DNA from: Terriglobia bacterium
GTDB lineage: Bacteria > Acidobacteriota > Terriglobia > Terriglobales > Acidobacteriaceae
NCBI GenBank assembly: GCA_020073495.1
Contig: JAIQFD010000007.1
Location: 3,891 to 67,890 of the forward strand
Length of the DNA: 64,000 nucleotides
Direction of reading: 5' to 3'
This document shows positions 1 through 64,000 of the stretch, piece by piece (the first letter of the stretch is position 1; each line of letters begins with the position of its first letter). A program made the translations under genes and the position numbers. The notes under the pieces were generated by a model that worked only from the letters and a program-made list of their open reading frames with translations, had not been told where the DNA came from and did no database searches.

Positions 1-1
1 G

Positions 2-1402
2 GCGCCGGTGGACCACTGCCGCGTGCTGGAACTGGGCTGCGGCGAGGGCGGGCACACGATCCCGCTGGCCTATGCGTTACCCCAGAGCCAGTTCGTGGGC
101 GTGGACCTGTCGGAGGCGTCGATCAAAAGAGCGCGGGAGCTGGCCGCGCGGCTGGGATTGAACAACGCTGAGTTCCGCGCGCTGGACCTGACGCAGTTTC
201 CCGCCGACGCGGGAACCTTCGATTACATCATCGCGCACGGGCTGTACTCGTGGGTGCCGGAGGCGGTGCGGCAGGCGGTGCTGGAGGTCTGCGGCAAGCA
301 CCTCGCACCCGATGGCGTCGTCTACGTCAGCTACAACACCTATCCTGCCGGGCACCTGCGGCAGATCCCGCGAGACTTGATGCGCTTCCACACGCGGCAT
401 ATCTCCGATCCCGCGACCAAGGTGCGCGAGGCGCGCAACATCCTGGAATTCGTGATCTCGGCCATCCCGCAACCCACGCACGAGCGCGAGCTGCTGAAAA
501 GAGAATTGGCCGTGTACAAGAAATCCGATGCGTTCGTCTTCTTCGACCCGCTGTCGGAGACCAGCGACCCCTTCTACTTCCTGGACTTCATGGAACAGGC
601 GGCGGCGCACGGATTGCAGTTCGTCGCCGAGGCGGAGATCCAGAACATGCGGACGGCGCACCTGGTGGAGAACGTGCGCCGGCAACTGGACGCCATGACC
701 GACCGCCTGTTGCGTGAGCAGTACCTGGACTTCATCAACTGGCGAGGGTTCCGCCAGACCATCCTGTGCCGCGCTGGACACGACCTGGACCTGACCTTGG
801 TGCCGGAGCGCATGGAGTGGTTGATGATCATGTGCTCGATGAAGCCGGTGCAGCCGATCGCAGATCTGAACAGCGCGGAGAAGGTGGAGTTCAGGGATTT
901 CTATGCCCACACGGTGACCGTCGAGGAGCCGCTGCCCAAAGCGGTGTACCTCGAACTGGGCGAAAGATTCCCGCGCGCGGTTCGCTACGCCGAGCTGCGC
1001 GAGCGTGCCTGCCGACGGGTCGGGCTGGACGGCGGTCACCTGGAGGTGGAGACGGAGGCCAAGCTGATCCGCATGCTGGTGTCGTCGTACGCCAATGGGG
1101 TGGCGGAGTTCCACGTGTACCAGGGGCCGTTCTGCACCGAGGTCAGCGAGCGCCCGGTGGCCAGCGCACTGGCGCGCATCCAGGCCGAGGCAGGGACCCC
1201 GGTGACGTCGCTCTACCTCGCGGGCTTCACCATGGAAGACTCCGTGCTTCGCCGCCTGCTGCCGTTGCTGGACGGCACGCGCGACCATGCACAGTTGCTG
1301 AGCGATCTGCGCCAGTGTGTCAACGGCGATCAGGAGGTCACCGCCGAGACGATGGGGAAAGCATTGAAGACGCTGGCGGCCTACGGGATGCTGATGGGCT
1401 AG
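2..1402 (+). CDS. Class I SAM-dependent methyltransferase with a large C-terminal (regulatory-type) domain; 5' end cut by the window edge
   Basis: The frame is open from base 2, so the GTG at 8 is probably internal. SAM motif I VLELGCGEGG and the following VGVDLS are present, then ~330 aa of C-terminal domain. TAG at 1400-1402. Confidence 0.75.
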   Translation, partial: APVDHCRVLELGCGEGGHTIPLAYALPQSQFVGVDLSEASIKRARELAARLGLNNAEFRALDLTQFPADAGTFDYIIAHGLYSWVPEAVRQAVLEVCGKHLAPDGVVYVSYNTYPAGHLRQIPRDLMRFHTRHISDPATKVREARNILEFVISAIPQPTHERELLKRELAVYKKSDAFVFFDPLSETSDPFYFLDFMEQAAAHGLQFVAEAEIQNMRTAHLVENVRRQLDAMTDRLLREQYLDFINWRGFRQTILCRAGHDLDLTLVPERMEWLMIMCSMKPVQPIADLNSAEKVEFRDFYAHTVTVEEPLPKAVYLELGERFPRAVRYAELRERACRRVGLDGGHLEVETEAKLIRMLVSSYANGVAEFHVYQGPFCTEVSERPVASALARIQAEAGTPVTSLYLAGFTMEDSVLRRLLPLLDGTRDHAQLLSDLRQCVNGDQEVTAETMGKALKTLAAYGMLMG

Positions 1403-1410
1403 GATCTCGC

Positions 1411-3042
1411 CTATTTCTTTGCGAGATACTCCCTGGCGCGGTGCAGCTCCGGACCTTCATTCGCCTTTCCGCAGACATCCAGCAGCTTGGCGTAGAAGTC
1501 GCGAGCCTTGGCAACCTGACCGGCCTGTTCGGCGGCGCGCGCCGCCCCGTACAACCCGTTGAATCGGTTGGGCGCAGTCTTCAACGACGTTTCGTACTCG
1601 GCCAGGGCAGCCGCCGGTTGCATCAGCTCCAACAGGAAGTCGCCCAGCAATTCGCGCGCGGGCACGACCGGACCGGGGGTCATCGGGTCCTTGTCGCTGG
1701 TGTCCTCCAGTTCGGCGGCGGAGCGCATCAAGGGAAGGGCCTGGTCGTCCTTGCCCTCAAGGTGGAGAAGCCACGCCGCAGCCTCGCGACGCTGAATCTC
1801 GACTTGGCCGGCCCAGTACTGGCTGGGAGCCTCCTTCGACGCGAGCAGAGTGTTCTCGAGCGACTGAAGCTTATCCACATCGAAGCGTGCGGCGTCCAGG
1901 TCCCCCATGTGCGCGGCGCCGAGAGCACGCGCCCACCAGGTGATGGCTTCTGCGGCGGGCCAGGTGCCGGTCCGCGGCATCAGGAAGGCGGCTCCGGTCC
2001 AGTGGCGGCGCTCGACGGTGAAGCGAGCGGGAATGGCAGCCAGCGCGTACCAGGACTTGGGGCTGGGGGCCTGCGGATTAGTAAGGATGGTTGCCTCCTC
2101 CAAGACGCGGCGAGCCTCGCCTTCCTGCCCGCTTTGCAGAAAGGCGTAAGCCAGGTAGTCCATGGCGTGCAGGCGCTCGTCCCAGGGACCGGGCAGGCGC
2201 GCCTGGAGTTCGTAGTCGCGTGCCGCGGCCGCGGAGGCAAGGTTCGAGGAGATGGCCTCCTGCCAGTAGCCCAGGCGAACGAAGATGTGCGACGGCATGT
2301 GCAACGCGTGCGGCACGTCGGGAGCAATCTTGGCGTAAGCGCGCGCGGCTCCCAGCCCCTGCTGCGCAAGGACCGGGTTGTCGTAGCTGTGGATGATGAA
2401 GTGTGTGAGCCCGGGATGGTTCGGCTGCAGCGGGTAGATCTTTTCCAGAATCGCGCCCGCCTGCTTCTGGTTGGCGAAAGTCTTGTCGGTCTTGGGAGCG
2501 GTAGCCAGCAACGCGAGGGCGTAGAGGATGGCACCTTCTCGGTCGTCGGGATAGCGGGCGCTCAGATCGGCCATGGCCTTCTCGTAAGCCAGGGCGCGGG
2601 CACGATGCTCGAGTTTGTCGGAGTCTTTGTAGAAGGCTTCGATGGCTGCGATGTAAGCGCGCTCGCGGTCGGTTGAGGCGCCGACGGCCCTGGCCTTCTC
2701 CACCGCCGCCAATCCCAGCTTCAGCTCTTCCTTATTGGGAGGCGGGGTCCAAAGCTGGTGCCAGCCGCTCATGGCGACGCCCCAGTAAGCCATCGCACAG
2801 CGCGGGTCGGTGTCGGCGATGGCGGCGAATGCCTTGCCCGATTCCTCATACCAGAAGGAATAGAGCATGGCCAGCGCGACGTCGAATTGCTGCTGTGCGG
2901 AGGCCGAGCAGGAGATCGGGAAGTGAACCCTGCCCAGGCGCTCCATGTTCCCGAAGTGCGAATGCTGATGCTCGTCGGCGAGAGCTGGAACGACCGCAAG
3001 GAAGAGAATGGCCGTGGTCAAGCAGGCCATGCGGAACGACAT
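1411..3042 (-). CDS. Secreted TPR-like helical-repeat protein
   Basis: Signal peptide MSFRMACLTTAILFLAVVPALA. The remainder is A/L/Y/E-rich helical pairs, e.g. AALAEYETSLKTAPNRFNGLYGAARAAEQAGQVAKARDFYAKLL. 543 codons, ATG at 3042. Confidence 0.7.
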   Translation of the reverse strand: MSFRMACLTTAILFLAVVPALADEHQHSHFGNMERLGRVHFPISCSASAQQQFDVALAMLYSFWYEESGKAFAAIADTDPRCAMAYWGVAMSGWHQLWTPPPNKEELKLGLAAVEKARAVGASTDRERAYIAAIEAFYKDSDKLEHRARALAYEKAMADLSARYPDDREGAILYALALLATAPKTDKTFANQKQAGAILEKIYPLQPNHPGLTHFIIHSYDNPVLAQQGLGAARAYAKIAPDVPHALHMPSHIFVRLGYWQEAISSNLASAAAARDYELQARLPGPWDERLHAMDYLAYAFLQSGQEGEARRVLEEATILTNPQAPSPKSWYALAAIPARFTVERRHWTGAAFLMPRTGTWPAAEAITWWARALGAAHMGDLDAARFDVDKLQSLENTLLASKEAPSQYWAGQVEIQRREAAAWLLHLEGKDDQALPLMRSAAELEDTSDKDPMTPGPVVPARELLGDFLLELMQPAAALAEYETSLKTAPNRFNGLYGAARAAEQAGQVAKARDFYAKLLDVCGKANEGPELHRAREYLAKK

Positions 3043-3145
3043 GAATCACCTCTCCGCTGTATCTTTCAAGACGTTAAGGAAGGTCGCCCGGAAAGTGGCG
3101 GGATTATAGCCGCGCGGTTCGTGTTTGCCTAGCGCGCATGGCGAC

Positions 3146-5392
3146 CTAAGAGGAAGCGACGGCCGCGCTCTTGCCGTTGGAGATCATGGCGTAAATCTCC
3201 TCGGCGGTGCAGACCTCGTAGTAGAGGCGGTCGGTCCAGGACCTCAGAGTGAAATCGGCGGCGTTGATGTGCGGGATGCGTCCTTCGCGCACGGCGATGA
3301 GGTGGAAGCCGCCGGAGGGCACCGGCACCATGCCGGCGTAGATCTTCGCCGAGGTCTCGCCCAGCACGGTGGGGAGGGGCAGCTCGCGTTCCTCCAGCGA
3401 GATCTCGGTCTTCAGCTTATTGAAGGCGGCCTGGTTGATGTGGATGCCGCCGATGTTGTAGCGCACCAGGAATTCGTCGGGGATGCCGCCGGTGTCGGCG
3501 TCGTTCACCGTCTGGAAGGAGAAGACGGTGAACGGGGTCTGGTTGCCGGACAGGTAGTTGCGCGCGCCCTTGCTGCAGGAGGAGAGGCGGTCGCTCTCGT
3601 TGAGCGCCTTGGAGATCATGATGCGGTTGGTGCCGTCCATGAGGTACATGGGCGGCGAGTCCTGGAAAGAAATGCCGATGCCCAGCTCCAGGACGGGTAA
3701 CCCCTGCTCCTGCGACTTGCGGTTATAGGCGCGGACGATGTCGATCATCTCCCTGGCCAGGACGCAGATCTGGGCGACTCCGAACTGGGCCTCGCCCTCG
3801 CGCTCGAACATGGCGAGGATGACGGCGTCGCCCTCGATGAAGACCTTGGTCGCGCCGTACTGCGGCAGCAGCTTGTTAATCGGGTCGTAGAAGTTCAAGG
3901 AGAAATACGAGGCCGGGTTGAGGCCGCGCTCGAACAGGGTGCGGGTGAGGGTGGTGGAGTCACGGATGTCGGCCTTGAGGACGACGTGGTCGATGACCTT
4001 CTCCTCGACCGGCTTCAGCTCCTCCGGCAGCAGGAACTCGTAGAGCGTGCTGTTGATGGAGGAGAGCTGGCGAAGGCGGTCATTGGCCAGGACATTGACC
4101 AGCTCGGTGGCCTCGTTGAGCGCCTCCAGGCGGCGCAGGTCGCGGTGGTAGCGCATGAAGTCCACCAGGAAGCGGCCGGCGATCTTGGCGCGGTCGCCGC
4201 CCTTCATGCCGTCGATACGCTTGATCGCGGTATGCAGGTTGGCCGGCGAGATCTTGCCGTGGCTCTCCAACAGGGCTTCCACGCGCTTGCGCTCGTCCTT
4301 GGAAATGAGCGCGTTCTTGAGCTGCTGGGCGTTGATGGGGGGCGAATACTGCGCCAGCAGAGGCACGACTTCGTAGGACGAGATGACGTGCCCCATGATG
4401 CCGGCGTTCTCCAGCGTGGTCTGCCACTCCTGGAGGACCGCCTTCTGGCCTTTGCCCTTGGGGGTGTTCTCGTCGGGAGCGCCGCCGGCCAGCAGCTCCT
4501 GGGCGTTGTCGGGCACGTTGAGCTGGTAATCGAGCGTGCCCTCGCTCTCGCCTTCCTTGAGCACGCCCAGGGCCTTCAGGAAAGAACAGGCGACCTCGAG
4601 CATGGTGCCGAAGCGGTCGGGATCGTTCTCGTAGTTGCCGAGCATGACGTAGTGCTCGGCGTTCAGGTAATCGTCGCGGCCGTCCTCGGTGAACAGCAGG
4701 CGGTTGAGGAAGAGATCGTACTCGTTCTTGTGATTCTCGCCGAAGAGGGAGCGGCGCATCTTTCCCAAGGTCTCTTTCTCAATGTCACGGACGGTGGTGA
4801 ACATGTCCTGGCCGACACGGCGCAGGACAGATCTCTTGTTGACCTGGAAGTGCCAGAAGCGCTCGCGAACCTCTACCGCCTTCTGTGGGTTGGGCTGGCG
4901 CGGGCCCTCGAAGGTCTTGACCTTGGCGCTGCAGCGCTGCAGGACCTCGTTGTATTGCGTGGTCAGCTCGGTGCGCAGGAGCTTGACCACGGCCAGGCGG
5001 AGAAGCAGATCCAGGTGCTGGTTGTCGTCCGTCTTGGCGCGATTCAGGGCGCCGACGTGCAGCTCGGACATCATGCGCTTGAATTCGGCGGGGTCGGCGG
5101 GCTTCTCCTTCGGCTGCTGCTCGGCGGGGCGGATGACGGAGGGCGGGCGGTAGCTGATGGTCTGCTCCTGGACCAGGAGCGGCTCCACGTTGCCGTACTT
5201 GGCGATGAGGCGGACGATGTGCTGGCGGGCAGCGTCGCAGAATTTATGGCTGAGCCAGACGTCGTGGCGGACGTTGTCCACGCCGGTGACCAGGCCCAGG
5301 AGCGGGAGCTCCGGCTTGTACGTCGCCAAGCTGAGCTGGCGAAGGTGCTCCTCGAGGTTGCCGCGCTGTAGAAACGAAAATGGCATTGCCAC
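3146..5392 (-). CDS. Large cytoplasmic protein with a C-terminal class III nucleotidyl-cyclase-like domain
   Basis: 748-codon ORF (GTG 5392 or ATG 5386). The segment VVLKADIRDSTTL...KVFIEGDAVILAMF...ELGIGISF...ISKALNESDRL has the layout and Asp positions of class III adenylyl/guanylyl cyclase cores. The N-terminal ~470 aa is unrecognised and has no TM segments. Confidence 0.6.
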   Translation of the reverse strand: MAMPFSFLQRGNLEEHLRQLSLATYKPELPLLGLVTGVDNVRHDVWLSHKFCDAARQHIVRLIAKYGNVEPLLVQEQTISYRPPSVIRPAEQQPKEKPADPAEFKRMMSELHVGALNRAKTDDNQHLDLLLRLAVVKLLRTELTTQYNEVLQRCSAKVKTFEGPRQPNPQKAVEVRERFWHFQVNKRSVLRRVGQDMFTTVRDIEKETLGKMRRSLFGENHKNEYDLFLNRLLFTEDGRDDYLNAEHYVMLGNYENDPDRFGTMLEVACSFLKALGVLKEGESEGTLDYQLNVPDNAQELLAGGAPDENTPKGKGQKAVLQEWQTTLENAGIMGHVISSYEVVPLLAQYSPPINAQQLKNALISKDERKRVEALLESHGKISPANLHTAIKRIDGMKGGDRAKIAGRFLVDFMRYHRDLRRLEALNEATELVNVLANDRLRQLSSINSTLYEFLLPEELKPVEEKVIDHVVLKADIRDSTTLTRTLFERGLNPASYFSLNFYDPINKLLPQYGATKVFIEGDAVILAMFEREGEAQFGVAQICVLAREMIDIVRAYNRKSQEQGLPVLELGIGISFQDSPPMYLMDGTNRIMISKALNESDRLSSCSKGARNYLSGNQTPFTVFSFQTVNDADTGGIPDEFLVRYNIGGIHINQAAFNKLKTEISLEERELPLPTVLGETSAKIYAGMVPVPSGGFHLIAVREGRIPHINAADFTLRSWTDRLYYEVCTAEEIYAMISNGKSAAVASS

Positions 5393-5714
5393 GAACGGCC
5401 GCGTGCACCAGACGCACGCAGGCTGCCTATCGCGCCGGGGGCTTTAGCGGGCGAGAGTATCACCGTTGGGGCAGCCCTGCCAACGCTAGAAGCGTTACCC
5501 ATCGAGTGCCGGCGCCCCGGCCTCAGTAGAAACCGGAGGCCTGGCTTTTCCTGCGGGCCGCCTCGAACTCGTCCGGCCGCTCCCAACCGATGAGAACGGG
5601 CAAAGTGGCGGCACGCCAGCCCAGCGCGAAGCCGAAGCGCAGGAGGACTGACCCGTCACCGAAATCAGCGTTGAAATCCGTTCGGACTGACGTTTTGGCT
5701 GCCTGCGTGGGCGA

Positions 5715-5770
5715 GATCCTTCGCTCGGCACGCCCTACCCCAGGGCGCGCCTCGCTCAGAATGACAGGGA
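5715..5770. repeat. Bipartite intergenic repeat element (CYTCGCTC half-sites; translates as ...SLRMT...)
   Basis: gatccttcgctcggcacgccctaccccagggcgcgcctcgctcagaatgacaggg. Related copies lie at 13589-13633 and, in reverse orientation, at 51070-51130. Confidence 0.6.
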
Positions 5771-5825
5771 TGAAGATCTGTCGATAGTTCCTTCGATCCG
5801 CGACCGCGGATCAGTTCAGGGAGCC

Positions 5826-6323
5826 TCAACCGGCCTTGAATTCGGGGACGTCCTCGCCCGGCTTGAAGACCGGCTTAGGCTTGGCGCCGGCGGCCTGGGC
5901 CACCCGACGGTTGATTACCTCGATGCCCGCCTTCGACCAGCCCACGCTGGAGAGCGCGATGCCGCCATCGGGTTCGACCAGGAAGATGGTGGGGACATTG
6001 GTGAGTCCGTAGGCGTTCGAGGCCGTGTACTTGTCGGAGGGATCGATGCCCAGCGGGAAGGTGATGCCGTACTCGCGGGCAAAGGCCTTGGTGTCGATTC
6101 TGTCGTCCTGCGAGATGCCGAGGAACGTGAACTTATCACCGGGGTAGGCCTTGTAGATGCGCTCCAGGTAGGGGAGCGTCATCTGGCAGATGGGACACGA
6201 GATCTTGAAGAATGCCGCAATCACGGGGCCGCGCTGGAGTGATTCCCTAAGAGAAACGGCGCGGCCATCGGTGGTGGTGAGTTTGAGTTCCGGTGCGGTG
6301 ACGCCGGTGACCAATGCTGCCAT
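5826..6323 (-). CDS. Thioredoxin-fold redoxin (TlpA / AhpC-TSA-like thiol:disulfide oxidoreductase)
   Basis: Internal ATG at 6323 preceded by GGAGGAGG. CxxC motif FFKISCPICQ in thioredoxin-fold sequence. The 302-aa ORF-track version is an R/P-rich upstream extension overlapping mutY. Confidence 0.8.
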   Translation of the reverse strand: MAALVTGVTAPELKLTTTDGRAVSLRESLQRGPVIAAFFKISCPICQMTLPYLERIYKAYPGDKFTFLGISQDDRIDTKAFAREYGITFPLGIDPSDKYTASNAYGLTNVPTIFLVEPDGGIALSSVGWSKAGIEVINRRVAQAAGAKPKPVFKPGEDVPEFKAG

Positions 6324-6343
6324 GAGCCTCCTCCGACTGACCG

Positions 6344-7357
6344 CTATTGGATGATCCGGAAGTGGCGAAGGATTTTCCTTGTGAGACCGGTCAGGGGCAG
6401 GCGGGAGAGACGGTGGAGCGGGACCCACTCGCCGCCGCGGGAGGCCGCCTTCACCACGCGCACGCGATAGTCGGTAGTGGTGATGGAGTGGCGGAACACG
6501 GCGGCGGGGCGGAGGTTGCCCCCTGCTGCCGGCGGGAGTTCCCACATCCCGGGCATCAGGCTCTCGGAGTCGGGCCGCCGGCGCAGGCGCAGGCAGCCGT
6601 TGCGCAAGGCCAGGGCATAGGCGATCGCGCGCCGGTGGCGCTTCTCGCTTGGGACAGCCGCCTCGGCTTTCGTCGCCGACAGGCGGGGCGCCTGTCCCAC
6701 ACGGCACCAGCGCGCGATCGGGCACTGGGGGCACAGAGGCGTGACGGGCAGGCAGATGGTCGCGCCCAGCTCCATCATCGCCTGATTGAAATCTCCCGGA
6801 TTCTCATGGCACAGGAGATGCTCCGCCACATCCCACAACCCGCGCGGCGACGAACCGTTCAGCTCGAACAGGCGGCGCAGGATGCGCTCCACGTTGCCGT
6901 CCACCACGGCCACGGGTTCTGCGAAGGCGATGCTGGCGATGGCCGCCGCCGTGTAGCGTCCGATCCCCGGCAGTTGCTGCCATTCGGCCGCCGTGATCGG
7001 AAAGACGCCTTCGCGCTGGCGGACGATCTCGCGCGCGGCGCGGTGCAGCAGGCGTGCGCGGCGGTAGTAGCCAAGCCCGCTCCAGACGGCCAGCACTGCC
7101 GACTCCGGGGCACGCGCCAACGCTTCGGGGCTCGGGAACCGCCGCAGGAATCGCTCGTAGTGCTCCAGGACCGCGGCCACGCGGGTTTGCTGCAGCATGA
7201 TCTCCGATACCCACGTGCAGTAGGGGTCGGAGATGCCGCGCCACGGCAGTTCCCGTTGATGAGCGCCATACCAGCGCAACAGTCGGCCGCGCAATGCGGT
7301 CAATGCCCGTGGCGGGAGCCCGGTCCGCTCAGTGAAGGCTGCGACGCTGTGCGGCAT
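6344..7357 (-). CDS. mutY: A/G-specific adenine DNA glycosylase
   Basis: ELPWR...DPYCTWVSEIMLQQTRV, HhH motif LPGIGRYTAAAI, Fe-S loop CLPVTPLCPQCPIARWC (C-x6-C-x2-C-x5-C), and a C-terminal NUDIX-like domain. Confidence 0.9.
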   Translation of the reverse strand: MPHSVAAFTERTGLPPRALTALRGRLLRWYGAHQRELPWRGISDPYCTWVSEIMLQQTRVAAVLEHYERFLRRFPSPEALARAPESAVLAVWSGLGYYRRARLLHRAAREIVRQREGVFPITAAEWQQLPGIGRYTAAAIASIAFAEPVAVVDGNVERILRRLFELNGSSPRGLWDVAEHLLCHENPGDFNQAMMELGATICLPVTPLCPQCPIARWCRVGQAPRLSATKAEAAVPSEKRHRRAIAYALALRNGCLRLRRRPDSESLMPGMWELPPAAGGNLRPAAVFRHSITTTDYRVRVVKAASRGGEWVPLHRLSRLPLTGLTRKILRHFRIIQ

Positions 7358-7369
7358 GAGTGACGATTC

Positions 7370-7831
7370 CTAGTCAGTCGCCGGGGTGTGCGCGCGCGAG
7401 ATCAGCAACCAGTTCTTGTCGATCTTCTGCCAGGTGCTGGTCATGCGATACTTATTGGACGAAAGCGGCTTGCCGTCGCGGGTGGCGTTGATGTGCGCGA
7501 CGTAGGTCACCACCACCACGTCACCCCCGCTGGGGCGGACCGTGATGTCACCCAGGGTGAGATCGGTGATCTGCAGGTGCTCGAAGTACTCCAGCGCCGC
7601 GAGCTTTTCGTGGATGCCGGTCGGACCGACATAGACGAACGTCGGCGCCACGTGCCGTTCCAGATCGCTCCAATCCTTTGCCTTCACCGTATCCCAGAAG
7701 AGCCGCTCCAGGTGCTCGCCACCGGTGGCGGAAGACCAGGCGCGGACCGGCTTGTCGCTCCACATGGTGCAGCCCGAGCAGAAGGTCAGGAGGAGGACAA
7801 CTGCACAGGTCAGCGCAGCGCGTGGCGTCAT
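7370..7831 (-). CDS. Lipoprotein with an NTF2/SnoaL-like (DUF4440-type) domain
   Basis: ATG at 7831 gives MTPRAALTCAVVLLLTFCSGC (lipobox). The longer ORF-track start at 7909 would run through the terminator hairpin at 7875-7903. Confidence 0.6.
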   Translation of the reverse strand: MTPRAALTCAVVLLLTFCSGCTMWSDKPVRAWSSATGGEHLERLFWDTVKAKDWSDLERHVAPTFVYVGPTGIHEKLAALEYFEHLQITDLTLGDITVRPSGGDVVVVTYVAHINATRDGKPLSSNKYRMTSTWQKIDKNWLLISRAHTPATD

Positions 7832-7874
7832 GCCGGCGATTGTACCGCACAGGAACGTAAGCCCGAAGGGTGAT

Positions 7875-7903
7875 TGAAAAAGCGCGGCACGGGCTGCCGC
7901 GCT
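7875..7903 (-). terminator. Intrinsic terminator after radical SAM paralog 1
   Basis: On the minus strand: AGCGCGGCA-gcccg-TGCCGCGCT (9-bp GC stem) followed by TTTTTCAATCA, 24 nt after the stop at 7927. Confidence 0.65.
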
Positions 7904-7926
7904 ATTCACAATCCACTACCCGGTCC

Positions 7927-9666
7927 TCAGCACTTCTTTCCGCAGATCTCCACCAGCTCCGGCTTGGCGCCATTGCCGTTGCCATTGCTCTTGGCCTTGG
8001 CGATCGCCGCGGTATCCAATTGGTTGAGCCGGGCCTCGAGCGGGACCGAGAACTTGCGCTCGATCTTCTCGCGGAAGACCGGCCCCGAGTTGTAGGCGCA
8101 GAAGGGGTAGATCAGTCCGTCGGGCGCCGAGTAGTGGATGACGCAGCGCTTCACGCGCTCGATGTCGTAATTGTAAGAATCCATGAAGTGCATGCACGAC
8201 ACCAGCAGGGTGCGGTAGCTGAACTTGCCGTCCATGCCGTCGCGGCCGAGCTTCTTGTCGGTAAAGCCCTGCAGGGTCTGGAGGAAGCGGGTGAAATCCA
8301 GCCCCGGCGGCGCGAACTCGGGCTTGAAGTGCTTGCGCAGCGAGTTCCAGGCGTCCAGCTTGTGGAAGAACTTGAAGTGCGCCTTCTCGGTCCTGGCGGC
8401 GATGCGGTCCATGTCGCGCAGGATCCCGGGCACGTCGATGAAGCGCGTCACCGGTACGGCCTTGCGGCTCTTCTCGTCCACGAACAGGTACGTCCCCAGC
8501 GAGCAGTGCGGATGGCAGGTCAGGGTGGTGATGGGCTCGCCGCGCATGGCCGAGACCAGGCGGGAGAACGGCGCCACGCAGGCCAGCGGGAACCAGTCGT
8601 CGTAGGTATCCAGCACGCCCGTCTGCTCCGATACGCAATGGGCCACGTCGGTCGAGGTGAATCGCTTGTCCGCCAGCTCGTTGCGGTTGATGCGCCCGGT
8701 AAAGGTCACGGGCTGGTACACGATGGCGGTGATCACGTCGATGTTGTCCAGCGCCAGTTGCAGGATCTTGCCGATCTCGTGGTCGTTCACGCCTTTGACG
8801 ATGGTGGGAACGAAGACGATCTTCATGCCCGCCTGGCGCGCGCTCTCGATGCACTTAAGCTTCATCTCGTAGAGCGACTCGCCGCGGGTGCGCTGGTAGA
8901 TCTCGTCGCAGGTACCGTCGAATTGCAGGTAGAGCGTGGTCAGGCCGTGGTCCCTGGCCTGGCGCGCGAAGGCGGGATCGGAGAGCAGGATGCCGTTGGT
9001 GGCGGCCTGCACGTGGCTGAAGCCCATCTCGCGCGCGGCAGCGCAGATTTCCATGAACTGCGGGTGGAGCGTGGGCTCACCGCCGGAAAACTGCACCACG
9101 CGCCCGGCCACCGGCTTCTCGTCGCGCAGGCGCTGGAGCATCCCCTTGATGGTCTCGAAATCCGGCTCGTAGAGGTAGCCCTGCACGTTGGCATTGGCGA
9201 AGCATACGGGGCAGGTCAGGTTGCAGCGGTTGGTCAGATCGATGTTGGCCAGGCCGGTGTGGGACATGTGCATGGAGCAGAGACCGCAGTCGTCGGGACA
9301 AATTGTGGCGTCTTGCACGGCGGGATTGGACAGGCCGCGGCCGTCGCCAAAGCTGAACTCCTCCGCCTTCAGGTACAGGCGGACGTCGGACCAGACCGTG
9401 TCCTTGAAATCGCCGTGGTCCGGGCAGGTCTTCTCCATCATGACCCGGCCGTTCTCTTCGAACAGGCGCGCGTCGATGACCCGGATGCATTCCGGGCAAA
9501 GCGACTGCGTGGTCTTGGGCAAGCCCTTTTGCAGCGGCTCGATGCGCGCACCGGTGTAGGTGGTGCGGGGCTGGAGGATGTTGAGTTCTTTCCCCGCCTT
9601 CACCGTCTTATGGCTTGCGACGCTCGGCATTGGTGTCTGGGTTTCCGGGATCGTCCGTGTGCTCAC
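7927..9666 (-). CDS. Radical SAM enzyme, Tes/GDGT-MAS-like architecture (paralog 1)
   Basis: GTG at 9666 lies 6 nt after AGGAGA; the ORF-track start at 9705 is also a GTG but has no SD. Motifs: CPECI...CPDHG knuckle, CPDDCGLC, IDLTNRCNLTCPVCFANA (CX3CX2C), FSGGEPTL, TCHPHCS, PFCAYN. C-terminal NGNGNG tail. Confidence 0.8.
   Translation of the reverse strand: MSTRTIPETQTPMPSVASHKTVKAGKELNILQPRTTYTGARIEPLQKGLPKTTQSLCPECIRVIDARLFEENGRVMMEKTCPDHGDFKDTVWSDVRLYLKAEEFSFGDGRGLSNPAVQDATICPDDCGLCSMHMSHTGLANIDLTNRCNLTCPVCFANANVQGYLYEPDFETIKGMLQRLRDEKPVAGRVVQFSGGEPTLHPQFMEICAAAREMGFSHVQAATNGILLSDPAFARQARDHGLTTLYLQFDGTCDEIYQRTRGESLYEMKLKCIESARQAGMKIVFVPTIVKGVNDHEIGKILQLALDNIDVITAIVYQPVTFTGRINRNELADKRFTSTDVAHCVSEQTGVLDTYDDWFPLACVAPFSRLVSAMRGEPITTLTCHPHCSLGTYLFVDEKSRKAVPVTRFIDVPGILRDMDRIAARTEKAHFKFFHKLDAWNSLRKHFKPEFAPPGLDFTRFLQTLQGFTDKKLGRDGMDGKFSYRTLLVSCMHFMDSYNYDIERVKRCVIHYSAPDGLIYPFCAYNSGPVFREKIERKFSVPLEARLNQLDTAAIAKAKSNGNGNGAKPELVEICGKKC
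7968..7988 (-). repeat. Short hexanucleotide (GTTGCC-type) tract encoding NGNGNG
   Basis: gccattgccgttgccattgct on the plus strand. It encodes the Asn-Gly repeat at the C-terminus of paralog 1. Confidence 0.7.
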
Positions 9667-9900
9667 GCATTTCTCCTGTGCTGTTCGCGCAGTGGGCGGA
9701 AACACAGCCGCCTTCGCGGCACACGCCGGCCCCTGCCATCGCTACAGGGTCGCGCAACCGGACGCGGACGCGATGTGACCGCACTCACATCACCACGTGA
9801 CGCCGGATACATGGGGCAGTGGAAAGCACACAGGGCGCAGCGAGTGGCAGGAAATTGCATCGAATGGCGCGAAAAAAACGACGCCGGAACCCGCGAAGGC

Positions 9901-9931
9901 AATAAAAAGGCCGCCGGAGGGACCGGCGGCC
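9901..9931 (-). terminator. Intrinsic terminator after radical SAM paralog 2
   Basis: On the minus strand: GGCCGCCGG-tccct-CCGGCGGCC (9-bp stem) followed by TTTTTATT, 20 nt after the stop at 9951. Confidence 0.8.
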
Positions 9932-9950
9932 TCAATCAGGAGGTCGGAAC

Positions 9951-12110
9951 CTAGTCGCCCGCGACCGGCTCCTCGACGTTCTCCACGGCCGGCTTGTGCC
10001 CGTTGCCGTTGCCGTTGCCGTTACCATTGCCGTTCCCGTTGGCGGGAGCGATGGTGGCCAGGGGCACGAAGCTCTCGGCGGTCTGGTCCTTGAGCACGTG
10101 CTTCTTGTACAGCTTCATCATCTCGGCGTGGTAGGCGGGGTCCTTCTCTTTCATCTTCTGGTCGCGCTGGCGGATCTTCTCTTCGCGCGAGTTCTTCGCG
10201 ATGCCCATCTTGTCGAGGTCCTGCTGTTCTTCCTCGGTGATGAGGTCGCGATTGAGCGTGTACACGCTCTCCCTCGGCGCTTCGATCTGCACCTTCTTGC
10301 CGCCGGCGAAGATCTCGTGCCGCCCGTGCTCGTCATACCACTTGGTCAGGGTGGCGGTCATGTGCATCTTCTCGATGATGTTCCGCCAGCCGACGCCGGT
10401 GTTATACGCGCAGAAGCTGATCTCGCCTTCCTGCGTGGCGTAAGGGATGATGCACTGCTCGGTGCGCCGGAAATCGTAGTTCCACAGGTCCTGGAACCAC
10501 ATACCGGCGACGAAGAGGATGTTCCACCGGTCCTTGCGGCGCTTCTCCACGTCCTCGATGGTGCGGTCGGCGGTGACCTTGCCGTACGCGCCGCTTTTCG
10601 CCTTCTTGCTGGCGCCGAAGCCCTTATCGAACTTCATGAGCAGGTCGAAGATGGTGAAGTGTGGCGTGGTCTTGAAGGGGTTGTAGTTGCGCATCACCGC
10701 CAGGGCCATGCCCAGCAGCGAGAGTTTGCGCCCGCGGCCGGCGTCGGTGACCTTGGCCACGTCCTTGGCGAGCTGGTCGGCGTCCAGGAAGGCGGTGATC
10801 GGCGCCGCCTCTTTCGTTTCCTTGTCCACCATGATGCCCATGCCCACGCCGCAGTTGGGATGGCAGCCGCAGGAGAGCTGGCCCCAGGTCTCCTGGGGGC
10901 CGTGGAGGTGGTCGGCCCAGTCGGAGAAGGTGCTCATGAACGACAGCGGGAACCAGTCTCGGGTCGGCTCGCCGATGCCCACCTGGTCCTTCACGTCGTG
11001 CGCCAGGTGCGCCAGGGTGTAGCGCTGCGCGGCGCGGCGTTCCTCGGTGATCTCCTCGTCTCGGCCGGTGAACGACACCGGCTGGAAGGAGCAGAAGCTG
11101 ATGACCTTGGGGTTATCAAGCGCGAACTTGATGATGCGCCCCACCTGCTCATTGTTGATGCCGTTGACGATGGTGGTGACCGGCACGATGTCCACCCCGG
11201 ACTCGTACAGGTTCTCGATCGCCTTCATCTTCACGTCGAACAGGTTGCCCACCTTGCGGTGCGCGTTGGCGGCGTTGCCGATGCCGTCGAACTGGAGATA
11301 AGCGTAACGCAGCCCGGCTTCCGCCGCCTGCTTGCAGAATTCCTTCGACTTGGCGAACTCGATGCCGTTGGTCGCCGCCTGCACCGAGTTGTAGCCCACC
11401 TTGCGCGAGTAGCGCACCGCGTCCAGGAAGTACGGCGACAGCGTGGGCTCGCCGCCGGAAAACTGCACCGACATCTGCCGCTTCGGCTTGATGCTGATGG
11501 CGTTGTCCAGCATCGTCTTGATCTCTTCCCACGTCAGCTCATGGACGAAGCCCACCTGGTTCGCGTCCATGAAGCACGGGTCGCACATCATATTGCAGCG
11601 GTTGGTGAGGTCGATGGTAAGGACGGCGCCGCGGCCGTGAGTGATGGTGGAGGTGCCGTGGTGATGCAGGTGCTCGTCGGAGTGGGAGCGCATGTCGCGT
11701 CCGGGGAAGCTCTCTTCCAGGTGACGGAACATCACCGGGTCGATGGACATGACATCCTCGAAATGACCGTGCTTGGGACAGTCCTTCACCATCAGGATCT
11801 TGCCGTCGCGCTCGATGACCTGGGCCTTGATCTCTCCCGGATGCTCCGTCATCAGGATGTCGAGCGGGACATCGCCGTTGAGGATCTGCTTGCGGATCTC
11901 GGGCACGCACTTGGGACACAGGGAGTCGGTGGCGCGCGGCCAGCCGAGCGGCGGCTTGGTCTTCTGATACGACTTCAGGAGCGGCTTCTCGGACCACTTG
12001 GGCGTGAAGGCCGGATTGGGGGAGATCTGGTTAAACCTCTCGAAAACCAACCAGGCCCCATTGGCCGCAATGGTCAACGCCTTCTCGAAGTACTTGATCG
12101 GCTTGTGCAT
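9951..12110 (-). CDS. Radical SAM enzyme, Tes/GDGT-MAS-like architecture (paralog 2, long charged C-terminal extension)
   Basis: ATG at 12110 with GGGAG 9 nt upstream. Motifs: CPKCV...CPKHGHF knuckle, IDLTNRCNMMCDPCFMDA (CX3CX2C), FSGGEPTL, SCGCHPNCG, SFCAYN. A ~140-aa K/E-rich tail ends in (NG)7. Confidence 0.8.
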   Translation of the reverse strand: MHKPIKYFEKALTIAANGAWLVFERFNQISPNPAFTPKWSEKPLLKSYQKTKPPLGWPRATDSLCPKCVPEIRKQILNGDVPLDILMTEHPGEIKAQVIERDGKILMVKDCPKHGHFEDVMSIDPVMFRHLEESFPGRDMRSHSDEHLHHHGTSTITHGRGAVLTIDLTNRCNMMCDPCFMDANQVGFVHELTWEEIKTMLDNAISIKPKRQMSVQFSGGEPTLSPYFLDAVRYSRKVGYNSVQAATNGIEFAKSKEFCKQAAEAGLRYAYLQFDGIGNAANAHRKVGNLFDVKMKAIENLYESGVDIVPVTTIVNGINNEQVGRIIKFALDNPKVISFCSFQPVSFTGRDEEITEERRAAQRYTLAHLAHDVKDQVGIGEPTRDWFPLSFMSTFSDWADHLHGPQETWGQLSCGCHPNCGVGMGIMVDKETKEAAPITAFLDADQLAKDVAKVTDAGRGRKLSLLGMALAVMRNYNPFKTTPHFTIFDLLMKFDKGFGASKKAKSGAYGKVTADRTIEDVEKRRKDRWNILFVAGMWFQDLWNYDFRRTEQCIIPYATQEGEISFCAYNTGVGWRNIIEKMHMTATLTKWYDEHGRHEIFAGGKKVQIEAPRESVYTLNRDLITEEEQQDLDKMGIAKNSREEKIRQRDQKMKEKDPAYHAEMMKLYKKHVLKDQTAESFVPLATIAPANGNGNGNGNGNGNGHKPAVENVEEPVAGD
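9999..10041 (-). repeat. Imperfect hexanucleotide tandem repeat (about 7 units) encoding (Asn-Gly)7
   Basis: cccgttgccgttgccgttgccgttaccattgccgttcccgttg on the plus strand, inside the 3' end of paralog 2. Confidence 0.8.
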
Positions 12111-12586
12111 TTACACACGCTCCCTATGGATCAGACCTGACAAAACACAGCGGACAGCACAACGGGGGACGACACACGCCCGCCGCAGCCATTCCGGACG
12201 TGTAGATGTCCATGTCCATTACACTTGTTACTGAACCCCCACCCCAACCGCCAAGCTATGAACGGAGTGTTTTGCAGGCTTAGCGGTGCCTCTATGCATT
12301 GAACGGCGATTCGAAGACGTCTCTAAGCCTTTGAAAATCAACGGCTATTGCTGAATCAGGAATATACACGCCGGATTTCGTCCCGCCAAGTTCTTACTTG
12401 GTTCCACCCAATCTCGGGGAGGGGCGAGGGTTAACCATCTCGCAATCGGAAGGGGGATTTCGCCTTGTGCGACCGAGGACTGCTCCTGCGACGGTGCGGG
12501 GCGCAAAGGAAAGGAGAGGATGCGGAGGCAAGCTGTTATCGGCAAAGGTGCCCGAGGGTTGCCGGAAGTAGAGTCGCAGCGGGATA

Positions 12587-12835
12587 ATGATCTCCTGTGG
12601 CAGATCCGCGTCTCACAAAGGTTGCAGCCCCTTGGCCCGACAAGACCGCACGCGTACCAACTTCGAGGACGTCGGCCGCAAGATCGACGACGAACTGAAG
12701 CAGATCATCGACTACCTGAACGGCGAGGTGGTGCCCAAGGTGCGCACGCAATCCTCGTCGGCGTTGCGCAAAGCCGCACAGCAATTGCAGAAGCTCGCCG
12801 ACTTCATGGACGAGCACCGGCAGCGACCTTCTTGA
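12587..12835 (+). CDS. Small hypothetical protein (start uncertain; TTG at 12632 is possible)
   Basis: Coding-like sequence ...RTRTNFEDVGRKIDDELKQIIDYLNGEVVPKVR...LQKLADFMDEH. Its TGA overlaps the TTG start of rlpA (TTGA), suggesting translational coupling. Confidence 0.45.
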   Translation: MISCGRSASHKGCSPLARQDRTRTNFEDVGRKIDDELKQIIDYLNGEVVPKVRTQSSSALRKAAQQLQKLADFMDEHRQRPS

Positions 12836-13533
12836 GACTTCACCTCCTTCTGCTGTTGGCGGCGCTGGTTCTGCTCACCGGCTGCGGCGAGAAGAAGCGG
12901 GCGCGGGTGCACGTGCCGCCTCCACCGGAAGCGTCGCAACCGGAGAGCCGGCCGGAGCCGATCGAAGTCCCGGCGAACGCCAAGCCGATCCTGGTCGAGA
13001 CCGGACTTGCAAGCTGGTACGGACCTCCCTATCACAACCGGCGCGGGGCCAACGGCGAGGTATACGACATGAACGCCATGACGGCGGCGCACCGTACCCT
13101 GCCACTGAATTCGGTCGTGCGCGTGACCAACCTCACCACGAATCAGGCAGCCCTGGTGCGCATCACCGACCGCGGGCCGTTCGTGGACGGACGCGTGATT
13201 GATCTTTCGCTGGCGGCGGCCAGGGAAACCGGGGTTTGGCGCGCGGGGACGGCAAAGGTCCGGTTGGAGGTGCTCCAAGCTCCCGCCCCTCTCGCCACAG
13301 GAGGGCGGTGGTGCGTGCAGATCGGCGCCTTCGCCGAGGAAGAGCAGGCGCAGAAGTTGAAGGGCAGGCTGGCGCGACGGTACAAGACGGCGAAGGTGCT
13401 GGCCTTCGCCAGCCCGGCCGGGGATTACTGGGTGCGGGTGCGGGTGCTGGGCGACGACCGGCGACGCGCGGAAGAGATCCTGCGGGAAAACAGGACGCCG
13501 GAAGGAACGATGTTCCTGGTGCGGCTGGATTAG
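12832..13533 (+). CDS. rlpA: Septal ring lytic transglycosylase RlpA-family lipoprotein (DPBB + SPOR domains)
   Basis: TTG at 12832 gives MRLHLLLLLAALVLLTGC (lipobox). DPBB motifs ASWYGPPYHNRRGANGEVYDMNAMTAAH...ITDRGPFVDGRVIDLS. SPOR-like C-terminus (WCVQIGAF...YWVRVRV). The R-rich region upstream of 12832 in the 337-aa ORF is not protein-like. Confidence 0.85.
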   Translation: MRLHLLLLLAALVLLTGCGEKKRARVHVPPPPEASQPESRPEPIEVPANAKPILVETGLASWYGPPYHNRRGANGEVYDMNAMTAAHRTLPLNSVVRVTNLTTNQAALVRITDRGPFVDGRVIDLSLAAARETGVWRAGTAKVRLEVLQAPAPLATGGRWCVQIGAFAEEEQAQKLKGRLARRYKTAKVLAFASPAGDYWVRVRVLGDDRRRAEEILRENRTPEGTMFLVRLD

Positions 13534-13588
13534 TGCCCGCCAATCTCGCCCCGCCGCCGCGGGGCTCTCACTTAGCTTCACGCCGTGG

Positions 13589-13633
13589 ACCCTCACGCTC
13601 TTCCCTACGGGACCTCGCTCAGGATGACACTGA
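13589..13633. repeat. Bipartite intergenic repeat element (same family as 5715-5770)
   Basis: gaccctcacgctcttccctacgggacctcgctcaggatgacactgag. Confidence 0.6.
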
Positions 13634-13663
13634 GTGGAAGACGGCGTAGGATTCTGCGCGCCT

Positions 13664-14005
13664 ATGTCCGACTGCCTGTTCTGCAAGATCATCACGGGAA
13701 AGATCCCGTCGAAGAAGGTGTACGAAGACGACAAAGTGTACGTCATCGAAGACATCCACCCGCAAGCGCCGACGCACGTACTCATCCTCCCCAAGAAGCA
13801 CATCGAGGGAGTGAACACAGCCAAGCCGGAGGACGCGGAAATCATCGGCCACTGCCATTTGATCGCCGCCGAGATCGCGCGGGAACGTGGCATCGAGGAC
13901 GGCTACCGCACGGTGTTCAACGTGGGGCCGAAGTCCGGGCAGTCGGTGTTCCATCTGCACCTGCATCTGATCGGGGGACGGGTGATGACGTGGCCGCCGG
14001 GATAA
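13664..14005 (+). CDS. HIT-family (histidine triad) nucleotide hydrolase
   Basis: MSDCLFCKIITGKIP... and the histidine triad HLHLHLIGG. ATG at 13664. Confidence 0.9.
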   Translation: MSDCLFCKIITGKIPSKKVYEDDKVYVIEDIHPQAPTHVLILPKKHIEGVNTAKPEDAEIIGHCHLIAAEIARERGIEDGYRTVFNVGPKSGQSVFHLHLHLIGGRVMTWPPG

Positions 14006-14010
14006 GTTCC

Positions 14011-14027
14011 CAGTACTCAGCACTCAG
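14011..14027. repeat. Tandem CTCAG-core heptamers (2 units)
   Basis: cagTACTCAGCACTCAG immediately 3' of the HIT gene. Related to the 4-unit tract at 28630-28657. Confidence 0.5.
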
Positions 14028-14109
14028 AAAAATCCCTCACGGCTCGGGCGGTGTCTCGCAACGAGCGAACCTTCTCGCCCGCTAGTCACTACCGGCTACC
14101 TGCAATCGG

Positions 14110-14781
14110 CTACTGAGTTTGTTCTTCCTGGTCGTCGTGCGCGCCGTGGCGGCGGAGGATCTGGGGAAGATTCGAGGAAAAGGCGGAGCGCGGCATGACC
14201 GCGTCGCATCCGGCCTCCTGCGCCTTCATCTTCAGGTCACCCTGCACGTGGGAGACGAAGCCCAGGATGGAGGTCGTACCTTTCTTGAGCTTGGCGCGCA
14301 GCTTGGGGATGGTGGCCAACGGCTTGGCATTGGCGTTGTTCAAGTCGAAGATCACCAGGGATGGAACCTGCTGCCCATTCTGCTCGACGCGGTCGAGGAT
14401 ATCCTTCTCGGTCTTGACGAACTCGACCTTGACGTTGAGCTTGCGGGCCGTGTCCTGGATCTTGGTGAGGAAAAAGAGATCCTCGACGAAGGCGAAGATA
14501 CGGGTGGCGGCGTCTTCGCGGGCGGGCAGCGGCTCGATCTCGGGATGCTGGAAGAACTGGGATGTGAAGCCGCCGCGCGGGCGGAACTGGTTGCCGCCGT
14601 TGCCGTTCTGGGCGTTGCGGTAGCTGTGGTCCATGGGACCGACGAAAGGGGTGCCGCGCTGTCCGCGCCCGCTGCGTTTGCCGCCCGGCGGGTGCTGGGC
14701 GTGGCCCTGCGGTCCGCCATGCTTGCGGCGGCGCCGCTGACCCCCGCCGCGGTGGCCGGGCTGATTCGGTCCTTTGTTCAT
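14110..14781 (-). CDS. Atypical receiver-domain protein with an Arg/Gly-rich disordered N-terminus
   Basis: ATG at 14781. The first ~100 aa are RGG/Q/N-rich (GGGQRRRRKHGGPQGH...FRPRGGF). The CheY-like domain has ED, LVIFDLNN and GFVSH, but the conserved Lys position reads VMPRS. Confidence 0.65.
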   Translation of the reverse strand: MNKGPNQPGHRGGGQRRRRKHGGPQGHAQHPPGGKRSGRGQRGTPFVGPMDHSYRNAQNGNGGNQFRPRGGFTSQFFQHPEIEPLPAREDAATRIFAFVEDLFFLTKIQDTARKLNVKVEFVKTEKDILDRVEQNGQQVPSLVIFDLNNANAKPLATIPKLRAKLKKGTTSILGFVSHVQGDLKMKAQEAGCDAVMPRSAFSSNLPQILRRHGAHDDQEEQTQ

Positions 14782-15210
14782 TCGCTCTTGTTCCCCGGGG
14801 CCCTCATCATTTGCAGATGGAGCCGTCCTTCCGGCGTGTACCCGTGCGCATGTTCGCATTCAGGCGAAGATCGCAACGGCTGGGTCGCTGTCGAGAACTC
14901 ATTCGTCCGTCGAGCGCAGGGACATCAGCGCGCGGATGGCCAGCACGATGGGCGTGCGGCTGCTTGGAGGACGAAACGGATGATATCTGTCCTGGAAACC
15001 CGGCGCAAGGCCTGTTCCTGAACCTGCGCAGACGCCCCCGCGTCCGCGACAGTCCTATTCTACTACACCTGCAATCCTCCCAGAACGAGTGACCTTGGTC
15101 ATGCGGAACTATGTGTAGGCAGGTCCGCACTTTACCCCCGACCATTACGCCGGTCACTTGCGTCAAGTAACCACAGGTCTAAGACTAGGGTCACGGGAAG
15201 GCAAGAAGTT

Positions 15211-17163
15211 TTGGGATGGAGCGTTGTGAGTAAAGGGCGACAAAACCCGCTGGCTGTGGTAATCGGCGCAATGGTATTGCTCTTGTGCGCGCCTGCGCGG
15301 GCGGAAGAGCCTGTCGATGTTGCGGTGCCCGTGGACTGGAGCCACCAGCACATGATCATCACCAACCGGGCGACCCTCCAGGAGCGGATGGCGGCTTCGC
15401 GGGACCCTCGCGCACTGACCAATGCGGTGCGGCGGACGCAGGCGATGATGGCCGCCGGCCAGCAAAACCGCAACGCCAAACACTACGGCGCGGGATCGTC
15501 CCGCAAGATGCAGCGAGACTGGAGCGTTTCCATGGGGGCCGGGCGGGTGGCGCCCGGCATGTCGCCGGCCAAGTACGGCTTCGCAGTGTCCTCCACCTTC
15601 CTGATCGCGAGTTGCACGACCGACTACGCGGTGTATGGCCTCGATGTGGCGGGCACGGCGAACACGCCCGGGGGCCAGGCGAACCTGGTCGGTCTGCGCA
15701 ACCTTTACAGCGGCAGTGCCGGGTACTGTGGGTTGGCCAGCATCGCCGCCTCCGGCGCATCGCGCGTCGGCAACGTGGTCACAATCACCACGACCGCGCC
15801 GCATGGCTTTACGGCCGGCATGCAGGTGGCCATCGCCGGAGTGGCCAACGTGAGTTTCAACGGGACATTCACGGTGGCTTCCGTGCCGAGCGCGATCGCG
15901 TTCACATACGCGCAGGTCGCGGCCAACGCAACCAGCGGCGGCGGCACGGCGTCGTTCGCCTCCGCGTCGGTGGCCTTCGCCTACAACATCACGACCGCAG
16001 CGGGCGGACGCATCCTGACCTCGCCCAGCATCTCGCTGGACGGAAGGAAGATCGCCTTCGTCGAGAGCACGGGGACGGCGTCCATCTTCCACGTGCTGAC
16101 GCTCGACCCGTGCGTCACTTCGACGGCCGGGTGCAGCAACAACGGGACCAGCGCGACCAGCTCGGCGGTGCCGGGGAATGGGAATGCGGCCTCGATGGTC
16201 TCGATCACGTATTCGCATTCGAGCAATACGCTCTCGTCGCCGTGGATCGATTACTCGCCGGCGGGTGATGCGGCGTACGTCGGCGATGATAACGGCACCC
16301 TCTACCGCATCAAGGGGGTGTTCTACGGCGCTCCCGCGCTGGACGCCACCTTCGGCGGAAGCGGGTCCATTGTCGTCAGCAGTGGCTTGCAGCTACTGGG
16401 CCCGGTACTGGCACAAGGTTGGCTGATGGTGGGTGACAGCAGCGGGACGATCAAAGCAGTCCTGGCTTCCAGCCCGTTCACGGTGGCGTCTTCGACCTTT
16501 GCCGTGGGGACTGGCATGGGGGACCCGCCGGTTGTGGACGCGTCGACTACAGGAGTGTTATCGGTATTCGAGACAGCGGCCAGCGGTTTCACGATAGAGC
16601 AAGGCATCTTTAACACCAGTTCGCAGCAGTTCACCAGCACGACGTCGGTGAGCATCGGCCACAGTACGGCCGGCAATGCTCATGCTCCGGCGCTGGATAA
16701 CAACTACTTCCTGGGTACGATCGATGCGACCCATGGATTCATCTATGCCTGCGGCGCCCTGGGAGGTTCCCAGCACCCCGCCCTGTACAGAGTGGGATTC
16801 ACTGCCGGGTCGCCTCCGACCGTGCGCGCTACCTCCGTCAGAGGCCCGACGCTTGCCAACAGCAACGCAGAGTGCTCTCCTCTCACCGAGTTCGCGAACC
16901 CGAACATCGCGGTCAAGGACTTGCTTTTCGTAGGCGATACCAGCGGCGAGGTGCAGTCGTTCGACATCACCGGCGCCATGCCGGGCAACGCGGTGGCCAC
17001 AGTGGCGGAGCCGGGCGGCACCAGCGGCATCATCGTGGATACCACGCAATTGAGTTCGAACCAGGGATCGAGCATCTACTTTACGACCTTGTCGAATGCG
17101 GGCGGCAACTGCGGCGCGAACAACTACTGCGCCATCAAGCTGACGCAGAACGAATTGCAGTAG
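15211..17163 (+). CDS. Secreted S/T/G/A-rich hypothetical protein (possibly beta-propeller-like)
   Basis: Signal peptide VVIGAMVLLLCAPARAEEP (start TTG 15211 or GTG 15226). 650 aa. The antisense ORF 15163-16218 is R/G/A-rich and was rejected. Confidence 0.65.
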   Translation: MGWSVVSKGRQNPLAVVIGAMVLLLCAPARAEEPVDVAVPVDWSHQHMIITNRATLQERMAASRDPRALTNAVRRTQAMMAAGQQNRNAKHYGAGSSRKMQRDWSVSMGAGRVAPGMSPAKYGFAVSSTFLIASCTTDYAVYGLDVAGTANTPGGQANLVGLRNLYSGSAGYCGLASIAASGASRVGNVVTITTTAPHGFTAGMQVAIAGVANVSFNGTFTVASVPSAIAFTYAQVAANATSGGGTASFASASVAFAYNITTAAGGRILTSPSISLDGRKIAFVESTGTASIFHVLTLDPCVTSTAGCSNNGTSATSSAVPGNGNAASMVSITYSHSSNTLSSPWIDYSPAGDAAYVGDDNGTLYRIKGVFYGAPALDATFGGSGSIVVSSGLQLLGPVLAQGWLMVGDSSGTIKAVLASSPFTVASSTFAVGTGMGDPPVVDASTTGVLSVFETAASGFTIEQGIFNTSSQQFTSTTSVSIGHSTAGNAHAPALDNNYFLGTIDATHGFIYACGALGGSQHPALYRVGFTAGSPPTVRATSVRGPTLANSNAECSPLTEFANPNIAVKDLLFVGDTSGEVQSFDITGAMPGNAVATVAEPGGTSGIIVDTTQLSSNQGSSIYFTTLSNAGGNCGANNYCAIKLTQNELQ

Positions 17164-17184
17164 CGGAAACTTGCGCAGGTGGAA

Positions 17185-17259
17185 TGGTGGGCGCTGAAGG
17201 ATTCGAACCTTCGACTTCCACCGTGTGAAGATGGCACTCTACCGCTGAGTTAAGCGCCC
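17185..17259 (-). tRNA. tRNA-Val (anticodon CAC), CCA encoded
   Basis: The reverse complement GGGCGCTTAACTCAGCGGTAGAGTGCCATCTTCACACGGTGGAAGTCGAAGGTTCGAATCCTTCAGCGCCCACCA folds as a 7/4/5/5 cloverleaf with anticodon loop TTCACAC. Confidence 0.95.
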
Positions 17260-17414
17260 AACCTGTTGGATTTTATCACTTGCTTTCACCCGGAAACACC
17301 CACTGCGCCAAATCGCGGCCATCAATCTCACCCCGCCATCGATGTCATGGTTGGTTCGAAGCACTGGCGTGTCCGAGTGGGAGTGCGTAGTGGGACCAGG
17401 TTGGTCAGAGGCAC

Positions 17415-17447
17415 GAAAAAACCGGGTGAGTTCACCCGGTTTTGTCG
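17415..17447 (-). terminator. Intrinsic (bidirectional-looking) terminator after the PEP-CTERM gene
   Basis: gaaaaaaCCGGGTGagttCACCCGGttttgtcg. The hairpin is flanked by an A-run and a T-run, 18 nt beyond the stop at 17465. Confidence 0.75.
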
Positions 17448-17464
17448 TGAAGTTTGGAGTCGAG

Positions 17465-18196
17465 TTAGAGCGACAGTCTGCGACGAACCACGCCCGCCAG
17501 ACCGAAGAGGCCGCTTCCCAGGAGCATCAGGCTGCCCGGCTCGGGGACAACTTGTTGCTCGGGGACGAACTCGAGGGTCCCGCCGATCGCAAACTGGTTG
17601 TCACCGCTGGCGGCAGCATTGATGGCGGCTACCGCGGCGGCGTCCAGCGAAATCAGGATCTGACTGCCATTATCGGCGGCCGACGACAGGTAACTCCCGT
17701 ACAGGATCCCGCCACCGAGATCGCCGTAAATGCCAACCTGGCCGGAGCCATCAGCGGTCAGCGTGCCGTTCGGCGTGCTGACGTCGAACACGCTGTAGAG
17801 TGCCGTCGGGTTCGGATTGACGTAGCCGCCCACAGGAGGATTTCCCACGTTCAAGATCGCGCTGCTGACGTGCTGCCCGCCCAGATTGGCCAGATCAAAC
17901 GCAAAGAAATCGTTCACCAAGTACGCGAGGCCGCAGTCGCTCGCGCTGCAATAGCCAGCGGCGTAGTTGGTGTTGCTGGCCTGGTGAGAGCCGGTGCTGT
18001 CCCACCAGCCGGTGGAATACGCATCGATGACGACCTTTCCTTCGCCGACCGTCAGAATCAACTGCTGGAATCCATACGGCGTGGCACCGAAGAGCAGCTG
18101 TGTCTGGGTGTCAGCCGAGGCTAAGGGGGCCGCCAACAAACCTACCGTGAGAACCAAGAAAGCAAGGAGACCAAGCCGTCGCATAGTCGTATGCAC
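17465..18196 (-). CDS. PEP-CTERM sorting-domain secreted protein
   Basis: Signal peptide MRRLGLLAFLVLTVGLLAAPLASA. C-terminus VPEPGSLMLLGSGLFGLAGVVRRRLSL (PEP motif + TM + basic tail). Confidence 0.9.
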   Translation of the reverse strand: MHTTMRRLGLLAFLVLTVGLLAAPLASADTQTQLLFGATPYGFQQLILTVGEGKVVIDAYSTGWWDSTGSHQASNTNYAAGYCSASDCGLAYLVNDFFAFDLANLGGQHVSSAILNVGNPPVGGYVNPNPTALYSVFDVSTPNGTLTADGSGQVGIYGDLGGGILYGSYLSSAADNGSQILISLDAAAVAAINAAASGDNQFAIGGTLEFVPEQQVVPEPGSLMLLGSGLFGLAGVVRRRLSL

Positions 18197-18368
18197 CTCT
18201 TCTGCTTGATTCAGTGCATTTTGGGGGCCACACGTGACAGCTTAGTTTTCAAGAAGATAGCGGAAAGTTGCGGGAATCGCCGTGCAATTCATTTCTACAA
18301 TGTTGCAACGCGTTTCACCCGCTGACGCAGAGTGGAGTCGCAGCGACGCGTGTCTTGGGAGCGGAAGT

Positions 18369-18926
18369 TTATCGCGCATACTCGCCGGAACTTACGCTGG
18401 CCGGCTGCTGCAAGGCATCGAGTTCGCGCTGCGCTTGTTGGCGGTCGGTCACAAGATTCTTCAGGGTCTCGCGTTCCCGCTCGAGAGCGGCGTTCAGCGA
18501 CTTGATGACGTAGTCCTTATTGGTGGCCGCGAGCTGCTCCTGGAGGTCCTGGATCTTCGAGGTCAATGCAGATTCCTGCTGCTGCAAACCTGCGATCTTG
18601 GCGCGCAGTTCTTCCATCGGATCGGGCGTGTTCGCAGGTGAGGAATCCGGCTCAGGCTGTGCGGCCTGCGCCGGAGTGTCAGAGGTGGACGGAGCGCCGG
18701 CAGCGGGGCCCGCACCTTGCTGGGTCGCGGCCTGGTCCGCCGATGGTTGCTGGTCTTGGGAACGGGCCGGGAGATCGTCGTCGGTAACGACACGGCGCGC
18801 TTGGGGCTTGGCCTTCTGCCGTTCCTGCTTGGCCAGGTCACCGAGTGACGGGGTCTGCTGCCCCGCTGCCACGATGCCGGCCAACAGGATGGTCAGAATC
18901 CCGAGGACCAGCGCGCGCCATGTCAT
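18369..18926 (-). CDS. Membrane-anchored coiled-coil protein
   Basis: N-terminal TM WRALVLGILTILLAGIVAAG, a low-complexity Q/A/P linker, then coiled coil MEELRAKIAGLQQQESALTSKIQDLQEQL... Lies directly downstream of the pilin-like operon. Confidence 0.6.
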   Translation of the reverse strand: MTWRALVLGILTILLAGIVAAGQQTPSLGDLAKQERQKAKPQARRVVTDDDLPARSQDQQPSADQAATQQGAGPAAGAPSTSDTPAQAAQPEPDSSPANTPDPMEELRAKIAGLQQQESALTSKIQDLQEQLAATNKDYVIKSLNAALERERETLKNLVTDRQQAQRELDALQQPASVSSGEYAR

Positions 18927-18954
18927 ATCGAAGCCACCTTTCCGTTCGCCTTCG

Positions 18955-21492
18955 TTACTGGGTCGAGAAGTCCTGCCGGAATCCGACGTTCTCGACGTCG
19001 CGGAACTTCGGGGTCCCCGGCGGGAGCTGGTTGGGGTCGAGGAAATTCACGTCGAAGGAGTACTGGCGTGTGGGTGCGGTGTACACCACATTGCAGCACT
19101 TGAACACCCCGACCGCATACTGCGAGTAATAGAGGCTGACCATCGAGCCTTTGTACCACATGGTGGCGTTGCCCATATCTTCCAGGTAGCGCAGGAAGTT
19201 GTGCACGCCGCCATCGGTGCCGAAGTCCTCGGCCGCTCCCCAGCCCGGCTGAGCAAACAGCTTGTTCTTACCGGTAGCGATAGCCAGCCGGTAGTACGTG
19301 GTCACACCGGCACGGGCCAGCGGCGGCGTGCCAGCATTGGAGTTCTCGTAATTGGGGTACTTGAGGCTGTCCAGGTTCCACCAGTTGTTGGTGAGCAAGA
19401 TGACGGCGTCGGCGATCACGGCGGCGTTGGAACCCTTCGGCCAGGTGTTGTCCACCGCGTTGTAGTTGCCCTGGACGTAGACCGGGTTCTCGCTAGCCAC
19501 GGTGAAGCCGGGCAGCGGCAGCTTGTTCAGGCCGCCATTCATCACCATGAGGGCGTGGCGGGCGCCGCTGACGCGGTTCTTGCGGCCCGTCTTCAAGCAA
19601 ATGGCGAGCTGGAGGGTGGGGTTGCCGTTGGCAGCACCAAAGCCAGTCCCAAGGTTGGCCGCGCCCCAGACATCAAGTTTGCCATTGCTGTCCCGGTCCT
19701 CTTCGGGATCCAACTTGCCATCCGGGGTGCCCGCCGCAATGGCGGCATTGATGTTGTCTTCGTATCCGTACTCGCCGTTAGTCTGGTTCCCGGCGTTCGG
19801 GTTGGGAAGCATGCCGCGGCGATCGGAGAAATAGAGGATGTAGCCGTTCTGGGTGGCGGACTCGACCTGGGTGCCGATGCCCGTACCGGTCTGGCCAAGC
19901 AACCAGCGGCGCAGGTTGTCCACGTTGAGCTCAATGATGTTCATCACACCGCCGATCCGGCAGGCGGTCACGGCGCTGTTGGAGACAGGATCGCGGTTCT
20001 CGCCTTCACGCGCGTCGTAAAGATTGATGGGATACCAATTGTTCTTAGTGGCAGCTGCGCCGGTGAAGACGGTGGGCTCAGCGCCGTTGATCGTGCCGCT
20101 GCCGTCCGTGTCCCGCGGCATTTGGAACACGAGGATGGCGTTGGGATTGATGGCGTTGGCGTAAGCCGCGCCTTGCGCCAGCAGTCCCCGGCCGATGCCG
20201 AGTTGCAACCACTCTTGGGTCGCGGCCTGAAAAGTCCCGTCGGCTTTGCGGAACTCGACCCTTATGAAGCCGTCGATCAGCGGAGTACCATTTGCCAGCT
20301 TCCAATCGGGGTCTATCGCCGGGTTTTCTTCTGCGAACCAGGTCACGCCGGCGGGAACCGGCACTCCGGCGGCGTAGGGAGCCACGTTCGCCAGGCGGAC
20401 GTTCTGCGCATCTCCGGCGCCGCCGGGAAGATCGGCAACGGCATCCGTGAGCAGCACTCGGATCTGGGCCTGTGTGTAAAGACGAGAGGCGGCGAGCAAG
20501 GGATCCACATCGCCCGCTGCGGGAGGCTTGCGGATGATCTGGATGGGATCAACGCCGGCCCCCGTGAAGGGCAAGGTCAGCGGCTTGGCGCCTGTAAGGC
20601 CGTTCACGATCAGGCTGTTGTAGGTGCTGGTTGAGATCTTCGTCCAGTTCCCGTTCGCCGCGCTGCCGACCCCACCCGTGAGGCTGCCTTCGGTCACCAG
20701 CAAGTTGCGGCAAGCCGGTCCCGGAGGGTTGGCGCCATTGTCGCAGCCGCCCGGCGCCTTGGGAATATAGATCGGTTTATCGCGGCCGGTGGCAACAACG
20801 CCGACGCCGTTGGAAAGAGTCTGGCGAATGATGTCTTTAACAGCCGAGATCTTGGAATGGAAGATCAGGCCGTTGGCGTTCGACTCGGCCAGGAACAGAT
20901 TGCCATTGGTGTGCACGCGGCCCGCAAAATCGAACATCGGGCCCGGGAAATAACTCAGATCGCTGTCGGAGAAAACCCCAAACTGGAACACGGGGATGAG
21001 GGCGACTTCGACGTTGCGGGTCATCTTGACCTCAGCGCCGCCGATACGCTGGGCGCCAACGGTCAGGGTCATCGAGACGATCTCGGCTACCAGTCCGGCA
21101 TCGGGCCCGGAACTGATATTGTGGACCGAGGTAACGGGAGTGACCCCATCCGCCTGGACGGGGACGACGTACAGATAGGTGGTGAAACCTACGTCCGGTC
21201 CCAAGTTCGGTTTGGCGTTGCTCAGATTCTGGATGTCCGCGGCGGTGGGGGCGGCCTTGACCTGGTACAACTGGCCGAGGTCGGACATCATCTTCTCCAT
21301 CCCGGCCTCGGCGTTGTAGTAGGCCAGGGTGTTGGACTGATCGTTGCTGCTGATCTTGGTTTCACTGTTGACGGTGTAGATCAATCCCACCGCCAAGGCC
21401 GACAACAGGAACAGCAGGAGCAAGGCGGCGATAAGGACGAAGCCCTGCTGATTGGATCTCGCTGACCGTTTCATGGTTTGCATTCTCCTCAC
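18955..21492 (-). CDS. Very large PilX-N-domain pseudopilin-like protein
   Basis: N-terminus QQGFVLIAALLLLFLLSALAVGLIYTVNSETKISSN...YYNAEAGMEKMMSDL is typical of the PilX N-terminal domain. 845 aa, last gene of the pilin-like operon. Confidence 0.7.
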   Translation of the reverse strand: MRRMQTMKRSARSNQQGFVLIAALLLLFLLSALAVGLIYTVNSETKISSNDQSNTLAYYNAEAGMEKMMSDLGQLYQVKAAPTAADIQNLSNAKPNLGPDVGFTTYLYVVPVQADGVTPVTSVHNISSGPDAGLVAEIVSMTLTVGAQRIGGAEVKMTRNVEVALIPVFQFGVFSDSDLSYFPGPMFDFAGRVHTNGNLFLAESNANGLIFHSKISAVKDIIRQTLSNGVGVVATGRDKPIYIPKAPGGCDNGANPPGPACRNLLVTEGSLTGGVGSAANGNWTKISTSTYNSLIVNGLTGAKPLTLPFTGAGVDPIQIIRKPPAAGDVDPLLAASRLYTQAQIRVLLTDAVADLPGGAGDAQNVRLANVAPYAAGVPVPAGVTWFAEENPAIDPDWKLANGTPLIDGFIRVEFRKADGTFQAATQEWLQLGIGRGLLAQGAAYANAINPNAILVFQMPRDTDGSGTINGAEPTVFTGAAATKNNWYPINLYDAREGENRDPVSNSAVTACRIGGVMNIIELNVDNLRRWLLGQTGTGIGTQVESATQNGYILYFSDRRGMLPNPNAGNQTNGEYGYEDNINAAIAAGTPDGKLDPEEDRDSNGKLDVWGAANLGTGFGAANGNPTLQLAICLKTGRKNRVSGARHALMVMNGGLNKLPLPGFTVASENPVYVQGNYNAVDNTWPKGSNAAVIADAVILLTNNWWNLDSLKYPNYENSNAGTPPLARAGVTTYYRLAIATGKNKLFAQPGWGAAEDFGTDGGVHNFLRYLEDMGNATMWYKGSMVSLYYSQYAVGVFKCCNVVYTAPTRQYSFDVNFLDPNQLPPGTPKFRDVENVGFRQDFSTQ

Positions 21493-21511
21493 TTGTTCCC
21501 CACCACAAGCG

Positions 21512-22639
21512 TTACTGGTAGCGGTCGCGGAAACTCAGATTCCTCGGACTGACCGCAGTCCCGAGGATGACTCGTTCAAAGCCGCGCCGCAGCAGTCCCT
21601 GCCGGGCGGAGCGGGCGGAAACCCAGACGTTGATCTTGCGAATCTGATTGGGGGTGAAGCCGCTCCCAATCGGGTCGGGCAGATTGTTGGTCGCCACCCC
21701 CGCGTTGTCATCGAAGACGTCGAAGGTGAGCTGCACGTTCTCAATGTTCTCCGCCACCGGATTGGGGACGTGGGCGCCGTCCTGGCGCATCAGCCGGGGG
21801 GCGTTGGGATTGGTGTTATCGATGCTGTAGGTCGCCATCAGGATCCGCGACATAGTGAGCTGCGGATTCTTGCAAACAGCCGGAGGGACCGGATTGGCGA
21901 ATGGCCCCAGTGAGGCGACGGTGCCGACCGCGGCATTGGACTGGTTGAACAAGAGGGGATCGTTATCCTTGAAAGTGATAGTGCCGGCAGCCGCGTTGAA
22001 AGCCGTCACCGTGCCGGCGGCACAGCCGTTGACGTTGCAGAGCTGTAACACGTCACCGACAGAGATGCCCGCGGCGGGGTCGGCCAACGGCGGGTTCATC
22101 GTCGCCGGGTTCACGGTCACCACTACGGAGGTGCCGGGGGTAACCTTGACGTCAGTCGCACACGCCTGACCGGTGTTGAAGTTGCTGTCGATATACGCGG
22201 TCAACACGGTGTCGCTGTTGACGCCCAGGATGTTTGGCCCGACGCCGGGACCAGGAGTGAGGGCGTATAGCCGATTGTTCGGAAAAGTGGCCCCCGCCAG
22301 ATAACACCCCGCGCTGGAACAGCCGTACACCTCATTGACCGAGCCCGCCCCGGAGGGAAGCTGGATGCCGCCGGTGGCGAACCCGCCCTGCGCCGCCATG
22401 CTGAGATCGTGGGCCATGAGGTTGACCGCCGCGCGGGCGTTCTGCTGCATCTCGGCGCGCTGGACCACCAGGTAACTGGCATCCATGCCCTGTTGGAAGA
22501 GAGTGACGGCGGACGCCAGGACGATCAACCCGAGGGCCATGGCGATCAGCACCTCGACCAGGGTGAAACCCGCCGCAGCATGGCGCTGGCCGGGCCGAAC
22601 AACGCGGATGGGAGCGTGCTTAACGGTATCTTGAGACAT
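21512..22639 (-). CDS. PilW-like prepilin-type minor pilin
   Basis: Prepilin cleavage/methylation motif AAGFTLVEVLIAMALGLIVLASAV followed by ...QRAEMQQNARAAVNLMAHDL. Confidence 0.75.
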   Translation of the reverse strand: MSQDTVKHAPIRVVRPGQRHAAAGFTLVEVLIAMALGLIVLASAVTLFQQGMDASYLVVQRAEMQQNARAAVNLMAHDLSMAAQGGFATGGIQLPSGAGSVNEVYGCSSAGCYLAGATFPNNRLYALTPGPGVGPNILGVNSDTVLTAYIDSNFNTGQACATDVKVTPGTSVVVTVNPATMNPPLADPAAGISVGDVLQLCNVNGCAAGTVTAFNAAAGTITFKDNDPLLFNQSNAAVGTVASLGPFANPVPPAVCKNPQLTMSRILMATYSIDNTNPNAPRLMRQDGAHVPNPVAENIENVQLTFDVFDDNAGVATNNLPDPIGSGFTPNQIRKINVWVSARSARQGLLRRGFERVILGTAVSPRNLSFRDRYQ

Positions 22640-23177
22640 AGCTCACGACCACGAATGGTTTCCACTGCACTTTGTTGCTGGTGTAACGGACCGACACGGT
22701 CAGCTTGCGCAGGTCGGGGTTGACAGCGCCGCCAGGTAACAGCACCTGCTCGATAAGGATCTGGCGCTGGAAGTTGGAAAAGGGAGTGACGACGTCATCG
22801 GGCGTGTTCAGCAGGCCGTCGGGGCCGGGAAAAACCATGGAATCGAGGGCTGGACCATCGTCGGCAGTGCCGAGGAGGCCGTCGTTGCCGGCGACGAGCA
22901 TGTTCTGCCAACCGTCCAGGAAGATGCCCGTGCCCGATGGATCGGACACGTTGCGGATCTGATCGAAGGTGATCTGTTGCGTGTTGCGCGCCGCGTAGAT
23001 GCTCTCCAGCGTCTCCTGCGCCTTCTGCTTGGCGATCAGGTCTTCTTGCGCGAACTGCATAGTGGCAACGCCCTGGGCAAACAGCGCCAGCAGGGCGAGG
23101 ATGCCGATGGCCAGGATCAGCATGGAGACCATGACCTCGATGAGCGTGAACCCACTTTGCGTCTTCCTTGGGTTCAT
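22620..23177 (-). CDS. PilV-like prepilin-type minor pilin
   Basis: MNPRKTQSGFTLIEVMVSMLILAIGILALLAL. The ATG at 23177 overlaps the upstream stop (ATGA). Confidence 0.75.
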   Translation of the reverse strand: MNPRKTQSGFTLIEVMVSMLILAIGILALLALFAQGVATMQFAQEDLIAKQKAQETLESIYAARNTQQITFDQIRNVSDPSGTGIFLDGWQNMLVAGNDGLLGTADDGPALDSMVFPGPDGLLNTPDDVVTPFSNFQRQILIEQVLLPGGAVNPDLRKLTVSVRYTSNKVQWKPFVVVSYVSRYR

Positions 23178-23770
23178 TGCCATGACCACACCCCTGCGTT
23201 CTGCACGATTCTCCAGCCCTTGATGCGGCCGGTAGCCCCGAACAAACTCACGGCGCGAGAGGTCTGGATCTGGCCGGGCCGGGCCAGGTAGAGCACGCCA
23301 TTGTTGATCGCGCCGTTCACGTCGCGTGCAGAGCCATCCGGCATAAAGAAGATCTGAATGCCATTGTTGAAACTGATAGCCGGGGCACCGGCACCGAAGC
23401 CGTCCGGAACTTGGTTGGCTTGCGTCGGGATCCCGGGCACGGCGAGGAACTGTACATCCCAGGGCAGGGTGACTGTCCGAATCAAGGTCAATTGCCCGTT
23501 CTGCTCCAGGCGCTGCGTCAGGATGGTTTGCGGCGCGATGAAAGTGATCCTGTACTGGCGACGCAGATCGACCGCCGATTGGCGGGCCTGACGGACTTCC
23601 ATGATGGCGGTCTGGTACGCCGTGTCCACGCGCGAATTCGCCACTGCCGGCCAGATGTTCATCATGGCCACGGCGGAGACGATCGCGATGATGGCGATGA
23701 CGAGCAGCAGCTCGATCAGCGTGAAGCCCCGGGTCCGGCGGTGCTCTGTCAGAAGCCTCTTTGCAAGCAT
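23174..23770 (-). CDS. GspH/FimT-like prepilin-type pseudopilin
   Basis: RRTRGFTLIELLLVIAIIAIVSAVAM... First gene of the four-gene pilin-like operon. Confidence 0.75.
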   Translation of the reverse strand: MLAKRLLTEHRRTRGFTLIELLLVIAIIAIVSAVAMMNIWPAVANSRVDTAYQTAIMEVRQARQSAVDLRRQYRITFIAPQTILTQRLEQNGQLTLIRTVTLPWDVQFLAVPGIPTQANQVPDGFGAGAPAISFNNGIQIFFMPDGSARDVNGAINNGVLYLARPGQIQTSRAVSLFGATGRIKGWRIVQNAGVWSWQ

Positions 23771-23979
23771 TGCATTAACCTCGCTCGAGCTTTACCCCAC
23801 AAGCTGGGATTCGACTCTGACGCTTGGTATCACGAGAGCAACTCGCATTCCAAGTCATTTCTCGCCCTAAGCTATTGAATTTTAAGCTCCGCGTACTCAG
23901 TGTCCCAACTTGGCGAGAGAACATAGCGTAACTTTTTGTTACATTTTTGGAAACTAGTCGGGAGTCAATGGGTCCGCTG

Positions 23980-24216
23980 CTACTGCCGAGCGGCCCAGAA
24001 GAAGCTGAGCAGCCCCAGGCCGACCACCGCCACCACCAGTACGGAGAGGAACAGGGGATTCGGGGATTTACGGAAGAACAATACGACAACGATAAAGGCC
24101 ACGAGGGCGAATACGATGCTTACAATCTCGTGGACCGTGAGCCACTGGCGAAGGGGACGAATGACTTGCGAGCCCAGTGGATCGCGGTCGGAAGTCTGAT
24201 TCACTTTGCCTCCCAC
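23980..24216 (-). CDS. Small two-TM membrane protein
   Basis: Two clear hydrophobic helices (IVSIVFALVAFIVVVLFF, LFLSVLVVAVVGLGLLSFFWA). Preferred over the plus-strand ORF 23947-24513, which has no such organisation. Confidence 0.5.
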   Translation of the reverse strand: MGGKVNQTSDRDPLGSQVIRPLRQWLTVHEIVSIVFALVAFIVVVLFFRKSPNPLFLSVLVVAVVGLGLLSFFWAARQ

Positions 24217-24479
24217 AGCTTCAGTGAAAAGACGATCACGATCCCAAATGCCGAGATGAACAGCGCCAGGTACGGCTCGTACGGCACTTCAGCCGCTCCG
24301 GAGATGGCGGCGAGCGCGAGCAGCGCCGCTGCAAGAAGCGAGAAAATCCCTCGATACACCCGCAGGCGTTGGAGGCGTTCGGCGGCATGCTCGCGGCGGG
24401 CCGCTGCCATGGCCTGGCGCCGGCCGGGGGGAACCTTGCTGGCCGGCATCCGTCTTGCAGCTTCAGAGATTTTGGCCAT
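24201..24479 (-). CDS. Small two-TM membrane protein
   Basis: Basic N-terminus then helices IFSLLAAALLALAAISGAA and YLALFISAFGIVIVFSLKLW. Overlaps the next small gene by 16 nt. Confidence 0.5.
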   Translation of the reverse strand: MAKISEAARRMPASKVPPGRRQAMAAARREHAAERLQRLRVYRGIFSLLAAALLALAAISGAAEVPYEPYLALFISAFGIVIVFSLKLWEAK

Positions 24480-24655
24480 GACTCGGCTGGACTTTACTAT
24501 ATTGCTTCCGTAGTTACAACGGGCAGTTCCTCACAAGTAAGGCAGTCCCCGGGGTTCGTAACGCATCGCGGCAAGGGTCGGCACAGGCGTTGCTAGGCGG
24601 CCATACGACCAAGTTAAAATGTCTGGCCGCCAACTGCATTCCGCAAGGGGGAACC

Positions 24656-25378
24656 GTGTCACTCGAATGTCTGCTGGTCCTCGGTGGTCCGATGCCCACA
24701 GCGGAACTGGCCAGAATCTTTGGGGACGTCGGATTCGAAGTGACCGCGTGCGACAGCGTAGCGCCGGCAGTTCGCAAGCTGCGAGAAGCCGACCTCAACG
24801 TCGTGTGCATCGATTGCGATCTCGAGGGCGGAGTGCAATTTCTCACCGAGCTTGGGCGGCATTCGTCGAACCGGAAACTGGTCGCGATCGCGGTCTGCGG
24901 GCAGGCGTTTTCCATTGAAGAGGCGCTGGACAAGGGCGCAAATCTCGTCCTGCAGAAGCCGGTGTCCCTGGAAACGGCGCGGCGCATCGTCCATGCGGCG
25001 CGATCACTCGCGGCCGGAGAGCAGAGGTTTCAATTTCGGCTGCCGGTGGAGATCCCTTTCACAGCCAAGCTCGAAGGCGACATGTCGGCAATCGAAGCAA
25101 ACATTTTCAATCTGGCGGAGAGCGGCATGGGCATCACCTGTCCGCGGCGGCTGCCGGTGGAACGCAAGATGAGCGGATCGTTCGTCCTGCCGGAGACGGA
25201 CAGCAGGATCCAGGTAAGCGGCGTGGTGGAATGGTCGGACGTGGACGGCCGCGCCGGAGTCCGCTTCGTCGGCATACCGTATGCCGCACAGAACACCATG
25301 GTGACCTGGCTGCGCCGCCAGTTCGCGCTGCTTCCCTACCGATCCAGGCGGCACCGAGCGGCCAGAACTGACGGATGA
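24656..25378 (+). CDS. Receiver-like domain fused to a PilZ domain
   Basis: GTG at 24656 after AAGGGGGAA. The CheY-like fold has VVCIDCD and LQKP but lacks the acidic pair at beta1. The C-terminal PilZ-like region has QRFQFR and NLAESGMGI. Confidence 0.7.
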   Translation: MSLECLLVLGGPMPTAELARIFGDVGFEVTACDSVAPAVRKLREADLNVVCIDCDLEGGVQFLTELGRHSSNRKLVAIAVCGQAFSIEEALDKGANLVLQKPVSLETARRIVHAARSLAAGEQRFQFRLPVEIPFTAKLEGDMSAIEANIFNLAESGMGITCPRRLPVERKMSGSFVLPETDSRIQVSGVVEWSDVDGRAGVRFVGIPYAAQNTMVTWLRRQFALLPYRSRRHRAARTDG

Positions 25379-25554
25379 CGACTGCTCTCCGGCGGCAGCT
25401 TGTTGCACAGATTTCGGCCTACATCGGTGTGGAACGTGGGGTCACGCTCGATCAGATCGCTGGCGTTCGCTTCCACGGTGACACGGGACGAAGCCGTGCC
25501 GATGCTGAGAGCCACCCGAGCCTTACAATGTAAAATGTCAAGCTGCCGCATCTT

Positions 25555-26301
25555 ATGACCATGAGCTCGGGCGAAAAACCCTCGCGCAGGCCCTGGCCGG
25601 GCGGCCCCGAAGCCCCGCAACTTTCTGAAGATAAGCGGGTTTCAAGAGGTGTGAGCAGCGTGGCCCTGAACCAGCCGGTAGCAGGTATTGCGCCGCGACC
25701 CAAGGACGCCGCGCCGCACTCTGCCGTCGCCCTGGATCAGCTCAGCGATGCCGAAGTGATGTTGCGGGTCCGCGCCGGGGATGACTCGGCCTTCGATTAC
25801 CTGGTGGCAAAGTTTCGGCGGCCGATGGTGCACTTCATGTTCCGCATGGCGCGGAACCAAGCCACCGCGGAAGAGCTGGCGCAGGAGGTTTTCCTGCGCG
25901 TGTACCGCTCCCGCAGCTCGTACTCGGCGGAGGCCAAATTCACCACCTGGCTGTACCGCATCGCCACCAACCTGGCGATGAATCACGCCCGGGACACGAA
26001 GCAGGAGCGATATGCAGCCAGCCTGGACGAGGCGGACGAGGAGACGGGGCTCCGCATCGACGTGGCCGACACCCGGGCCACGGCGGAGCAGGAGATGCTG
26101 CGACGGGAGCGGCTGGCGGCCATCCGGCGGCACGTCGAGGACTTGCCCGAGCGGCAGCGGCTGGCGGTGATCATGCATAAGTACCAGGGCATGGACTACC
26201 GGCAGATCGGCGAGGTGCTCAAGCTGAGCGAGTCGGCGACGAAATCGCTCCTCTTCCGCGCGTACGAGACGCTGCGGGAGAAGTTAAAGGGATTTATGTA
26301 A
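25555..26301 (+). CDS. ECF-type RNA polymerase sigma-70 family factor
   Basis: Region 2 (AEELAQEVFLRVYRS...FTTWLYRIATNLAMNHARD) and region 4 (QRLAVIMHKYQGMDYRQIGEVLKLSESATKSLLFRAYETLR), plus an N-terminal ~60-aa extension. Confidence 0.9.
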   Translation: MTMSSGEKPSRRPWPGGPEAPQLSEDKRVSRGVSSVALNQPVAGIAPRPKDAAPHSAVALDQLSDAEVMLRVRAGDDSAFDYLVAKFRRPMVHFMFRMARNQATAEELAQEVFLRVYRSRSSYSAEAKFTTWLYRIATNLAMNHARDTKQERYAASLDEADEETGLRIDVADTRATAEQEMLRRERLAAIRRHVEDLPERQRLAVIMHKYQGMDYRQIGEVLKLSESATKSLLFRAYETLREKLKGFM

Positions 26302-26315
26302 GCAGGGAGTTGGTT

Positions 26316-26780
26316 ATGGATTGCAAAGAGGCACACGGATATTTGCTCGAACAGGCCGAGGGCAAAGGCACCCCCGCCAACGAGCACGTACGCTCGTGCG
26401 CGAGCTGCGCCAAGGAAGTGGAATCGCTGCGGGCGACCCTGTCGCTGCTGGAGGAGTGGAAAGCGCCGGAGCTGTCTCCGTATTTCGATCAGCGGCTGCA
26501 GGTCCGGCTGCGGGAGGAGCGGGAAAAGGCGCCCGCGGGTGTGTTCGCCTGGCTGCGCAAACCAGCTCTGGCAGCGGCGTTTGCCCTGCTGATGGCGGCG
26601 GGTATCGCGCTGTTCCGGGCCACGCCGAACGGCAACTCCGGCACACCGCAGATCACGGCCCGCGCGACCTCCGCCGTGGCGGACCTGCAATCGCTCGACA
26701 AGAACGAGGACCTGTACGCGAATTTCGACCTGCTCGACGATCTGCCGAACCACGATGCGGGACAGGTGGAACAACAGTAG
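26316..26780 (+). CDS. Anti-sigma factor (zf-HC2 type, single TM)
   Basis: ATG at 26316 lies 7 nt after AGGGAG. MDCKEAHGYL...HVRSCASCAKE (H-x3-C-x2-C) and TM LAAAFALLMAAGIALF. Immediately follows the sigma gene. Confidence 0.8.
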   Translation: MDCKEAHGYLLEQAEGKGTPANEHVRSCASCAKEVESLRATLSLLEEWKAPELSPYFDQRLQVRLREEREKAPAGVFAWLRKPALAAAFALLMAAGIALFRATPNGNSGTPQITARATSAVADLQSLDKNEDLYANFDLLDDLPNHDAGQVEQQ

Positions 26781-26783
26781 GGA

Positions 26784-27437
26784 GTGGATTTGAAGGGGAT
26801 CAAGACAATCGGGGTGCTGGCAATCGCCGCCGCGAGCATCGCATTCGGACCGGCAGCGGCCGGGCAGGCAGGTGGCTGGCCGGAAGCGCCGCCGCAAGGT
26901 CCGCCGCCGGCCCGAGGCCGTGGCCCTGGTGGCCGCGGGCCGGGCATGGGACGCGGCCCCCACGAGAACCCTCCACACATCGGCCAATGGCTGAAGAAGA
27001 TCCAGAACCTGTCGCCCGAGGAGCAGGAGAAGGCGCTGGCCAACGATCCTGAGTTTCAAAAGCTTCCCCCGGAACAACAGAACCAGCTGCGGGAGCGTCT
27101 GCGCCACTTCAACTCCCTGCCGCCGGAGAAGCGGCAGCGCATCCTGGAGCGCATGGACGCGTTCGAACACCTCACCCCCGAGCAGCAGCAGCAGGCGCGG
27201 CAGATCTTCGGCCAGGTGCGCCAGCTGCCCGATGACCGCCGGCACGAGTTCCGCAAAGGGATGCGCAAGCTGGCGGGGATGAATCCCGATCAGCGGCTGG
27301 CGGCCATCGACTCACCCGAGTTCCGCGGCGCCTACAGCGACGACGAGCGTAACCTCATGCGCCAAGTCGTGAAGCTCAACATCCTGCCCCAGCATCCCGC
27401 CCCAGACGGGCCTGAACCCGGGCACGACCGCCGGTAA
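26784..27437 (+). CDS. Secreted DUF3106-like repeat protein
   Basis: Signal peptide, a Pro/Gly-rich stretch, then repeated ...SPEEQEKAL...PPEQQNQLRERL...PPEKRQRILERM...TPEQQQQARQIF motifs. Third gene of the ECF module (start GTG 26784 or TTG 26790). Confidence 0.7.
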   Translation: MDLKGIKTIGVLAIAAASIAFGPAAAGQAGGWPEAPPQGPPPARGRGPGGRGPGMGRGPHENPPHIGQWLKKIQNLSPEEQEKALANDPEFQKLPPEQQNQLRERLRHFNSLPPEKRQRILERMDAFEHLTPEQQQQARQIFGQVRQLPDDRRHEFRKGMRKLAGMNPDQRLAAIDSPEFRGAYSDDERNLMRQVVKLNILPQHPAPDGPEPGHDRR

Positions 27438-27537
27438 CTTCGAAGCCTGCCGAGAGAGACCATTTAGGCACGGCGACACAGAACTGGTCCTTCCTGTTCC
27501 GCTTTCCGTACCTCGGTGTCTCCCTGGTTTGGCCCTT

Positions 27538-28458
27538 TCATCCCCGCAGGATGTTCTTGGCGATGAAGAGTACGTTGGCGGGGCGCTCCGCCAGGCGGCG
27601 CATCAGATAGGGATACCATTCGGTGCCGAAGGGGATGTACACGCGCATGCGCCAGCCGTCCTTCACCAGCCCTTGCTGGAGGTCGCGGCGAATGCCGTGC
27701 AGCATCTGGAACTCGAAAGAAGCGGGCGGGATGCTCTCGGAGCGCGCGAAGGCAATGGTCTGACGGATGATGTTCTCGTCGTGGGTCGCGATGCCATGGT
27801 AGGTGCCGCTCTGGAGAAGGATCTTCATCAGGCGGACGTAGCTGGCATCGACTTCGGATTTCTTCTGGAAGGCGACCTCGGGCGGCTCCTTGTAAGCGCC
27901 CTTGCAGAGGCGGATACGGATGCGCTCGGCGAGAAGCGTCTTGACATCGGATTGGCTGCGCCGCATGTAAGACTGGATGACGGCGCCGACGGCGTCGTCG
28001 TTCGCGGGATCGCGGTGCAGGCGGTGGACGAAATCGAGAGTACGCTGGGTGTAGGGCGAGCCCTCCATGTCCACACGCACAAAGCTGCCCAGCGTCGCCG
28101 CGTGCTGCACGAGCGAGGTGACATTGTCGTAGGCGAGCTTCTCGTCCATATCCAGACCCATGTGGGTGAGCTTGACGCTGACGTTGGCGTTCAGCTTGCG
28201 CTCGGAGATCAGGTCGAGCAGCTGGTGGTAGAGCGCTGCACTCTGCTTTGCTTCCTCGCTACTGGTGACGTTCTCGCCCAGATTGTCGATGCTGACGCTG
28301 GCCCCCAAGTCATTGACCGCCTTGGTGGCGCGCAGAGCATCGTCGACCTGCGTACCGGCGACGAAACGCTGCGACATACGTTGGCCGGCGGAAGAACGCT
28401 CGGCGAATCCGCGCAGGGAGCGGCTCTCGGACAACCAAATAAATAATGCCCTCAGCAT
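27538..28458 (-). CDS. Stand-alone proline dehydrogenase
   Basis: ATG at 28458 (MLRALF...). Motifs VSVKLTHMGL, RVDMEGS, GIATHD, EFQMLHGI and YIPFGTEWYPYLMRRLAERPAN are typical of monofunctional PRODH. Confidence 0.85.
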   Translation of the reverse strand: MLRALFIWLSESRSLRGFAERSSAGQRMSQRFVAGTQVDDALRATKAVNDLGASVSIDNLGENVTSSEEAKQSAALYHQLLDLISERKLNANVSVKLTHMGLDMDEKLAYDNVTSLVQHAATLGSFVRVDMEGSPYTQRTLDFVHRLHRDPANDDAVGAVIQSYMRRSQSDVKTLLAERIRIRLCKGAYKEPPEVAFQKKSEVDASYVRLMKILLQSGTYHGIATHDENIIRQTIAFARSESIPPASFEFQMLHGIRRDLQQGLVKDGWRMRVYIPFGTEWYPYLMRRLAERPANVLFIAKNILRG

Positions 28459-28629
28459 GGGGCTCCAATGGTGGACCGGCGGGGCGGGCCCGGGGATGAA
28501 TCGGCGGCGCTGGCGCGTACAGTCATCGAAGAACGCACGACAGCAAACCGTCTTTTTTATCACACGCGGGTGCTGGGGTCAGCTATGACAGGGGTCACCG
28601 AGGCCGGGTTGCGGGTCACAGGAGAAAGC

Positions 28630-28657
28630 GCTCAGCATTCAGCTCTCAGCGCTCAGC
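28630..28657. repeat. Four tandem heptamers with a CTCAGC core
   Basis: gctcagc attcagc tctcagc gctcagc, ending 3 nt beyond the trxB stop. Confidence 0.7.
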
Positions 28658-28660
28658 CAG

Positions 28661-29593
28661 TCAACGGCCTTCTTCTTCCAGGAACTTCTCCACTTCCATG
28701 GCGGCCATGCAGCCGGTGCCGGAGGCGGTGATGGCCTGGCGGTAGCGGCGGTCCTGCACGTCTCCGGAAGCGAAGACGCCGGGCACGCGCGTGAAGACGT
28801 AGTTCGTGGTTCTTAAGTAGCCGTCGGCGTCGGTCTCGAGCTGTCCCTGGAACATGCTGGCGTTGGGGACGTGGCCGATGCCGAGGAACAAGGCGCTGGT
28901 GGGGAAATCCCACTCCGCGCCGGTCTTGACGTTGCGCAACCTCAGCCCGGTAACCTCTTTCTTCGAGACGTCGTGCACATCGCTCACGACCGTGTCGGTG
29001 AGCATCTTAATCTTGGGATGGGCCCTGGCGCGCTCGAGCATGATCTTGGAGGCGCGAAACTGGTCGCGGCGGTGGATAAGCGTGACCTTGGTGGCGAAGC
29101 GGGTGAGGAAAAGCGATTCCTCCATGGCCGAGTCGCCGCCGCCGATGACGGCGATCTCCTTGCCGCTGAAAAAGAATCCGTCGCAGGTGGCGCAGGAGGA
29201 AACGCCGTGGCCGATCAATGCCTGCTCGTTGGGCAATCCCAGCCAGCGCGCCGAAGCGCCGCTGGCGATGATGAGCGTGCGGGTCTGGACGGACTCGTGG
29301 CCGAGCACCAGGGTGAACGGGCGCTGGCTCAGATCCGCCTTCTGCACGTGGCCGGTGCGGACCTCGGCGCCGAAACGCTCGGCCTGCTTCTTCATGTTCT
29401 CGATCAGCTCGGGGCCCTGGATGCCTTCGGGGAATCCGGGGAAATTCTCCACCAGGGTGGTGAGGGAAAGCTGTCCGCCGGGCTCGTGTCCCTGCAAGAC
29501 CAGCGGCTTGAGGTTGGCGCGGGCAGCGTAGATGGCGGCGGTCAGGCCGGAGCAGCCCGAGCCCATGATGACAGTATTGCGGATCTCTGACAT
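28661..29593 (-). CDS. trxB: Thioredoxin-disulfide reductase
   Basis: GSGCSGLTAAIYAAR (FAD site), redox-active CATCDGFF, GGGDSAMEE (NADPH site). 310 aa. Confidence 0.95.
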   Translation of the reverse strand: MSEIRNTVIMGSGCSGLTAAIYAARANLKPLVLQGHEPGGQLSLTTLVENFPGFPEGIQGPELIENMKKQAERFGAEVRTGHVQKADLSQRPFTLVLGHESVQTRTLIIASGASARWLGLPNEQALIGHGVSSCATCDGFFFSGKEIAVIGGGDSAMEESLFLTRFATKVTLIHRRDQFRASKIMLERARAHPKIKMLTDTVVSDVHDVSKKEVTGLRLRNVKTGAEWDFPTSALFLGIGHVPNASMFQGQLETDADGYLRTTNYVFTRVPGVFASGDVQDRRYRQAITASGTGCMAAMEVEKFLEEEGR

Positions 29594-29638
29594 GGTCGTT
29601 AGATACGAGTCCGAAGATTTGGATTCAACCGCGAAGTC

Positions 29639-30319
29639 TTACCGGTTCGTCTTCTGCGCTGTGCCCGGAGACTTCTTTGCACCTGCGCCGGCACGCGCCA
29701 ATTCGCCAGGAACGGTGGTGCGCACGGCAAGCAGCTTCCTGTAGCCGGCCAGCACCTTCGAAGCGTTGGCGAAGAGCGACTCGTACGCCCCCTGATCGGC
29801 CTGCTCGCATCGGGACAGCCCGAGAGAATTCTTCCCGAAGCGCTCGATCTTCACCCGGGTAGCGGGTGTGTCATTGGCCAGGGCCGCTGCCGGAGTGGCC
29901 ACAGCCGACATGCGGTCTTCGATGGTCACATCGAGGACGTCTTTAAGGTCGCGCATGCGAAACACCAGCGTCTCGATCAGCGCATTCTCGTCCATGCTCA
30001 TCGAGTACTGGACGTTGCTGAAGGGTGAGTCAGCGACGAACTCCCGCCGGATGCGGGCCCAGGTGGAGACGGGCGCGTCGGGGAAGGTGCTGCGGCCGCG
30101 CGATACCTCGAAATCGGCAGCGAAACGCGGCTTGAGCGGGATCCGCTCCAACGCTGCGGCAATGCCCTGCTTCGCCTCGTCCGACGGCGCGCACACGTTC
30201 ATGACATTGATCTTCACCTGCATGCCGTCTTTCTTGATCTCGGGCGGGGGAGCCTGCTGCGCGCCGGCGACGCTGGCCAGCAGCAAGAACAGGAAGGAAT
30301 ACAGGATCGTCCGGAGCAC
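29639..30319 (-). CDS. Secreted hypothetical protein
   Basis: Signal peptide MLRTILYSFLFLLLASVAGAQQ. 226 aa, no recognised motif. Confidence 0.6.
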   Translation of the reverse strand: MLRTILYSFLFLLLASVAGAQQAPPPEIKKDGMQVKINVMNVCAPSDEAKQGIAAALERIPLKPRFAADFEVSRGRSTFPDAPVSTWARIRREFVADSPFSNVQYSMSMDENALIETLVFRMRDLKDVLDVTIEDRMSAVATPAAALANDTPATRVKIERFGKNSLGLSRCEQADQGAYESLFANASKVLAGYRKLLAVRTTVPGELARAGAGAKKSPGTAQKTNR

Positions 30320-30412
30320 GGCGGCATTCTACCAGCAGTCGTCGGTGGTTGGCCGACGGTGGCCGGAGAAGCTGTGGCGGAGAGCATCGCGGACTCGTAC
30401 AATCGCCCGCCT

Positions 30413-30616
30413 ATGGCAAATCTCGTCCTCATCTACGGCATGCGTCTGCTGCCGGCCGACGAACTGGCGGAAGTCGGCGATGCCGTCCTGAAGCTGAACA
30501 ATGGGCGCGAGACGCGGGTCACCATGCATATTCTGGAAGGAAGCAAGGACGACATCGAGAAGCAATTGAAGCAGAGCGTCGCGGCTTTCTTCGACCTCTT
30601 CTATGGAGAAGGCTAG
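30413..30616 (+). CDS. Small hypothetical protein
   Basis: ATG at 30413 (MANLVLIYGMRLLPADELAEVGDAVLKLNNGRE...). Balanced composition, 67 aa. Confidence 0.45.
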   Translation: MANLVLIYGMRLLPADELAEVGDAVLKLNNGRETRVTMHILEGSKDDIEKQLKQSVAAFFDLFYGEG

Positions 30617-30750
30617 GCGGTCCGTCCTGCTTCTCATCGCAGGAGAAGCTGGCCAAGACGATGGCGCCTACCTGGCCGGACCGCGGCCCGGGCTGCCGCC
30701 GTTCCTGCCGACACGCACCTTCCTCGCCGCTGTGGCGGCCGGCGAGCTTG

Positions 30751-31155
30751 CTAGCCGGTCCTCTTCTTTTTCTGCTGGACTGCCCTCAAGTGCGCGGTGA
30801 TCGTGCCCAAGAATTCCTGGATATCGATGGGCTTGAACAGGACGGCGACACCGCTCTGTCGGGCACGGTCGCTCACATCCTTGCTGGCATAGCCGGTCAG
30901 CAGCACGGAGGGCATCGCAGGCCGCAGCTGGCGCGCGGATGCAATGACTTCGAACCCCGTATCCCGCTCCTCCAGCGAGAGGTCGCACAGGAGGAGGTCG
31001 ATGTTCTGCCGCTCGAGGACGCGCTTGGCCTCGACCGAAGACGCCGCCGTGACCACGTCGTACCCGTGCTGCTCGAGGATCATGCGGTAGGTGAGGAGCA
31101 CAGCGGGCTCGTCCTCCACCACCAGGATCGTCTGCCGCTGTGGCCGGGCTTTCAT
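30751..31155 (-). CDS. Single-domain response regulator (CheY-like)
   Basis: ATG at 31155. ILVVEDEP, LLLCDLSL, LLTGY, LFKPI. Starts 2 nt after the kinase stop. Confidence 0.9.
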   Translation of the reverse strand: MKARPQRQTILVVEDEPAVLLTYRMILEQHGYDVVTAASSVEAKRVLERQNIDLLLCDLSLEERDTGFEVIASARQLRPAMPSVLLTGYASKDVSDRARQSGVAVLFKPIDIQEFLGTITAHLRAVQQKKKRTG

Positions 31156-31157
31156 AG

Positions 31158-32609
31158 CTATCGCACCACCGGAAGATCGATCTTGACCACCGTTCCCTTG
31201 CCAACCTTGCTCCGGAGCGAGATCTGACCGCCGTGGCTCTCGATGATGCCCTTGACGATCCACAGGCCGAGGCCCGTGCCCTTGGCGCCCTTGGTGCTGA
31301 CGAATGGCTCAAAGATGCGGTCCTGGAGCGCCTTCGGGATCCCCGAGCCGGTATCGCCGATGACGATCCGGATGAAGCCCTGGAGCGGGTCGGCGTCGGT
31401 CATGGAACGGGTGCGGATATACAGCGTGCCGCCTTTTTCCATGCTGTCCTTCGCGTTGACGACGAGGTTGGACAGCACCTGCCGGAGCTGATCGGCGGAG
31501 CCGACGGCGGCGGGCAGCGTGCCCAGATCCGCCTTGACCCGGATCGAATCCTGCTGGAGAGGACGGCTGAAAAGCAGCAGCGTGTCCTCGATCACGCTGT
31601 TGACGTCGACGTGGCCGACCTGTTCGGTGCTGCGGTACAAGCCGAGCATCTGGCGAACGATCCGTCCCACGCGCTCGGTCTCTGACTTCAGAATGTTGTA
31701 GACCGGGACGGCTTCGGGCGCGACCTTTCCCGAGAGCAGGTAGATGGCGTTTTTGATCGCCTCCATAGGATTATTGATCTCGTGGGCGATGGTGCCGGCC
31801 AGACGACCGGTGGCGGCGAACCTCTCGATCTCCAGCATGCGGCGCTCGACCTTTTCCTCGGCAGCGCGCAACCTCTCGGATTGCGCGCGCACCTCTTCGC
31901 CGGCGCGGCGCAAATCGGTCATTGAGCTCATCGCCGTCTGCATGCGCACGATGGTGTTCTGCAGATCGATTATGCGGTGGTAGTCATGCTCGACCTTGGA
32001 GAGCCGGGAGAGAGAGCGGTTGGCCATGTCCACCAGGGCGCACAGGCCGGTGAGGTCGCATTCTTCTGCGCCCTTTTCCAGTTCGACAACGACCAAGGCT
32101 GCGTAGGCGCGCAGGCCGCAGATCGAGCACACCTGCTCCGGTAGGCGAAGCTTGCGCCGCCCGTGCTGGTTGTCCACGGCCAGGCATCCGCCGGCATGCC
32201 GGCGCTCGGCCTCCCAGCACTTGGTCCGGGCGCGAAAGATGATGGGGTGGCAATACAGGGACCGCCGGCTGGGCCCGGTGGGAAGCACCGCCGGCTGCCC
32301 GCCGTGCAGCACGCCGATCAGAGGCTTACCCCTTGCCTTCAGGGACGTGCAGAATCGCTGGAGGACGGTTTTGCGAAAGTTGATGGATGCGGTGGGAGCA
32401 ACCTCGCCGGTCTCAAAGTCCACGCCGGCGACCAGGGCGCGGGAGAAGCCCAGCGCGACGATCTCCTCCAGCAGAAGGGGAAAAATCCTGTGGCTGCGCT
32501 CGGCTTCGAGCAGACGTGCGGCGGCTGGCAGACGGGGACTGCTTTGCCGCCACTCCTTGACGCTCGGAATCCTTTCCAGCGCTCCCACGCGGATCTTGGG
32601 TGAGGCCAT
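31158..32609 (-). CDS. Cytoplasmic sensor histidine kinase (GAF-like N-terminal domain)
   Basis: H-box AHEINNPMEAI, N-box VLSNLVVNAKDS, G1 IGDTGSGIP, G2 GTGLGLWIV. No TM helices. Confidence 0.9.
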   Translation of the reverse strand: MASPKIRVGALERIPSVKEWRQSSPRLPAAARLLEAERSHRIFPLLLEEIVALGFSRALVAGVDFETGEVAPTASINFRKTVLQRFCTSLKARGKPLIGVLHGGQPAVLPTGPSRRSLYCHPIIFRARTKCWEAERRHAGGCLAVDNQHGRRKLRLPEQVCSICGLRAYAALVVVELEKGAEECDLTGLCALVDMANRSLSRLSKVEHDYHRIIDLQNTIVRMQTAMSSMTDLRRAGEEVRAQSERLRAAEEKVERRMLEIERFAATGRLAGTIAHEINNPMEAIKNAIYLLSGKVAPEAVPVYNILKSETERVGRIVRQMLGLYRSTEQVGHVDVNSVIEDTLLLFSRPLQQDSIRVKADLGTLPAAVGSADQLRQVLSNLVVNAKDSMEKGGTLYIRTRSMTDADPLQGFIRIVIGDTGSGIPKALQDRIFEPFVSTKGAKGTGLGLWIVKGIIESHGGQISLRSKVGKGTVVKIDLPVVR

Positions 32610-32621
32610 GGGGCCGACTCC

Positions 32622-33263
32622 TTATTCCAGGGGCTCGTGGAGGAACTCGGTCGGAGGCCAGGGACCGCTGACCGCCACGCGAACCCTGCCCTCCGTCTTC
32701 AAGCCCTCGCTCTTGTGCCGGAAGGAGGCGACCTCGTCGCGGGGGACCAGAGCATAGCATCGCAAGCCGTTGGGGAATTCTCGCGTGTGCCACCCGCGGA
32801 TGGCATCGGCCAGGAAATCGCGGGCGCTCTCCGCCACCTGTTCGAGAATCTCGCGCGCGTGCTCGCGGGTCTTCAGGTGCTCCTTCCCGGATTCTGCGCT
32901 GGAGACGCGCTCTCCTCCGTAACTGAGCCGAACCTCCATCTGCGCGAAATCCCGCAGGCGCTGCAAGGCTTCGAGCAGATCATGGCCCTCGGTCTCCAGA
33001 AACACCTCCAGCTCGTCCTCGCCCTCGAGGACGGTGGGGAAGCGAAAGGGAGTGACCGCGGCCTTGGCGAAGATTGCCGTGATGACGCTGTGAAACACCA
33101 GCGCGTCCTCTCGGGAAAGATCTGTTGGCGCGTGCGGGAAAACCGAGTAGTAGCACTGCATGCCGGCGATGGCCTGGCGCTCGACGGGACGCCCGCGCAC
33201 GCCTTGTTTGGGCGGCGGCACGGCGGGCTCGGATTCGGTGAGGCAATACAGGAGAAGAGGCAC
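32622..33263 (-). CDS. GvpL/GvpF-family protein (gas-vesicle-protein-like, orphan)
   Basis: GTG at 33263 lies 8 nt after GGAGG. MPLLLYCLTE..., ...AAVTPFRFPTVLE..., C-terminal VAVSGPWPPTEF resembling the GPWPPYxF end of GvpF/L. Its stop is 12 nt before the kinase start. Confidence 0.65.
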   Translation of the reverse strand: MPLLLYCLTESEPAVPPPKQGVRGRPVERQAIAGMQCYYSVFPHAPTDLSREDALVFHSVITAIFAKAAVTPFRFPTVLEGEDELEVFLETEGHDLLEALQRLRDFAQMEVRLSYGGERVSSAESGKEHLKTREHAREILEQVAESARDFLADAIRGWHTREFPNGLRCYALVPRDEVASFRHKSEGLKTEGRVRVAVSGPWPPTEFLHEPLE

Positions 33264-33543
33264 GCTTACCGCCTCCGCCGCTGCTGGGCCTGGTTCATGT
33301 GGACGATCGCGGTCTGGACCGCCAGACACTGAGCGAGCGGTAGTGTACGGTGCGCTGCCCGGGTTTTCAACAACAGCCGCCGCCACACGACCTGCGATAC
33401 GGGAGGCGCAGCAAGTCAAGCGCTCAAATCCGGCGGTTCTCCGCAGAACCTTCGGGCCGCCGGAAGCGTACTTCTGCACAGGAGATGCGGCAGCGGGGCA
33501 GCACCTGTTGCGGCAGCTATAATCGACCTTTCAGGAATCCTTG

Positions 33544-35718
33544 ATGGCTCTCTTCTCCAACAAGTACGGGCGTCGCAGAATCGCCGCCCTGGCGCCGCGG
33601 ACGGCGCTGGGACGCTTCACCCTGTATCTGCTAGCAGTGGATTTGGTGCTCTACGTGGTGCAGAAGGTAGTGGCGCTGATTTCTCCGGCGGCCGCGGCGC
33701 GCACCGGGCTAAGCGGCTGGGTCTCGTTCCTGACATTCGTGCTCTTGATCCTGGGCGGGGTGCTGGGGTTCCGCTGGCTGCGCGACAAGTTGTTGTGGCG
33801 GCTGCGGAACCGGTTGATCGTCACCTACGTATTCATCGGTGTCATTCCCGTGTTCCTGATCGCGACCATCGCGGTCGGCGCCGCGTACCTGTTCGCGGGG
33901 CAGTTCGCCACTTACCTGGTGACCGCGGACATCCAGTCGGAACTGCGCACGCTGGAGGCGGCGAACGCCATGATCGCGGCGGAGTACGCGCACAGCGTCG
34001 CCACCGGAGAGCGGCAGACAGCGTTGCCCGCCTTGCGCGACCCGAAGCTGGAGCATCGCTGGGCCGAGCGCCAGGTGACGGCCTGGCATCGCGGCAACAC
34101 GAGGCTTCTGCAAGGTCCGGCGGGAGCGAAGCCGCTGGCCCGTCCTCCATGGCTGAAGGACGACTTTCGCGGCGTGACCTTCGACCCGGCGGGGGCGTAC
34201 CTGCGAGTGTCGAACACCGTCATGGCCGGAGGCGAGCCGCTCACGATCATCTCCAGCGAGCCCCTGGATGCCGCGCGCCTGCAGGAGATAACGGCACATT
34301 TCGGAGAGATCACCATCACCGACATCAGCGCCCGCGCCACGCGGGCGTCGACGCCGGCGGAGGGCACCACGGGCCGGCCGCCGGGGAAACCAGGCTCGCG
34401 CCTGGTGATCGGCAATGAATCGGTCCCCCTGGAGGAGGCGGAGAAGGGCGTGCGCATGCCCAAGGTGACTGCGGGTAGCCTGCCGCCACCGGAAGCCCGA
34501 GTCGACCTTGAATTCACCTTCCTCGCCCTGTTCGACGTCATCGACTGGCGTGACGGGGAAACCGCGAAGGAGGGCCTGATCGTTCATAGCCGCCTCTCGG
34601 CTTTGTACGCGCGCCTGTTTCGGACACTGGGACAACTGACGCAGGCCATCCTCTACGTGCTGGCTGGAACCGCTATCTTCTTCGCCATCATCGAACTGCT
34701 CGCGCTGTTCATCGGACTGGGGCTGACGCGGACGATCACGCGATCGGTGGCAGAGCTGTACGAGGGCACGCAGCACGTGAACCGCGGCGACTTCAGCTAC
34801 CGCATCCCGGTGCGCTCGAAAGACCAGCTAGCCGCGCTGGAGACATCGTTCAATTCCATGAACGAATCGCTCGAACGGCTGATCGCCGAGCAGAAGGAGA
34901 AGCAGCGACTGGAGAACGAGCTGGCCATCGCGCAGGAGGTGCAGGCACAGCTCTTTCCCAAGCAGAAGACCGAATTGGAATCGCTGGAGGTTTTCGGGGT
35001 CTGCCGGCCGGCGAGGACGGTGAGCGGCGACTACTACGACTTCCTGCCGCTGGGCCCGGACCGCCTGGGGATCGCGGTCGGGGACATCTCGGGCAAAGGA
35101 ATCTCGGCCGCGCTGCTGATGGCCACCGTGCACTCGGCCGTCCGCGCGTATGAGTTCGGCCGCATGCCGGCGATGGCAGGACGCTTGGTGGCCGCCGGAA
35201 GCTCCCGGACGCACGTGCTGGAGATGACCTCAGGGCCGCCGCCGGACAGCGAGTTCTCGCCCGCCAACGTGCTGACGGTGCTGAACCGGCAGCTGTTCCA
35301 CAGCACCCCCACCGAAAAGTACGCGACGCTGTTCATGAGCGTGTACGACGCGCGCACGCGAACGCTCAATTTCTCCAACGCCGGACACCTGCCGCCGATC
35401 ATCATCGGCAACGACGGCTCGCTGCGCAAACTGGACACGGCCGGGCTCGTTGTGGGGCTGTTCGACCGCCAGGGATACGAGGAGCAGTCGGTGCAGCTCA
35501 GAGCGGGCGAGATCTTCCTTGCCTACAGCGACGGGGTGACTGAACCGGAGAACGAATTCGGCGAGTTCGGCGAGGAGCGGCTCATCGAGATCGTGCGCGA
35601 CCATCGCCATTTGCCGCTGGCACAGATCTCCGAGCTGGTGACCGGCGCGGTGCAGGAGTGGATCGGCGCCCGCGAACAGCCGGACGACATCACCCTAGTG
35701 CTGGCGCGGCCGCGCTGA
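33544..35718 (+). CDS. Membrane HAMP-domain PP2C/SpoIIE-family protein phosphatase (RsbU-like)
   Basis: N-terminal TM helices and a periplasmic-sized loop. HAMP (TRSVAELYEGTQHVNRGDFSYRIPVRSKDQLAALETSFNSM). SpoIIE motifs SGDYYDF, GDISGKG, SDGVTE. Confidence 0.9.
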   Translation: MALFSNKYGRRRIAALAPRTALGRFTLYLLAVDLVLYVVQKVVALISPAAAARTGLSGWVSFLTFVLLILGGVLGFRWLRDKLLWRLRNRLIVTYVFIGVIPVFLIATIAVGAAYLFAGQFATYLVTADIQSELRTLEAANAMIAAEYAHSVATGERQTALPALRDPKLEHRWAERQVTAWHRGNTRLLQGPAGAKPLARPPWLKDDFRGVTFDPAGAYLRVSNTVMAGGEPLTIISSEPLDAARLQEITAHFGEITITDISARATRASTPAEGTTGRPPGKPGSRLVIGNESVPLEEAEKGVRMPKVTAGSLPPPEARVDLEFTFLALFDVIDWRDGETAKEGLIVHSRLSALYARLFRTLGQLTQAILYVLAGTAIFFAIIELLALFIGLGLTRTITRSVAELYEGTQHVNRGDFSYRIPVRSKDQLAALETSFNSMNESLERLIAEQKEKQRLENELAIAQEVQAQLFPKQKTELESLEVFGVCRPARTVSGDYYDFLPLGPDRLGIAVGDISGKGISAALLMATVHSAVRAYEFGRMPAMAGRLVAAGSSRTHVLEMTSGPPPDSEFSPANVLTVLNRQLFHSTPTEKYATLFMSVYDARTRTLNFSNAGHLPPIIIGNDGSLRKLDTAGLVVGLFDRQGYEEQSVQLRAGEIFLAYSDGVTEPENEFGEFGEERLIEIVRDHRHLPLAQISELVTGAVQEWIGAREQPDDITLVLARPR

Positions 35719-36894
35719 CGGCGCCTTCCCCTCATTTCTGGAATTCTCTTTCGCGAATGGACCACGGCCACCGGGAAAGGGCGTGTAGAGCGGATCTCCG
35801 AGATTGATGATCTGCCACTTGATCATGGCGGTGTTGCGCAGGAACGCGTCGCCGACGTTCGCGCCCTCGAACAGATTGCGGAAGATCCCCGCGGGGTGCG
35901 GCAGCCCGGTCAGGTAGGGCTCGGTGACCGATCCTGAGGTCACGGTGATGCCGCGGTGGATGGCGTTCGCGGACCAACTCTTCCCCGAGCGTGGATTGGT
36001 CGCAGACCCGCTATCGAGGTGAAAGCCCACAGCGCCGGGGCGCCAGGTGAATACATCGTTGTAATGCCCCATGGAGTACCAACCGGAATAAAGCGCAGCG
36101 TCGTCGCAACGCGCGGGCGCCGGCGGGGTCCCAAACTCGGCCTCGTTCGTGTCCTCGACCACGTGGAAGCCCGCCTGGCGCGCGAACTGCGCGGCGCGAA
36201 ACAGATCCCAATCACCCGCGCCGTAACCTGAATCTTGTACTAACCTCATGTTCTCGCCGCCGCCGCGCCGGTCGAAGCACGCGGTCCCGGAGAGGCCCTT
36301 CTGCTCCGCGTCGATGGCCTTGTCCACCATGCCCTTGGCCAGCTGCGGCGTGTGCGCGTCCAAGCGCCAGACCGAGTAGATCAGCTTCGCCCCAGTCTGC
36401 CCGCGGTATTCGGCCAGCGGGACAAAGGGCGGATACAGTTCTCGCTGATTGAACAGCGGGGCGAAATATGGGTTGGGCTCCGGAGATCGGGCGGTCTCGT
36501 CCCAAACATCGGCCAGGTACGAGTCGATGGCCATGCCGGCACCTTCCGGTGCGCCGCTCAGTTCGAACGGAGTGTCGTAAGTCAAGACGATGTAAAGGAT
36601 CTTTTCTTTGCCTACTTTGTTCAGGCACTTTCGGATCGGCTTGGCGAACATATCCGTGAAATCGCCGTAGGCAACGTACTCGACGGGAAATGAAGCTGCG
36701 GCCTTGAACTCCACCGGCTTGAGAGCGCACTTGTTGGCCGCGGGGATGCGCCGCGCGAGCATGTAGTACCGGGCGACCGCCAGCGAATCCTTGCTGTAGG
36801 CGTTGTAGACCACGAGCACGCGTTCATTCAAAGGGACCGGGTCGGCCATGACCGGAGCCGCCAGCGCGAGCAGAAGGAGGGAGCGCTTCCACAT
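35695..36894 (-). CDS. Secreted hypothetical protein (resembles the TIGR03790 family from memory)
   Basis: Signal peptide MWKRSLLLLALAAPVMA, then VLVVYNAYSKDSLAVARYYMLARRIPAANKCAL... 399 aa. The 3' end overlaps the convergent phosphatase gene by 24 nt. Confidence 0.55.
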   Translation of the reverse strand: MWKRSLLLLALAAPVMADPVPLNERVLVVYNAYSKDSLAVARYYMLARRIPAANKCALKPVEFKAAASFPVEYVAYGDFTDMFAKPIRKCLNKVGKEKILYIVLTYDTPFELSGAPEGAGMAIDSYLADVWDETARSPEPNPYFAPLFNQRELYPPFVPLAEYRGQTGAKLIYSVWRLDAHTPQLAKGMVDKAIDAEQKGLSGTACFDRRGGGENMRLVQDSGYGAGDWDLFRAAQFARQAGFHVVEDTNEAEFGTPPAPARCDDAALYSGWYSMGHYNDVFTWRPGAVGFHLDSGSATNPRSGKSWSANAIHRGITVTSGSVTEPYLTGLPHPAGIFRNLFEGANVGDAFLRNTAMIKWQIINLGDPLYTPFPGGRGPFAKENSRNEGKAPSARPRQH

Positions 36895-36916
36895 GGAAGG
36901 GTATTGTAGCTGGGCG

Positions 36917-37222
36917 CTACTCGACGACGGTGAAGCTCCCGATGTGGGTCTCCCGCGAGGTCAGCGATTCGCAGCGGCGGTCGAGATTGCCGTAGGCGGT
37001 AGCGTGCGCGGCGCGGAATGCGTCGTACTGGTCCCGCGAGACCCAGTGATCGAGCACAACGTACCGGTCCTTTTCTTCGCGATCGCGCAGAAGGTCACTG
37101 CGGACGTATCCCGCGCCCTGCCGGAAGAGCCGGACCCAGTCGCCTTCGGGGCCGTACACGCGCTCGAACTCCACCTCCGCACCGGGACGGACATGGAATT
37201 CCCACATGACGACGTAGCTCAT
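36917..37222 (-). CDS. ABM-fold (antibiotic biosynthesis monooxygenase-like) protein
   Basis: 101 aa, MSYVVMWEFHVRPGAEVEFERVY...LDHWVSRDQYDAF. The ATG overlaps the upstream stop (ATGA). The 290-aa ORF-track version is an artefactual extension. Confidence 0.7.
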   Translation of the reverse strand: MSYVVMWEFHVRPGAEVEFERVYGPEGDWVRLFRQGAGYVRSDLLRDREEKDRYVVLDHWVSRDQYDAFRAAHATAYGNLDRRCESLTSRETHIGSFTVVE

Positions 37223-38595
37223 CGCGCCGCCACGGCCGCCGCCTCGACCGGCTCCAGGTGGGCCGTGAAATGGCGCAGGAAGGGCGCTTCGAACCTCAGC
37301 CTCAGCCCGCGGATCTGCTCGCGACGCCGCCACACTTCGAGGATTACCTCCACCACGTAGTCGATGTGGCTCTGGGTATAGACGCGGCGGGGGATGGCGA
37401 GTCGCACCAGATCCATTTTGGCGGCGGCGCCGAACATGAGCGTGCCGATCTCGACCGAGCGGATACCGCCTTCCAGATAGAGTTCTGCAGCGAGCGCGAC
37501 CCCGGGAAATTGCTCCTGGGGGATGTGGGGCAGGAAGGCGCGGGCGTCGATGTACACCGCGTGGCCGCCGGGCGGCTGCACGATGGGCACGCCCTGCTCG
37601 GCGATGTGGTTGCCGAGGTAGGCGGTCGAAGCGATGCGGTAGTGCAAGTAATCCTCGTGCAGCGCCTCCTGCAAGCCGACGGCGATGGCCTCCAGGTCGC
37701 GTCCGGCGAGCCCGCCGTAGGTCGGGTAGCCCTCGGTGAGGATGAGCAGGTCCTTCTCCTGCTGCGCCAGCTTGTCGTCGTTGGTGCAAAGGAAGCCGCC
37801 GATGTTGGCCATGCCGTCCTTCTTCGCCGACATAGTGCAGCCGTCGCCCAAGGCGAACATCTGCTGCGCGATCTGCTTGGGAGACTTGTCTTCATAGCCA
37901 TGCTCCCGCAGCTTGATGAAGTACGCATTCTCGGCAAAGCGGCAGGCGTCGAAATAAAGGGGGATGTGGTGCTTGCGGCAAATGGCACTGACGGTGCGCG
38001 CGTTCTCCATGGAAACCGGCTGGCCGCCGCCGGAATTGTTGGTCACCGTGAGCATGACCAGGGGGATGCGCTCACGGCCGACACGCTGGATCAGCGCCTC
38101 CAGCTCGCCTGCATCCATGTTGCCCTTGAAGGGGTGCCGGGTCGCAGGCTGCTTCCCTTCCGCGATGGGCAGGTCCACGGCCTCCGCACCTACGAACTCG
38201 ATGTTGGCGCGCGTGGTATCGAAGTGCGTGTTGTTGGGCACCACGTCCCCCTTGCGGCACATCACGCTGAACAGGATGCGCTCCGCGGCGCGGCCCTGGT
38301 GTGTGGGGATCACGTGCCGGTAGCCGAAGATCTTCTGCACGGACGAGCGGAAGCAGTCGAAGCTTCTGCTCCCGGCGTAGCTCTCGTCGCCCCGCATGAT
38401 GGCGGACCACTGATGAGTGGACATAGCTCCGGTGCCGGAGTCGGTCAGCAGGTCGATGAGCACGTCGTCGGCGGGCAGCAGGAACAGGTTGTAATGTGCC
38501 GTGCGCAGGAACTGTTCGCGTTCCGCGCGCGTGGTCCAGCGGATGGGCTCCACGCTCTTGATGCGGAACGGTTCGATGACAGTATGGATGGGCAT
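37219..38595 (-). CDS. PLP-dependent beta-eliminating lyase (tryptophanase / tyrosine phenol-lyase family)
   Basis: Near-colinear with remembered TPL/TnaA sequences: EPFRIKSVEP, DLLTDSGTGAMS, VIPTHQGRAAE, NNSGGGQPVSMEN, CTMSAKKDGMANIGGF (PLP Lys), GGHAVYIDA, RLAIPRRVYT. Confidence 0.9.
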   Translation of the reverse strand: MPIHTVIEPFRIKSVEPIRWTTRAEREQFLRTAHYNLFLLPADDVLIDLLTDSGTGAMSTHQWSAIMRGDESYAGSRSFDCFRSSVQKIFGYRHVIPTHQGRAAERILFSVMCRKGDVVPNNTHFDTTRANIEFVGAEAVDLPIAEGKQPATRHPFKGNMDAGELEALIQRVGRERIPLVMLTVTNNSGGGQPVSMENARTVSAICRKHHIPLYFDACRFAENAYFIKLREHGYEDKSPKQIAQQMFALGDGCTMSAKKDGMANIGGFLCTNDDKLAQQEKDLLILTEGYPTYGGLAGRDLEAIAVGLQEALHEDYLHYRIASTAYLGNHIAEQGVPIVQPPGGHAVYIDARAFLPHIPQEQFPGVALAAELYLEGGIRSVEIGTLMFGAAAKMDLVRLAIPRRVYTQSHIDYVVEVILEVWRRREQIRGLRLRFEAPFLRHFTAHLEPVEAAAVAAR

Positions 38596-38701
38596 TCATT
38601 CGCCTCGGATGCAGGCCTTCTCCACACCGAATTCTAGTGCGTGACGAGGGCCTTGGCTGTGATGTTTGAACATTGCAGGGGCGCATTTACACTAGGCGCG
38701 C

Positions 38702-39637
38702 ATGCCCCAAGACTCCAGCGGCAGCGATCTGCTGCACCCGGCGCAGCGCCGGCTGAAAGACCGAGTCCGGGCCTTCGCCTGGCGCCATCCGCTGCTGTGG
38801 CTGGCGTACAACCTGCGTCACGTGGTCAAGGGCCACCAGATGCTCTTCCTCGACTACCGGGTCGAACCGCAAAGCCGCCATGGCTACGACCGTCCGCCGC
38901 ACCCTCGCCTGCAGGCGCTGCTGGAGCAAGGACGCGATGGGTACCGCGAGCTCTTGAGTGGCTTCCTCTCGTTCCGGGACCACCTGGCGCGCATTCCCGT
39001 GGAAGGACGTGACGAGCGCTCGCCCTACTGGGACAACGGCTGGATGCCGCCGCTCGATGCTGCCGCGCTGTACTGCATAGTGGCGCAACGCAAACCGCGA
39101 CTGTACCTCGAAGTGGGGTCCGGACATTCCACCAAGTTCGCGCGACGTGCCATTGACGATCACGCGCTACCCACAAAAATCGTCTCCCTGGATCCTCATC
39201 CGCGGGCGGAGATCGATGCCCTCTGCCACCGGCTGGTGCGGCAGCCTCTGCAACAGGCTGACCTCAGTCTCTTCCACGAGCTGCAAGCGGGCGATGTGCT
39301 CTTCCTCGACTGCTCCCACGTCTTGCTGACCAATTCGGACGTGAGCGTGGCCTTCCTGGAAATCCTGCCTGCGCTGCCGGCCGGAGTGCTGGTGCAGGTG
39401 CACGACGTTTTCCTGCCTGACGACTACCCTCCGGCCTGGCTACACCATTATTGGAACGAGCAATACCTGCTCGCGTTTGCGCTGCTGGAGGACGCCAGCC
39501 GTCTGCAAGTTGTGTTGCCAAATGCCTTCGTCTCCGGCGATCCAGAGCTGTCGGGTGTGCTGCATCCGCTATGGCAGGCCCTGGGGCTCTCCACCAGTGC
39601 CGATAAAGGGGTCTCCATGTGGCTCGCCACGCGATAG
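38702..39637 (+). CDS. Putative class I SAM-dependent methyltransferase (Methyltransf_24-like)
   Basis: LYLEVGSGHSTKFARRAI...IVSLDPHPR...DVLFLDCSH layout. 311 aa. Confidence 0.5.
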   Translation: MPQDSSGSDLLHPAQRRLKDRVRAFAWRHPLLWLAYNLRHVVKGHQMLFLDYRVEPQSRHGYDRPPHPRLQALLEQGRDGYRELLSGFLSFRDHLARIPVEGRDERSPYWDNGWMPPLDAAALYCIVAQRKPRLYLEVGSGHSTKFARRAIDDHALPTKIVSLDPHPRAEIDALCHRLVRQPLQQADLSLFHELQAGDVLFLDCSHVLLTNSDVSVAFLEILPALPAGVLVQVHDVFLPDDYPPAWLHHYWNEQYLLAFALLEDASRLQVVLPNAFVSGDPELSGVLHPLWQALGLSTSADKGVSMWLATR

Positions 39638-39720
39638 CCCTCGGGTCCTGCCCCAGCCACGCGGCATTACGTTCGTAAGTTGAACAAGGACATGTCCCAA
39701 GGTAACGTGGGAGCTGAAGG

Positions 39721-40098
39721 ATGTCCCCAATGATCAGCATGAATGCATCACCGGGAAGCGCCCCGGGCGGCGGGCGGGATATGCGTCGCAGCCCGCGCTA
39801 TACCGTGGACGTGCGGCTCCGCCTGATCGTGCATAAGAGCGGCAAGAACACCATCGTCCACGGGCGTGGCAACGACATCAGCGAGAGTGGTATGGCCCTG
39901 TTCGTGGCCCATGATCTCGAGGTCGGGGACCGGCTCGAAGTGGAATTCACGCTGCCCTATTCCCGGCAGCCCTTGCGGGCCGGCGCGACCATCCGCAACC
40001 GGAATGGCTACCGTTACGGCGTCGAGTTCCTGACCCTGAGCATCCCGCAGCGCGAAGAGATCCTGCGACTGTGCAAGGCCCTGACCCTGCTGCAGTAG
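39721..40098 (+). CDS. PilZ-domain protein
   Basis: RRSPRYTV (RxxxR) and NDISESGMAL (DxSxxG) motifs. 125 aa. Confidence 0.8.
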   Translation: MSPMISMNASPGSAPGGGRDMRRSPRYTVDVRLRLIVHKSGKNTIVHGRGNDISESGMALFVAHDLEVGDRLEVEFTLPYSRQPLRAGATIRNRNGYRYGVEFLTLSIPQREEILRLCKALTLLQ

Positions 40099-40202
40099 CT
40101 CTTGCAGGCCGCCATCACGCGACGTCGTAGCAATTCACACTGGGAAGGCCCCATCCGACTCCTTATCAATCCCTTCGGAACACACACCCAAAGGTAGGCC
40201 GT

Positions 40203-40231
40203 TTGACTTGTCCTGACCCCCGCCCTAGCAT
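40203..40231 (+). promoter_or_regulatory. Sigma-70-like promoter candidate for the Ser/Thr kinase gene
   Basis: TTGACT-N17-TAGCAT, about 35 nt upstream of the ATG at 40265 (RBS GGGAAGGGAG). Confidence 0.4.
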
Positions 40232-40264
40232 TCCAGTAAGGGTGAGGGGAAGGGAGCTTCCCCG

Positions 40265-42421
40265 ATGGCCGGTCAAGCGCTGCGCCCGGCTAGCCTGGTG
40301 GGCCAGAGACTGGGGCATTACTGCATCCTGGAGCGCATCGGCGCCGGCGGGATGGGCGAAGTCTATCGTGCCCGCGACGAGCATCTGGACCGCGAGGTGG
40401 CCATCAAGGTCCTGTCGGCTGGAACACTGGCCGACGACAACGCCCGCCGCCAGTTCCGCAACGAAGCCCTTGCCTGCTCCAAGCTCACCCACCCCAATAT
40501 CGCCACTGTCTACGATTTCGATACCCAGGAAGGCGCTGACTTCCTGGTCGCGGAGTATGTCCCCGGACAGACGCTGGACGAAAAGTTGGCTTCCGGACCG
40601 CTGCCGGAGAGCGAAGTGCTCCGCCTGGGCAGGGAGTTGGCCGAAGGGCTCGCCGCCGCTCACGCCCAGGGCATCGTGCACCGCGACCTGAAGCCCGGCA
40701 ACCTGCGCGTCACTTCCGATGGCCGGCTCAAAGTCCTCGATTTCGGCCTAGCCAGGTCGCTGGCCATGGCGGGGGCGGACACGCCGACGGAAAGTTCGAG
40801 CAGGAACAACGTCGGAGTCGCTGGCACACTGGCCTACATGGCGCCCGAGCAACTGCGCGGCGAAGCGCTCGACTCGCGCAGTGATATCTACTCCGTGGGC
40901 GTGGTGCTCTACGAGATGGCGACCGGGCGGCATCCCTTTCCCGAGGCGGTGGTCCCGGCGCTGATCGATTCCGTCCTGCACAAGTCGCCGGCTCCGCCGC
41001 GATGGTGCCAGCCCGAGCTGTCGCCGCGCCTGGAGCAGATCATCCTCAAGTGCCTGGAGAAGGACCCCGGGGTGCGCTACCAGTCGTGCGTGGAGTTGAT
41101 CGCCGACTTCCGGCGCGCCGGCATGCCCGAGACTTCCCGCGACAACTCCATCGCGGTGCTCTACTTCGAGAACCTGGGCGGGCAGGAAGAACACGAGTAC
41201 TTCCGCGACGGCATCACTGAGGACATCACCACCGAGCTGTCGAAGATCCGCGGCCTGCGCGTTTTCTCGCGCTCCGCGGTGCTCGCCTTCCGGGACAAAC
41301 CGGTGACGCCGGCGCATGTCGGCCGCCAGTTGCATGCCGCGTACGTGCTGGAAGGCAGCGTGCGGCGCGAAGGCGTCCGCCTGCGCCTCAACGCCAAGCT
41401 GGTGGAGACGAGCACCGGGCATGCGGTCTGGGCGGAGCGATACGACCGCCAGATGGAAGACGTCTTCGCTATCCAGGACGAGATCGCGCATTGCATCGCG
41501 GGGGCACTGCGGCTGGTGCTGACCGAGACCGAGAAGCGCGCCATCGCCAAACCGCCCACGGCCGACGTGCAGGCCTATGACTTCTACCTGCGGGGGCGGC
41601 AGTTCTTTCACCAGTTCCGGCGCAAAGGGTTCGACTTCGCGCGCGAGATGTTCGCCCGCGCCATCGAGCTCGATCCAACCTATGCCCGCGCCTACGCCGG
41701 CATCGCCGACTGCTGCGCCTTCCTGCATATGTACTGGGACTCGACCGAGAAGAACCTGCAACAGGCCGACGCCGCCAGCCAGAAAGCGCTGGAGCTGGAT
41801 CCGGACCTCGCCGAGGCGCACGCGTCGCGCGGCCTGACAGCCTCGTTGAAAAAGCAGTACGACGAGGCGCAGAAGGAGTTCGAGACCGCCATCCGCCTGA
41901 ACCCGCACCTGTTCGAGCCCTACTATTTCCAGGCGCGCAATTACTACGCGCAGGGGCAGCTCGAAAAAGCGGTCCAGTGGTTCGGACAGGCCAACCGCGT
42001 CGTGCCAGAGGACTACCAGGCGCAAATGCTGATGGCGAGCGCACTGCATGGCCTGGGTCGGCAAGACCAGGCGCGCGCCGCCTACGAGCGTGGCCTGCTC
42101 GCCGCCGAGAAGCACCTCAGCCTGCATCCCGGCGACTCGCGCGCCTTCTACTTCGGCGCCAACGCGCTCTCCCAGCTCAACCAGAGAGAACGTTCGATCG
42201 AGTGGCTGGAGCGCGCGCTCACGGTCGAGCCCGAAGAGCCGCAGGTCCTCTACAACGTGGCCTGCGTGTACGCGCTGCTGGACGAGGCGGACAAAGCAAT
42301 CGACTGCCTGGAGAAATCCATCACGCACGGCTGGGGCCAGCGCGAATGGATGGAACACGATCCCGACCTCGCTCCCATCCGCGGCCATCCGCGCTTCCTG
42401 GCATTGCTCAAGCGCGCGTGA
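40265..42421 (+). CDS. Ser/Thr protein kinase with a C-terminal TPR region
   Basis: GAGGMGEVYRARD...VAIKVL, HRDLKPGNL, DFGLA, MAPE. The C-terminal half has TPR-like repeats (AYAGIADCCAFL..., AEAHASRGL...). Confidence 0.9.
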   Translation: MAGQALRPASLVGQRLGHYCILERIGAGGMGEVYRARDEHLDREVAIKVLSAGTLADDNARRQFRNEALACSKLTHPNIATVYDFDTQEGADFLVAEYVPGQTLDEKLASGPLPESEVLRLGRELAEGLAAAHAQGIVHRDLKPGNLRVTSDGRLKVLDFGLARSLAMAGADTPTESSSRNNVGVAGTLAYMAPEQLRGEALDSRSDIYSVGVVLYEMATGRHPFPEAVVPALIDSVLHKSPAPPRWCQPELSPRLEQIILKCLEKDPGVRYQSCVELIADFRRAGMPETSRDNSIAVLYFENLGGQEEHEYFRDGITEDITTELSKIRGLRVFSRSAVLAFRDKPVTPAHVGRQLHAAYVLEGSVRREGVRLRLNAKLVETSTGHAVWAERYDRQMEDVFAIQDEIAHCIAGALRLVLTETEKRAIAKPPTADVQAYDFYLRGRQFFHQFRRKGFDFAREMFARAIELDPTYARAYAGIADCCAFLHMYWDSTEKNLQQADAASQKALELDPDLAEAHASRGLTASLKKQYDEAQKEFETAIRLNPHLFEPYYFQARNYYAQGQLEKAVQWFGQANRVVPEDYQAQMLMASALHGLGRQDQARAAYERGLLAAEKHLSLHPGDSRAFYFGANALSQLNQRERSIEWLERALTVEPEEPQVLYNVACVYALLDEADKAIDCLEKSITHGWGQREWMEHDPDLAPIRGHPRFLALLKRA

Positions 42422-42457
42422 TCGCCGGCGAGTTGCCTGCGCGGACGGTCGCGTCGT

Positions 42458-42847
42458 ATGTTGGCGTGCCCGCCGATGAGCACTCGTGCGCCGCGTACAT
42501 CCCGTCTAAACGCGATCCTGGGCAGCCTCTGCCCGCGCTGCCGCCTGGGACCGATCTTCCAAGGCTCGATGCTGTGGTTCACCCCGATGCACGAGCGCTG
42601 CCCGGTCTGTGGCCTGAAGTACGAGCGCGAGCAGGGCTACTTTCTGGGTGCCATGTACATGAGCTACGCGATGGCCGTACCGCTGCTGGCGGCCTTCCTG
42701 GCGCTCTTCTGGTGGCTCACCGACTGGGGCTGGAACGCGATCCTGCTGAGCTCGGCGCTGGCGCTGGTCCCGTTCGCTCCCGTCCTGACGCTCTTCGCTC
42801 GCGTGCTCTGGATCCATCTCGATCGCGGGGTCGACCCGGGAGAATAA
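42458..42847 (+). CDS. DUF983-like small membrane protein
   Basis: CPRCRLGPIF...CPVCGLKYERE zinc-ribbon-like pairs followed by two TM helices (alternative ATG at 42476). Confidence 0.65.
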   Translation: MLACPPMSTRAPRTSRLNAILGSLCPRCRLGPIFQGSMLWFTPMHERCPVCGLKYEREQGYFLGAMYMSYAMAVPLLAAFLALFWWLTDWGWNAILLSSALALVPFAPVLTLFARVLWIHLDRGVDPGE

Positions 42848-42900
42848 CGGCGCGATAGGAACGCACGGACGCGGCCTTTTCGACTAGACTCTTAAGATTC

Positions 42901-42921
42901 CGATCGTGGATCCGCACGATT
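42901..42921. promoter_or_regulatory. Inverted repeat upstream of modA (possible operator)
   Basis: cgATCGTGgatccgCACGATt, 18 nt upstream of the modA ATG. Confidence 0.3.
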
Positions 42922-42938
42922 ATTGTCCATACGGGAAA

Positions 42939-43709
42939 ATGCGCACTTGGCTCATACAAATCTGTCTGGCAGTGTCCGTGCTGTCCGCGAGTTCCTTCGC
43001 CGGCGAGATCACGGTAGCAGCGGCGGCGGACCTGCAATACGCTCTCAAGGAAGTCGCCGCCCGCTTTGAGAAAGAGAGCGGCAACACGGTAAAGCTTACG
43101 TTCGGATCGTCCGGGAACTTTTATTCGCAGATCGCCAACGGCGCGCCCTTCGATGTCTTCCTGTCGGCCGACAGCGAGTATCCGAAGAAACTGATCGAGG
43201 CGGGCGCCGCCGATCGGAATTCCCTCTTCGTTTACGGGGTCGGCCGGATCGTGCTGTGGGTGCCGGGCGCGTCGAAGCTTGACCTCAACAAGGGGCTCAA
43301 GGTCCTGCTCGATCCCGCGGTGCGGAAGGTGGCGCTGGCGAACCCGCAGCACGCACCCTACGGTCGCGCTGCGGTCGCGGCCCTGCGTCACGAGGGCCTC
43401 TACGACCAGGTCAGCGGAAAATTTGTGTTCGGCGAGAACATTTCCCAGACCATGCATTTCATCGAATCCGGCAATGTGGACGCCGGGTTCGTGGCCTTGT
43501 CGCTGGCCACGGCGCCACCGACCCAGGGCCGAGGCCGGTACTGGGTCGTGCCCCAGGATTTTTATCCGACGATCGAGCAGGCGGCGGTGGTGATCTCACA
43601 CTCTCCGAAAAAGAAGACCGCGTCCGCTTTCCTCGACTTCCTGCGCAAGCCGGAGATCGTGGAATTGATGGGACGCTACGGTTTCGAGCGCCCCGGGAGC
43701 AAGAGATGA
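42939..43709 (+). CDS. modA: Molybdate ABC transporter substrate-binding protein
   Basis: Signal peptide MRTWLIQICLAVSVLSASSFA, then ITVAAAADLQYAL...TFGSSGNFYSQIANGAPFDVFLSAD... typical of ModA. Confidence 0.85.
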   Translation: MRTWLIQICLAVSVLSASSFAGEITVAAAADLQYALKEVAARFEKESGNTVKLTFGSSGNFYSQIANGAPFDVFLSADSEYPKKLIEAGAADRNSLFVYGVGRIVLWVPGASKLDLNKGLKVLLDPAVRKVALANPQHAPYGRAAVAALRHEGLYDQVSGKFVFGENISQTMHFIESGNVDAGFVALSLATAPPTQGRGRYWVVPQDFYPTIEQAAVVISHSPKKKTASAFLDFLRKPEIVELMGRYGFERPGSKR

Positions 43710-44407
43710 ACTGGCAGGCGATCATACTGACGGTGGAGCTTGCACTGCTGGTATCGCTGGTGCTGTTGGCCATCGGACTGCCCATCGCCTACTGGATCAC
43801 GTTCTCGCGCTGGCGCTGGAAATTCCTGGTGGAGGCGGTAGTGGCAATGCCGCTGGTCCTGCCGCCCACGGTGCTTGGTTTCTACGTGCTGGTCGCCATC
43901 GGGCGAGGCAGCCCGGTCGGGCGGCTGTATCACGACTGGTCCGGACGCACCCTGGCCTTCAGCTTCGAGGGCCTGCTGATCGGTTCCGTGCTCTACAGCC
44001 TTCCCTTCGCGGTGCAGCCATTCGCCTCCGGATTCGCCGCCGTGGACCGGCGGCTGATTGAAGCCTCATGGACTCTGGGAGCATCGCGGGTGAAGACTTT
44101 CTTTCGCGTGATCGTGCCTCTTTCGCTGGCCAGCGTGATCACCGGAGTAGTTCTGAGTTTTGCCCACACTATGGGAGAATTCGGGGTGGTCCTGATGGTG
44201 GGTGGGGACATCCCGGGTGTGACCAGGACGGTCTCGATCGATATTTATGACCAAGTACAGGCGCTGAACTACCCGTCGGCGAATCGCACCGCGCTGGCGC
44301 TTCTGGTGTTCTCGTTCGCTGTCTTATCGGTGGTGTACGGGTTGAACCGCAAAGGTGTCTCGCTGTGGATGAAGGCGCGCGCCCCGAAGGACCTGCTGAC
44401 TCCATGA
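43706..44407 (+). CDS. modB: Molybdate ABC transporter permease
   Basis: Polytopic membrane protein with EAA loop EASWTLGASRVKTFFRVIVPL. ATGA overlaps with modA and modC. Confidence 0.9.
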   Translation: MNWQAIILTVELALLVSLVLLAIGLPIAYWITFSRWRWKFLVEAVVAMPLVLPPTVLGFYVLVAIGRGSPVGRLYHDWSGRTLAFSFEGLLIGSVLYSLPFAVQPFASGFAAVDRRLIEASWTLGASRVKTFFRVIVPLSLASVITGVVLSFAHTMGEFGVVLMVGGDIPGVTRTVSIDIYDQVQALNYPSANRTALALLVFSFAVLSVVYGLNRKGVSLWMKARAPKDLLTP

Positions 44408-47052
44408 TCGACCGCAACGGAGCTGCGCTTTCCATCCAGGTCAGCAAACGGCTGGCGTCCAACGGACGGCACCGTTTCTCGCTGAACGTGGACGTGTCCC
44501 TGCCGGCAGGCATCACCATCCTGTTCGGGCCTTCGGGCTCGGGCAAGACCACGGTGCTGCAGTGCATTGCGGGACTGACCACGCCGGACGCGGGGCGCAT
44601 CGCCGCCGGCGACACGGTGCTCTTCGACTCGCACGAGGGGATCGACGTCGACGTGTCGCAGCGCTCCATCGGATACGTCTTCCAGGAGCTGGCCCTGTTC
44701 CCTCACCTGACGGTCGAACAGAATGTGCAGTACGGGCTGGGTAAGCTGGACGCGCAGGCCAAGCGCGAGCGCACGCTGGCCATTCTGGATTCGTTCCATG
44801 TGGCCCACCTGCTGCACGCCTATCCGCGCGACATCTCGGGTGGCGAACGCCAGAGGGTGGCGCTGGCGCGATCGCTGGTGACCATGCCGCGGGTGCTGCT
44901 GCTCGATGAACCCCTCTCCGGCCTCGACGTCACCACCAAGAACCGCATCATCGAGGACCTGCGCGCCTGGAACGAGGCCCGGCGCATCCCCATTCTCTAC
45001 GTCACCCACAGCCGGCGCGAGGTGTTCGCGCTGGGCGAGCGCGTCGTGTGCCTGGAAAACGGCGAGATCCTCGCCCAGGGCGCCCCGCACGAAGTCTTGA
45101 ACCAGCCACAGCACGAGACCATCGCTCAACTGGCCGGGTTCGAGAACGTTTTTGACGCCACTGTGCTCGCCCTGCACGAGACCCAGGGCACCATGACCTG
45201 CCGCCTCGAAGACAGCCAGGTGGAAGTGGAGATCCCGCTGGCCCGTGTGGAAGCCGGCGCGCGCGTGCGGCTCGCCGTTCGGGCGGGGGACATCCTCCTG
45301 GCGACCCAGCCGCCGCTTTTTCTGAGCGCTCGCAATGTGGTCCCGGGCAAGCTGGCGAGATTGGAGCGCGCCGAAGGGCTCGTAGTGACCGCGGTGGATT
45401 GCAGTGGCGTGAAGATCACCGTCAACGTCACCCCTGGCGCCTGCGAGACGCTAAAGCTCGAGCCGGGCAAAGAGATCTGGCTGGTCATCAAGACGCACTC
45501 CTGCCACCTGGTAGAAAGCCGCGCGAACGCCGGAGTCCAGAAGGGCGCCGGAAACAAACGCTGGATCGATGGCGCTCACGCCGCCAAGGCAGAACGAGGT
45601 GATCCGCGGCCCGTCGCCGCGGCCGCGCGCAGCTTCCCACGATTGAAGGTCCTGTACTTGCTCGGCGTCACTGCGCTGGCGTTTGCCGTACCTGCCTGGA
45701 GCGTGACGCGGGCGCACCGCTGGCAATTCCTGCCCGCGCTGCTGGCGTTGCAAGTGCTCCTGCTGCTGCAAGCACGGGTTTCGGCGGGCGAGATCGCGCG
45801 CGGCGCGACGCGGCTGAAGTGGCTCTTCCTCTTCCTGCTTCTGATGTACACCTTCCTGCCGTCAGATTCCGGCGGGAACGACGAGATCATCCGCTGGCAT
45901 GCGGTCGAGGGCTGGAGGGCGATCCCCGTCAATCTCACCGGCCTGGCCACGTCAGCCATGATGTGCCTGCAGCTAATGACCGTCATCCTGGTCTCCGCAG
46001 TGGTGCGCCTGACCGGCGCGGGCACCGACCTGATCGACGGCCTTCGCGGATTCGGCCTGCCCAAGCTCTTTGTGTACTCGGTGGACTACACGCTGGCCAT
46101 GCTGGGCGGGATCCGCCGTAAGGGGATGGGCGGTGGGATGGGTGGCGGCCGGGGCCGCCGCGCCCAGGCCGTCCAGGATGCGCCCGGGCCTGGCCTCATC
46201 AAGGTGCTGAAAAGTCTGCTACGCGGCGACGTGGGTGTCTTTACGGCCGCCGTGCACGACAGCCTGCAGCGCGCTCAGGACCACGTGCAGCAGGCGCCCG
46301 GGGGCAAGCTGGAATCCGATCTCGCGCACGACGTGGCCGTCATTACCGGCATTTCGTTCATGATGATGTCCCTCAAGATCCTGAAGATCCTGCCGGGCAT
46401 CCCGTTCTTCTCCGGGTTCAAGACTCTGCTGTTGTACCCGCTTTATTTTCTGGCAGCCGATCTGACGCGCTCGCGCTGGGGCGGGACGGTGTGCGGCACC
46501 ATCATGGGCGTGATCGGCTTCCTGCAGGGCGACGGGCGCTACGGCGCCTTCGAGATCCTGAAACACACAGCGCCGGGGATCGTGATCGACCTTTCCTGGC
46601 CGTTGGTGCGGCGGCTGCCGCGGTCCATGCTGGTATTTTGCGCCGTGGGATTCATAGCGGCCATCGCCCGCACCAGCACGGAGTTCGCTACCGTCCTGCT
46701 GCTGCGTCCGCGCGACGAAGTCCTGCTGTTCCCTTTCTTCAAGTTGATCCCCAACTTGATCGCCGGGACCCTGAGCGGCATGGTGACCTACTTCGTGCTG
46801 CCCGCATTCCATGCCACGCGTGCGGCGCGGCAGGAGGCGGATGCGGCGGCAGAACCCGCGGCCGCACAGCCGGGACCGGCGCCGGGCATGGCGATGATCG
46901 CCGAAGCGCCTGCCGGCGAATCGAGCGTTGCCCCGACGGCGACTTTCGGCAGCAGCATGGGAGCGGGTGGGGGCGGAGGCCGGGGTAGCGGCGGCGGACG
47001 GGGCGGCGGGGGTGGCGGCGGCTCGGGTACAGGCCGTGCGCAGGGCGACTAG
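44404..47052 (+). CDS. modC: ModC-type ABC ATPase (+TOBE) fused in frame to a ~510-aa polytopic membrane region (EcfT/CbiQ-like part plus further TM helices, Gly-rich tail)
   Basis: Walker A GPSGSGKTT, signature ISGGERQRVALAR, Walker B LLLDEP, TOBE-like end ...EIWLVIKTHSCHLVE (to ~45516). There is no stop. The frame continues through a linker into TM-rich sequence (from ~45640) with GLATSAMMCLQLMTVILVSAVVRLTGAGTDLIDGLRGFGLP, an internal GMGGGMGGGRGRR, and the tail GAGGGGGRGSGGGRGGGGGGGSG. Confidence 0.7.
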   Translation: MIDRNGAALSIQVSKRLASNGRHRFSLNVDVSLPAGITILFGPSGSGKTTVLQCIAGLTTPDAGRIAAGDTVLFDSHEGIDVDVSQRSIGYVFQELALFPHLTVEQNVQYGLGKLDAQAKRERTLAILDSFHVAHLLHAYPRDISGGERQRVALARSLVTMPRVLLLDEPLSGLDVTTKNRIIEDLRAWNEARRIPILYVTHSRREVFALGERVVCLENGEILAQGAPHEVLNQPQHETIAQLAGFENVFDATVLALHETQGTMTCRLEDSQVEVEIPLARVEAGARVRLAVRAGDILLATQPPLFLSARNVVPGKLARLERAEGLVVTAVDCSGVKITVNVTPGACETLKLEPGKEIWLVIKTHSCHLVESRANAGVQKGAGNKRWIDGAHAAKAERGDPRPVAAAARSFPRLKVLYLLGVTALAFAVPAWSVTRAHRWQFLPALLALQVLLLLQARVSAGEIARGATRLKWLFLFLLLMYTFLPSDSGGNDEIIRWHAVEGWRAIPVNLTGLATSAMMCLQLMTVILVSAVVRLTGAGTDLIDGLRGFGLPKLFVYSVDYTLAMLGGIRRKGMGGGMGGGRGRRAQAVQDAPGPGLIKVLKSLLRGDVGVFTAAVHDSLQRAQDHVQQAPGGKLESDLAHDVAVITGISFMMMSLKILKILPGIPFFSGFKTLLLYPLYFLAADLTRSRWGGTVCGTIMGVIGFLQGDGRYGAFEILKHTAPGIVIDLSWPLVRRLPRSMLVFCAVGFIAAIARTSTEFATVLLLRPRDEVLLFPFFKLIPNLIAGTLSGMVTYFVLPAFHATRAARQEADAAAEPAAAQPGPAPGMAMIAEAPAGESSVAPTATFGSSMGAGGGGGRGSGGGRGGGGGGGSGTGRAQGD

Positions 47053-47078
47053 CGCCGTTGTTCGTGCGGGGATTTTGG

Positions 47079-47108
47079 TTGACGCTACTCCGCACGGTCA
47101 CCTACATT
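47079..47108 (+). promoter_or_regulatory. Sigma-70-like promoter candidate for mosAB
   Basis: TTGACG-N18-TACATT, with a second TACAAT 5 nt further on, about 150 nt upstream of the ATG at 47254. Confidence 0.4.
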
Positions 47109-47180
47109 CACGTACAATCCTGTAGTTGCCCTGCCTGCTTTCCCTGAATCCAGTAGGCACCTGCGCGGAGATCGAGTCTC

Positions 47181-47207
47181 TGGATAGGTATGGATAGTGA
47201 TCGGATC
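47181..47207 (+). promoter_or_regulatory. Three 10-bp-phased direct repeats in the mosA leader
   Basis: TGGATAGgta TGGATAGtga TCGGATCcag, 47-73 nt upstream of the mosA start. Confidence 0.35.
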
Positions 47208-47253
47208 CAGTGGTCTGTTCGGGGTGGGGCGGATTGAAAGAAGAAGGAGCCAA

Positions 47254-48162
47254 ATGGCGAGTCCTGCAATGAATCGTCCGAAGCGCACGCACATCCCCAG
47301 CCGGTTGATGCGGGAGTCGCTGCTGGACAAGCACGTGGTGGCCTCCACCAAAACGGAAGCCGAGATCTCCATCCTGCCCGACGTCAACATCGTGGTGCTG
47401 GGCGGGCGCAGCGTCCTCGACAAGGGCAAGGCAGCACTGTTCCCCATCCTGCGGGAGATCGTCCGCTGCCGCAAGAAGTACAAGATCATCATCGGGGTGG
47501 GCGGTGGCGCGCGGGTACGTCACACGTTTCACATTTGCCGCGACCTTGGTATCCCGCTGGGCGGAATGGCCATGGTTGCAGGGGCGGTGGACGAGCAGAA
47601 CACCCGCCTGGTGCAATCGCTGCTGGCCAAGGACAAAGGCATCACCCTGAACAAGGACCACTTCCTCGACCTGCCGCTGTGGCTCGAGGCGGGCATGATC
47701 CCCATCATGACGGGCATGCCTCCCTATCACTACTGGGAGCCGCCTACCGCGGGCGACGTGCCCTCGCACGGCGAAGACCTGGGGATGTTCATGGTCAGCG
47801 AGGTGCTCGGCGGGCGATCCATGATCTTCGTCAAAGACGAGGACGGGCTCTATACCGCCGACCCCAAAAAGGACCCGAAGGCGGAGTTCATCTCGTGTGT
47901 CGAAGCCGGCGAACTGTTGCAGATGAACCTGCCAGAGCTGATCATCGAGCGCATGGTGATCGAGACCATGCTCAACGCCCGGCACACGCGCCAGGTGCAG
48001 ATCATCAACGTGGCAAAGCCGCAGATGCTGCGGCGCGCGCTCGCCGGCGAGCCCGTCGGAACGGTCATCTATGCCGGCAAGGAGAACCATCCTGCGAAGG
48101 GACTCTGGAAGCGGAAGGTAGCTAGCATTCGCCGGGGGAGGAAAAATCGCAATGGGCGGTAA
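47254..48162 (+). CDS. mosA: Molybdenum storage protein subunit alpha-like (amino-acid-kinase fold)
   Basis: ATG at 47254 after GAAGGAG. ILPDVNIVVLGGRSVLDKGKAALFPILREI...GVGGGARVRH...MPPYHYWEPP...IFVKDEDGLYTADPKKDP...GEPVGTVIYAG closely parallels the remembered Azotobacter MoSto subunits. Confidence 0.75.
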   Translation: MASPAMNRPKRTHIPSRLMRESLLDKHVVASTKTEAEISILPDVNIVVLGGRSVLDKGKAALFPILREIVRCRKKYKIIIGVGGGARVRHTFHICRDLGIPLGGMAMVAGAVDEQNTRLVQSLLAKDKGITLNKDHFLDLPLWLEAGMIPIMTGMPPYHYWEPPTAGDVPSHGEDLGMFMVSEVLGGRSMIFVKDEDGLYTADPKKDPKAEFISCVEAGELLQMNLPELIIERMVIETMLNARHTRQVQIINVAKPQMLRRALAGEPVGTVIYAGKENHPAKGLWKRKVASIRRGRKNRNGR

Positions 48163-48967
48163 TGGAAAAGCGACGCTGGCTCCCGGAGCGAAGTCAGCCG
48201 CGCCCGATATCACGCCCGCGGAGATGTCGAAGAAGTACGGCGAGTCGATCCGCGTGCTCCCCGATGTGAACGTGGTCAAGATCGGCGGGCAGAGCATCAT
48301 GGACCGGGGCCGGGCGGCGGTATTTCCCCTGATCGAAGAGATCGCGGAAGCGGCCAAGAGGTTCAACATCCTGATCGGGGCCGGCGGCGGTACGCGCGCC
48401 CGTCACGCTTACAGCGTGGCCCTGGACCTGGACCTGCCGACCGGCGTGCTGGCCTCCATCGGCTGCGCTACCAGCCGGCAGAACGCGCGCATCCTTCAGA
48501 TGCTGCTGGCCAAGCACGGCGGCGTGTACCTGAATCCGGAGGATTTCGAAAAGCTTCCCCTGTACTTCCGCGTGGGCTGCATCCCCATCATGGTCGGAAT
48601 GCCGCCGTACGAATACTGGGAAAAACCGACGCAGAGCGGGCGTATCCCGGCCAACCGCACCGACTCCGGCGTCTACCTGACGGGCGAATTCCTGGGCGCG
48701 CGCTCGGTCATCTTCGTGAAGGACGAAAAGGGCCTCTACACCCACGATCCCAAGAAGGACCCGCACGCGAAATTCATCCCGCGCATCAGCGCGCAGGAGC
48801 TCCTGGAGATGGACCTCCAGGACCTGGTGGTCGAGCGCGTGGTGCTGGAGAACATGCTGCACGCCGTGCACATGCGCGAGATCCAGGTGATCAACGGCCT
48901 GGTGGCCGGCAATCTGACCCGCGCCCTGGAAGGCGAGCACGTCGGCACCATCATCTACGTGGACTAG
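48152..48967 (+). CDS. mosB: Molybdenum storage protein subunit beta-like (amino-acid-kinase fold)
   Basis: VLPDVNVVKIGGQSIMDRGRAAVFPLIEEI...GAGGGTRARH...MPPYEYWEKP...IFVKDEKGLYTHDPKKDPHAKFIPRIS...VINGLVAGNLTRALEGEHVGTIIY is nearly colinear with the remembered A. vinelandii MosB. Overlaps mosA by 11 nt. Confidence 0.8.
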   Translation: MGGNGKATLAPGAKSAAPDITPAEMSKKYGESIRVLPDVNVVKIGGQSIMDRGRAAVFPLIEEIAEAAKRFNILIGAGGGTRARHAYSVALDLDLPTGVLASIGCATSRQNARILQMLLAKHGGVYLNPEDFEKLPLYFRVGCIPIMVGMPPYEYWEKPTQSGRIPANRTDSGVYLTGEFLGARSVIFVKDEKGLYTHDPKKDPHAKFIPRISAQELLEMDLQDLVVERVVLENMLHAVHMREIQVINGLVAGNLTRALEGEHVGTIIYVD

Positions 48968-48986
48968 GCTGTCCCCGGGTCGAAGC

Positions 48987-49016
48987 CGGCCCGCGGTCCC
49001 GCGGGCCGTTCTCTTG
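48987..49016 (+). terminator. Intrinsic terminator after mosB
   Basis: CGGCCCGCGG-tc-CCGCGGGCCG GC-rich hairpin followed by TTCTCTT. Confidence 0.55.
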
Positions 49017-49018
49017 GG

Positions 49019-49053
49019 CAAAGCAAAACGGCACCGCATGCACGCGGTGCCGT
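49019..49053 (-). terminator. Intrinsic terminator after the lactonase-like gene
   Basis: On the minus strand: ACGGCACCGC-gtgcat-GCGGTGCCGT (10-bp stem) followed by TTTGCTTTG, 24 nt after the stop at 49077. Confidence 0.7.
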
Positions 49054-49076
49054 CGGCTCGATTCCTGCCGCCTGGA

Positions 49077-50252
49077 TCAGCGGCCCAGCACGATCTGCGT
49101 CGGCGGACTCGTGCTACTGGTGAACGGCGACCCGGTGATCTGCGCCAGCGTCCCGTTCTGGGTGATGGTCACCCCGGTGATCCCGTTCCCGAAATCCGCG
49201 ACGTACCCGAAACGGTTTCCGAAGTCCACCGCCATGTAGTGCGTCCAACTGGCATTGGCGAACGTGAACGGAGAGCTGGTGACCGGCTTCAGCTCGCCCG
49301 TGGAGGTGTTGAAGGTGTACACCGAGATGTTGGCGGAGTCGAGGTTGTTCACCGCGACGAACGACTGCCCTCCATTGACCGCTTCGACCACGTGGAACGG
49401 CCCGCTGCCGGCGTCGAACGGCGAGTTAGCCACCTCCGCCAGCGCACCCGTGCTCTGATCGATGGTGAAGACGGACACGTTATCTTCGCACGGGTTGGCG
49501 ATCAGCAGGAAATGCCCGGTGGCATCGACGGTCCCGGAGCGCAGGGCGCAATAACCGCCCGGCTCCCCCGGCACCGGCGTCAGGACCGGCGCACTGCTGT
49601 TGATCTTAAATCCCTGCACGGCCGCGCCTTCCCCGGTATCCACCCCCACATACAGGAACCTGCCCTGCGGGTCCATGATGATCTGGTAGGGGAACCCGTC
49701 CAGCTCGAAGCTCCCGATGGTCGCGAGCGCGCCCGTGCTCTGGTCCACCGACAACGCGTAGATCTCGTCGTTATTTCGGTTGGTCACGTAGAGAACCTTA
49801 CCCGTGGGGTCCACCTTGGCCGAGTACGGCCGGTCGCCGCCCTCTCCCACCGTGAACGGCGAACCGCCGATCTCCGTCAGCGCTCCCGTGCTCTGATTGA
49901 CGCTGTACACCGCCACCTTGCCCTGGTTCCCCAGCGGCACGTACACGAAGCGGCTGTTCGGGTCCACGTCGATGAACGACGTCCCTTCTTCATTTCCCCC
50001 GATGAATGCGGTGGTGAACGGCGACCCCGCTGCCGCCGTCAGCTTCCCCGTACTCTTTTCGACCGAGAACACGCTGATCGAGAAGCTGCAATCGCAGTCG
50101 TTCTCCGCGTTGACCACGAAGGCGAACCGAGCCTCCGCACCCTCCTCCACCGGGATCAGGAATCCCTCTTGCACGGCGGTGCAGCCGATGATCGTGGCAA
50201 TGATCAACAGGCACGAGAAGGCCAGCAGTACCATCAATTTTTGCTTATTCAT
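49077..50252 (-). CDS. Lipoprotein, 7-bladed beta-propeller lactonase-family-like
   Basis: MNKQKLMVLLAFSCLLIIATIIGC (lipobox). Repeated blades of the type GKVLYVTNRNNDEIYALSVDQSTGALATIG / GHFLLIANPCEDNVSVFTIDQSTGALAEV / SFVAVNNLDSANISVYTFNTSTGELKPV. Confidence 0.7.
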   Translation of the reverse strand: MNKQKLMVLLAFSCLLIIATIIGCTAVQEGFLIPVEEGAEARFAFVVNAENDCDCSFSISVFSVEKSTGKLTAAAGSPFTTAFIGGNEEGTSFIDVDPNSRFVYVPLGNQGKVAVYSVNQSTGALTEIGGSPFTVGEGGDRPYSAKVDPTGKVLYVTNRNNDEIYALSVDQSTGALATIGSFELDGFPYQIIMDPQGRFLYVGVDTGEGAAVQGFKINSSAPVLTPVPGEPGGYCALRSGTVDATGHFLLIANPCEDNVSVFTIDQSTGALAEVANSPFDAGSGPFHVVEAVNGGQSFVAVNNLDSANISVYTFNTSTGELKPVTSSPFTFANASWTHYMAVDFGNRFGYVADFGNGITGVTITQNGTLAQITGSPFTSSTSPPTQIVLGR

Positions 50253-50297
50253 GTTCGATCCTTGGTGCGCACGCGGCCGCCGCGTTGCGCGATCTCG

Positions 50298-50807
50298 CTA
50301 CCTCTTTCCGAAGTGGAACACCAGCCCCGCCGACAGGCGAAAGTTGTTCTGCGTCGCGTCCGCGTAACGCGTCCCCAGGTAATCGGCTTGCACGATGCGG
50401 ACCGATATCCGGTCGGTCCACTTCACGTCGAGCCCGCCCCCCAGCGCGAACCCCAGCACCGTGTCGGAGAAGCCTCCGAACGAGGTGCCGTGGCTGCCCC
50501 CCACCAGCCCGTGCAGGTACGGCTTCAACTTCCCATGCCCCAGGTTGATCTGCGGCCCGAACAGAAAATTGTGCATGGTTTGATCGCAGCAGTAATGGCC
50601 GTCGAAGTCGGCCTTCAGCGCCAACCAGTTGTTCCAGTTGTAGGTCAGGGCGCCTTCCCAGCCGCTGGCGTCCCCCGCAGGCAGAGTGAAGCCCGGGTCG
50701 GACCGCACGTAGGAATACCCGCCGAAGATGTCCACTTTGGAGTCCTGGGCAAAACCCTGCATCGCGAACAGCACCACCAGGGGTGCGATCCATAACGCTT
50801 TTTTCAT
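50298..50807 (-). CDS. Small outer-membrane beta-barrel protein (OmpW/OMP_b-brl-like)
   Basis: Signal peptide MKKALWIAPLVVLFAMQGFAQ. Alternating aromatic/Gly beta-strand pattern (IFGGYSYV, WEGALTYNW, GFALGGGLDVKW, RLSAGLVFHF). Confidence 0.8.
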   Translation of the reverse strand: MKKALWIAPLVVLFAMQGFAQDSKVDIFGGYSYVRSDPGFTLPAGDASGWEGALTYNWNNWLALKADFDGHYCCDQTMHNFLFGPQINLGHGKLKPYLHGLVGGSHGTSFGGFSDTVLGFALGGGLDVKWTDRISVRIVQADYLGTRYADATQNNFRLSAGLVFHFGKR

Positions 50808-51036
50808 CTATAACCCCTTCTGAAGCTTCTCGCCGCCACAGATGTGGCGCCGGTAGATCTGTTCTCAGATAAAGAAAGAAGGTGTCTGGAGCCCCACAAA
50901 ACGGCCCCCATGATGGCTGCCAAGGTTGCGGGGTGTCAATACAAAAATCATACAGCGCCGAAGATTTCATCGCATGATTCGGCACTCGTTCGACATGCCT
51001 GAGGAGGCGCAGGAAAAAGTATCGCGGGAAGGGATT

Positions 51037-51060
51037 TGGTAGCGCTACCGGGAATCGAAC
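51037..51060 (-). repeat. Truncated copy of a tRNA 3'-end-like sequence (direct repeat A)
   Basis: tggtagcgctaccgggaatcgaac is identical to 51155-51178 but diverges before completing a T-stem. Confidence 0.7.
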
Positions 51061-51069
51061 TTGAGCCGT

Positions 51070-51130
51070 CTTGCGGGCGTGAGCGAAGCGGGAGCCAGCA
51101 GGCGAAATCCTGAGCGCAGCGAAGGACCTC
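51070..51130. repeat. Bipartite intergenic repeat element (reverse orientation; same family as 5715-5770)
   Basis: The reverse complement reads gaggtccttcgctgcgctcaggatttcgcc...ctcccgcttcgctcacgcc. Lies between the two tRNA-like repeats. Confidence 0.55.
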
Positions 51131-51154
51131 AATCGGCAAGAGCGATGGAAGGAT

Positions 51155-51184
51155 TGGTAGCGCTACCGGGAATCGAACCCGGGT
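51155..51184 (-). other. tRNA 3'-half-like sequence (T-arm + acceptor strand + ACCA) with no recognisable 5' half (direct repeat B)
   Basis: The reverse complement is CCGGG-TTCGATT-CCCGG-TAGCGCT-A-CCA. I could not fold the upstream 50 nt into acceptor, D and anticodon arms. Confidence 0.5.
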
Positions 51185-51927
51185 TTGAAGATTGAGAATT
51201 GCAGAGTCATTGCTGGGCTAAACTCGGCAACCTATACAGAAAACAAAGGCTTAGAGCCTATTTCAGCCCGCACGGAAGGTAGTCGGACCTGCGTTGATTC
51301 TGTTGGATTTTGGAAGCTGCAGGAGAAAGCGAGCGTCACAAAAGCGTCACAATCAGCGAGCGCTTAGTGCGCGCCAAAAACCAACCGTTCCGGCACATCT
51401 TGATTCAGAGAAGGCCAAGGAAAACCCTGTGACCTAGCGCTGGTGGGTCAGCTCGATGCCGGTGAAGGCAAGAACGGCGCATCAGTTGAGAGAATCACTC
51501 CGTCCAGGATCAAACAATTTGCGCAGCCCAAAACAGGGTTTCGATATTCCGAATCTCAGCGCTAGCGGGCGCAAGGCGGCCCGCGATGCCGCGCGGAGAG
51601 CGCTGGACAAAGTCATACCCACCCCCACGTTGCGACAGCCTACTCCAACCGCCTTCGGTGTGAAAGAGCGCGCTTGCGCCCGCCGACCCCTACCGCAACC
51701 CGCACTGCACCTTGTCGAGCAACGCAGGATTCGGAACGTCGTCGAGGCGGCCAGAGGAAGACTCATTACTGTTGTGATTGTGGCGGAAAAGGCAGGAGTT
51801 CAAACTGCACCGTTGCTGAAAATGGCGTGACAGACCGCGCAGAAGCAGCAAAAGCTCCGGCCGGAAGCTGCGGACTGTGACAGCTGCGCGGCCGGAGCGA
51901 AAGGACAAGGGACCGATTTGCTACGAG

Positions 51928-52980
51928 CTACTGGACTGAACCGACGATCCGCAGGACCATCTGCGTGCCGCTGTCCAGGTGTACGTCGCGGGTGCTGGAA
52001 GTGATCAGTGAACCCTGCGTCGGGTTGGCAGCGACCGAGGAAAGGTTCAACCCCCGCAAGCCGATCACGCCGTTGGCTGAAGACATGAGCTGGCCGGTGG
52101 CAGTGGTTGCACCGCCCACGTTGCTGCCCAACGATCCGGCGGCGTTCGTGGTCGCATTCAGCGCGCCGCCGGTCGTATTGCCGAGCCCTGCTGTGGTGTT
52201 CCCCACTGCGCCGGTGGTTGACCCCAGCGTCGAACCGACCGTCGAGCCGCCGCCGCCCAGCAGCCCGCCACCCGATCGGCCCCCGCCGGCCACCGCGCTG
52301 CCCGATGCCATGCCGCTCGTGGACTCCATCACGTCACTGCCGGGTCCGGCCGCCGTGAGGCTTTGCTGCGCCGCCCCCACTGCCTGGATCACAGCGTGCA
52401 TCGGCACTTCCTTACCGTTCTTCAGGATGGCCTTATCGAACACGATGCCTAGCGCGGAATCCGCCTGGCCGCTTGCGCTGGCGTTGCCTTCCGCCGAAGA
52501 CTTGTGGCCTTTCTCGCGCGGTTTGCATTCGGTCACGTGACCTACCAGGCGCGAACCCTTGGGAATCACAACCTGAGAAGAGCCCCCGGCGGAGGACTTC
52601 ACATTCTGCGTGACCTTGGCGGTGACTTCATCGCCCGGCCTGTTTTTCTTTACGTCGACCGACTTGTTGAGCACCGCGTTGACGGTGCTGCCTCCGGCCA
52701 GATTGGCGCTGCCCGGACCCAGCGCTGCGGAAGCCGTGTTGATCGCGCTGCCGTTAGCACTGGCGTTGCTCCTTTCCTGGCCGTTGTGCGAGGTGGTAGC
52801 CGCCGCGCCGGTCCTGGTCGCGCTCTGCGAACTCGCCTGCGCACCTGATTTGTCGGCAGAAACCGATGTCTGGTTCGAGGCGGAGCCGGAAGCCTGCGCC
52901 CCCGCTTGGGTCTGGGCGATGGCGGTATTCACGACTGCGCCCGAGGCTAGTGCCACTACTACTACCCAATGTTTAATCAT
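51928..52980 (-). CDS. Secreted Gly/Ser/Ala-rich protein
   Basis: ATG at 52980 after GGAGGAAAG. Signal peptide MIKHWVVVVALASGAVVNTAIAQ. The central segment NAVLNKSVDVKKNRPGDEVTAKV...VVIPKGSRLVGHV is shared with the protein at 60399-61028. Gly-rich C-terminal half. Confidence 0.65.
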   Translation of the reverse strand: MIKHWVVVVALASGAVVNTAIAQTQAGAQASGSASNQTSVSADKSGAQASSQSATRTGAAATTSHNGQERSNASANGSAINTASAALGPGSANLAGGSTVNAVLNKSVDVKKNRPGDEVTAKVTQNVKSSAGGSSQVVIPKGSRLVGHVTECKPREKGHKSSAEGNASASGQADSALGIVFDKAILKNGKEVPMHAVIQAVGAAQQSLTAAGPGSDVMESTSGMASGSAVAGGGRSGGGLLGGGGSTVGSTLGSTTGAVGNTTAGLGNTTGGALNATTNAAGSLGSNVGGATTATGQLMSSANGVIGLRGLNLSSVAANPTQGSLITSSTRDVHLDSGTQMVLRIVGSVQ

Positions 52981-53207
52981 CTTTCCTCCTGCAGAATCCT
53001 CATTGAACGCCGCTCTGAACCATGCGGCTCGGTCGACCGGATATTCCGGTCTGCCCCACTCTGATGGCAAGTTTAGCTGGAACGCCTATTTACCTGTCAA
53101 TAACCGATGACCGCAGGCGGGATTACGGAGGTGCTAGACCAGGGGGCCAGTGGGGGCACGCCCGTGAAATTCGGGGCGGCGCCCACGTCCGAAATACTCT
53201 CGAAATC

Positions 53208-53240
53208 AAAAAAAAACAGGGGTGAGGACAGGCACCCCTG
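53208..53240 (-). terminator. Strong orphan intrinsic terminator
   Basis: On the minus strand: CAGGGGTG-cctgtcct-CACCCCTG followed by nine T. There is no annotated gene upstream of it on that strand. Confidence 0.75.
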
Positions 53241-53504
53241 TTCATGACCTGATAACCTGTGGCGATAAGTAGTCTCGACGGCTGAGAAATTTACCAGGAT
53301 AGGCTTTCGCGAACCTCATCATGGCCCTGAAACCATCTCCAAACAAAGGCCCTAGCGCTCTCGGTCGCAAGCCGCGCGTCTTGAAGTAATCGGCCTACTC
53401 ATAATGGGGATGATCCTTTCGTGACCGGCGTGCGGGAGGACAATAGACCTCCGGGTGCAGCTGCTTGTCGTAAAATCTCCCATCATTGATCTCCGACGCC
53501 CCGG

Positions 53505-54932
53505 ATGTGCGCCGGAGATTCCGCAATGTTTCATTCACGTTCAGTTAGGACTCTGGCGGCAGGCGTGGCGGTTGCCGCCGCGTACTTCGTCGCCGGCAAG
53601 CTTGGACTGAGGATGGCGATCGTCAATCCCAGCGCAACGGTGGTGTGGCCGCCCGCCGGCATTGCGCTGGCGGCATTCCTGGTCCTTGGGTATCGCATCT
53701 GGCCCGCCATCCTGCTCGCTGCGTTCCTGGTGAACCTGACGACGGCCGGCAACGCAGCCACATCCCTGGGCATCGCGCTGGGCAACACGCTCGAAGGAGT
53801 CGTGGGCGCATTCCTGGTCAACCGCTTTGCTCAGGGTCGGGAGGTCTTCGATCGCGAAGAGAACATCGTTCGCTTCGCCATCCTCGCCGGCATGGGTAGC
53901 ACCATGGTCAGCGCCACCATCGGCGTCACCTCCCTGGCGCTGGGCGGTTTCGCCGACTGGTCGAGGTTCGGATCCATCTGGTCGGAATGGTGGACAGGAG
54001 ACATGACCGGAGTCCTAGTCGTGGCCCCAGTGCTCGTCCTCTGGAGCACGCGCCCCATGACACGCGGGCGGCCGCGTATCTCTGAGGCCACCGGCTTACT
54101 CCTGGGACTGCTTCTGATCGGCACCAGCGTCTTCGGAGGCCTCTTTCCGCCCTCTGCGACGGACTATCCATTATTCCTTTGCATCCCGTTCCTCCTATGG
54201 GCGTCGCTCCGATTCACGCAACGCCAGGCGGCGACGGCAACCTTGCTGTTGTCGGGGATCGCCGTCTGGGGCACGATGTACGGTCTTGGGCCGTTCGTCC
54301 GTCGATCGCCGCATGAGTCCCTCCTCTTGTTGCAGGCCTTCACCGGGTTTATGTCCGTCATGACGCTGGCTGTCGCGGCGCTGGTGAATCAACGCCGGCG
54401 GGTCGAGGAGGATCTGCGGCACATGGCGGTGAGCGATTCGTTGACCGGGTTGGCCAACCATCGTCGATTCATCCAAGTGCTGGAGGAGGAGCTGCAGCGC
54501 TCCCAGCGCACCAATCGGCCCTTCGCGGTCGTCCTGATCGACCTGGACGATCTGAAGGGGATCAACGATCGTCACGGCCATCTCGTGGGCAGCCGGGCCC
54601 TCTGCCGGCTCGCCGACATCCTCCGGGCCAGTTGTCGGTTCATCGACACCGCCGCTCGCTACGGCGGGGACGAGTTTGGCATGATCCTCGTGGAGACCGA
54701 GGGAGCCGCCGCCCGCGGGGTCGCGCAACGCGTCTGCGAGCAACTGGCCGCCGAGGTCGAGACACCGTCCCTCTCGGCGAGTGCGGGCGTCGCTGCACAT
54801 CCGGAGGATGGCGAAAGCGTCGAAATGCTCCTCCGGGCAGCCGACAGCGGCTTGTACCAGGTGAAGGGCAGCAACCGGCATAGACGACCGTCCCTCCTTC
54901 CGATTCACGCTGTCCCCCGCCAGCGCAAGTGA
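53505..54932 (+). CDS. MASE1-domain membrane sensor fused to a GGDEF diguanylate cyclase
   Basis: Eight-TM MASE1-like N-terminal half (AAYFVAGKLGL...WPPAGIALAAFLVLG...). GGDEF domain with SLTGLANHR, RYGGDEFGMIL and an RxxD I-site (RFID). The start may be the ATG at 53526. Confidence 0.9.
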   Translation: MCAGDSAMFHSRSVRTLAAGVAVAAAYFVAGKLGLRMAIVNPSATVVWPPAGIALAAFLVLGYRIWPAILLAAFLVNLTTAGNAATSLGIALGNTLEGVVGAFLVNRFAQGREVFDREENIVRFAILAGMGSTMVSATIGVTSLALGGFADWSRFGSIWSEWWTGDMTGVLVVAPVLVLWSTRPMTRGRPRISEATGLLLGLLLIGTSVFGGLFPPSATDYPLFLCIPFLLWASLRFTQRQAATATLLLSGIAVWGTMYGLGPFVRRSPHESLLLLQAFTGFMSVMTLAVAALVNQRRRVEEDLRHMAVSDSLTGLANHRRFIQVLEEELQRSQRTNRPFAVVLIDLDDLKGINDRHGHLVGSRALCRLADILRASCRFIDTAARYGGDEFGMILVETEGAAARGVAQRVCEQLAAEVETPSLSASAGVAAHPEDGESVEMLLRAADSGLYQVKGSNRHRRPSLLPIHAVPRQRK

Positions 54933-55011
54933 GACCGTCTCTACCGACCCACTAGGGGCGCATGACCGGAGTTGAATCTGGCGTTACCCCTGCGTGCAGG
55001 CAGGTGCTCAC

Positions 55012-56412
55012 TCAAGAGAGTTTTCGCGAAGTCTGACCCGAGAGTATCTGTAGCAGCAGCAACCAGCGCCGGAGGTTGCTGGTGACGAGGAAGTTTTCCT
55101 TCACGTGCTCGCGGCCGTTCTTCCCCAGCTGTCGGGCGACCTCGGGGTGGGTGAGGAGGTAACGGATCTGGTAGGCGCATCCTTCGACCGAATGGATCAG
55201 GACGCCGGTGAGGTTGTGGATCACCTGGTTGGGAATGCCGCCGACGGCGGCGGCGATGGTGGGTTTGCCCTTCCAGAGCGCCTCGGTCACGGTGAGACCG
55301 AAGCCCTCCCTCAGAGATTTCTGCACGATCAGGGTCGAGGCGCGCTGCAGGGCGTTGATCTCCAGGGCGCACCAGGGCGGCAAATCCAACACGATGATGT
55401 CGGGATCGCCGTTGGCTGCGACCGTGACCTCCTGGAGCACGGCGGCGCCTTCTGGATCGTCGGCGGCCCCGCCTCCCGCCAGCACCAGCTGAAAATCTAC
55501 GTACTTCTTGGCTAGCTTGTAGGCCTGGACCACTCCCAGAGGGTCTTTGAGCCGGTCGAAGCGCGAGACCTGGGTCACGATGGGCCGGGAGTGGTCGATG
55601 CCGCACTCGTCACAGACCTGGCGGACGACGCTCTCGTCCAGCTCCTTGTTCTTTTCCGAAAGAGGATCGATGCAGGGATAAAAGAGGTACTGGGGGATCG
55701 CAAGCTGCCGGGCAAACGACTGCGAGGAAAAGATGGCGGCGTCGTATTGCTCGATCATCGGGCGGAGGAATCCCCACACCTCGGGATGAGGGTTGGAGAG
55801 GTCGATGTGGCAGCGCCAGATCCAGTGCGCGTGGGAACTGGGGCGGGCGCGGATGAGAGCTGCGGGCTGGGGATCGTGGATCACGACGAAGTCCTCCTCG
55901 AACTGCATGCGCTCGCGGTTCTGCTCGTTGCTCATGAGGAAGATCTCCCGGGCTTCCCGGGTGAGCTGGTATTCGCCTCCGTGCAGCGCGTTATGAAAGC
56001 CCTTGGTGATCTCGAAAAAGTCATTGCCGCCGGTGATGACCTCCCAGCGGGCGGCTACCTCCAGCTCCTTCAGCAGGGGAACCAGGTGATGCAGCATCTC
56101 GGCGACGCCTCCGCCGACGGCCGTGGAGTTCACCATCTTGACGGTCTTTCCGCGGAGATAGCCGGCGATCAAGCGCAGCTCGTCCAGGGCCGGCTTGCCC
56201 GTGACCGGCTCGTAGTCATCGAGCCGCGGCACGGGGGTCGGAAGCGGCGGGATGGGGGAGATGCGCGGCGTTTTGCGTCGCTCCCGCTGGGGGTGAGGAA
56301 ACTCGACCGGCGCTGAGGGAGCGGCCGCGGTGCCAGGCTTGTCGTCACCGCGGGATGCGGAGGGACCCAGCGGCCGCGCCGCATCTCCCGGACTGTTGCG
56401 GTCAGCCGTCAT
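55012..56412 (-). CDS. treT: Trehalose synthase TreT-like GT4 glycosyltransferase
   Basis: ATG at 56412. After a ~60-aa Pro-rich leader: VKMVNSTAVGGGVAEMLHHLVPLLKELEV...WEVITGGNDFFEITKGFHNALHG..., C-terminal GT-B motif QKSLREGFGLTVTEALWKGKP. The ORF-track start at 56832 is an artefactual extension over the next gene. Confidence 0.65.
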   Translation of the reverse strand: MTADRNSPGDAARPLGPSASRGDDKPGTAAAPSAPVEFPHPQRERRKTPRISPIPPLPTPVPRLDDYEPVTGKPALDELRLIAGYLRGKTVKMVNSTAVGGGVAEMLHHLVPLLKELEVAARWEVITGGNDFFEITKGFHNALHGGEYQLTREAREIFLMSNEQNRERMQFEEDFVVIHDPQPAALIRARPSSHAHWIWRCHIDLSNPHPEVWGFLRPMIEQYDAAIFSSQSFARQLAIPQYLFYPCIDPLSEKNKELDESVVRQVCDECGIDHSRPIVTQVSRFDRLKDPLGVVQAYKLAKKYVDFQLVLAGGGAADDPEGAAVLQEVTVAANGDPDIIVLDLPPWCALEINALQRASTLIVQKSLREGFGLTVTEALWKGKPTIAAAVGGIPNQVIHNLTGVLIHSVEGCAYQIRYLLTHPEVARQLGKNGREHVKENFLVTSNLRRWLLLLQILSGQTSRKLS

Positions 56413-56431
56413 CTCGGATGTCGCTCCCTGC

Positions 56432-57112
56432 TCATGCCAGCGCGCGCTCCACGATGTAGATGATCTGGCGGCGGACATCTTCCAGCGTGGCGGTGTAGAT
56501 GTCGATGCGGTTGAGGCGGCGGGCGGCGTCGGGCAAGCCCAACTCGTCCTGCAGCCACAGCGAGAAGTCGTTGGAGCTGAGCTTGAGGCGCAGCCGCGCT
56601 TCGATGAAGTGATGATGGATGGAATGGACGCTGACGCGAGCCAGGGCGTCGGCAAATTCCGCCAGGTTGCGGGCGGCGAAGGGAGTCGGCAGCACGACGA
56701 TCTCGGCGGCACAGAAGTAAAAGGGTTCCTCCACCGTTTCCTGGGAGGAGCGCGGATGGCGCCGCGTGAACTCCTCGACGATCTCGACGATGCGCGCACG
56801 CAGGTCTGCAAGAGAGGTGAACTCGCGCACATCCACTCCGGCTAGGCGTTCGGCGAGTGCGGGCTCATCGCAGGAGGCGAAAGCCCAGTGGGCGAAATCG
56901 TTGGAGAAACCCTTGGGGATAAAGTGGTGTTCTTCCAGCGTTCGAAAGGTGTGCTGAAAGATGGAGTCGTCGGGGCAGGAGCGCAGTGCCTGCAGCAGCT
57001 CAGAGAGATTCGATGCTTTTTGGCGTCCGATGCGAAGCAAGTGGGCGGAGGAATTGAAATAGAAAGGCTGGCGCGCCGCACCCGAGTGTCTGGTTGGCGA
57101 GGGGTTCAACAT
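56432..57112 (-). CDS. Conserved hypothetical protein of the trehalose cluster (possibly DUF5752-like)
   Basis: ATG at 57112 (MLNPSPTRH...). Balanced composition, 226 aa. The family name comes from memory only. The 370-aa ORF-track version overlaps otsB out of frame. Confidence 0.55.
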   Translation of the reverse strand: MLNPSPTRHSGAARQPFYFNSSAHLLRIGRQKASNLSELLQALRSCPDDSIFQHTFRTLEEHHFIPKGFSNDFAHWAFASCDEPALAERLAGVDVREFTSLADLRARIVEIVEEFTRRHPRSSQETVEEPFYFCAAEIVVLPTPFAARNLAEFADALARVSVHSIHHHFIEARLRLKLSSNDFSLWLQDELGLPDAARRLNRIDIYTATLEDVRRQIIYIVERALA

Positions 57113-57122
57113 GAGATCGCGA

Positions 57123-57917
57123 TCATCGGCCCATCCTGCGCGCCCGCAACCACTGCGACAGGAAGTCCAGGAGTTCTCCGGGGGGCTTGATCCAGAGGCT
57201 GGCTGCGGTGCACCTCCATTCCGGCCGCACCAGCACGGCAAGCCCGCGGGGCTGGAGGGCGGCGAACGCCTCCTCGTCGGTCTGGTCATCGCCCAGGTAG
57301 GCGATGGCGGCGTCTTCGCCCATCTCTGCCAGGATGGTCTGGACGGCATCCGTCTTGCTCTTGCCGGCGACGCGGAGTTCGAGGCCGCCATCGAAGTCCA
57401 GCAGCTCCATGTTGAAGCGGACGGAGATAGGCACCCATAGCAGCAAGACCTTGCTTCGCAGCTCGGCCGCCGTGGGCTCCGGGAGGCCGCGCCAATGCAG
57501 CGCGACGCTCCCAGGCTTAAGTTCGGCCAGTTGACGCAGCCCAAGCTGCTCCAGCCAGGCGGCGGCCCCGGTCAGGGCCTGCTGCGCTTCGGAGTTCACC
57601 ACAGCCATCTCGCAGGTCCCGTCCGGCCGCAGGCGCTGCAGGCCGTGCGCGCCCCAGACCTCGGGATACGGATAGACGCCTAGCAGCCGAACCACCTCCC
57701 CCGCCGGGCGGCCGGTGACCATGACCACGCGGGTGGAGCCCTTGTTCATGATCTCCTCCAGCAGTCTGGGCACACCCGGGTAGGGGGTGGCACGATCACG
57801 CTCCACGCAAAAAGGCGCCAGTGTCCCGTCGTAATCGAGCAGAAGGGCAGCCGAGCGCGCGCTCGCCAGCTGCGCCAGGAACTGTTCTCGGTCCATGATC
57901 TCGGTGGTGACCTGCAA
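57123..57917 (-). CDS. otsB: Trehalose-6-phosphate phosphatase (HAD family)
   Basis: HAD motif I LLLDYDGTLAPF, then VMVTGRP and YLGDDQTDEEAF. 264 aa (alternative ATG at 57896). Confidence 0.85.
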   Translation of the reverse strand: MQVTTEIMDREQFLAQLASARSAALLLDYDGTLAPFCVERDRATPYPGVPRLLEEIMNKGSTRVVMVTGRPAGEVVRLLGVYPYPEVWGAHGLQRLRPDGTCEMAVVNSEAQQALTGAAAWLEQLGLRQLAELKPGSVALHWRGLPEPTAAELRSKVLLLWVPISVRFNMELLDFDGGLELRVAGKSKTDAVQTILAEMGEDAAIAYLGDDQTDEEAFAALQPRGLAVLVRPEWRCTAASLWIKPPGELLDFLSQWLRARRMGR

Positions 57918-57953
57918 GTCTCGAATCCCTCCGCTTGTAGTGGCCGCCTGTGG

Positions 57954-60239
57954 TCAGGCCACGGATGCGCGTTCGCCGGCGGATGCCTCGAGGCCCTCCG
58001 GCATATCCAGGCGGACGCCACACAGGTCCGCCAGCAGGGTGCCGGCCCACCGGTAGACGTTCTGTTCCTTGACGATCTTGCGCATATGCCGCATGCGCGC
58101 CCTTCTGTCGGCCGAGTCCATCTCCAGCGCGGAGTGGATCGCCTGGGCCATCTGGTCGATGTCGTAGGGATTCACCAGGAGGGCGTCGCGCAACTCGTGG
58201 GCGGCGCCGGTGAAACAGCTCAGGATGAGCATGCCCTGCTCATCGTGGCGCTCGGCCAGAAATTCCTTGGCCACCAGATTCATGCCGTCGTGCAGTGAGG
58301 TGACCATGCACACGTCTGCGGCCCGATAGAACCGCTGCAGCTCCTGGTGACTGTGCTGGCGTTTGAGGAACACGATGGGCTTCCAGCTCTCCGTCTGAAA
58401 GCGCCAGCTGATGCGCTCGGCCTCGCGTTCCACCTCTGCGTAGAGGTCGTGGTAGCGCTTGATGTGGGTGCGGCTGGGCGCCCCGATCTGCACGAACGTG
58501 AACTTTCCCCGGTACTCGGGGAACTTCTCCAGGAAGCGTTCGACGGCGAGCAAGCGCTCCAGGATCCCCTTGGTGTAGTCCACGCGGTCCACGCCCAGGC
58601 CGAGGTAGAGCGCGTCCACGCCGAGCTCCTTGAGCAGCGAGTTGCGCTCCGAATAGGACACGTCCGGGACGGGGGCGCGGGGCTTGGGCTCCTGGAATTC
58701 CACGCTGATGGGAAACGGGCGGACGAGGGTCACGTGGCCCCGGCGCTTGACGGAAAAATGTTCCCAGTCGACGCGCGATTCCAGTGCCCGGTCCACCGTC
58801 TGCATGAAATGGTTGCAATGCGATTGGATGTGGAAGCCCACCAGGTCGGCGGCCAGCAGGCCGTCGAGCAGCTCGCGCTGTACGGGGCAGATGCCGAAGA
58901 CCTCCGGGTTTGGCCAAGGGATGTGCCAAAAGATAGCCACACGCGCCTCGGGACGCTTTTCCTTCACATAGCGAGGGAGCAAGGCGAAGTGATAGTCCTG
59001 GGCCAGGAGCACAGGCGTTTCCGTGCCCGCCATTTCTTCCAGCACCGCATCGGCGAACCTGCGATTCACCTGCTGGTAGTGTTCCCAATCGGTGGTGCGG
59101 AAGATGGGGCGGGTATGTGCGATGTGGCAGAGCGGCCACAGTCCCTCGTTGGCGAATCCGTAGTAATAGCCCTCTTCCTCTTCCTTGCTCAGCCAGACGC
59201 GGCGCAGGGTGTAGCGCGGGTCGTCCGGGGGAACGCGCAGGCGGTCGTGCCTGTCGACCGTCTCCAGGTCGGCATCGCCGGAGCCATGGGCGAGCCAGGT
59301 GCCGTCGCAGGTGCGGAGCACGGGTTCGAGCGCCGTCACCAGCCCACTGGCAGGTACGATCATCTCCACCGACTTGCCCTTGCGCATGTGCATGTAGGGC
59401 TCGCGGTTGGAGACCACGAACAGGCGGCTGCCTCCCAGCTTGCTGCGTACGTGGACGGCGAGGCGTTCCGGGGTCCACAACGACTCTCCCGCGTCGCGAA
59501 GCCGGGCCTCGGTCTCTGCCGCCGACCGGGCCTGCTTCAGGCTCTCCGCAAAGGTGGCTACCTCGCTGGCCAGAGGGCGAAAAAAGTCCCAGTCGGGGAA
59601 ATTCTGACGTGTCGAGGCCCGGTTGGTGCGCAGGGCCTTCATCCATTGCGCGACGCTGGCGATGGGTCCTGCGATGCTCCAGCGCACGATCAGCAGGGTG
59701 ATGAGTGCGATGAACAGCGTCTGCACAAGAACATGCAGAAACGTGTTGCGCCAAAGCTCCTGCATCTGAGCATTGATGTACGCTGCGTCGTGCACGATCG
59801 CCAAGCCGCCGATCGCCGCCTCGTTGCGATGGAGAGGCAATGCGTAAATGTGCATCGGCATGTCATCGATGCGTAGAAACGTACCTTGTGCGCGGTTGGC
59901 GGCGATGGCGCCCCTGACCACTTCCGGCTCCGTGGCGATCTTCTGGGCAAGCCCTGGGGTCATTGCGAGCGGAACGCCCTCGGTGTCATAGACGGCGATC
60001 CCCGCCAGGCGTTCGCGGTTGCCGAAACGGGCGACGATCCGCTGCAACTCGGGGCGCGAGCCTTTCGCCATGAGAGGCTCGATGACTTCGAGCAGGCTGT
60101 CTCCCAGGACTTCGGCCCGCTTCTGCAACTCATTCCTCCGGTTCTGCTTTTCCGAACGAACCTCATAGAAAGCAAAAAATGTCGAGACGAGAGAAATCCC
60201 AAGGACCAGGGAAACAATCAGCCGCAGGCTCAGTCGCAT
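57954..60239 (-). CDS. otsA: Trehalose-6-phosphate synthase (GT20) with an N-terminal TM-periplasmic domain-TM-HAMP-like module
   Basis: ATG at 60239 after GGAGAGGAG. TM1 [18 protein letters not shown], a ~150-aa extracytoplasmic segment, TM2 [19 protein letters not shown], then [17 protein letters not shown] (HAMP-like). The GT20 core follows: [41 protein letters not shown]. Confidence 0.85.
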
Positions 60240-60398
60240 GGTCGCTCCTCTCCTCTCATTGCCGGGTGATCAGGAACAACAGGGTCCGCAAGCAATCGAT
60301 CCGTCGCGCTCATACCTCGGGGACAAAACGGAACGGGTTTCAGCACGGCTCTGGCTAGTCAATGGCCGAAACCCGCCCGTCCTCCGTGCAAGAGTTCA

Positions 60399-61028
60399 CT
60401 AGCCCTTCAGATCGATGCTGATCGGCTGCGTGAGCTTGAACGTGAGGTGCTGTTCCGCCGGCAGTTTGATGTCATGCTTGCCGGTCAGGAAAGCGACCAG
60501 AGTCCCGGCGCCCGCGCCCACTGGGCCGCCGATCAGCGCTCCCTTGCCACCGCCGGCGATGGCTCCGATGACTGCTCCACCGGCTCCGCCGCCGCCGATC
60601 CACGCCAGGTTCCTCTTGTTGTGGTTTCTGCCTGAACGGACCGCATAGCTTGTCGCCACGGGATAGGACCTGCCGTCCATGTCCAGCTCCGTGAGCGCGA
60701 GCTTCAGCCGCGGCACTCCGCGCAGATGGCCGGCCGGCACCGCATCCACCACGCGCCCCTTCACAGGCGCGCCTTTCGGGATCACCGTCTCGTTATCGAT
60801 GACGACGGGCTGAGCGACGGTGGCGTCGAAGGTTTCACCCGGCCGGGAGCGATCGCTCGAGAGCGCGCCAGTCAGGACGACATCGACCGCCGTGCCCTCG
60901 GGCACGGTGACCATGACCGGTTGACTAAGCTTTTCGCTTTGACGATTGGCCCACACGGCGCCGGTCGCGACCACGGCCAATAACAGGGCCGCTGCGGACA
61001 TCAAGTAAGTGCGCTTGCCTATCTTCAT
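60399..61028 (-). CDS. Secreted/membrane protein with a Gly-zipper C-terminus
   Basis: ATG after AGGAGG. Signal/anchor LMSAAALLLAVVATGAVWA. GTAVDVVLTGALSSDRSRPGETFDATV...VIPKGAPVKGRVV, then WIGGGGAGGAVIGAIAGGGKGALIGGPVGAGAG. Confidence 0.65.
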   Translation of the reverse strand: MKIGKRTYLMSAAALLLAVVATGAVWANRQSEKLSQPVMVTVPEGTAVDVVLTGALSSDRSRPGETFDATVAQPVVIDNETVIPKGAPVKGRVVDAVPAGHLRGVPRLKLALTELDMDGRSYPVATSYAVRSGRNHNKRNLAWIGGGGAGGAVIGAIAGGGKGALIGGPVGAGAGTLVAFLTGKHDIKLPAEQHLTFKLTQPISIDLKG

Positions 61029-61395
61029 ATGGCACCTCCTAGCAAAAGCGTCTTGATGGTCTGCCTACTGACTCTGCACGTTATGCACGAACCGATGTTC
61101 CGCTGGAGGCAGACGGCTGCAGTCTAGGTGAGGCCGGCTGGGCGACACACTCCGGAACATGCTGTAAACTTCCGCGGGGGTTACTGTAGGGCGCTTGGCG
61201 TGTGGTAGATCCAGGGATGTCCTCTCGTACATCGCATCGTGGCCGTTCGACCATGCACTTGCGTTCTCGTCCAAAAGGTAAGAACTCTGCCCGGGATGGA
61301 GGAGTCTGGACGATACTTGGTGGAATCGAGTCCTAAGGCTGATCGAGGGGGTTCACAGACAAACGGATCCTAGACCTCCCCCAGGAGCTGTCTGT

Positions 61396-63105
61396 TTGAG
61401 TCGCTTTACGCTGTCGTTGCGTCGTTTCACAGCGTCGGACAGTGCGATCAATATCGGGTTCGGGATCGCGCTGGCCATCCTCGTCGCTATTGGTGTGGGC
61501 GCACTTCTGTCCACCGACCACCTCGTGCAGAGCCAGCAATGGGTCACTCATACCCAGGAAGTCGTCGCCAACCTGGAAAACCTGCTTTCTGAACTGAACG
61601 ACGCGGAAAGTGCCCGCCGCGGATTCATTCTGTTCGGGGGCGAGCGCGAGCTGGATCCCTACTATCTGGCGGTGCGGTCCATCCCTGAGAAGATCAAGGA
61701 GCTACAGGACCTTGCGGTGGACGATCCCCATCAGCAGCAGCGCTTGGCTTCTCTCGAACCCCTGGTCCGACGTCGGCTTGCGGTGCTGGCTGAATCCATC
61801 AACTTGAAACGGACGCGAAGGCCCAGCGCCAGCCGGCAGATCGAGCTCACCGACAAGGGCAGGCGGCTTACCAATCGGATCGCCGCCACCATCAAGAACA
61901 TGGAAGACGAGGAGAACAAACTCCTGGATGAGCGGAGAGATGCGGCGCGCGCCAAGCATCGGCGGACCAACAGCGTGCTGTTTGTGAGTAGCCTGGCGAG
62001 CATTTCTCTCCTGATCGCTGTCTTCCTCATGCTGAATGTGGAGATCAGCCGCCGACGCCAGGGAGAGGAGCTGATGAGCGGTTTCTTCTCAGCTTCCCCG
62101 GTCGGCTTGACCATCCTGGACTTGGACCTGCGATATCAGCGCATCAATCAAACCATGGCGTCCATCAGCAATGTGCCCGCGCAGGAGCATATCGGAAAGA
62201 CCGCTCAGGAGATCCTGCGGGAACTCACGCCGCAATTCGAAGCTCCTCTCATGGAGGTAATGGTCTCGCAGAAACCGGTGATGAACTGGGAGATCAGCGG
62301 CCCCAGGCCCGGCAGGCCGGAAGAGATCGGGTTCTGGGAGGCCGCCTTTTTCCCGGTGACGGACGGCAAGGGAAACATCCAGCAGCTTGGCGCGGTGGTC
62401 TTGGACGTGACCGAACGCACGCGAGCAGAGGAGTCTCTGCGCCGGCTCAGCGGTCGGCTGCTGAAATTGCAGGACGAGGAGAGACGGCGCATCGCCCGGG
62501 AGTTGCATGACAGCATCGGCCAGTCCATTGCCGCCATCAAGATGAATCTCGAGACCGTCGAAGGCCACACCGGCGCCACTGAGCCCAGCGTACGAAAGGT
62601 GCTGTCGCAAAGCCTGGCCCTTGCCGAGCAGTGCTCCAAGGATATGCGCACCATCTCGTATCTGCTGCATCCGCCACTGCTGGATGAGTTGGGCCTGGTC
62701 TCCGCCATCCGCTGGTTTGCCGACGGTTTTGCAGAGCGCAGCGGGATCCGCGTCGAACTGGATCTGCCCCCGGTTCTTGAGCGGCTGCCGCAGGATTCCG
62801 AGACCGCCCTGTTTCGCATCGTCCAGGAGAGCCTCACAAACATTCACCGGCACGCGGGCAGCCCGACGGCGACCGTGTCCCTCTACTCCGACGCAGAGTT
62901 TGTGACCCTGGAGGTCAAGGACGAGGGTCGCGGGATCCCGCCCGAGCTGCTTCATTCTTCTTTCAACGGGAAGAATTCGGTGTTCGGGGTCGGCATCAAT
63001 GGGATGAAAGAGCGGATCAGGCAGCTGGGCGGGCAGTTGGACATCACGTCGAACGATCATGGGACCACCGTGCAGGCGATTCTTCCATCTGGAGGACAGT
63101 CATGA
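61396..63105 (+). CDS. Sensor histidine kinase (CHASE3-like + PAS + HisKA_3 + HATPase_c)
   Basis: TTG start. TM, then WVTHTQEVVANLENLLSELNDAESARRGF (CHASE3-like), second TM, PAS-like region, H-box RIARELHDSIGQS, and an ATPase with LTNIHRHA and DEGRGIP. Confidence 0.9.
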   Translation: MSRFTLSLRRFTASDSAINIGFGIALAILVAIGVGALLSTDHLVQSQQWVTHTQEVVANLENLLSELNDAESARRGFILFGGERELDPYYLAVRSIPEKIKELQDLAVDDPHQQQRLASLEPLVRRRLAVLAESINLKRTRRPSASRQIELTDKGRRLTNRIAATIKNMEDEENKLLDERRDAARAKHRRTNSVLFVSSLASISLLIAVFLMLNVEISRRRQGEELMSGFFSASPVGLTILDLDLRYQRINQTMASISNVPAQEHIGKTAQEILRELTPQFEAPLMEVMVSQKPVMNWEISGPRPGRPEEIGFWEAAFFPVTDGKGNIQQLGAVVLDVTERTRAEESLRRLSGRLLKLQDEERRRIARELHDSIGQSIAAIKMNLETVEGHTGATEPSVRKVLSQSLALAEQCSKDMRTISYLLHPPLLDELGLVSAIRWFADGFAERSGIRVELDLPPVLERLPQDSETALFRIVQESLTNIHRHAGSPTATVSLYSDAEFVTLEVKDEGRGIPPELLHSSFNGKNSVFGVGINGMKERIRQLGGQLDITSNDHGTTVQAILPSGGQS

Positions 63106-63758
63106 GCGTATACCGCATTCTGGTCGCAGATGATCACGAGGTTGTACGAAGCGGAGTGCGCGCCCTGATCCAGGCTCAGGCGCAGCTGGAGATCTGCGGC
63201 GAAGCCCAGGATGGGCGGGACGCGGTCGAGAAGGCCAGGGAACTGCATCCGGACCTGGTCATCCTCGATTTCGGCATGCCCATCCTGAATGGCCTGGATG
63301 CTGCGCGCCAGATCCTGCGGGAGAGACCCCACACCGAGGTTCTTATACTCACCATGCACGAGTCGGACCAGGTCATTCGCGAGGTCTTGGATGCCGGCGC
63401 TCGCGGTTATGTCCTGAAATCAGATGCTGGCCGGGACCTGGTTGCCGCCGTAAAGGCACTCCAGCAGAAGAAGACTTTCTTCACCTCCAAGGTCTCTCAG
63501 ATGGTGCTGGACGGCTACCTCAAGGGGGGAGTGCGCCCAGCCGGAGGCAAGCCCGCCAATGACCGGCTGACACCCCGGGAGCGCGAGGTTGTGCAACTGC
63601 TGGCCGAGGGAAAAAGCACGAAAGAGGTTGCCGCCATCCTGGGGCTGAGCGTCAAGACTGCCGAGACGCATCGCAGCAACATCATGCGCAAACTCTCGCT
63701 GCACTCCGTCAGCGAGTTGGTTCGCTACGCCATCCGCAACAACATCATCGCCGCATGA
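63102..63758 (+). CDS. NarL/FixJ-family response regulator (REC + LuxR-type HTH)
   Basis: ILVADDHEVVR, LVILDFGMP, GYVLKSD. HTH LTPREREVVQLLAEGKSTKEVAAILGLSVKTAETHRSNIMRKL. ATGA overlap with the kinase. Confidence 0.95.
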   Translation: MSVYRILVADDHEVVRSGVRALIQAQAQLEICGEAQDGRDAVEKARELHPDLVILDFGMPILNGLDAARQILRERPHTEVLILTMHESDQVIREVLDAGARGYVLKSDAGRDLVAAVKALQQKKTFFTSKVSQMVLDGYLKGGVRPAGGKPANDRLTPREREVVQLLAEGKSTKEVAAILGLSVKTAETHRSNIMRKLSLHSVSELVRYAIRNNIIAA

Positions 63759-63953
63759 CAGGAGACGACTTTTTCCTCCTCGCGGGCCGATAGAGCCCGT
63801 CCAGAGGTTCCTCCAGCGACCTCCACATACAGCATCCCCCTCAGCCATCTAGGTGGTTCACTCGATAGCCTTGCTGGGCCGGTCAAAGGCAGACTTTCGC
63901 GTGTAGTTGCCCGACTCCGTGAGGAGGATCCGATTAGGGCGAAGGAGACCGTC

Positions 63954-64000
63954 ATGTACGAAGAAAAGTATGAAAAGCCCGCGGCGCCTGGTGCGTCGTC
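63954..64000 (+). CDS. 5' end of an unidentified CDS (cut by the window edge)
   Basis: ATG at 63954 lies 6 nt after GAAGGAG (MYEEKYEKPAAPGAS...). Only 15 codons are visible. Confidence 0.35.
   Translation, partial: MYEEKYEKPAAPGAS

What the first reader, a model, noticed from the sequence alone, without database searches (positions are those of the whole stretch)
7927..12110. Tandem pair of Tes/GDGT-MAS-like radical SAM enzymes with Asn-Gly repeat tails: candidate bacterial membrane-spanning-lipid synthases
Seen in sequence:
- Two divergent paralogs (579 and 719 aa) lie head-to-tail on the minus strand. Each is followed by its own GC-rich hairpin and T-run, so they appear to be separately transcribed.
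- Both share a CPxC...CPxHG knuckle, TNRCNxxCxxCF (CX3CX2C), FSGGEPTL, a CxHPxC motif and a C-terminal (P/S)FCAYN motif.
- Paralog 1 keeps an extra CPDDCGLC motif. Paralog 2 has His-rich HSDEHLHHHG at that position and a ~140-aa K/E-rich extension.
- Both end in NGNG...KPxxVE tails encoded by imperfect hexanucleotide tracts.

Established knowledge: from memory, this architecture is that of archaeal tetraether lipid synthase (Tes / GDGT-MAS, MJ0619-type).

Inference: bacterial homologues have been proposed, but to my knowledge not proven, as the C-C coupling enzymes behind iso-diabolic acid / branched GDGT lipids of Acidobacteria. A duplicated, differentiated pair could mean two substrate specificities or a heteromer.
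Basis: partly seen in the sequence, partly recalled or inferred. Interest (0 to 1): 0.7.

Follow-up and report, generated by a model that had tools for sequence, protein, structure and literature searches.

The report
Two tetraether-synthase-like lipid enzymes in Acidobacteria
Two neighbouring genes in a soil acidobacterium (order Terriglobales) encode relatives of the archaeal enzyme that joins lipid tails into membrane-spanning lipids; both types are already published but unproven candidates for making the bacterial brGDGT / iso-diabolic-acid lipids used as palaeoclimate markers.

Summary
Two radical SAM genes lie head-to-tail on the minus strand: P1 (7927-9666, 579 aa) and P2 (9951-12110, 719 aa). 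Every listed motif, both hairpins and both hexanucleotide Asn-Gly tracts are present.

- **P1** is a canonical Tes. It passes the NCBIfam Tes equivalog cut-off (574 vs 450 bits), is 44% identical to GDGT-MAS and keeps all its metal ligands.
- **P2** belongs to a separate, deep subfamily. It scores 326 bits (below cut-off) and has lost the N-terminal auxiliary [4Fe-4S] ligands. It keeps the rubredoxin site, the radical SAM cluster, the conserved C-terminal Cys, Met439 and Tyr459. Its model matches 7TOM with TM 0.80.
- **Not a recent duplication.** P2-type genes occur at about 600 loci in species-representative genomes, 72-77% identical in the 80 loci kept, and nearly always without P1 nearby. 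P1-type genes are less conserved.
- **No supporting context.** No lipid genes flank either gene.

Both types are already named in the literature as Solibacter usitatus Tes homologues (Acid_5929, Acid_2410) and proposed brGDGT / iso-diabolic-acid synthases. None has been tested biochemically. This is a new member of a known candidate class; the subfamily split refines the experiment to run.

The parts
7927..9666 (-). P1: canonical Tes / GDGT-MAS-type radical SAM enzyme, 579 aa (GTG start)
   Evidence: NCBIfam NF045702 574 bits vs cut-off 450. 7TOL E 1.8e-135. All GDGT-MAS metal ligands kept. Identical 579-aa protein P0271 in the database.
9673..9677 (-). AGGAG ribosome-binding site, six bases before the P1 GTG start
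   Evidence: Read from the sequence.
9268..9300 (-). P1 CPDDCGLCSMH: Cys123, Cys127, Cys130 and His133, which align to the [4Fe-4S]N ligands C73/C77/C80/His of GDGT-MAS
   Evidence: Alignment to MJ0619. Invariant in 34 P1-type proteins. Ligand identities from PMC9433317.
9202..9225 (-). P1 radical SAM CX3CX2C motif (Cys148, Cys152, Cys155)
7969..7988 (-). P1 Asn-Gly linker encoded by an imperfect hexanucleotide tract (3.3 copies)
   Evidence: Tandem Repeats Finder. Copy number varies among orthologues.
7881..7903 (-). Hairpin plus T-run after the P1 stop codon; intrinsic-terminator-like
   Evidence: Fold -24.4 kcal/mol, z -3.0.
9951..12110 (-). P2: divergent Tes-like radical SAM enzyme, 719 aa, of the acidobacterial subfamily that lacks the N-terminal auxiliary cluster
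   Evidence: NF045702 326 bits, below the 450 cut-off. 7TOL E 2.2e-63. AlphaFold2 pTM 0.81. Foldseek 7TOM TM 0.80. Orthologues 72-92% identical.
12030..12104 (-). P2 N-terminal helix (residues 3-27), conserved and amphipathic; absent from MJ0619
   Evidence: Block pLDDT 80-96. Hydrophobic moment 0.46. Conserved in orthologues.
11655..11684 (-). P2 His/Asp-rich motif H143-S-D145-E-H-L-H149-H-H151-G152, in place of the [4Fe-4S]N Cys motif
   Evidence: H143, D145, H149, H151 and G152 are invariant in 14 orthologues.
11574..11597 (-). P2 radical SAM CX3CX2C motif (Cys172, Cys176, Cys179)
9954..10358 (-). P2 C-terminal extension (residues 585-719): conserved K/E-rich helices, variable linker, conserved terminal E-x-V-x-G-D
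10000..10041 (-). P2 Asn-Gly linker encoded by a hexanucleotide tract (7 copies)
   Evidence: The 92%-identical orthologue P0001 has 3 NG units; the 8-aa length difference lies within this linker.
9907..9933 (-). Hairpin (11 bp, 9 G-C) plus T-run after the P2 stop codon; intrinsic-terminator-like
   Evidence: Fold -24.1 kcal/mol, z -5.3.
7370..7909 (-). DUF4440 / SnoaL-like protein with a lipoprotein-like N-terminus (true start probably downstream of 7909). A recurrent downstream neighbour of P2, or of P1 where P1 is present.
   Evidence: Pfam. Synteny in L012, L045, L050, L081 and L082. No functional link is shown.

Best explanation
Both genes encode Tes/GDGT-MAS-family radical SAM enzymes. 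They most likely join the terminal carbons of two iso-branched (iso-C15) lipid tails, producing iso-diabolic-acid-type membrane-spanning lipids, the core of brGDGTs.

Mechanism, by homology with GDGT-MAS:
1. The CX3CX2C [4Fe-4S] cluster cleaves SAM.
2. The 5'-deoxyadenosyl radical abstracts a hydrogen from a tail-terminal methyl.
3. The substrate radical is parked as a C-S bond on the C-terminal [4Fe-4S] cluster.
4. A second SAM cleavage activates the second tail, and the C-C bond forms.

P1 is a canonical Tes with all four metal sites. P2 is a member of a separate, strongly conserved acidobacterial subfamily. It keeps the catalytic core: the radical SAM cluster, the C-terminal cluster residues, Met439, Tyr459 and the rubredoxin site. 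It has replaced the surface N-terminal [4Fe-4S] cluster with a His/Asp motif. It has also gained an N-terminal amphipathic helix, a 22-aa insert in the rubredoxin knuckle and a C-terminal extension, probably for membrane or partner contact.

The two genes are independent units, probably separately terminated, and not an obligate pair.

Shown here: family placement, ligand conservation, fold, distribution and synteny. Inferred: substrate, product, and the roles of the P2-specific parts.
For: - **Family placement.** Both have Pfam Radical_SAM plus Zn_ribbon_HMPTM. NF045702 (Tes) is the top NCBIfam hit for both, and P1 is above the cut-off. 7TOL/7TOM is the only full-length PDB match.
- **Ligands (numbering from PMC9433317).** P1 keeps C9/C12/C33/H36, C73/C77/C80/H83, C98/C102/C105, C338/C455/C470, M439 and Y459. 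P2 keeps all of these except positions 73/77/80/83.
- **The lost cluster may be dispensable.** The Lloyd paper places the C-S intermediate on the C-terminal cluster. It describes the rubredoxin site and [4Fe-4S]N as surface sites of unclear role. Losing the latter need not abolish the chemistry.
- **Fold.** The P2 model has pTM 0.81 and TM 0.80 to 7TOM.
- **Strong constraint.** P2 orthologues are 72-77% identical in 80 species genomes of Terriglobales and Bryobacterales. In the same loci MutY is 44-59%, RlpA 43-63% and DUF4440 26-38% identical.
- **Distribution fits the lipid.** The named ones fall in lineages corresponding to subdivisions 1 and 3, where iso-diabolic acid is a common membrane lipid (title of PMC3131667, as cited).
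- **Literature.** Tails of iso-fatty acids and phytanyl chains are structurally identical at the coupling site (PMC8941075). GDGT-MAS binds ester-linked E. coli phospholipids (PMC9433317). A search for Tes homologues led to S. usitatus, which makes up to 66% brGDGTs. Koribacter, with a Tes homologue only, makes iso-diabolic tetraesters, as cited in PMC13023045.
Against: - No bacterial Tes homologue has been tested genetically or biochemically (PMC11868695; review PMC13459092).
- Neither gene has lipid-biosynthesis neighbours in the window or in related loci.
- P2 fails the curated Tes cut-off and lacks one cluster.
- Sahonero-Canavesi et al. found Tes homologues in only 3 of 14 iso-diabolic-acid-producing Acidobacteria at E<=1e-50 and identity>=30%, and proposed an alternative pathway. 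P2 is 31% identical to MJ0619 and Acid_2410 is 30.1% identical to MA_1486. P2-type proteins therefore sit at that identity threshold and may have been missed; this is an inference.
- S. usitatus has a P2-type gene but no detectable free iso-diabolic acid.
- Radical SAM enzymes are oxygen-sensitive, and most Terriglobales are aerobes.
- The identity of the three Cys ligands of the C-terminal cluster is my inference from conservation. It was not read from coordinates.
Confidence: 0.68

Rival explanations
1. Division of labour with different chemistry. P1 is the tail-to-tail coupling enzyme. P2 performs another radical modification of lipid tails, such as intramolecular macrocyclisation, an H-shaped cross-link (brGMGT) or ring formation, rather than making the membrane-spanning bond.
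For: P2 is only 31% identical to GDGT-MAS and 33% to P1. It fails the Tes equivalog cut-off. It lacks a cluster and carries extra domains. GDGT-MAS itself makes both macrocyclic archaeol and GDGT from one active site.
Against: - P2 keeps Met439, Tyr459 and the conserved C-terminal Cys set tied to the C-S coupling intermediate.
- P2-type is the only Tes-like gene reported for Edaphobacter aggregans (32% identity), which makes abundant iso-diabolic acid.
- P2-type is far more widespread than P1-type at its locus. A modifying enzyme would then usually lack its presumed partner.
- The known archaeal ring and cross-link enzymes (Grs, Gms) are described as separate radical SAM enzymes in the 2026 review.
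Confidence: 0.18
2. P1 and P2 form an obligate heteromeric synthase. P2 would be a cluster-poor scaffold or membrane-anchoring subunit and P1 the catalytic subunit.
For: Adjacent or near-adjacent same-strand arrangement in the window, L081, L104, L030, L093, L082, L083 and L160. The two proteins have complementary features: P2 has the amphipathic helix and extension, and P1 has the full cluster set.
Against: - 79 of 80 P2 loci have no P1-type gene within 6 kb.
- In S. usitatus the two genes are far apart (Acid_5929 and Acid_2410).
- A Bryobacteraceae P1 locus has no P2 within 10 kb.
- Each gene has its own terminator-like hairpin.
- P2 keeps an intact radical SAM motif and the catalytic residues, so it does not look like a dead subunit.
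Confidence: 0.06
3. One or both act on a non-lipid substrate, for example the pterin methylation still attached to this family in some annotations, or a TrsS-like role.
For: JGI names many homologues '7,8-dihydro-6-hydroxymethylpterin dimethyltransferase'. NF045646 (TrsS) is the second or third NCBIfam hit. There is no lipid gene context.
Against: - Lloyd et al. could not reproduce the pterin methylase activity and found a long hydrophobic lipid tunnel.
- TrsS scores of 336 and 214 bits are far below the 490 cut-off.
- Methanopterin is not known from Acidobacteria (general knowledge).
Confidence: 0.05

Closest known systems
Archaeal tetraether synthase Tes / GDGT-MAS (MJ0619, MA_1486; PDB 7TOL/7TOM; NCBIfam NF045702)
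   Same: P1: 44% identity over about 500 aa, all four metal sites, above the equivalog cut-off. P2: same overall fold (TM 0.80), rubredoxin site, radical SAM cluster, conserved C-terminal Cys set, Met439 and Tyr459.
   Different: The host is a bacterium with ester-linked, iso-branched fatty-acid lipids rather than archaeol. Both proteins have N-terminal extensions and low-complexity C-terminal tails that MJ0619 lacks. P2 also lacks C73/C77/C80/H83, has a 22-aa insert between the two rubredoxin knuckles and a 135-aa C-terminal extension, and scores below the family cut-off.
Candidatus Solibacter usitatus Tes homologues Acid_5929 (545 aa) and Acid_2410 (714 aa), proposed brGDGT synthases (Halamka et al., PMC10087280 Table S5; Chen et al. 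2022)
   Same: The same two types by length and by identity to MA_1486: 40% (P1-type) and 30% (P2-type). The functional hypothesis is the same.
   Different: In S. usitatus the two genes are far apart; here they are adjacent. The papers treat them simply as two homologues. In the papers read here I found no mention of the cluster loss or the subfamily split.
Bacterial membrane-spanning lipid synthase Mss (Thermotoga maritima, Thermoanaerobacter ethanolicus; PMC13159169)
   Same: A radical SAM enzyme shown to couple fatty-acid tails into diabolic and iso-diabolic acids. This is the same proposed product class.
   Different: Described as only remotely related to Tes. No mss homologues were found in Acidobacteria genomes, and mss is so far restricted to anaerobes. 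No Mss sequence was available here for a direct comparison.

Membership tests
Tes / GDGT-MAS (NF045702, IPR034474) | Score above the curated NCBIfam equivalog cut-off (450 bits) | tested here: inconclusive
   P1 scores 574.3 bits and passes. P2 scores 326.2 bits and fails. The result is split: P1 is a member by this criterion and P2 is not.
Tes / GDGT-MAS (NF045702, IPR034474) | Radical SAM CX3CX2C cluster motif | tested here: met
   P1 has C148/C152/C155 and P2 has C172/C176/C179, aligned to MJ0619 C98/C102/C105. Pfam PF04055 is significant in both.
Tes / GDGT-MAS (NF045702, IPR034474) | N-terminal rubredoxin-like CX2C...CX2H iron site | tested here: met
   Both align to C9/C12/C33/H36 and hit PF23545 Zn_ribbon_HMPTM. 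P2 has 42 rather than 20 residues between the two knuckles.
Tes / GDGT-MAS (NF045702, IPR034474) | N-terminal auxiliary [4Fe-4S] cluster ligated by C73, C77, C80 and a conserved His | tested here: inconclusive
   P1 meets it (C, C, C, H). P2 does not (H, H, S, T at those columns). The loss is shared by all 14 P2 orthologues aligned and by other representatives of its clade.
Tes / GDGT-MAS (NF045702, IPR034474) | C-terminal auxiliary [4Fe-4S] cluster region with Met439 and Tyr459 (both fully conserved in archaeal homologues) | tested here: met
   Both keep M439 and Y459 and the family-conserved C338, C455 and C470. That these three Cys are the ligands is inferred from conservation, not read from coordinates.
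Tes / GDGT-MAS (NF045702, IPR034474) | Overall four-domain fold including the lipid-binding C-terminal domain | tested here: met
   The P2 model (pTM 0.81) matches 7TOM with TM 0.80 normalised to the target, E 1e-30. P1 was not modelled but aligns to 7TOL over residues 57-558 with E 1.8e-135.
Tes / GDGT-MAS (NF045702, IPR034474) | Catalysis of tail-to-tail Csp3-Csp3 coupling of membrane lipids | not testable with these tools
   Requires expression or in vitro assay with lipid LC-MS. No bacterial homologue has been tested, according to PMC11868695 and PMC13459092.
TrsS radical SAM (seleno)protein (NF045646) | Score above the cut-off of 490 bits | tested here: not met
   P1 scores 335.8 bits and P2 213.8 bits.
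Mss membrane-spanning lipid synthase (Thermotoga / Thermoanaerobacter) | Sequence homology to the confirmed Mss proteins (six conserved blocks) | not tested
The literature reports no mss homologues in the Acidobacteria genomes examined.

The most novel reading that the evidence does not exclude
The P2-type protein, not the canonical Tes, is the long-sought iso-diabolic-acid synthase of aerobic Acidobacteria. P2-type means: no N-terminal cluster, a His/Asp motif in its place, an amphipathic N-terminal helix and a C-terminal extension. It would couple ester-linked iso-C15 phospholipid tails with a reduced cofactor set of two [4Fe-4S] clusters plus the rubredoxin iron. The patchily distributed P1-type would be an accessory enzyme for a different substrate pool or condition, such as ether lipids or low oxygen. 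This would explain why screens at >=30% identity found 'Tes' in only 3 of 14 iso-diabolic-acid producers. It would also give a better gene marker for brGDGT-precursor producers in soils.
Probability: 0.3. Interest if true: 0.75.

Novelty: new member of a known kind. Interest (0 to 1): 0.45.

Why it matters
brGDGTs are among the most widely used terrestrial palaeotemperature and pH proxies. The enzyme that makes their membrane-spanning carbon skeleton in Acidobacteria has not been demonstrated.

This locus holds both published candidate types side by side. The comparison made here shows they are two distinct subfamilies:
- One is core and very strongly conserved, but lacks an iron-sulfur cluster of the archaeal enzyme.
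- The other is canonical but occurs patchily.

That split has two practical uses:
- **Gene screens.** It suggests why published homology screens disagree, and that a single Tes query with a 30% identity cut-off is inadequate for environmental gene surveys.
- **Experiments.** It tells experimenters which constructs to test separately.

The hypothesis itself dates from 2022. The gain is refinement, not discovery.

Tried and rejected
- **Recent tandem duplication: rejected.** In a neighbour-joining tree P1 groups with MJ0619-like canonical sequences. P2 groups with other sequences lacking the N-terminal cluster. The tree is distance-based, without bootstrap, and long-branch effects are possible.
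- **Conserved operon: rejected.** Adjacency was found in only 1 of 80 P2-centred loci and 3 of about 16 P1-centred loci.
- **Functional context from neighbours: nothing found.** The window neighbours are MutY, an AhpC-like redoxin, DUF4440, RlpA and HIT. The rest of the window has no PlsA/Ger, elb or Grs-like genes. Clustering ORFs around 17 P1-type loci gave no recurrent lipid gene; TauE occurred in 5 loci.
- **Horizontal transfer of P1 judged by composition: no signal.** GC3 is 0.90 for P1 and 0.92 for P2.
- **RNA elements near the genes: none.** Two Rfam matches lie far below their gathering scores.
- **Transmembrane segments: none.** The maximum 19-residue hydropathy is 1.4 for P1 and 0.9 for P2.
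- **Genotype versus lipid phenotype for cultured strains: failed.** Supplementary tables of Zeng 2022 and Sahonero-Canavesi 2022 either held no strain-level Tes data or were not available. The single genome-collection scan returned mostly metagenome-assembled genomes; Acidipila rosea was the clearest cultured strain.
- **Asn-Gly tract as a functional or phase-variable element: not supported.** It is in frame and changes by whole codon pairs. It is absent from 83 of 120 P2-type and 102 of 120 P1-type tails.

Full report
**Observation**

The window is a 61-66% GC segment. By best protein hits it comes from a member of the Terriglobales, phylum Acidobacteriota.

Two large ORFs lie head-to-tail on the minus strand. 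The first is 7927-9705. It most likely starts at GTG 9666, six bases after an AGGAG, giving 579 aa. An identical 579-aa protein, P0271, is in the public collection. The second is 9951-12110 and encodes 719 aa. I call them P1 and P2. They are 33% identical over 537 residues.

Tandem Repeats Finder confirms the hexanucleotide tracts that encode the Asn-Gly runs: 7969-7988 with 3.3 copies and 10000-10041 with 7 copies. Each stop codon is followed within about 20 nt by a G+C-rich hairpin and a T-run. The folds are -24.1 kcal/mol (z -5.3) and -24.4 kcal/mol (z -3.0). Separate transcription is inferred from the hairpins alone.

**Family placement**

Both proteins carry Pfam Radical_SAM and the Zn_ribbon_HMPTM domain. 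For both, the best NCBIfam model is NF045702, 'tetraether lipid synthase Tes'. P1 scores 574 bits against a cut-off of 450. P2 scores only 326 bits.

The only full-length match among solved structures is GDGT-MAS of Methanocaldococcus jannaschii (7TOL/7TOM). The E-values are 1.8e-135 for P1 and 2.2e-63 for P2. The next hits (MoaA, PqqE, SkfB, viperin) cover only the radical SAM core.

An AlphaFold2 model of P2 was built from 68 sequences and has pTM 0.81 and mean pLDDT 76. It matches 7TOM with a TM-score of 0.80 normalised to the target, against 0.47 for MoaA. TrsS, the next NCBIfam family, is far below its cut-off.

**Metal sites**

Lloyd et al. (PMC9433317) describe four sites in GDGT-MAS:
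- a rubredoxin-like iron (C9, C12, C33, H36);
- a surface N-terminal [4Fe-4S] cluster (C73, C77, C80 and a His);
- the radical SAM cluster;
- a C-terminal [4Fe-4S] cluster with the labile ligand Met439.

The C-terminal cluster lies next to both lipid pockets and carries the C-S intermediate. Met439 and Tyr459 are fully conserved in archaeal homologues.

I rebuilt the MJ0619 sequence from the alignment and aligned it with P1, P2 and 26 representatives.
- P1 keeps every one of these residues.
- P2 keeps all except the four N-terminal cluster ligands, where it has H, H, S, T inside HSDEHLHHHG.
- Across the family the Cys that stay conserved in the C-terminal part are C338, C455 and C470. C438 is not conserved. 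I take those three plus Met439 as the C-terminal cluster ligands. This is an inference from conservation.

The catalytic core defined by the archaeal work is therefore intact in both proteins. The cluster that P2 lost is one whose role Lloyd et al. left open.

**P2-specific features**

In 14 orthologues (76% mean column identity) the following are conserved:
- H143, D145, H149, H151 and G152 are invariant.
- An N-terminal helix (residues 3-27) is conserved. It has block pLDDT 80-96 and a hydrophobic moment of 0.46.
- The 135-residue C-terminal extension is conserved up to a variable linker. After the linker comes a conserved terminal E-x-V-x-G-D.

P2 also has 42 rather than 20 residues between the two rubredoxin knuckles.

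The Asn-Gly run is that variable linker. It ranges from 0 to 8 copies and is replaced by Pro/Ala-rich sequence in many orthologues. The 92%-identical orthologue P0001 is 8 residues shorter within this linker (3 NG units against 7). At least two NG copies occur in 37 of 120 P2-type tails and 18 of 120 P1-type tails. Neither protein has a transmembrane segment.

**Distribution and synteny**

The best 80 are all Acidobacteriota. They are almost all labelled Terriglobia lineages: Acidobacteriaceae, Bryobacterales, Korobacteraceae, Acidipila rosea and an Edaphobacter MAG. One MAG is labelled Blastocatellia. Identity to P2 is 72-77%. In the same loci MutY is 44-59%, RlpA 43-63% and DUF4440 26-38% identical. 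P2 is thus the most constrained of the genes compared in its neighbourhood.

Only 1 of the 80 loci (L030) has a P1-type gene within 6 kb. Several loci (L012, L045, L050) read P2, DUF4440, MutY. That is the window's order without P1.

The closest relative (L081, P2 92% identical) keeps the tight P2-P1-DUF4440 order. Two other Terriglobales contigs have P1 downstream of P2, 3.7 kb away (L082) and 7.3 kb away (L083), with unrelated genes in between.

From the P1 side, 3 of about 16 metagenome loci with enough upstream sequence have P2 nearby. One of them, L104, is a tight tandem. A Bryobacteraceae P1 locus has none.

A neighbour-joining tree places P1-type sequences with MJ0619-like canonical sequences. 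It places P2-type sequences with other sequences lacking the N-terminal cluster, including a divergent Terriglobus roseus protein. A 55%-identical, shorter P2-like group is abundant in MAGs labelled Thermoanaerobaculia.

The pair is therefore not a recent duplication and not a conserved operon. It is a core gene (P2) with an accessory canonical Tes (P1) that sits next to it in a subset of Terriglobales. Codon composition gives no sign of recent transfer.

**Gene context**

No gene in the 64-kb window, and no recurrent neighbour of P1-type genes elsewhere, is a recognisable lipid-biosynthesis gene. No Rfam family is credibly matched around the genes.

**Literature**

- Zeng et al. 2022 reported 456 bacterial Tes homologues and proposed a role in brGDGT synthesis. 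They noted a 32%-identical homologue in Edaphobacter aggregans and 40-42%-identical ones in Solibacter and Koribacter.
- Chen et al. 2022 used the 40% homologue to pick S. usitatus, which proved to make up to 66% brGDGTs.
- Halamka et al. list both S. usitatus homologues: Acid_5929 (545 aa, 40.2% identical to MA_1486) and Acid_2410 (714 aa, 30.1%). They propose that 'one or both' condense iso-C15 diethers. These correspond to my P1 and P2 types.
- Sahonero-Canavesi et al. found no Mss in Acidobacteria. They found Tes in only 3 of 14 iso-diabolic-acid producers at E<=1e-50 and >=30% identity, and suggested another pathway. P2 is 31% identical to MJ0619. P2-type proteins therefore sit right on that threshold.
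- A 2025 study states that the function of bacterial Tes homologues is not experimentally confirmed. A 2026 review describes them only as bioinformatic detections.
- A 2025 paper I could not read is cited as showing that Koribacter (Tes homologue only) makes iso-diabolic tetraesters and S. usitatus (Tes plus Ger) makes brGDGTs. As cited, this is correlative.

**Conclusion**

The suggestions of a differentiated duplicate or a heteromer are not supported.

The best explanation (confidence about 0.68) is that both are lipid tail-coupling radical SAM enzymes using the GDGT-MAS mechanism on iso-branched bacterial lipids.

The most interesting reading still open (probability about 0.3) is that the strongly conserved P2-type, which lacks the N-terminal cluster, is the real iso-diabolic-acid synthase of aerobic Acidobacteria. 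P1-type would then be an accessory enzyme.

I rate the finding a new member of a known kind, with interest 0.45. It concerns an important open question, but the candidates have been known since 2022. What is added here is a sharper definition of the two subfamilies.

Noticed in passing
window 7930-7950 (-), and P1-type orthologues P0277-P0310: After the low-complexity linker, many P1-type proteins end in a Cys pair (CGSC, CGGC, CGTC). Window P1 ends ...PELVEICGKKC. MJ0619 has no such tail. It could be an extra redox or metal-binding tail.
   Followed up: no
window 9954-9974 (-): All P2-type orthologues aligned end in a conserved E-x-V-x-G-D (here EEPVAGD) after the variable linker. The model shows the tail as disordered. 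It looks like a short docking motif.
   Followed up: partly
P0138 (Terriglobus roseus WP_014786616.1): A third Tes-like type, 624 aa and 39-40% identical to P2. In the alignment it lacks the N-terminal cluster Cys and also the equivalents of C338, C455, Y459 and C470. Its function is probably different.
   Followed up: partly
L163-L165 and P0405-P0524: A P2-like subfamily of about 625 aa, 55% identical to P2, with the same His motif but no K/E-rich helices. It is abundant and 82-86% conserved in soil MAGs labelled Thermoanaerobaculia.
   Followed up: partly
database annotations of homologues: Many homologues are still named '7,8-dihydro-6-hydroxymethylpterin dimethyltransferase' by JGI. This is the older MJ0619 assignment that Lloyd et al. 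could not reproduce. NCBI names P1-type proteins 'tetraether lipid synthase Tes' and P2-type proteins only 'radical SAM protein'.
   Followed up: yes
window 12111-12586: A non-coding gap of about 480 nt lies between P2 and the divergent small ORF and RlpA gene. It has one weak sigma-70-like site (12389-12361) and no Rfam match. Conservation across loci was not examined.
   Followed up: partly
window 17465-23770 (-): A PEP-CTERM protein (17465-18196) lies next to a type IV pilin-like cluster: an 845-aa PilX_N protein and three N_methyl prepilins at 18955-23770. Similar pilin genes lie between P1 and MutY in L082 and L083.
   Followed up: no
window 3146-5392 (-), 15211-17163 (+), 14110-14859 (-): Three ORFs of 748, 650 and 249 aa have no Pfam hit. 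The 748-aa and 249-aa ORFs have gene-like codon bias (GC3 0.92 and 0.82); the 650-aa ORF did not pass that filter.
   Followed up: no
window 32622-33479 (-) and 55012-60239 (-): A GvpL/GvpF gas-vesicle-protein homologue sits among signalling genes. Separately, there is a trehalose synthesis pair: TreT-like GT1 and a GT20 trehalose-phosphate-synthase-like gene.
   Followed up: no
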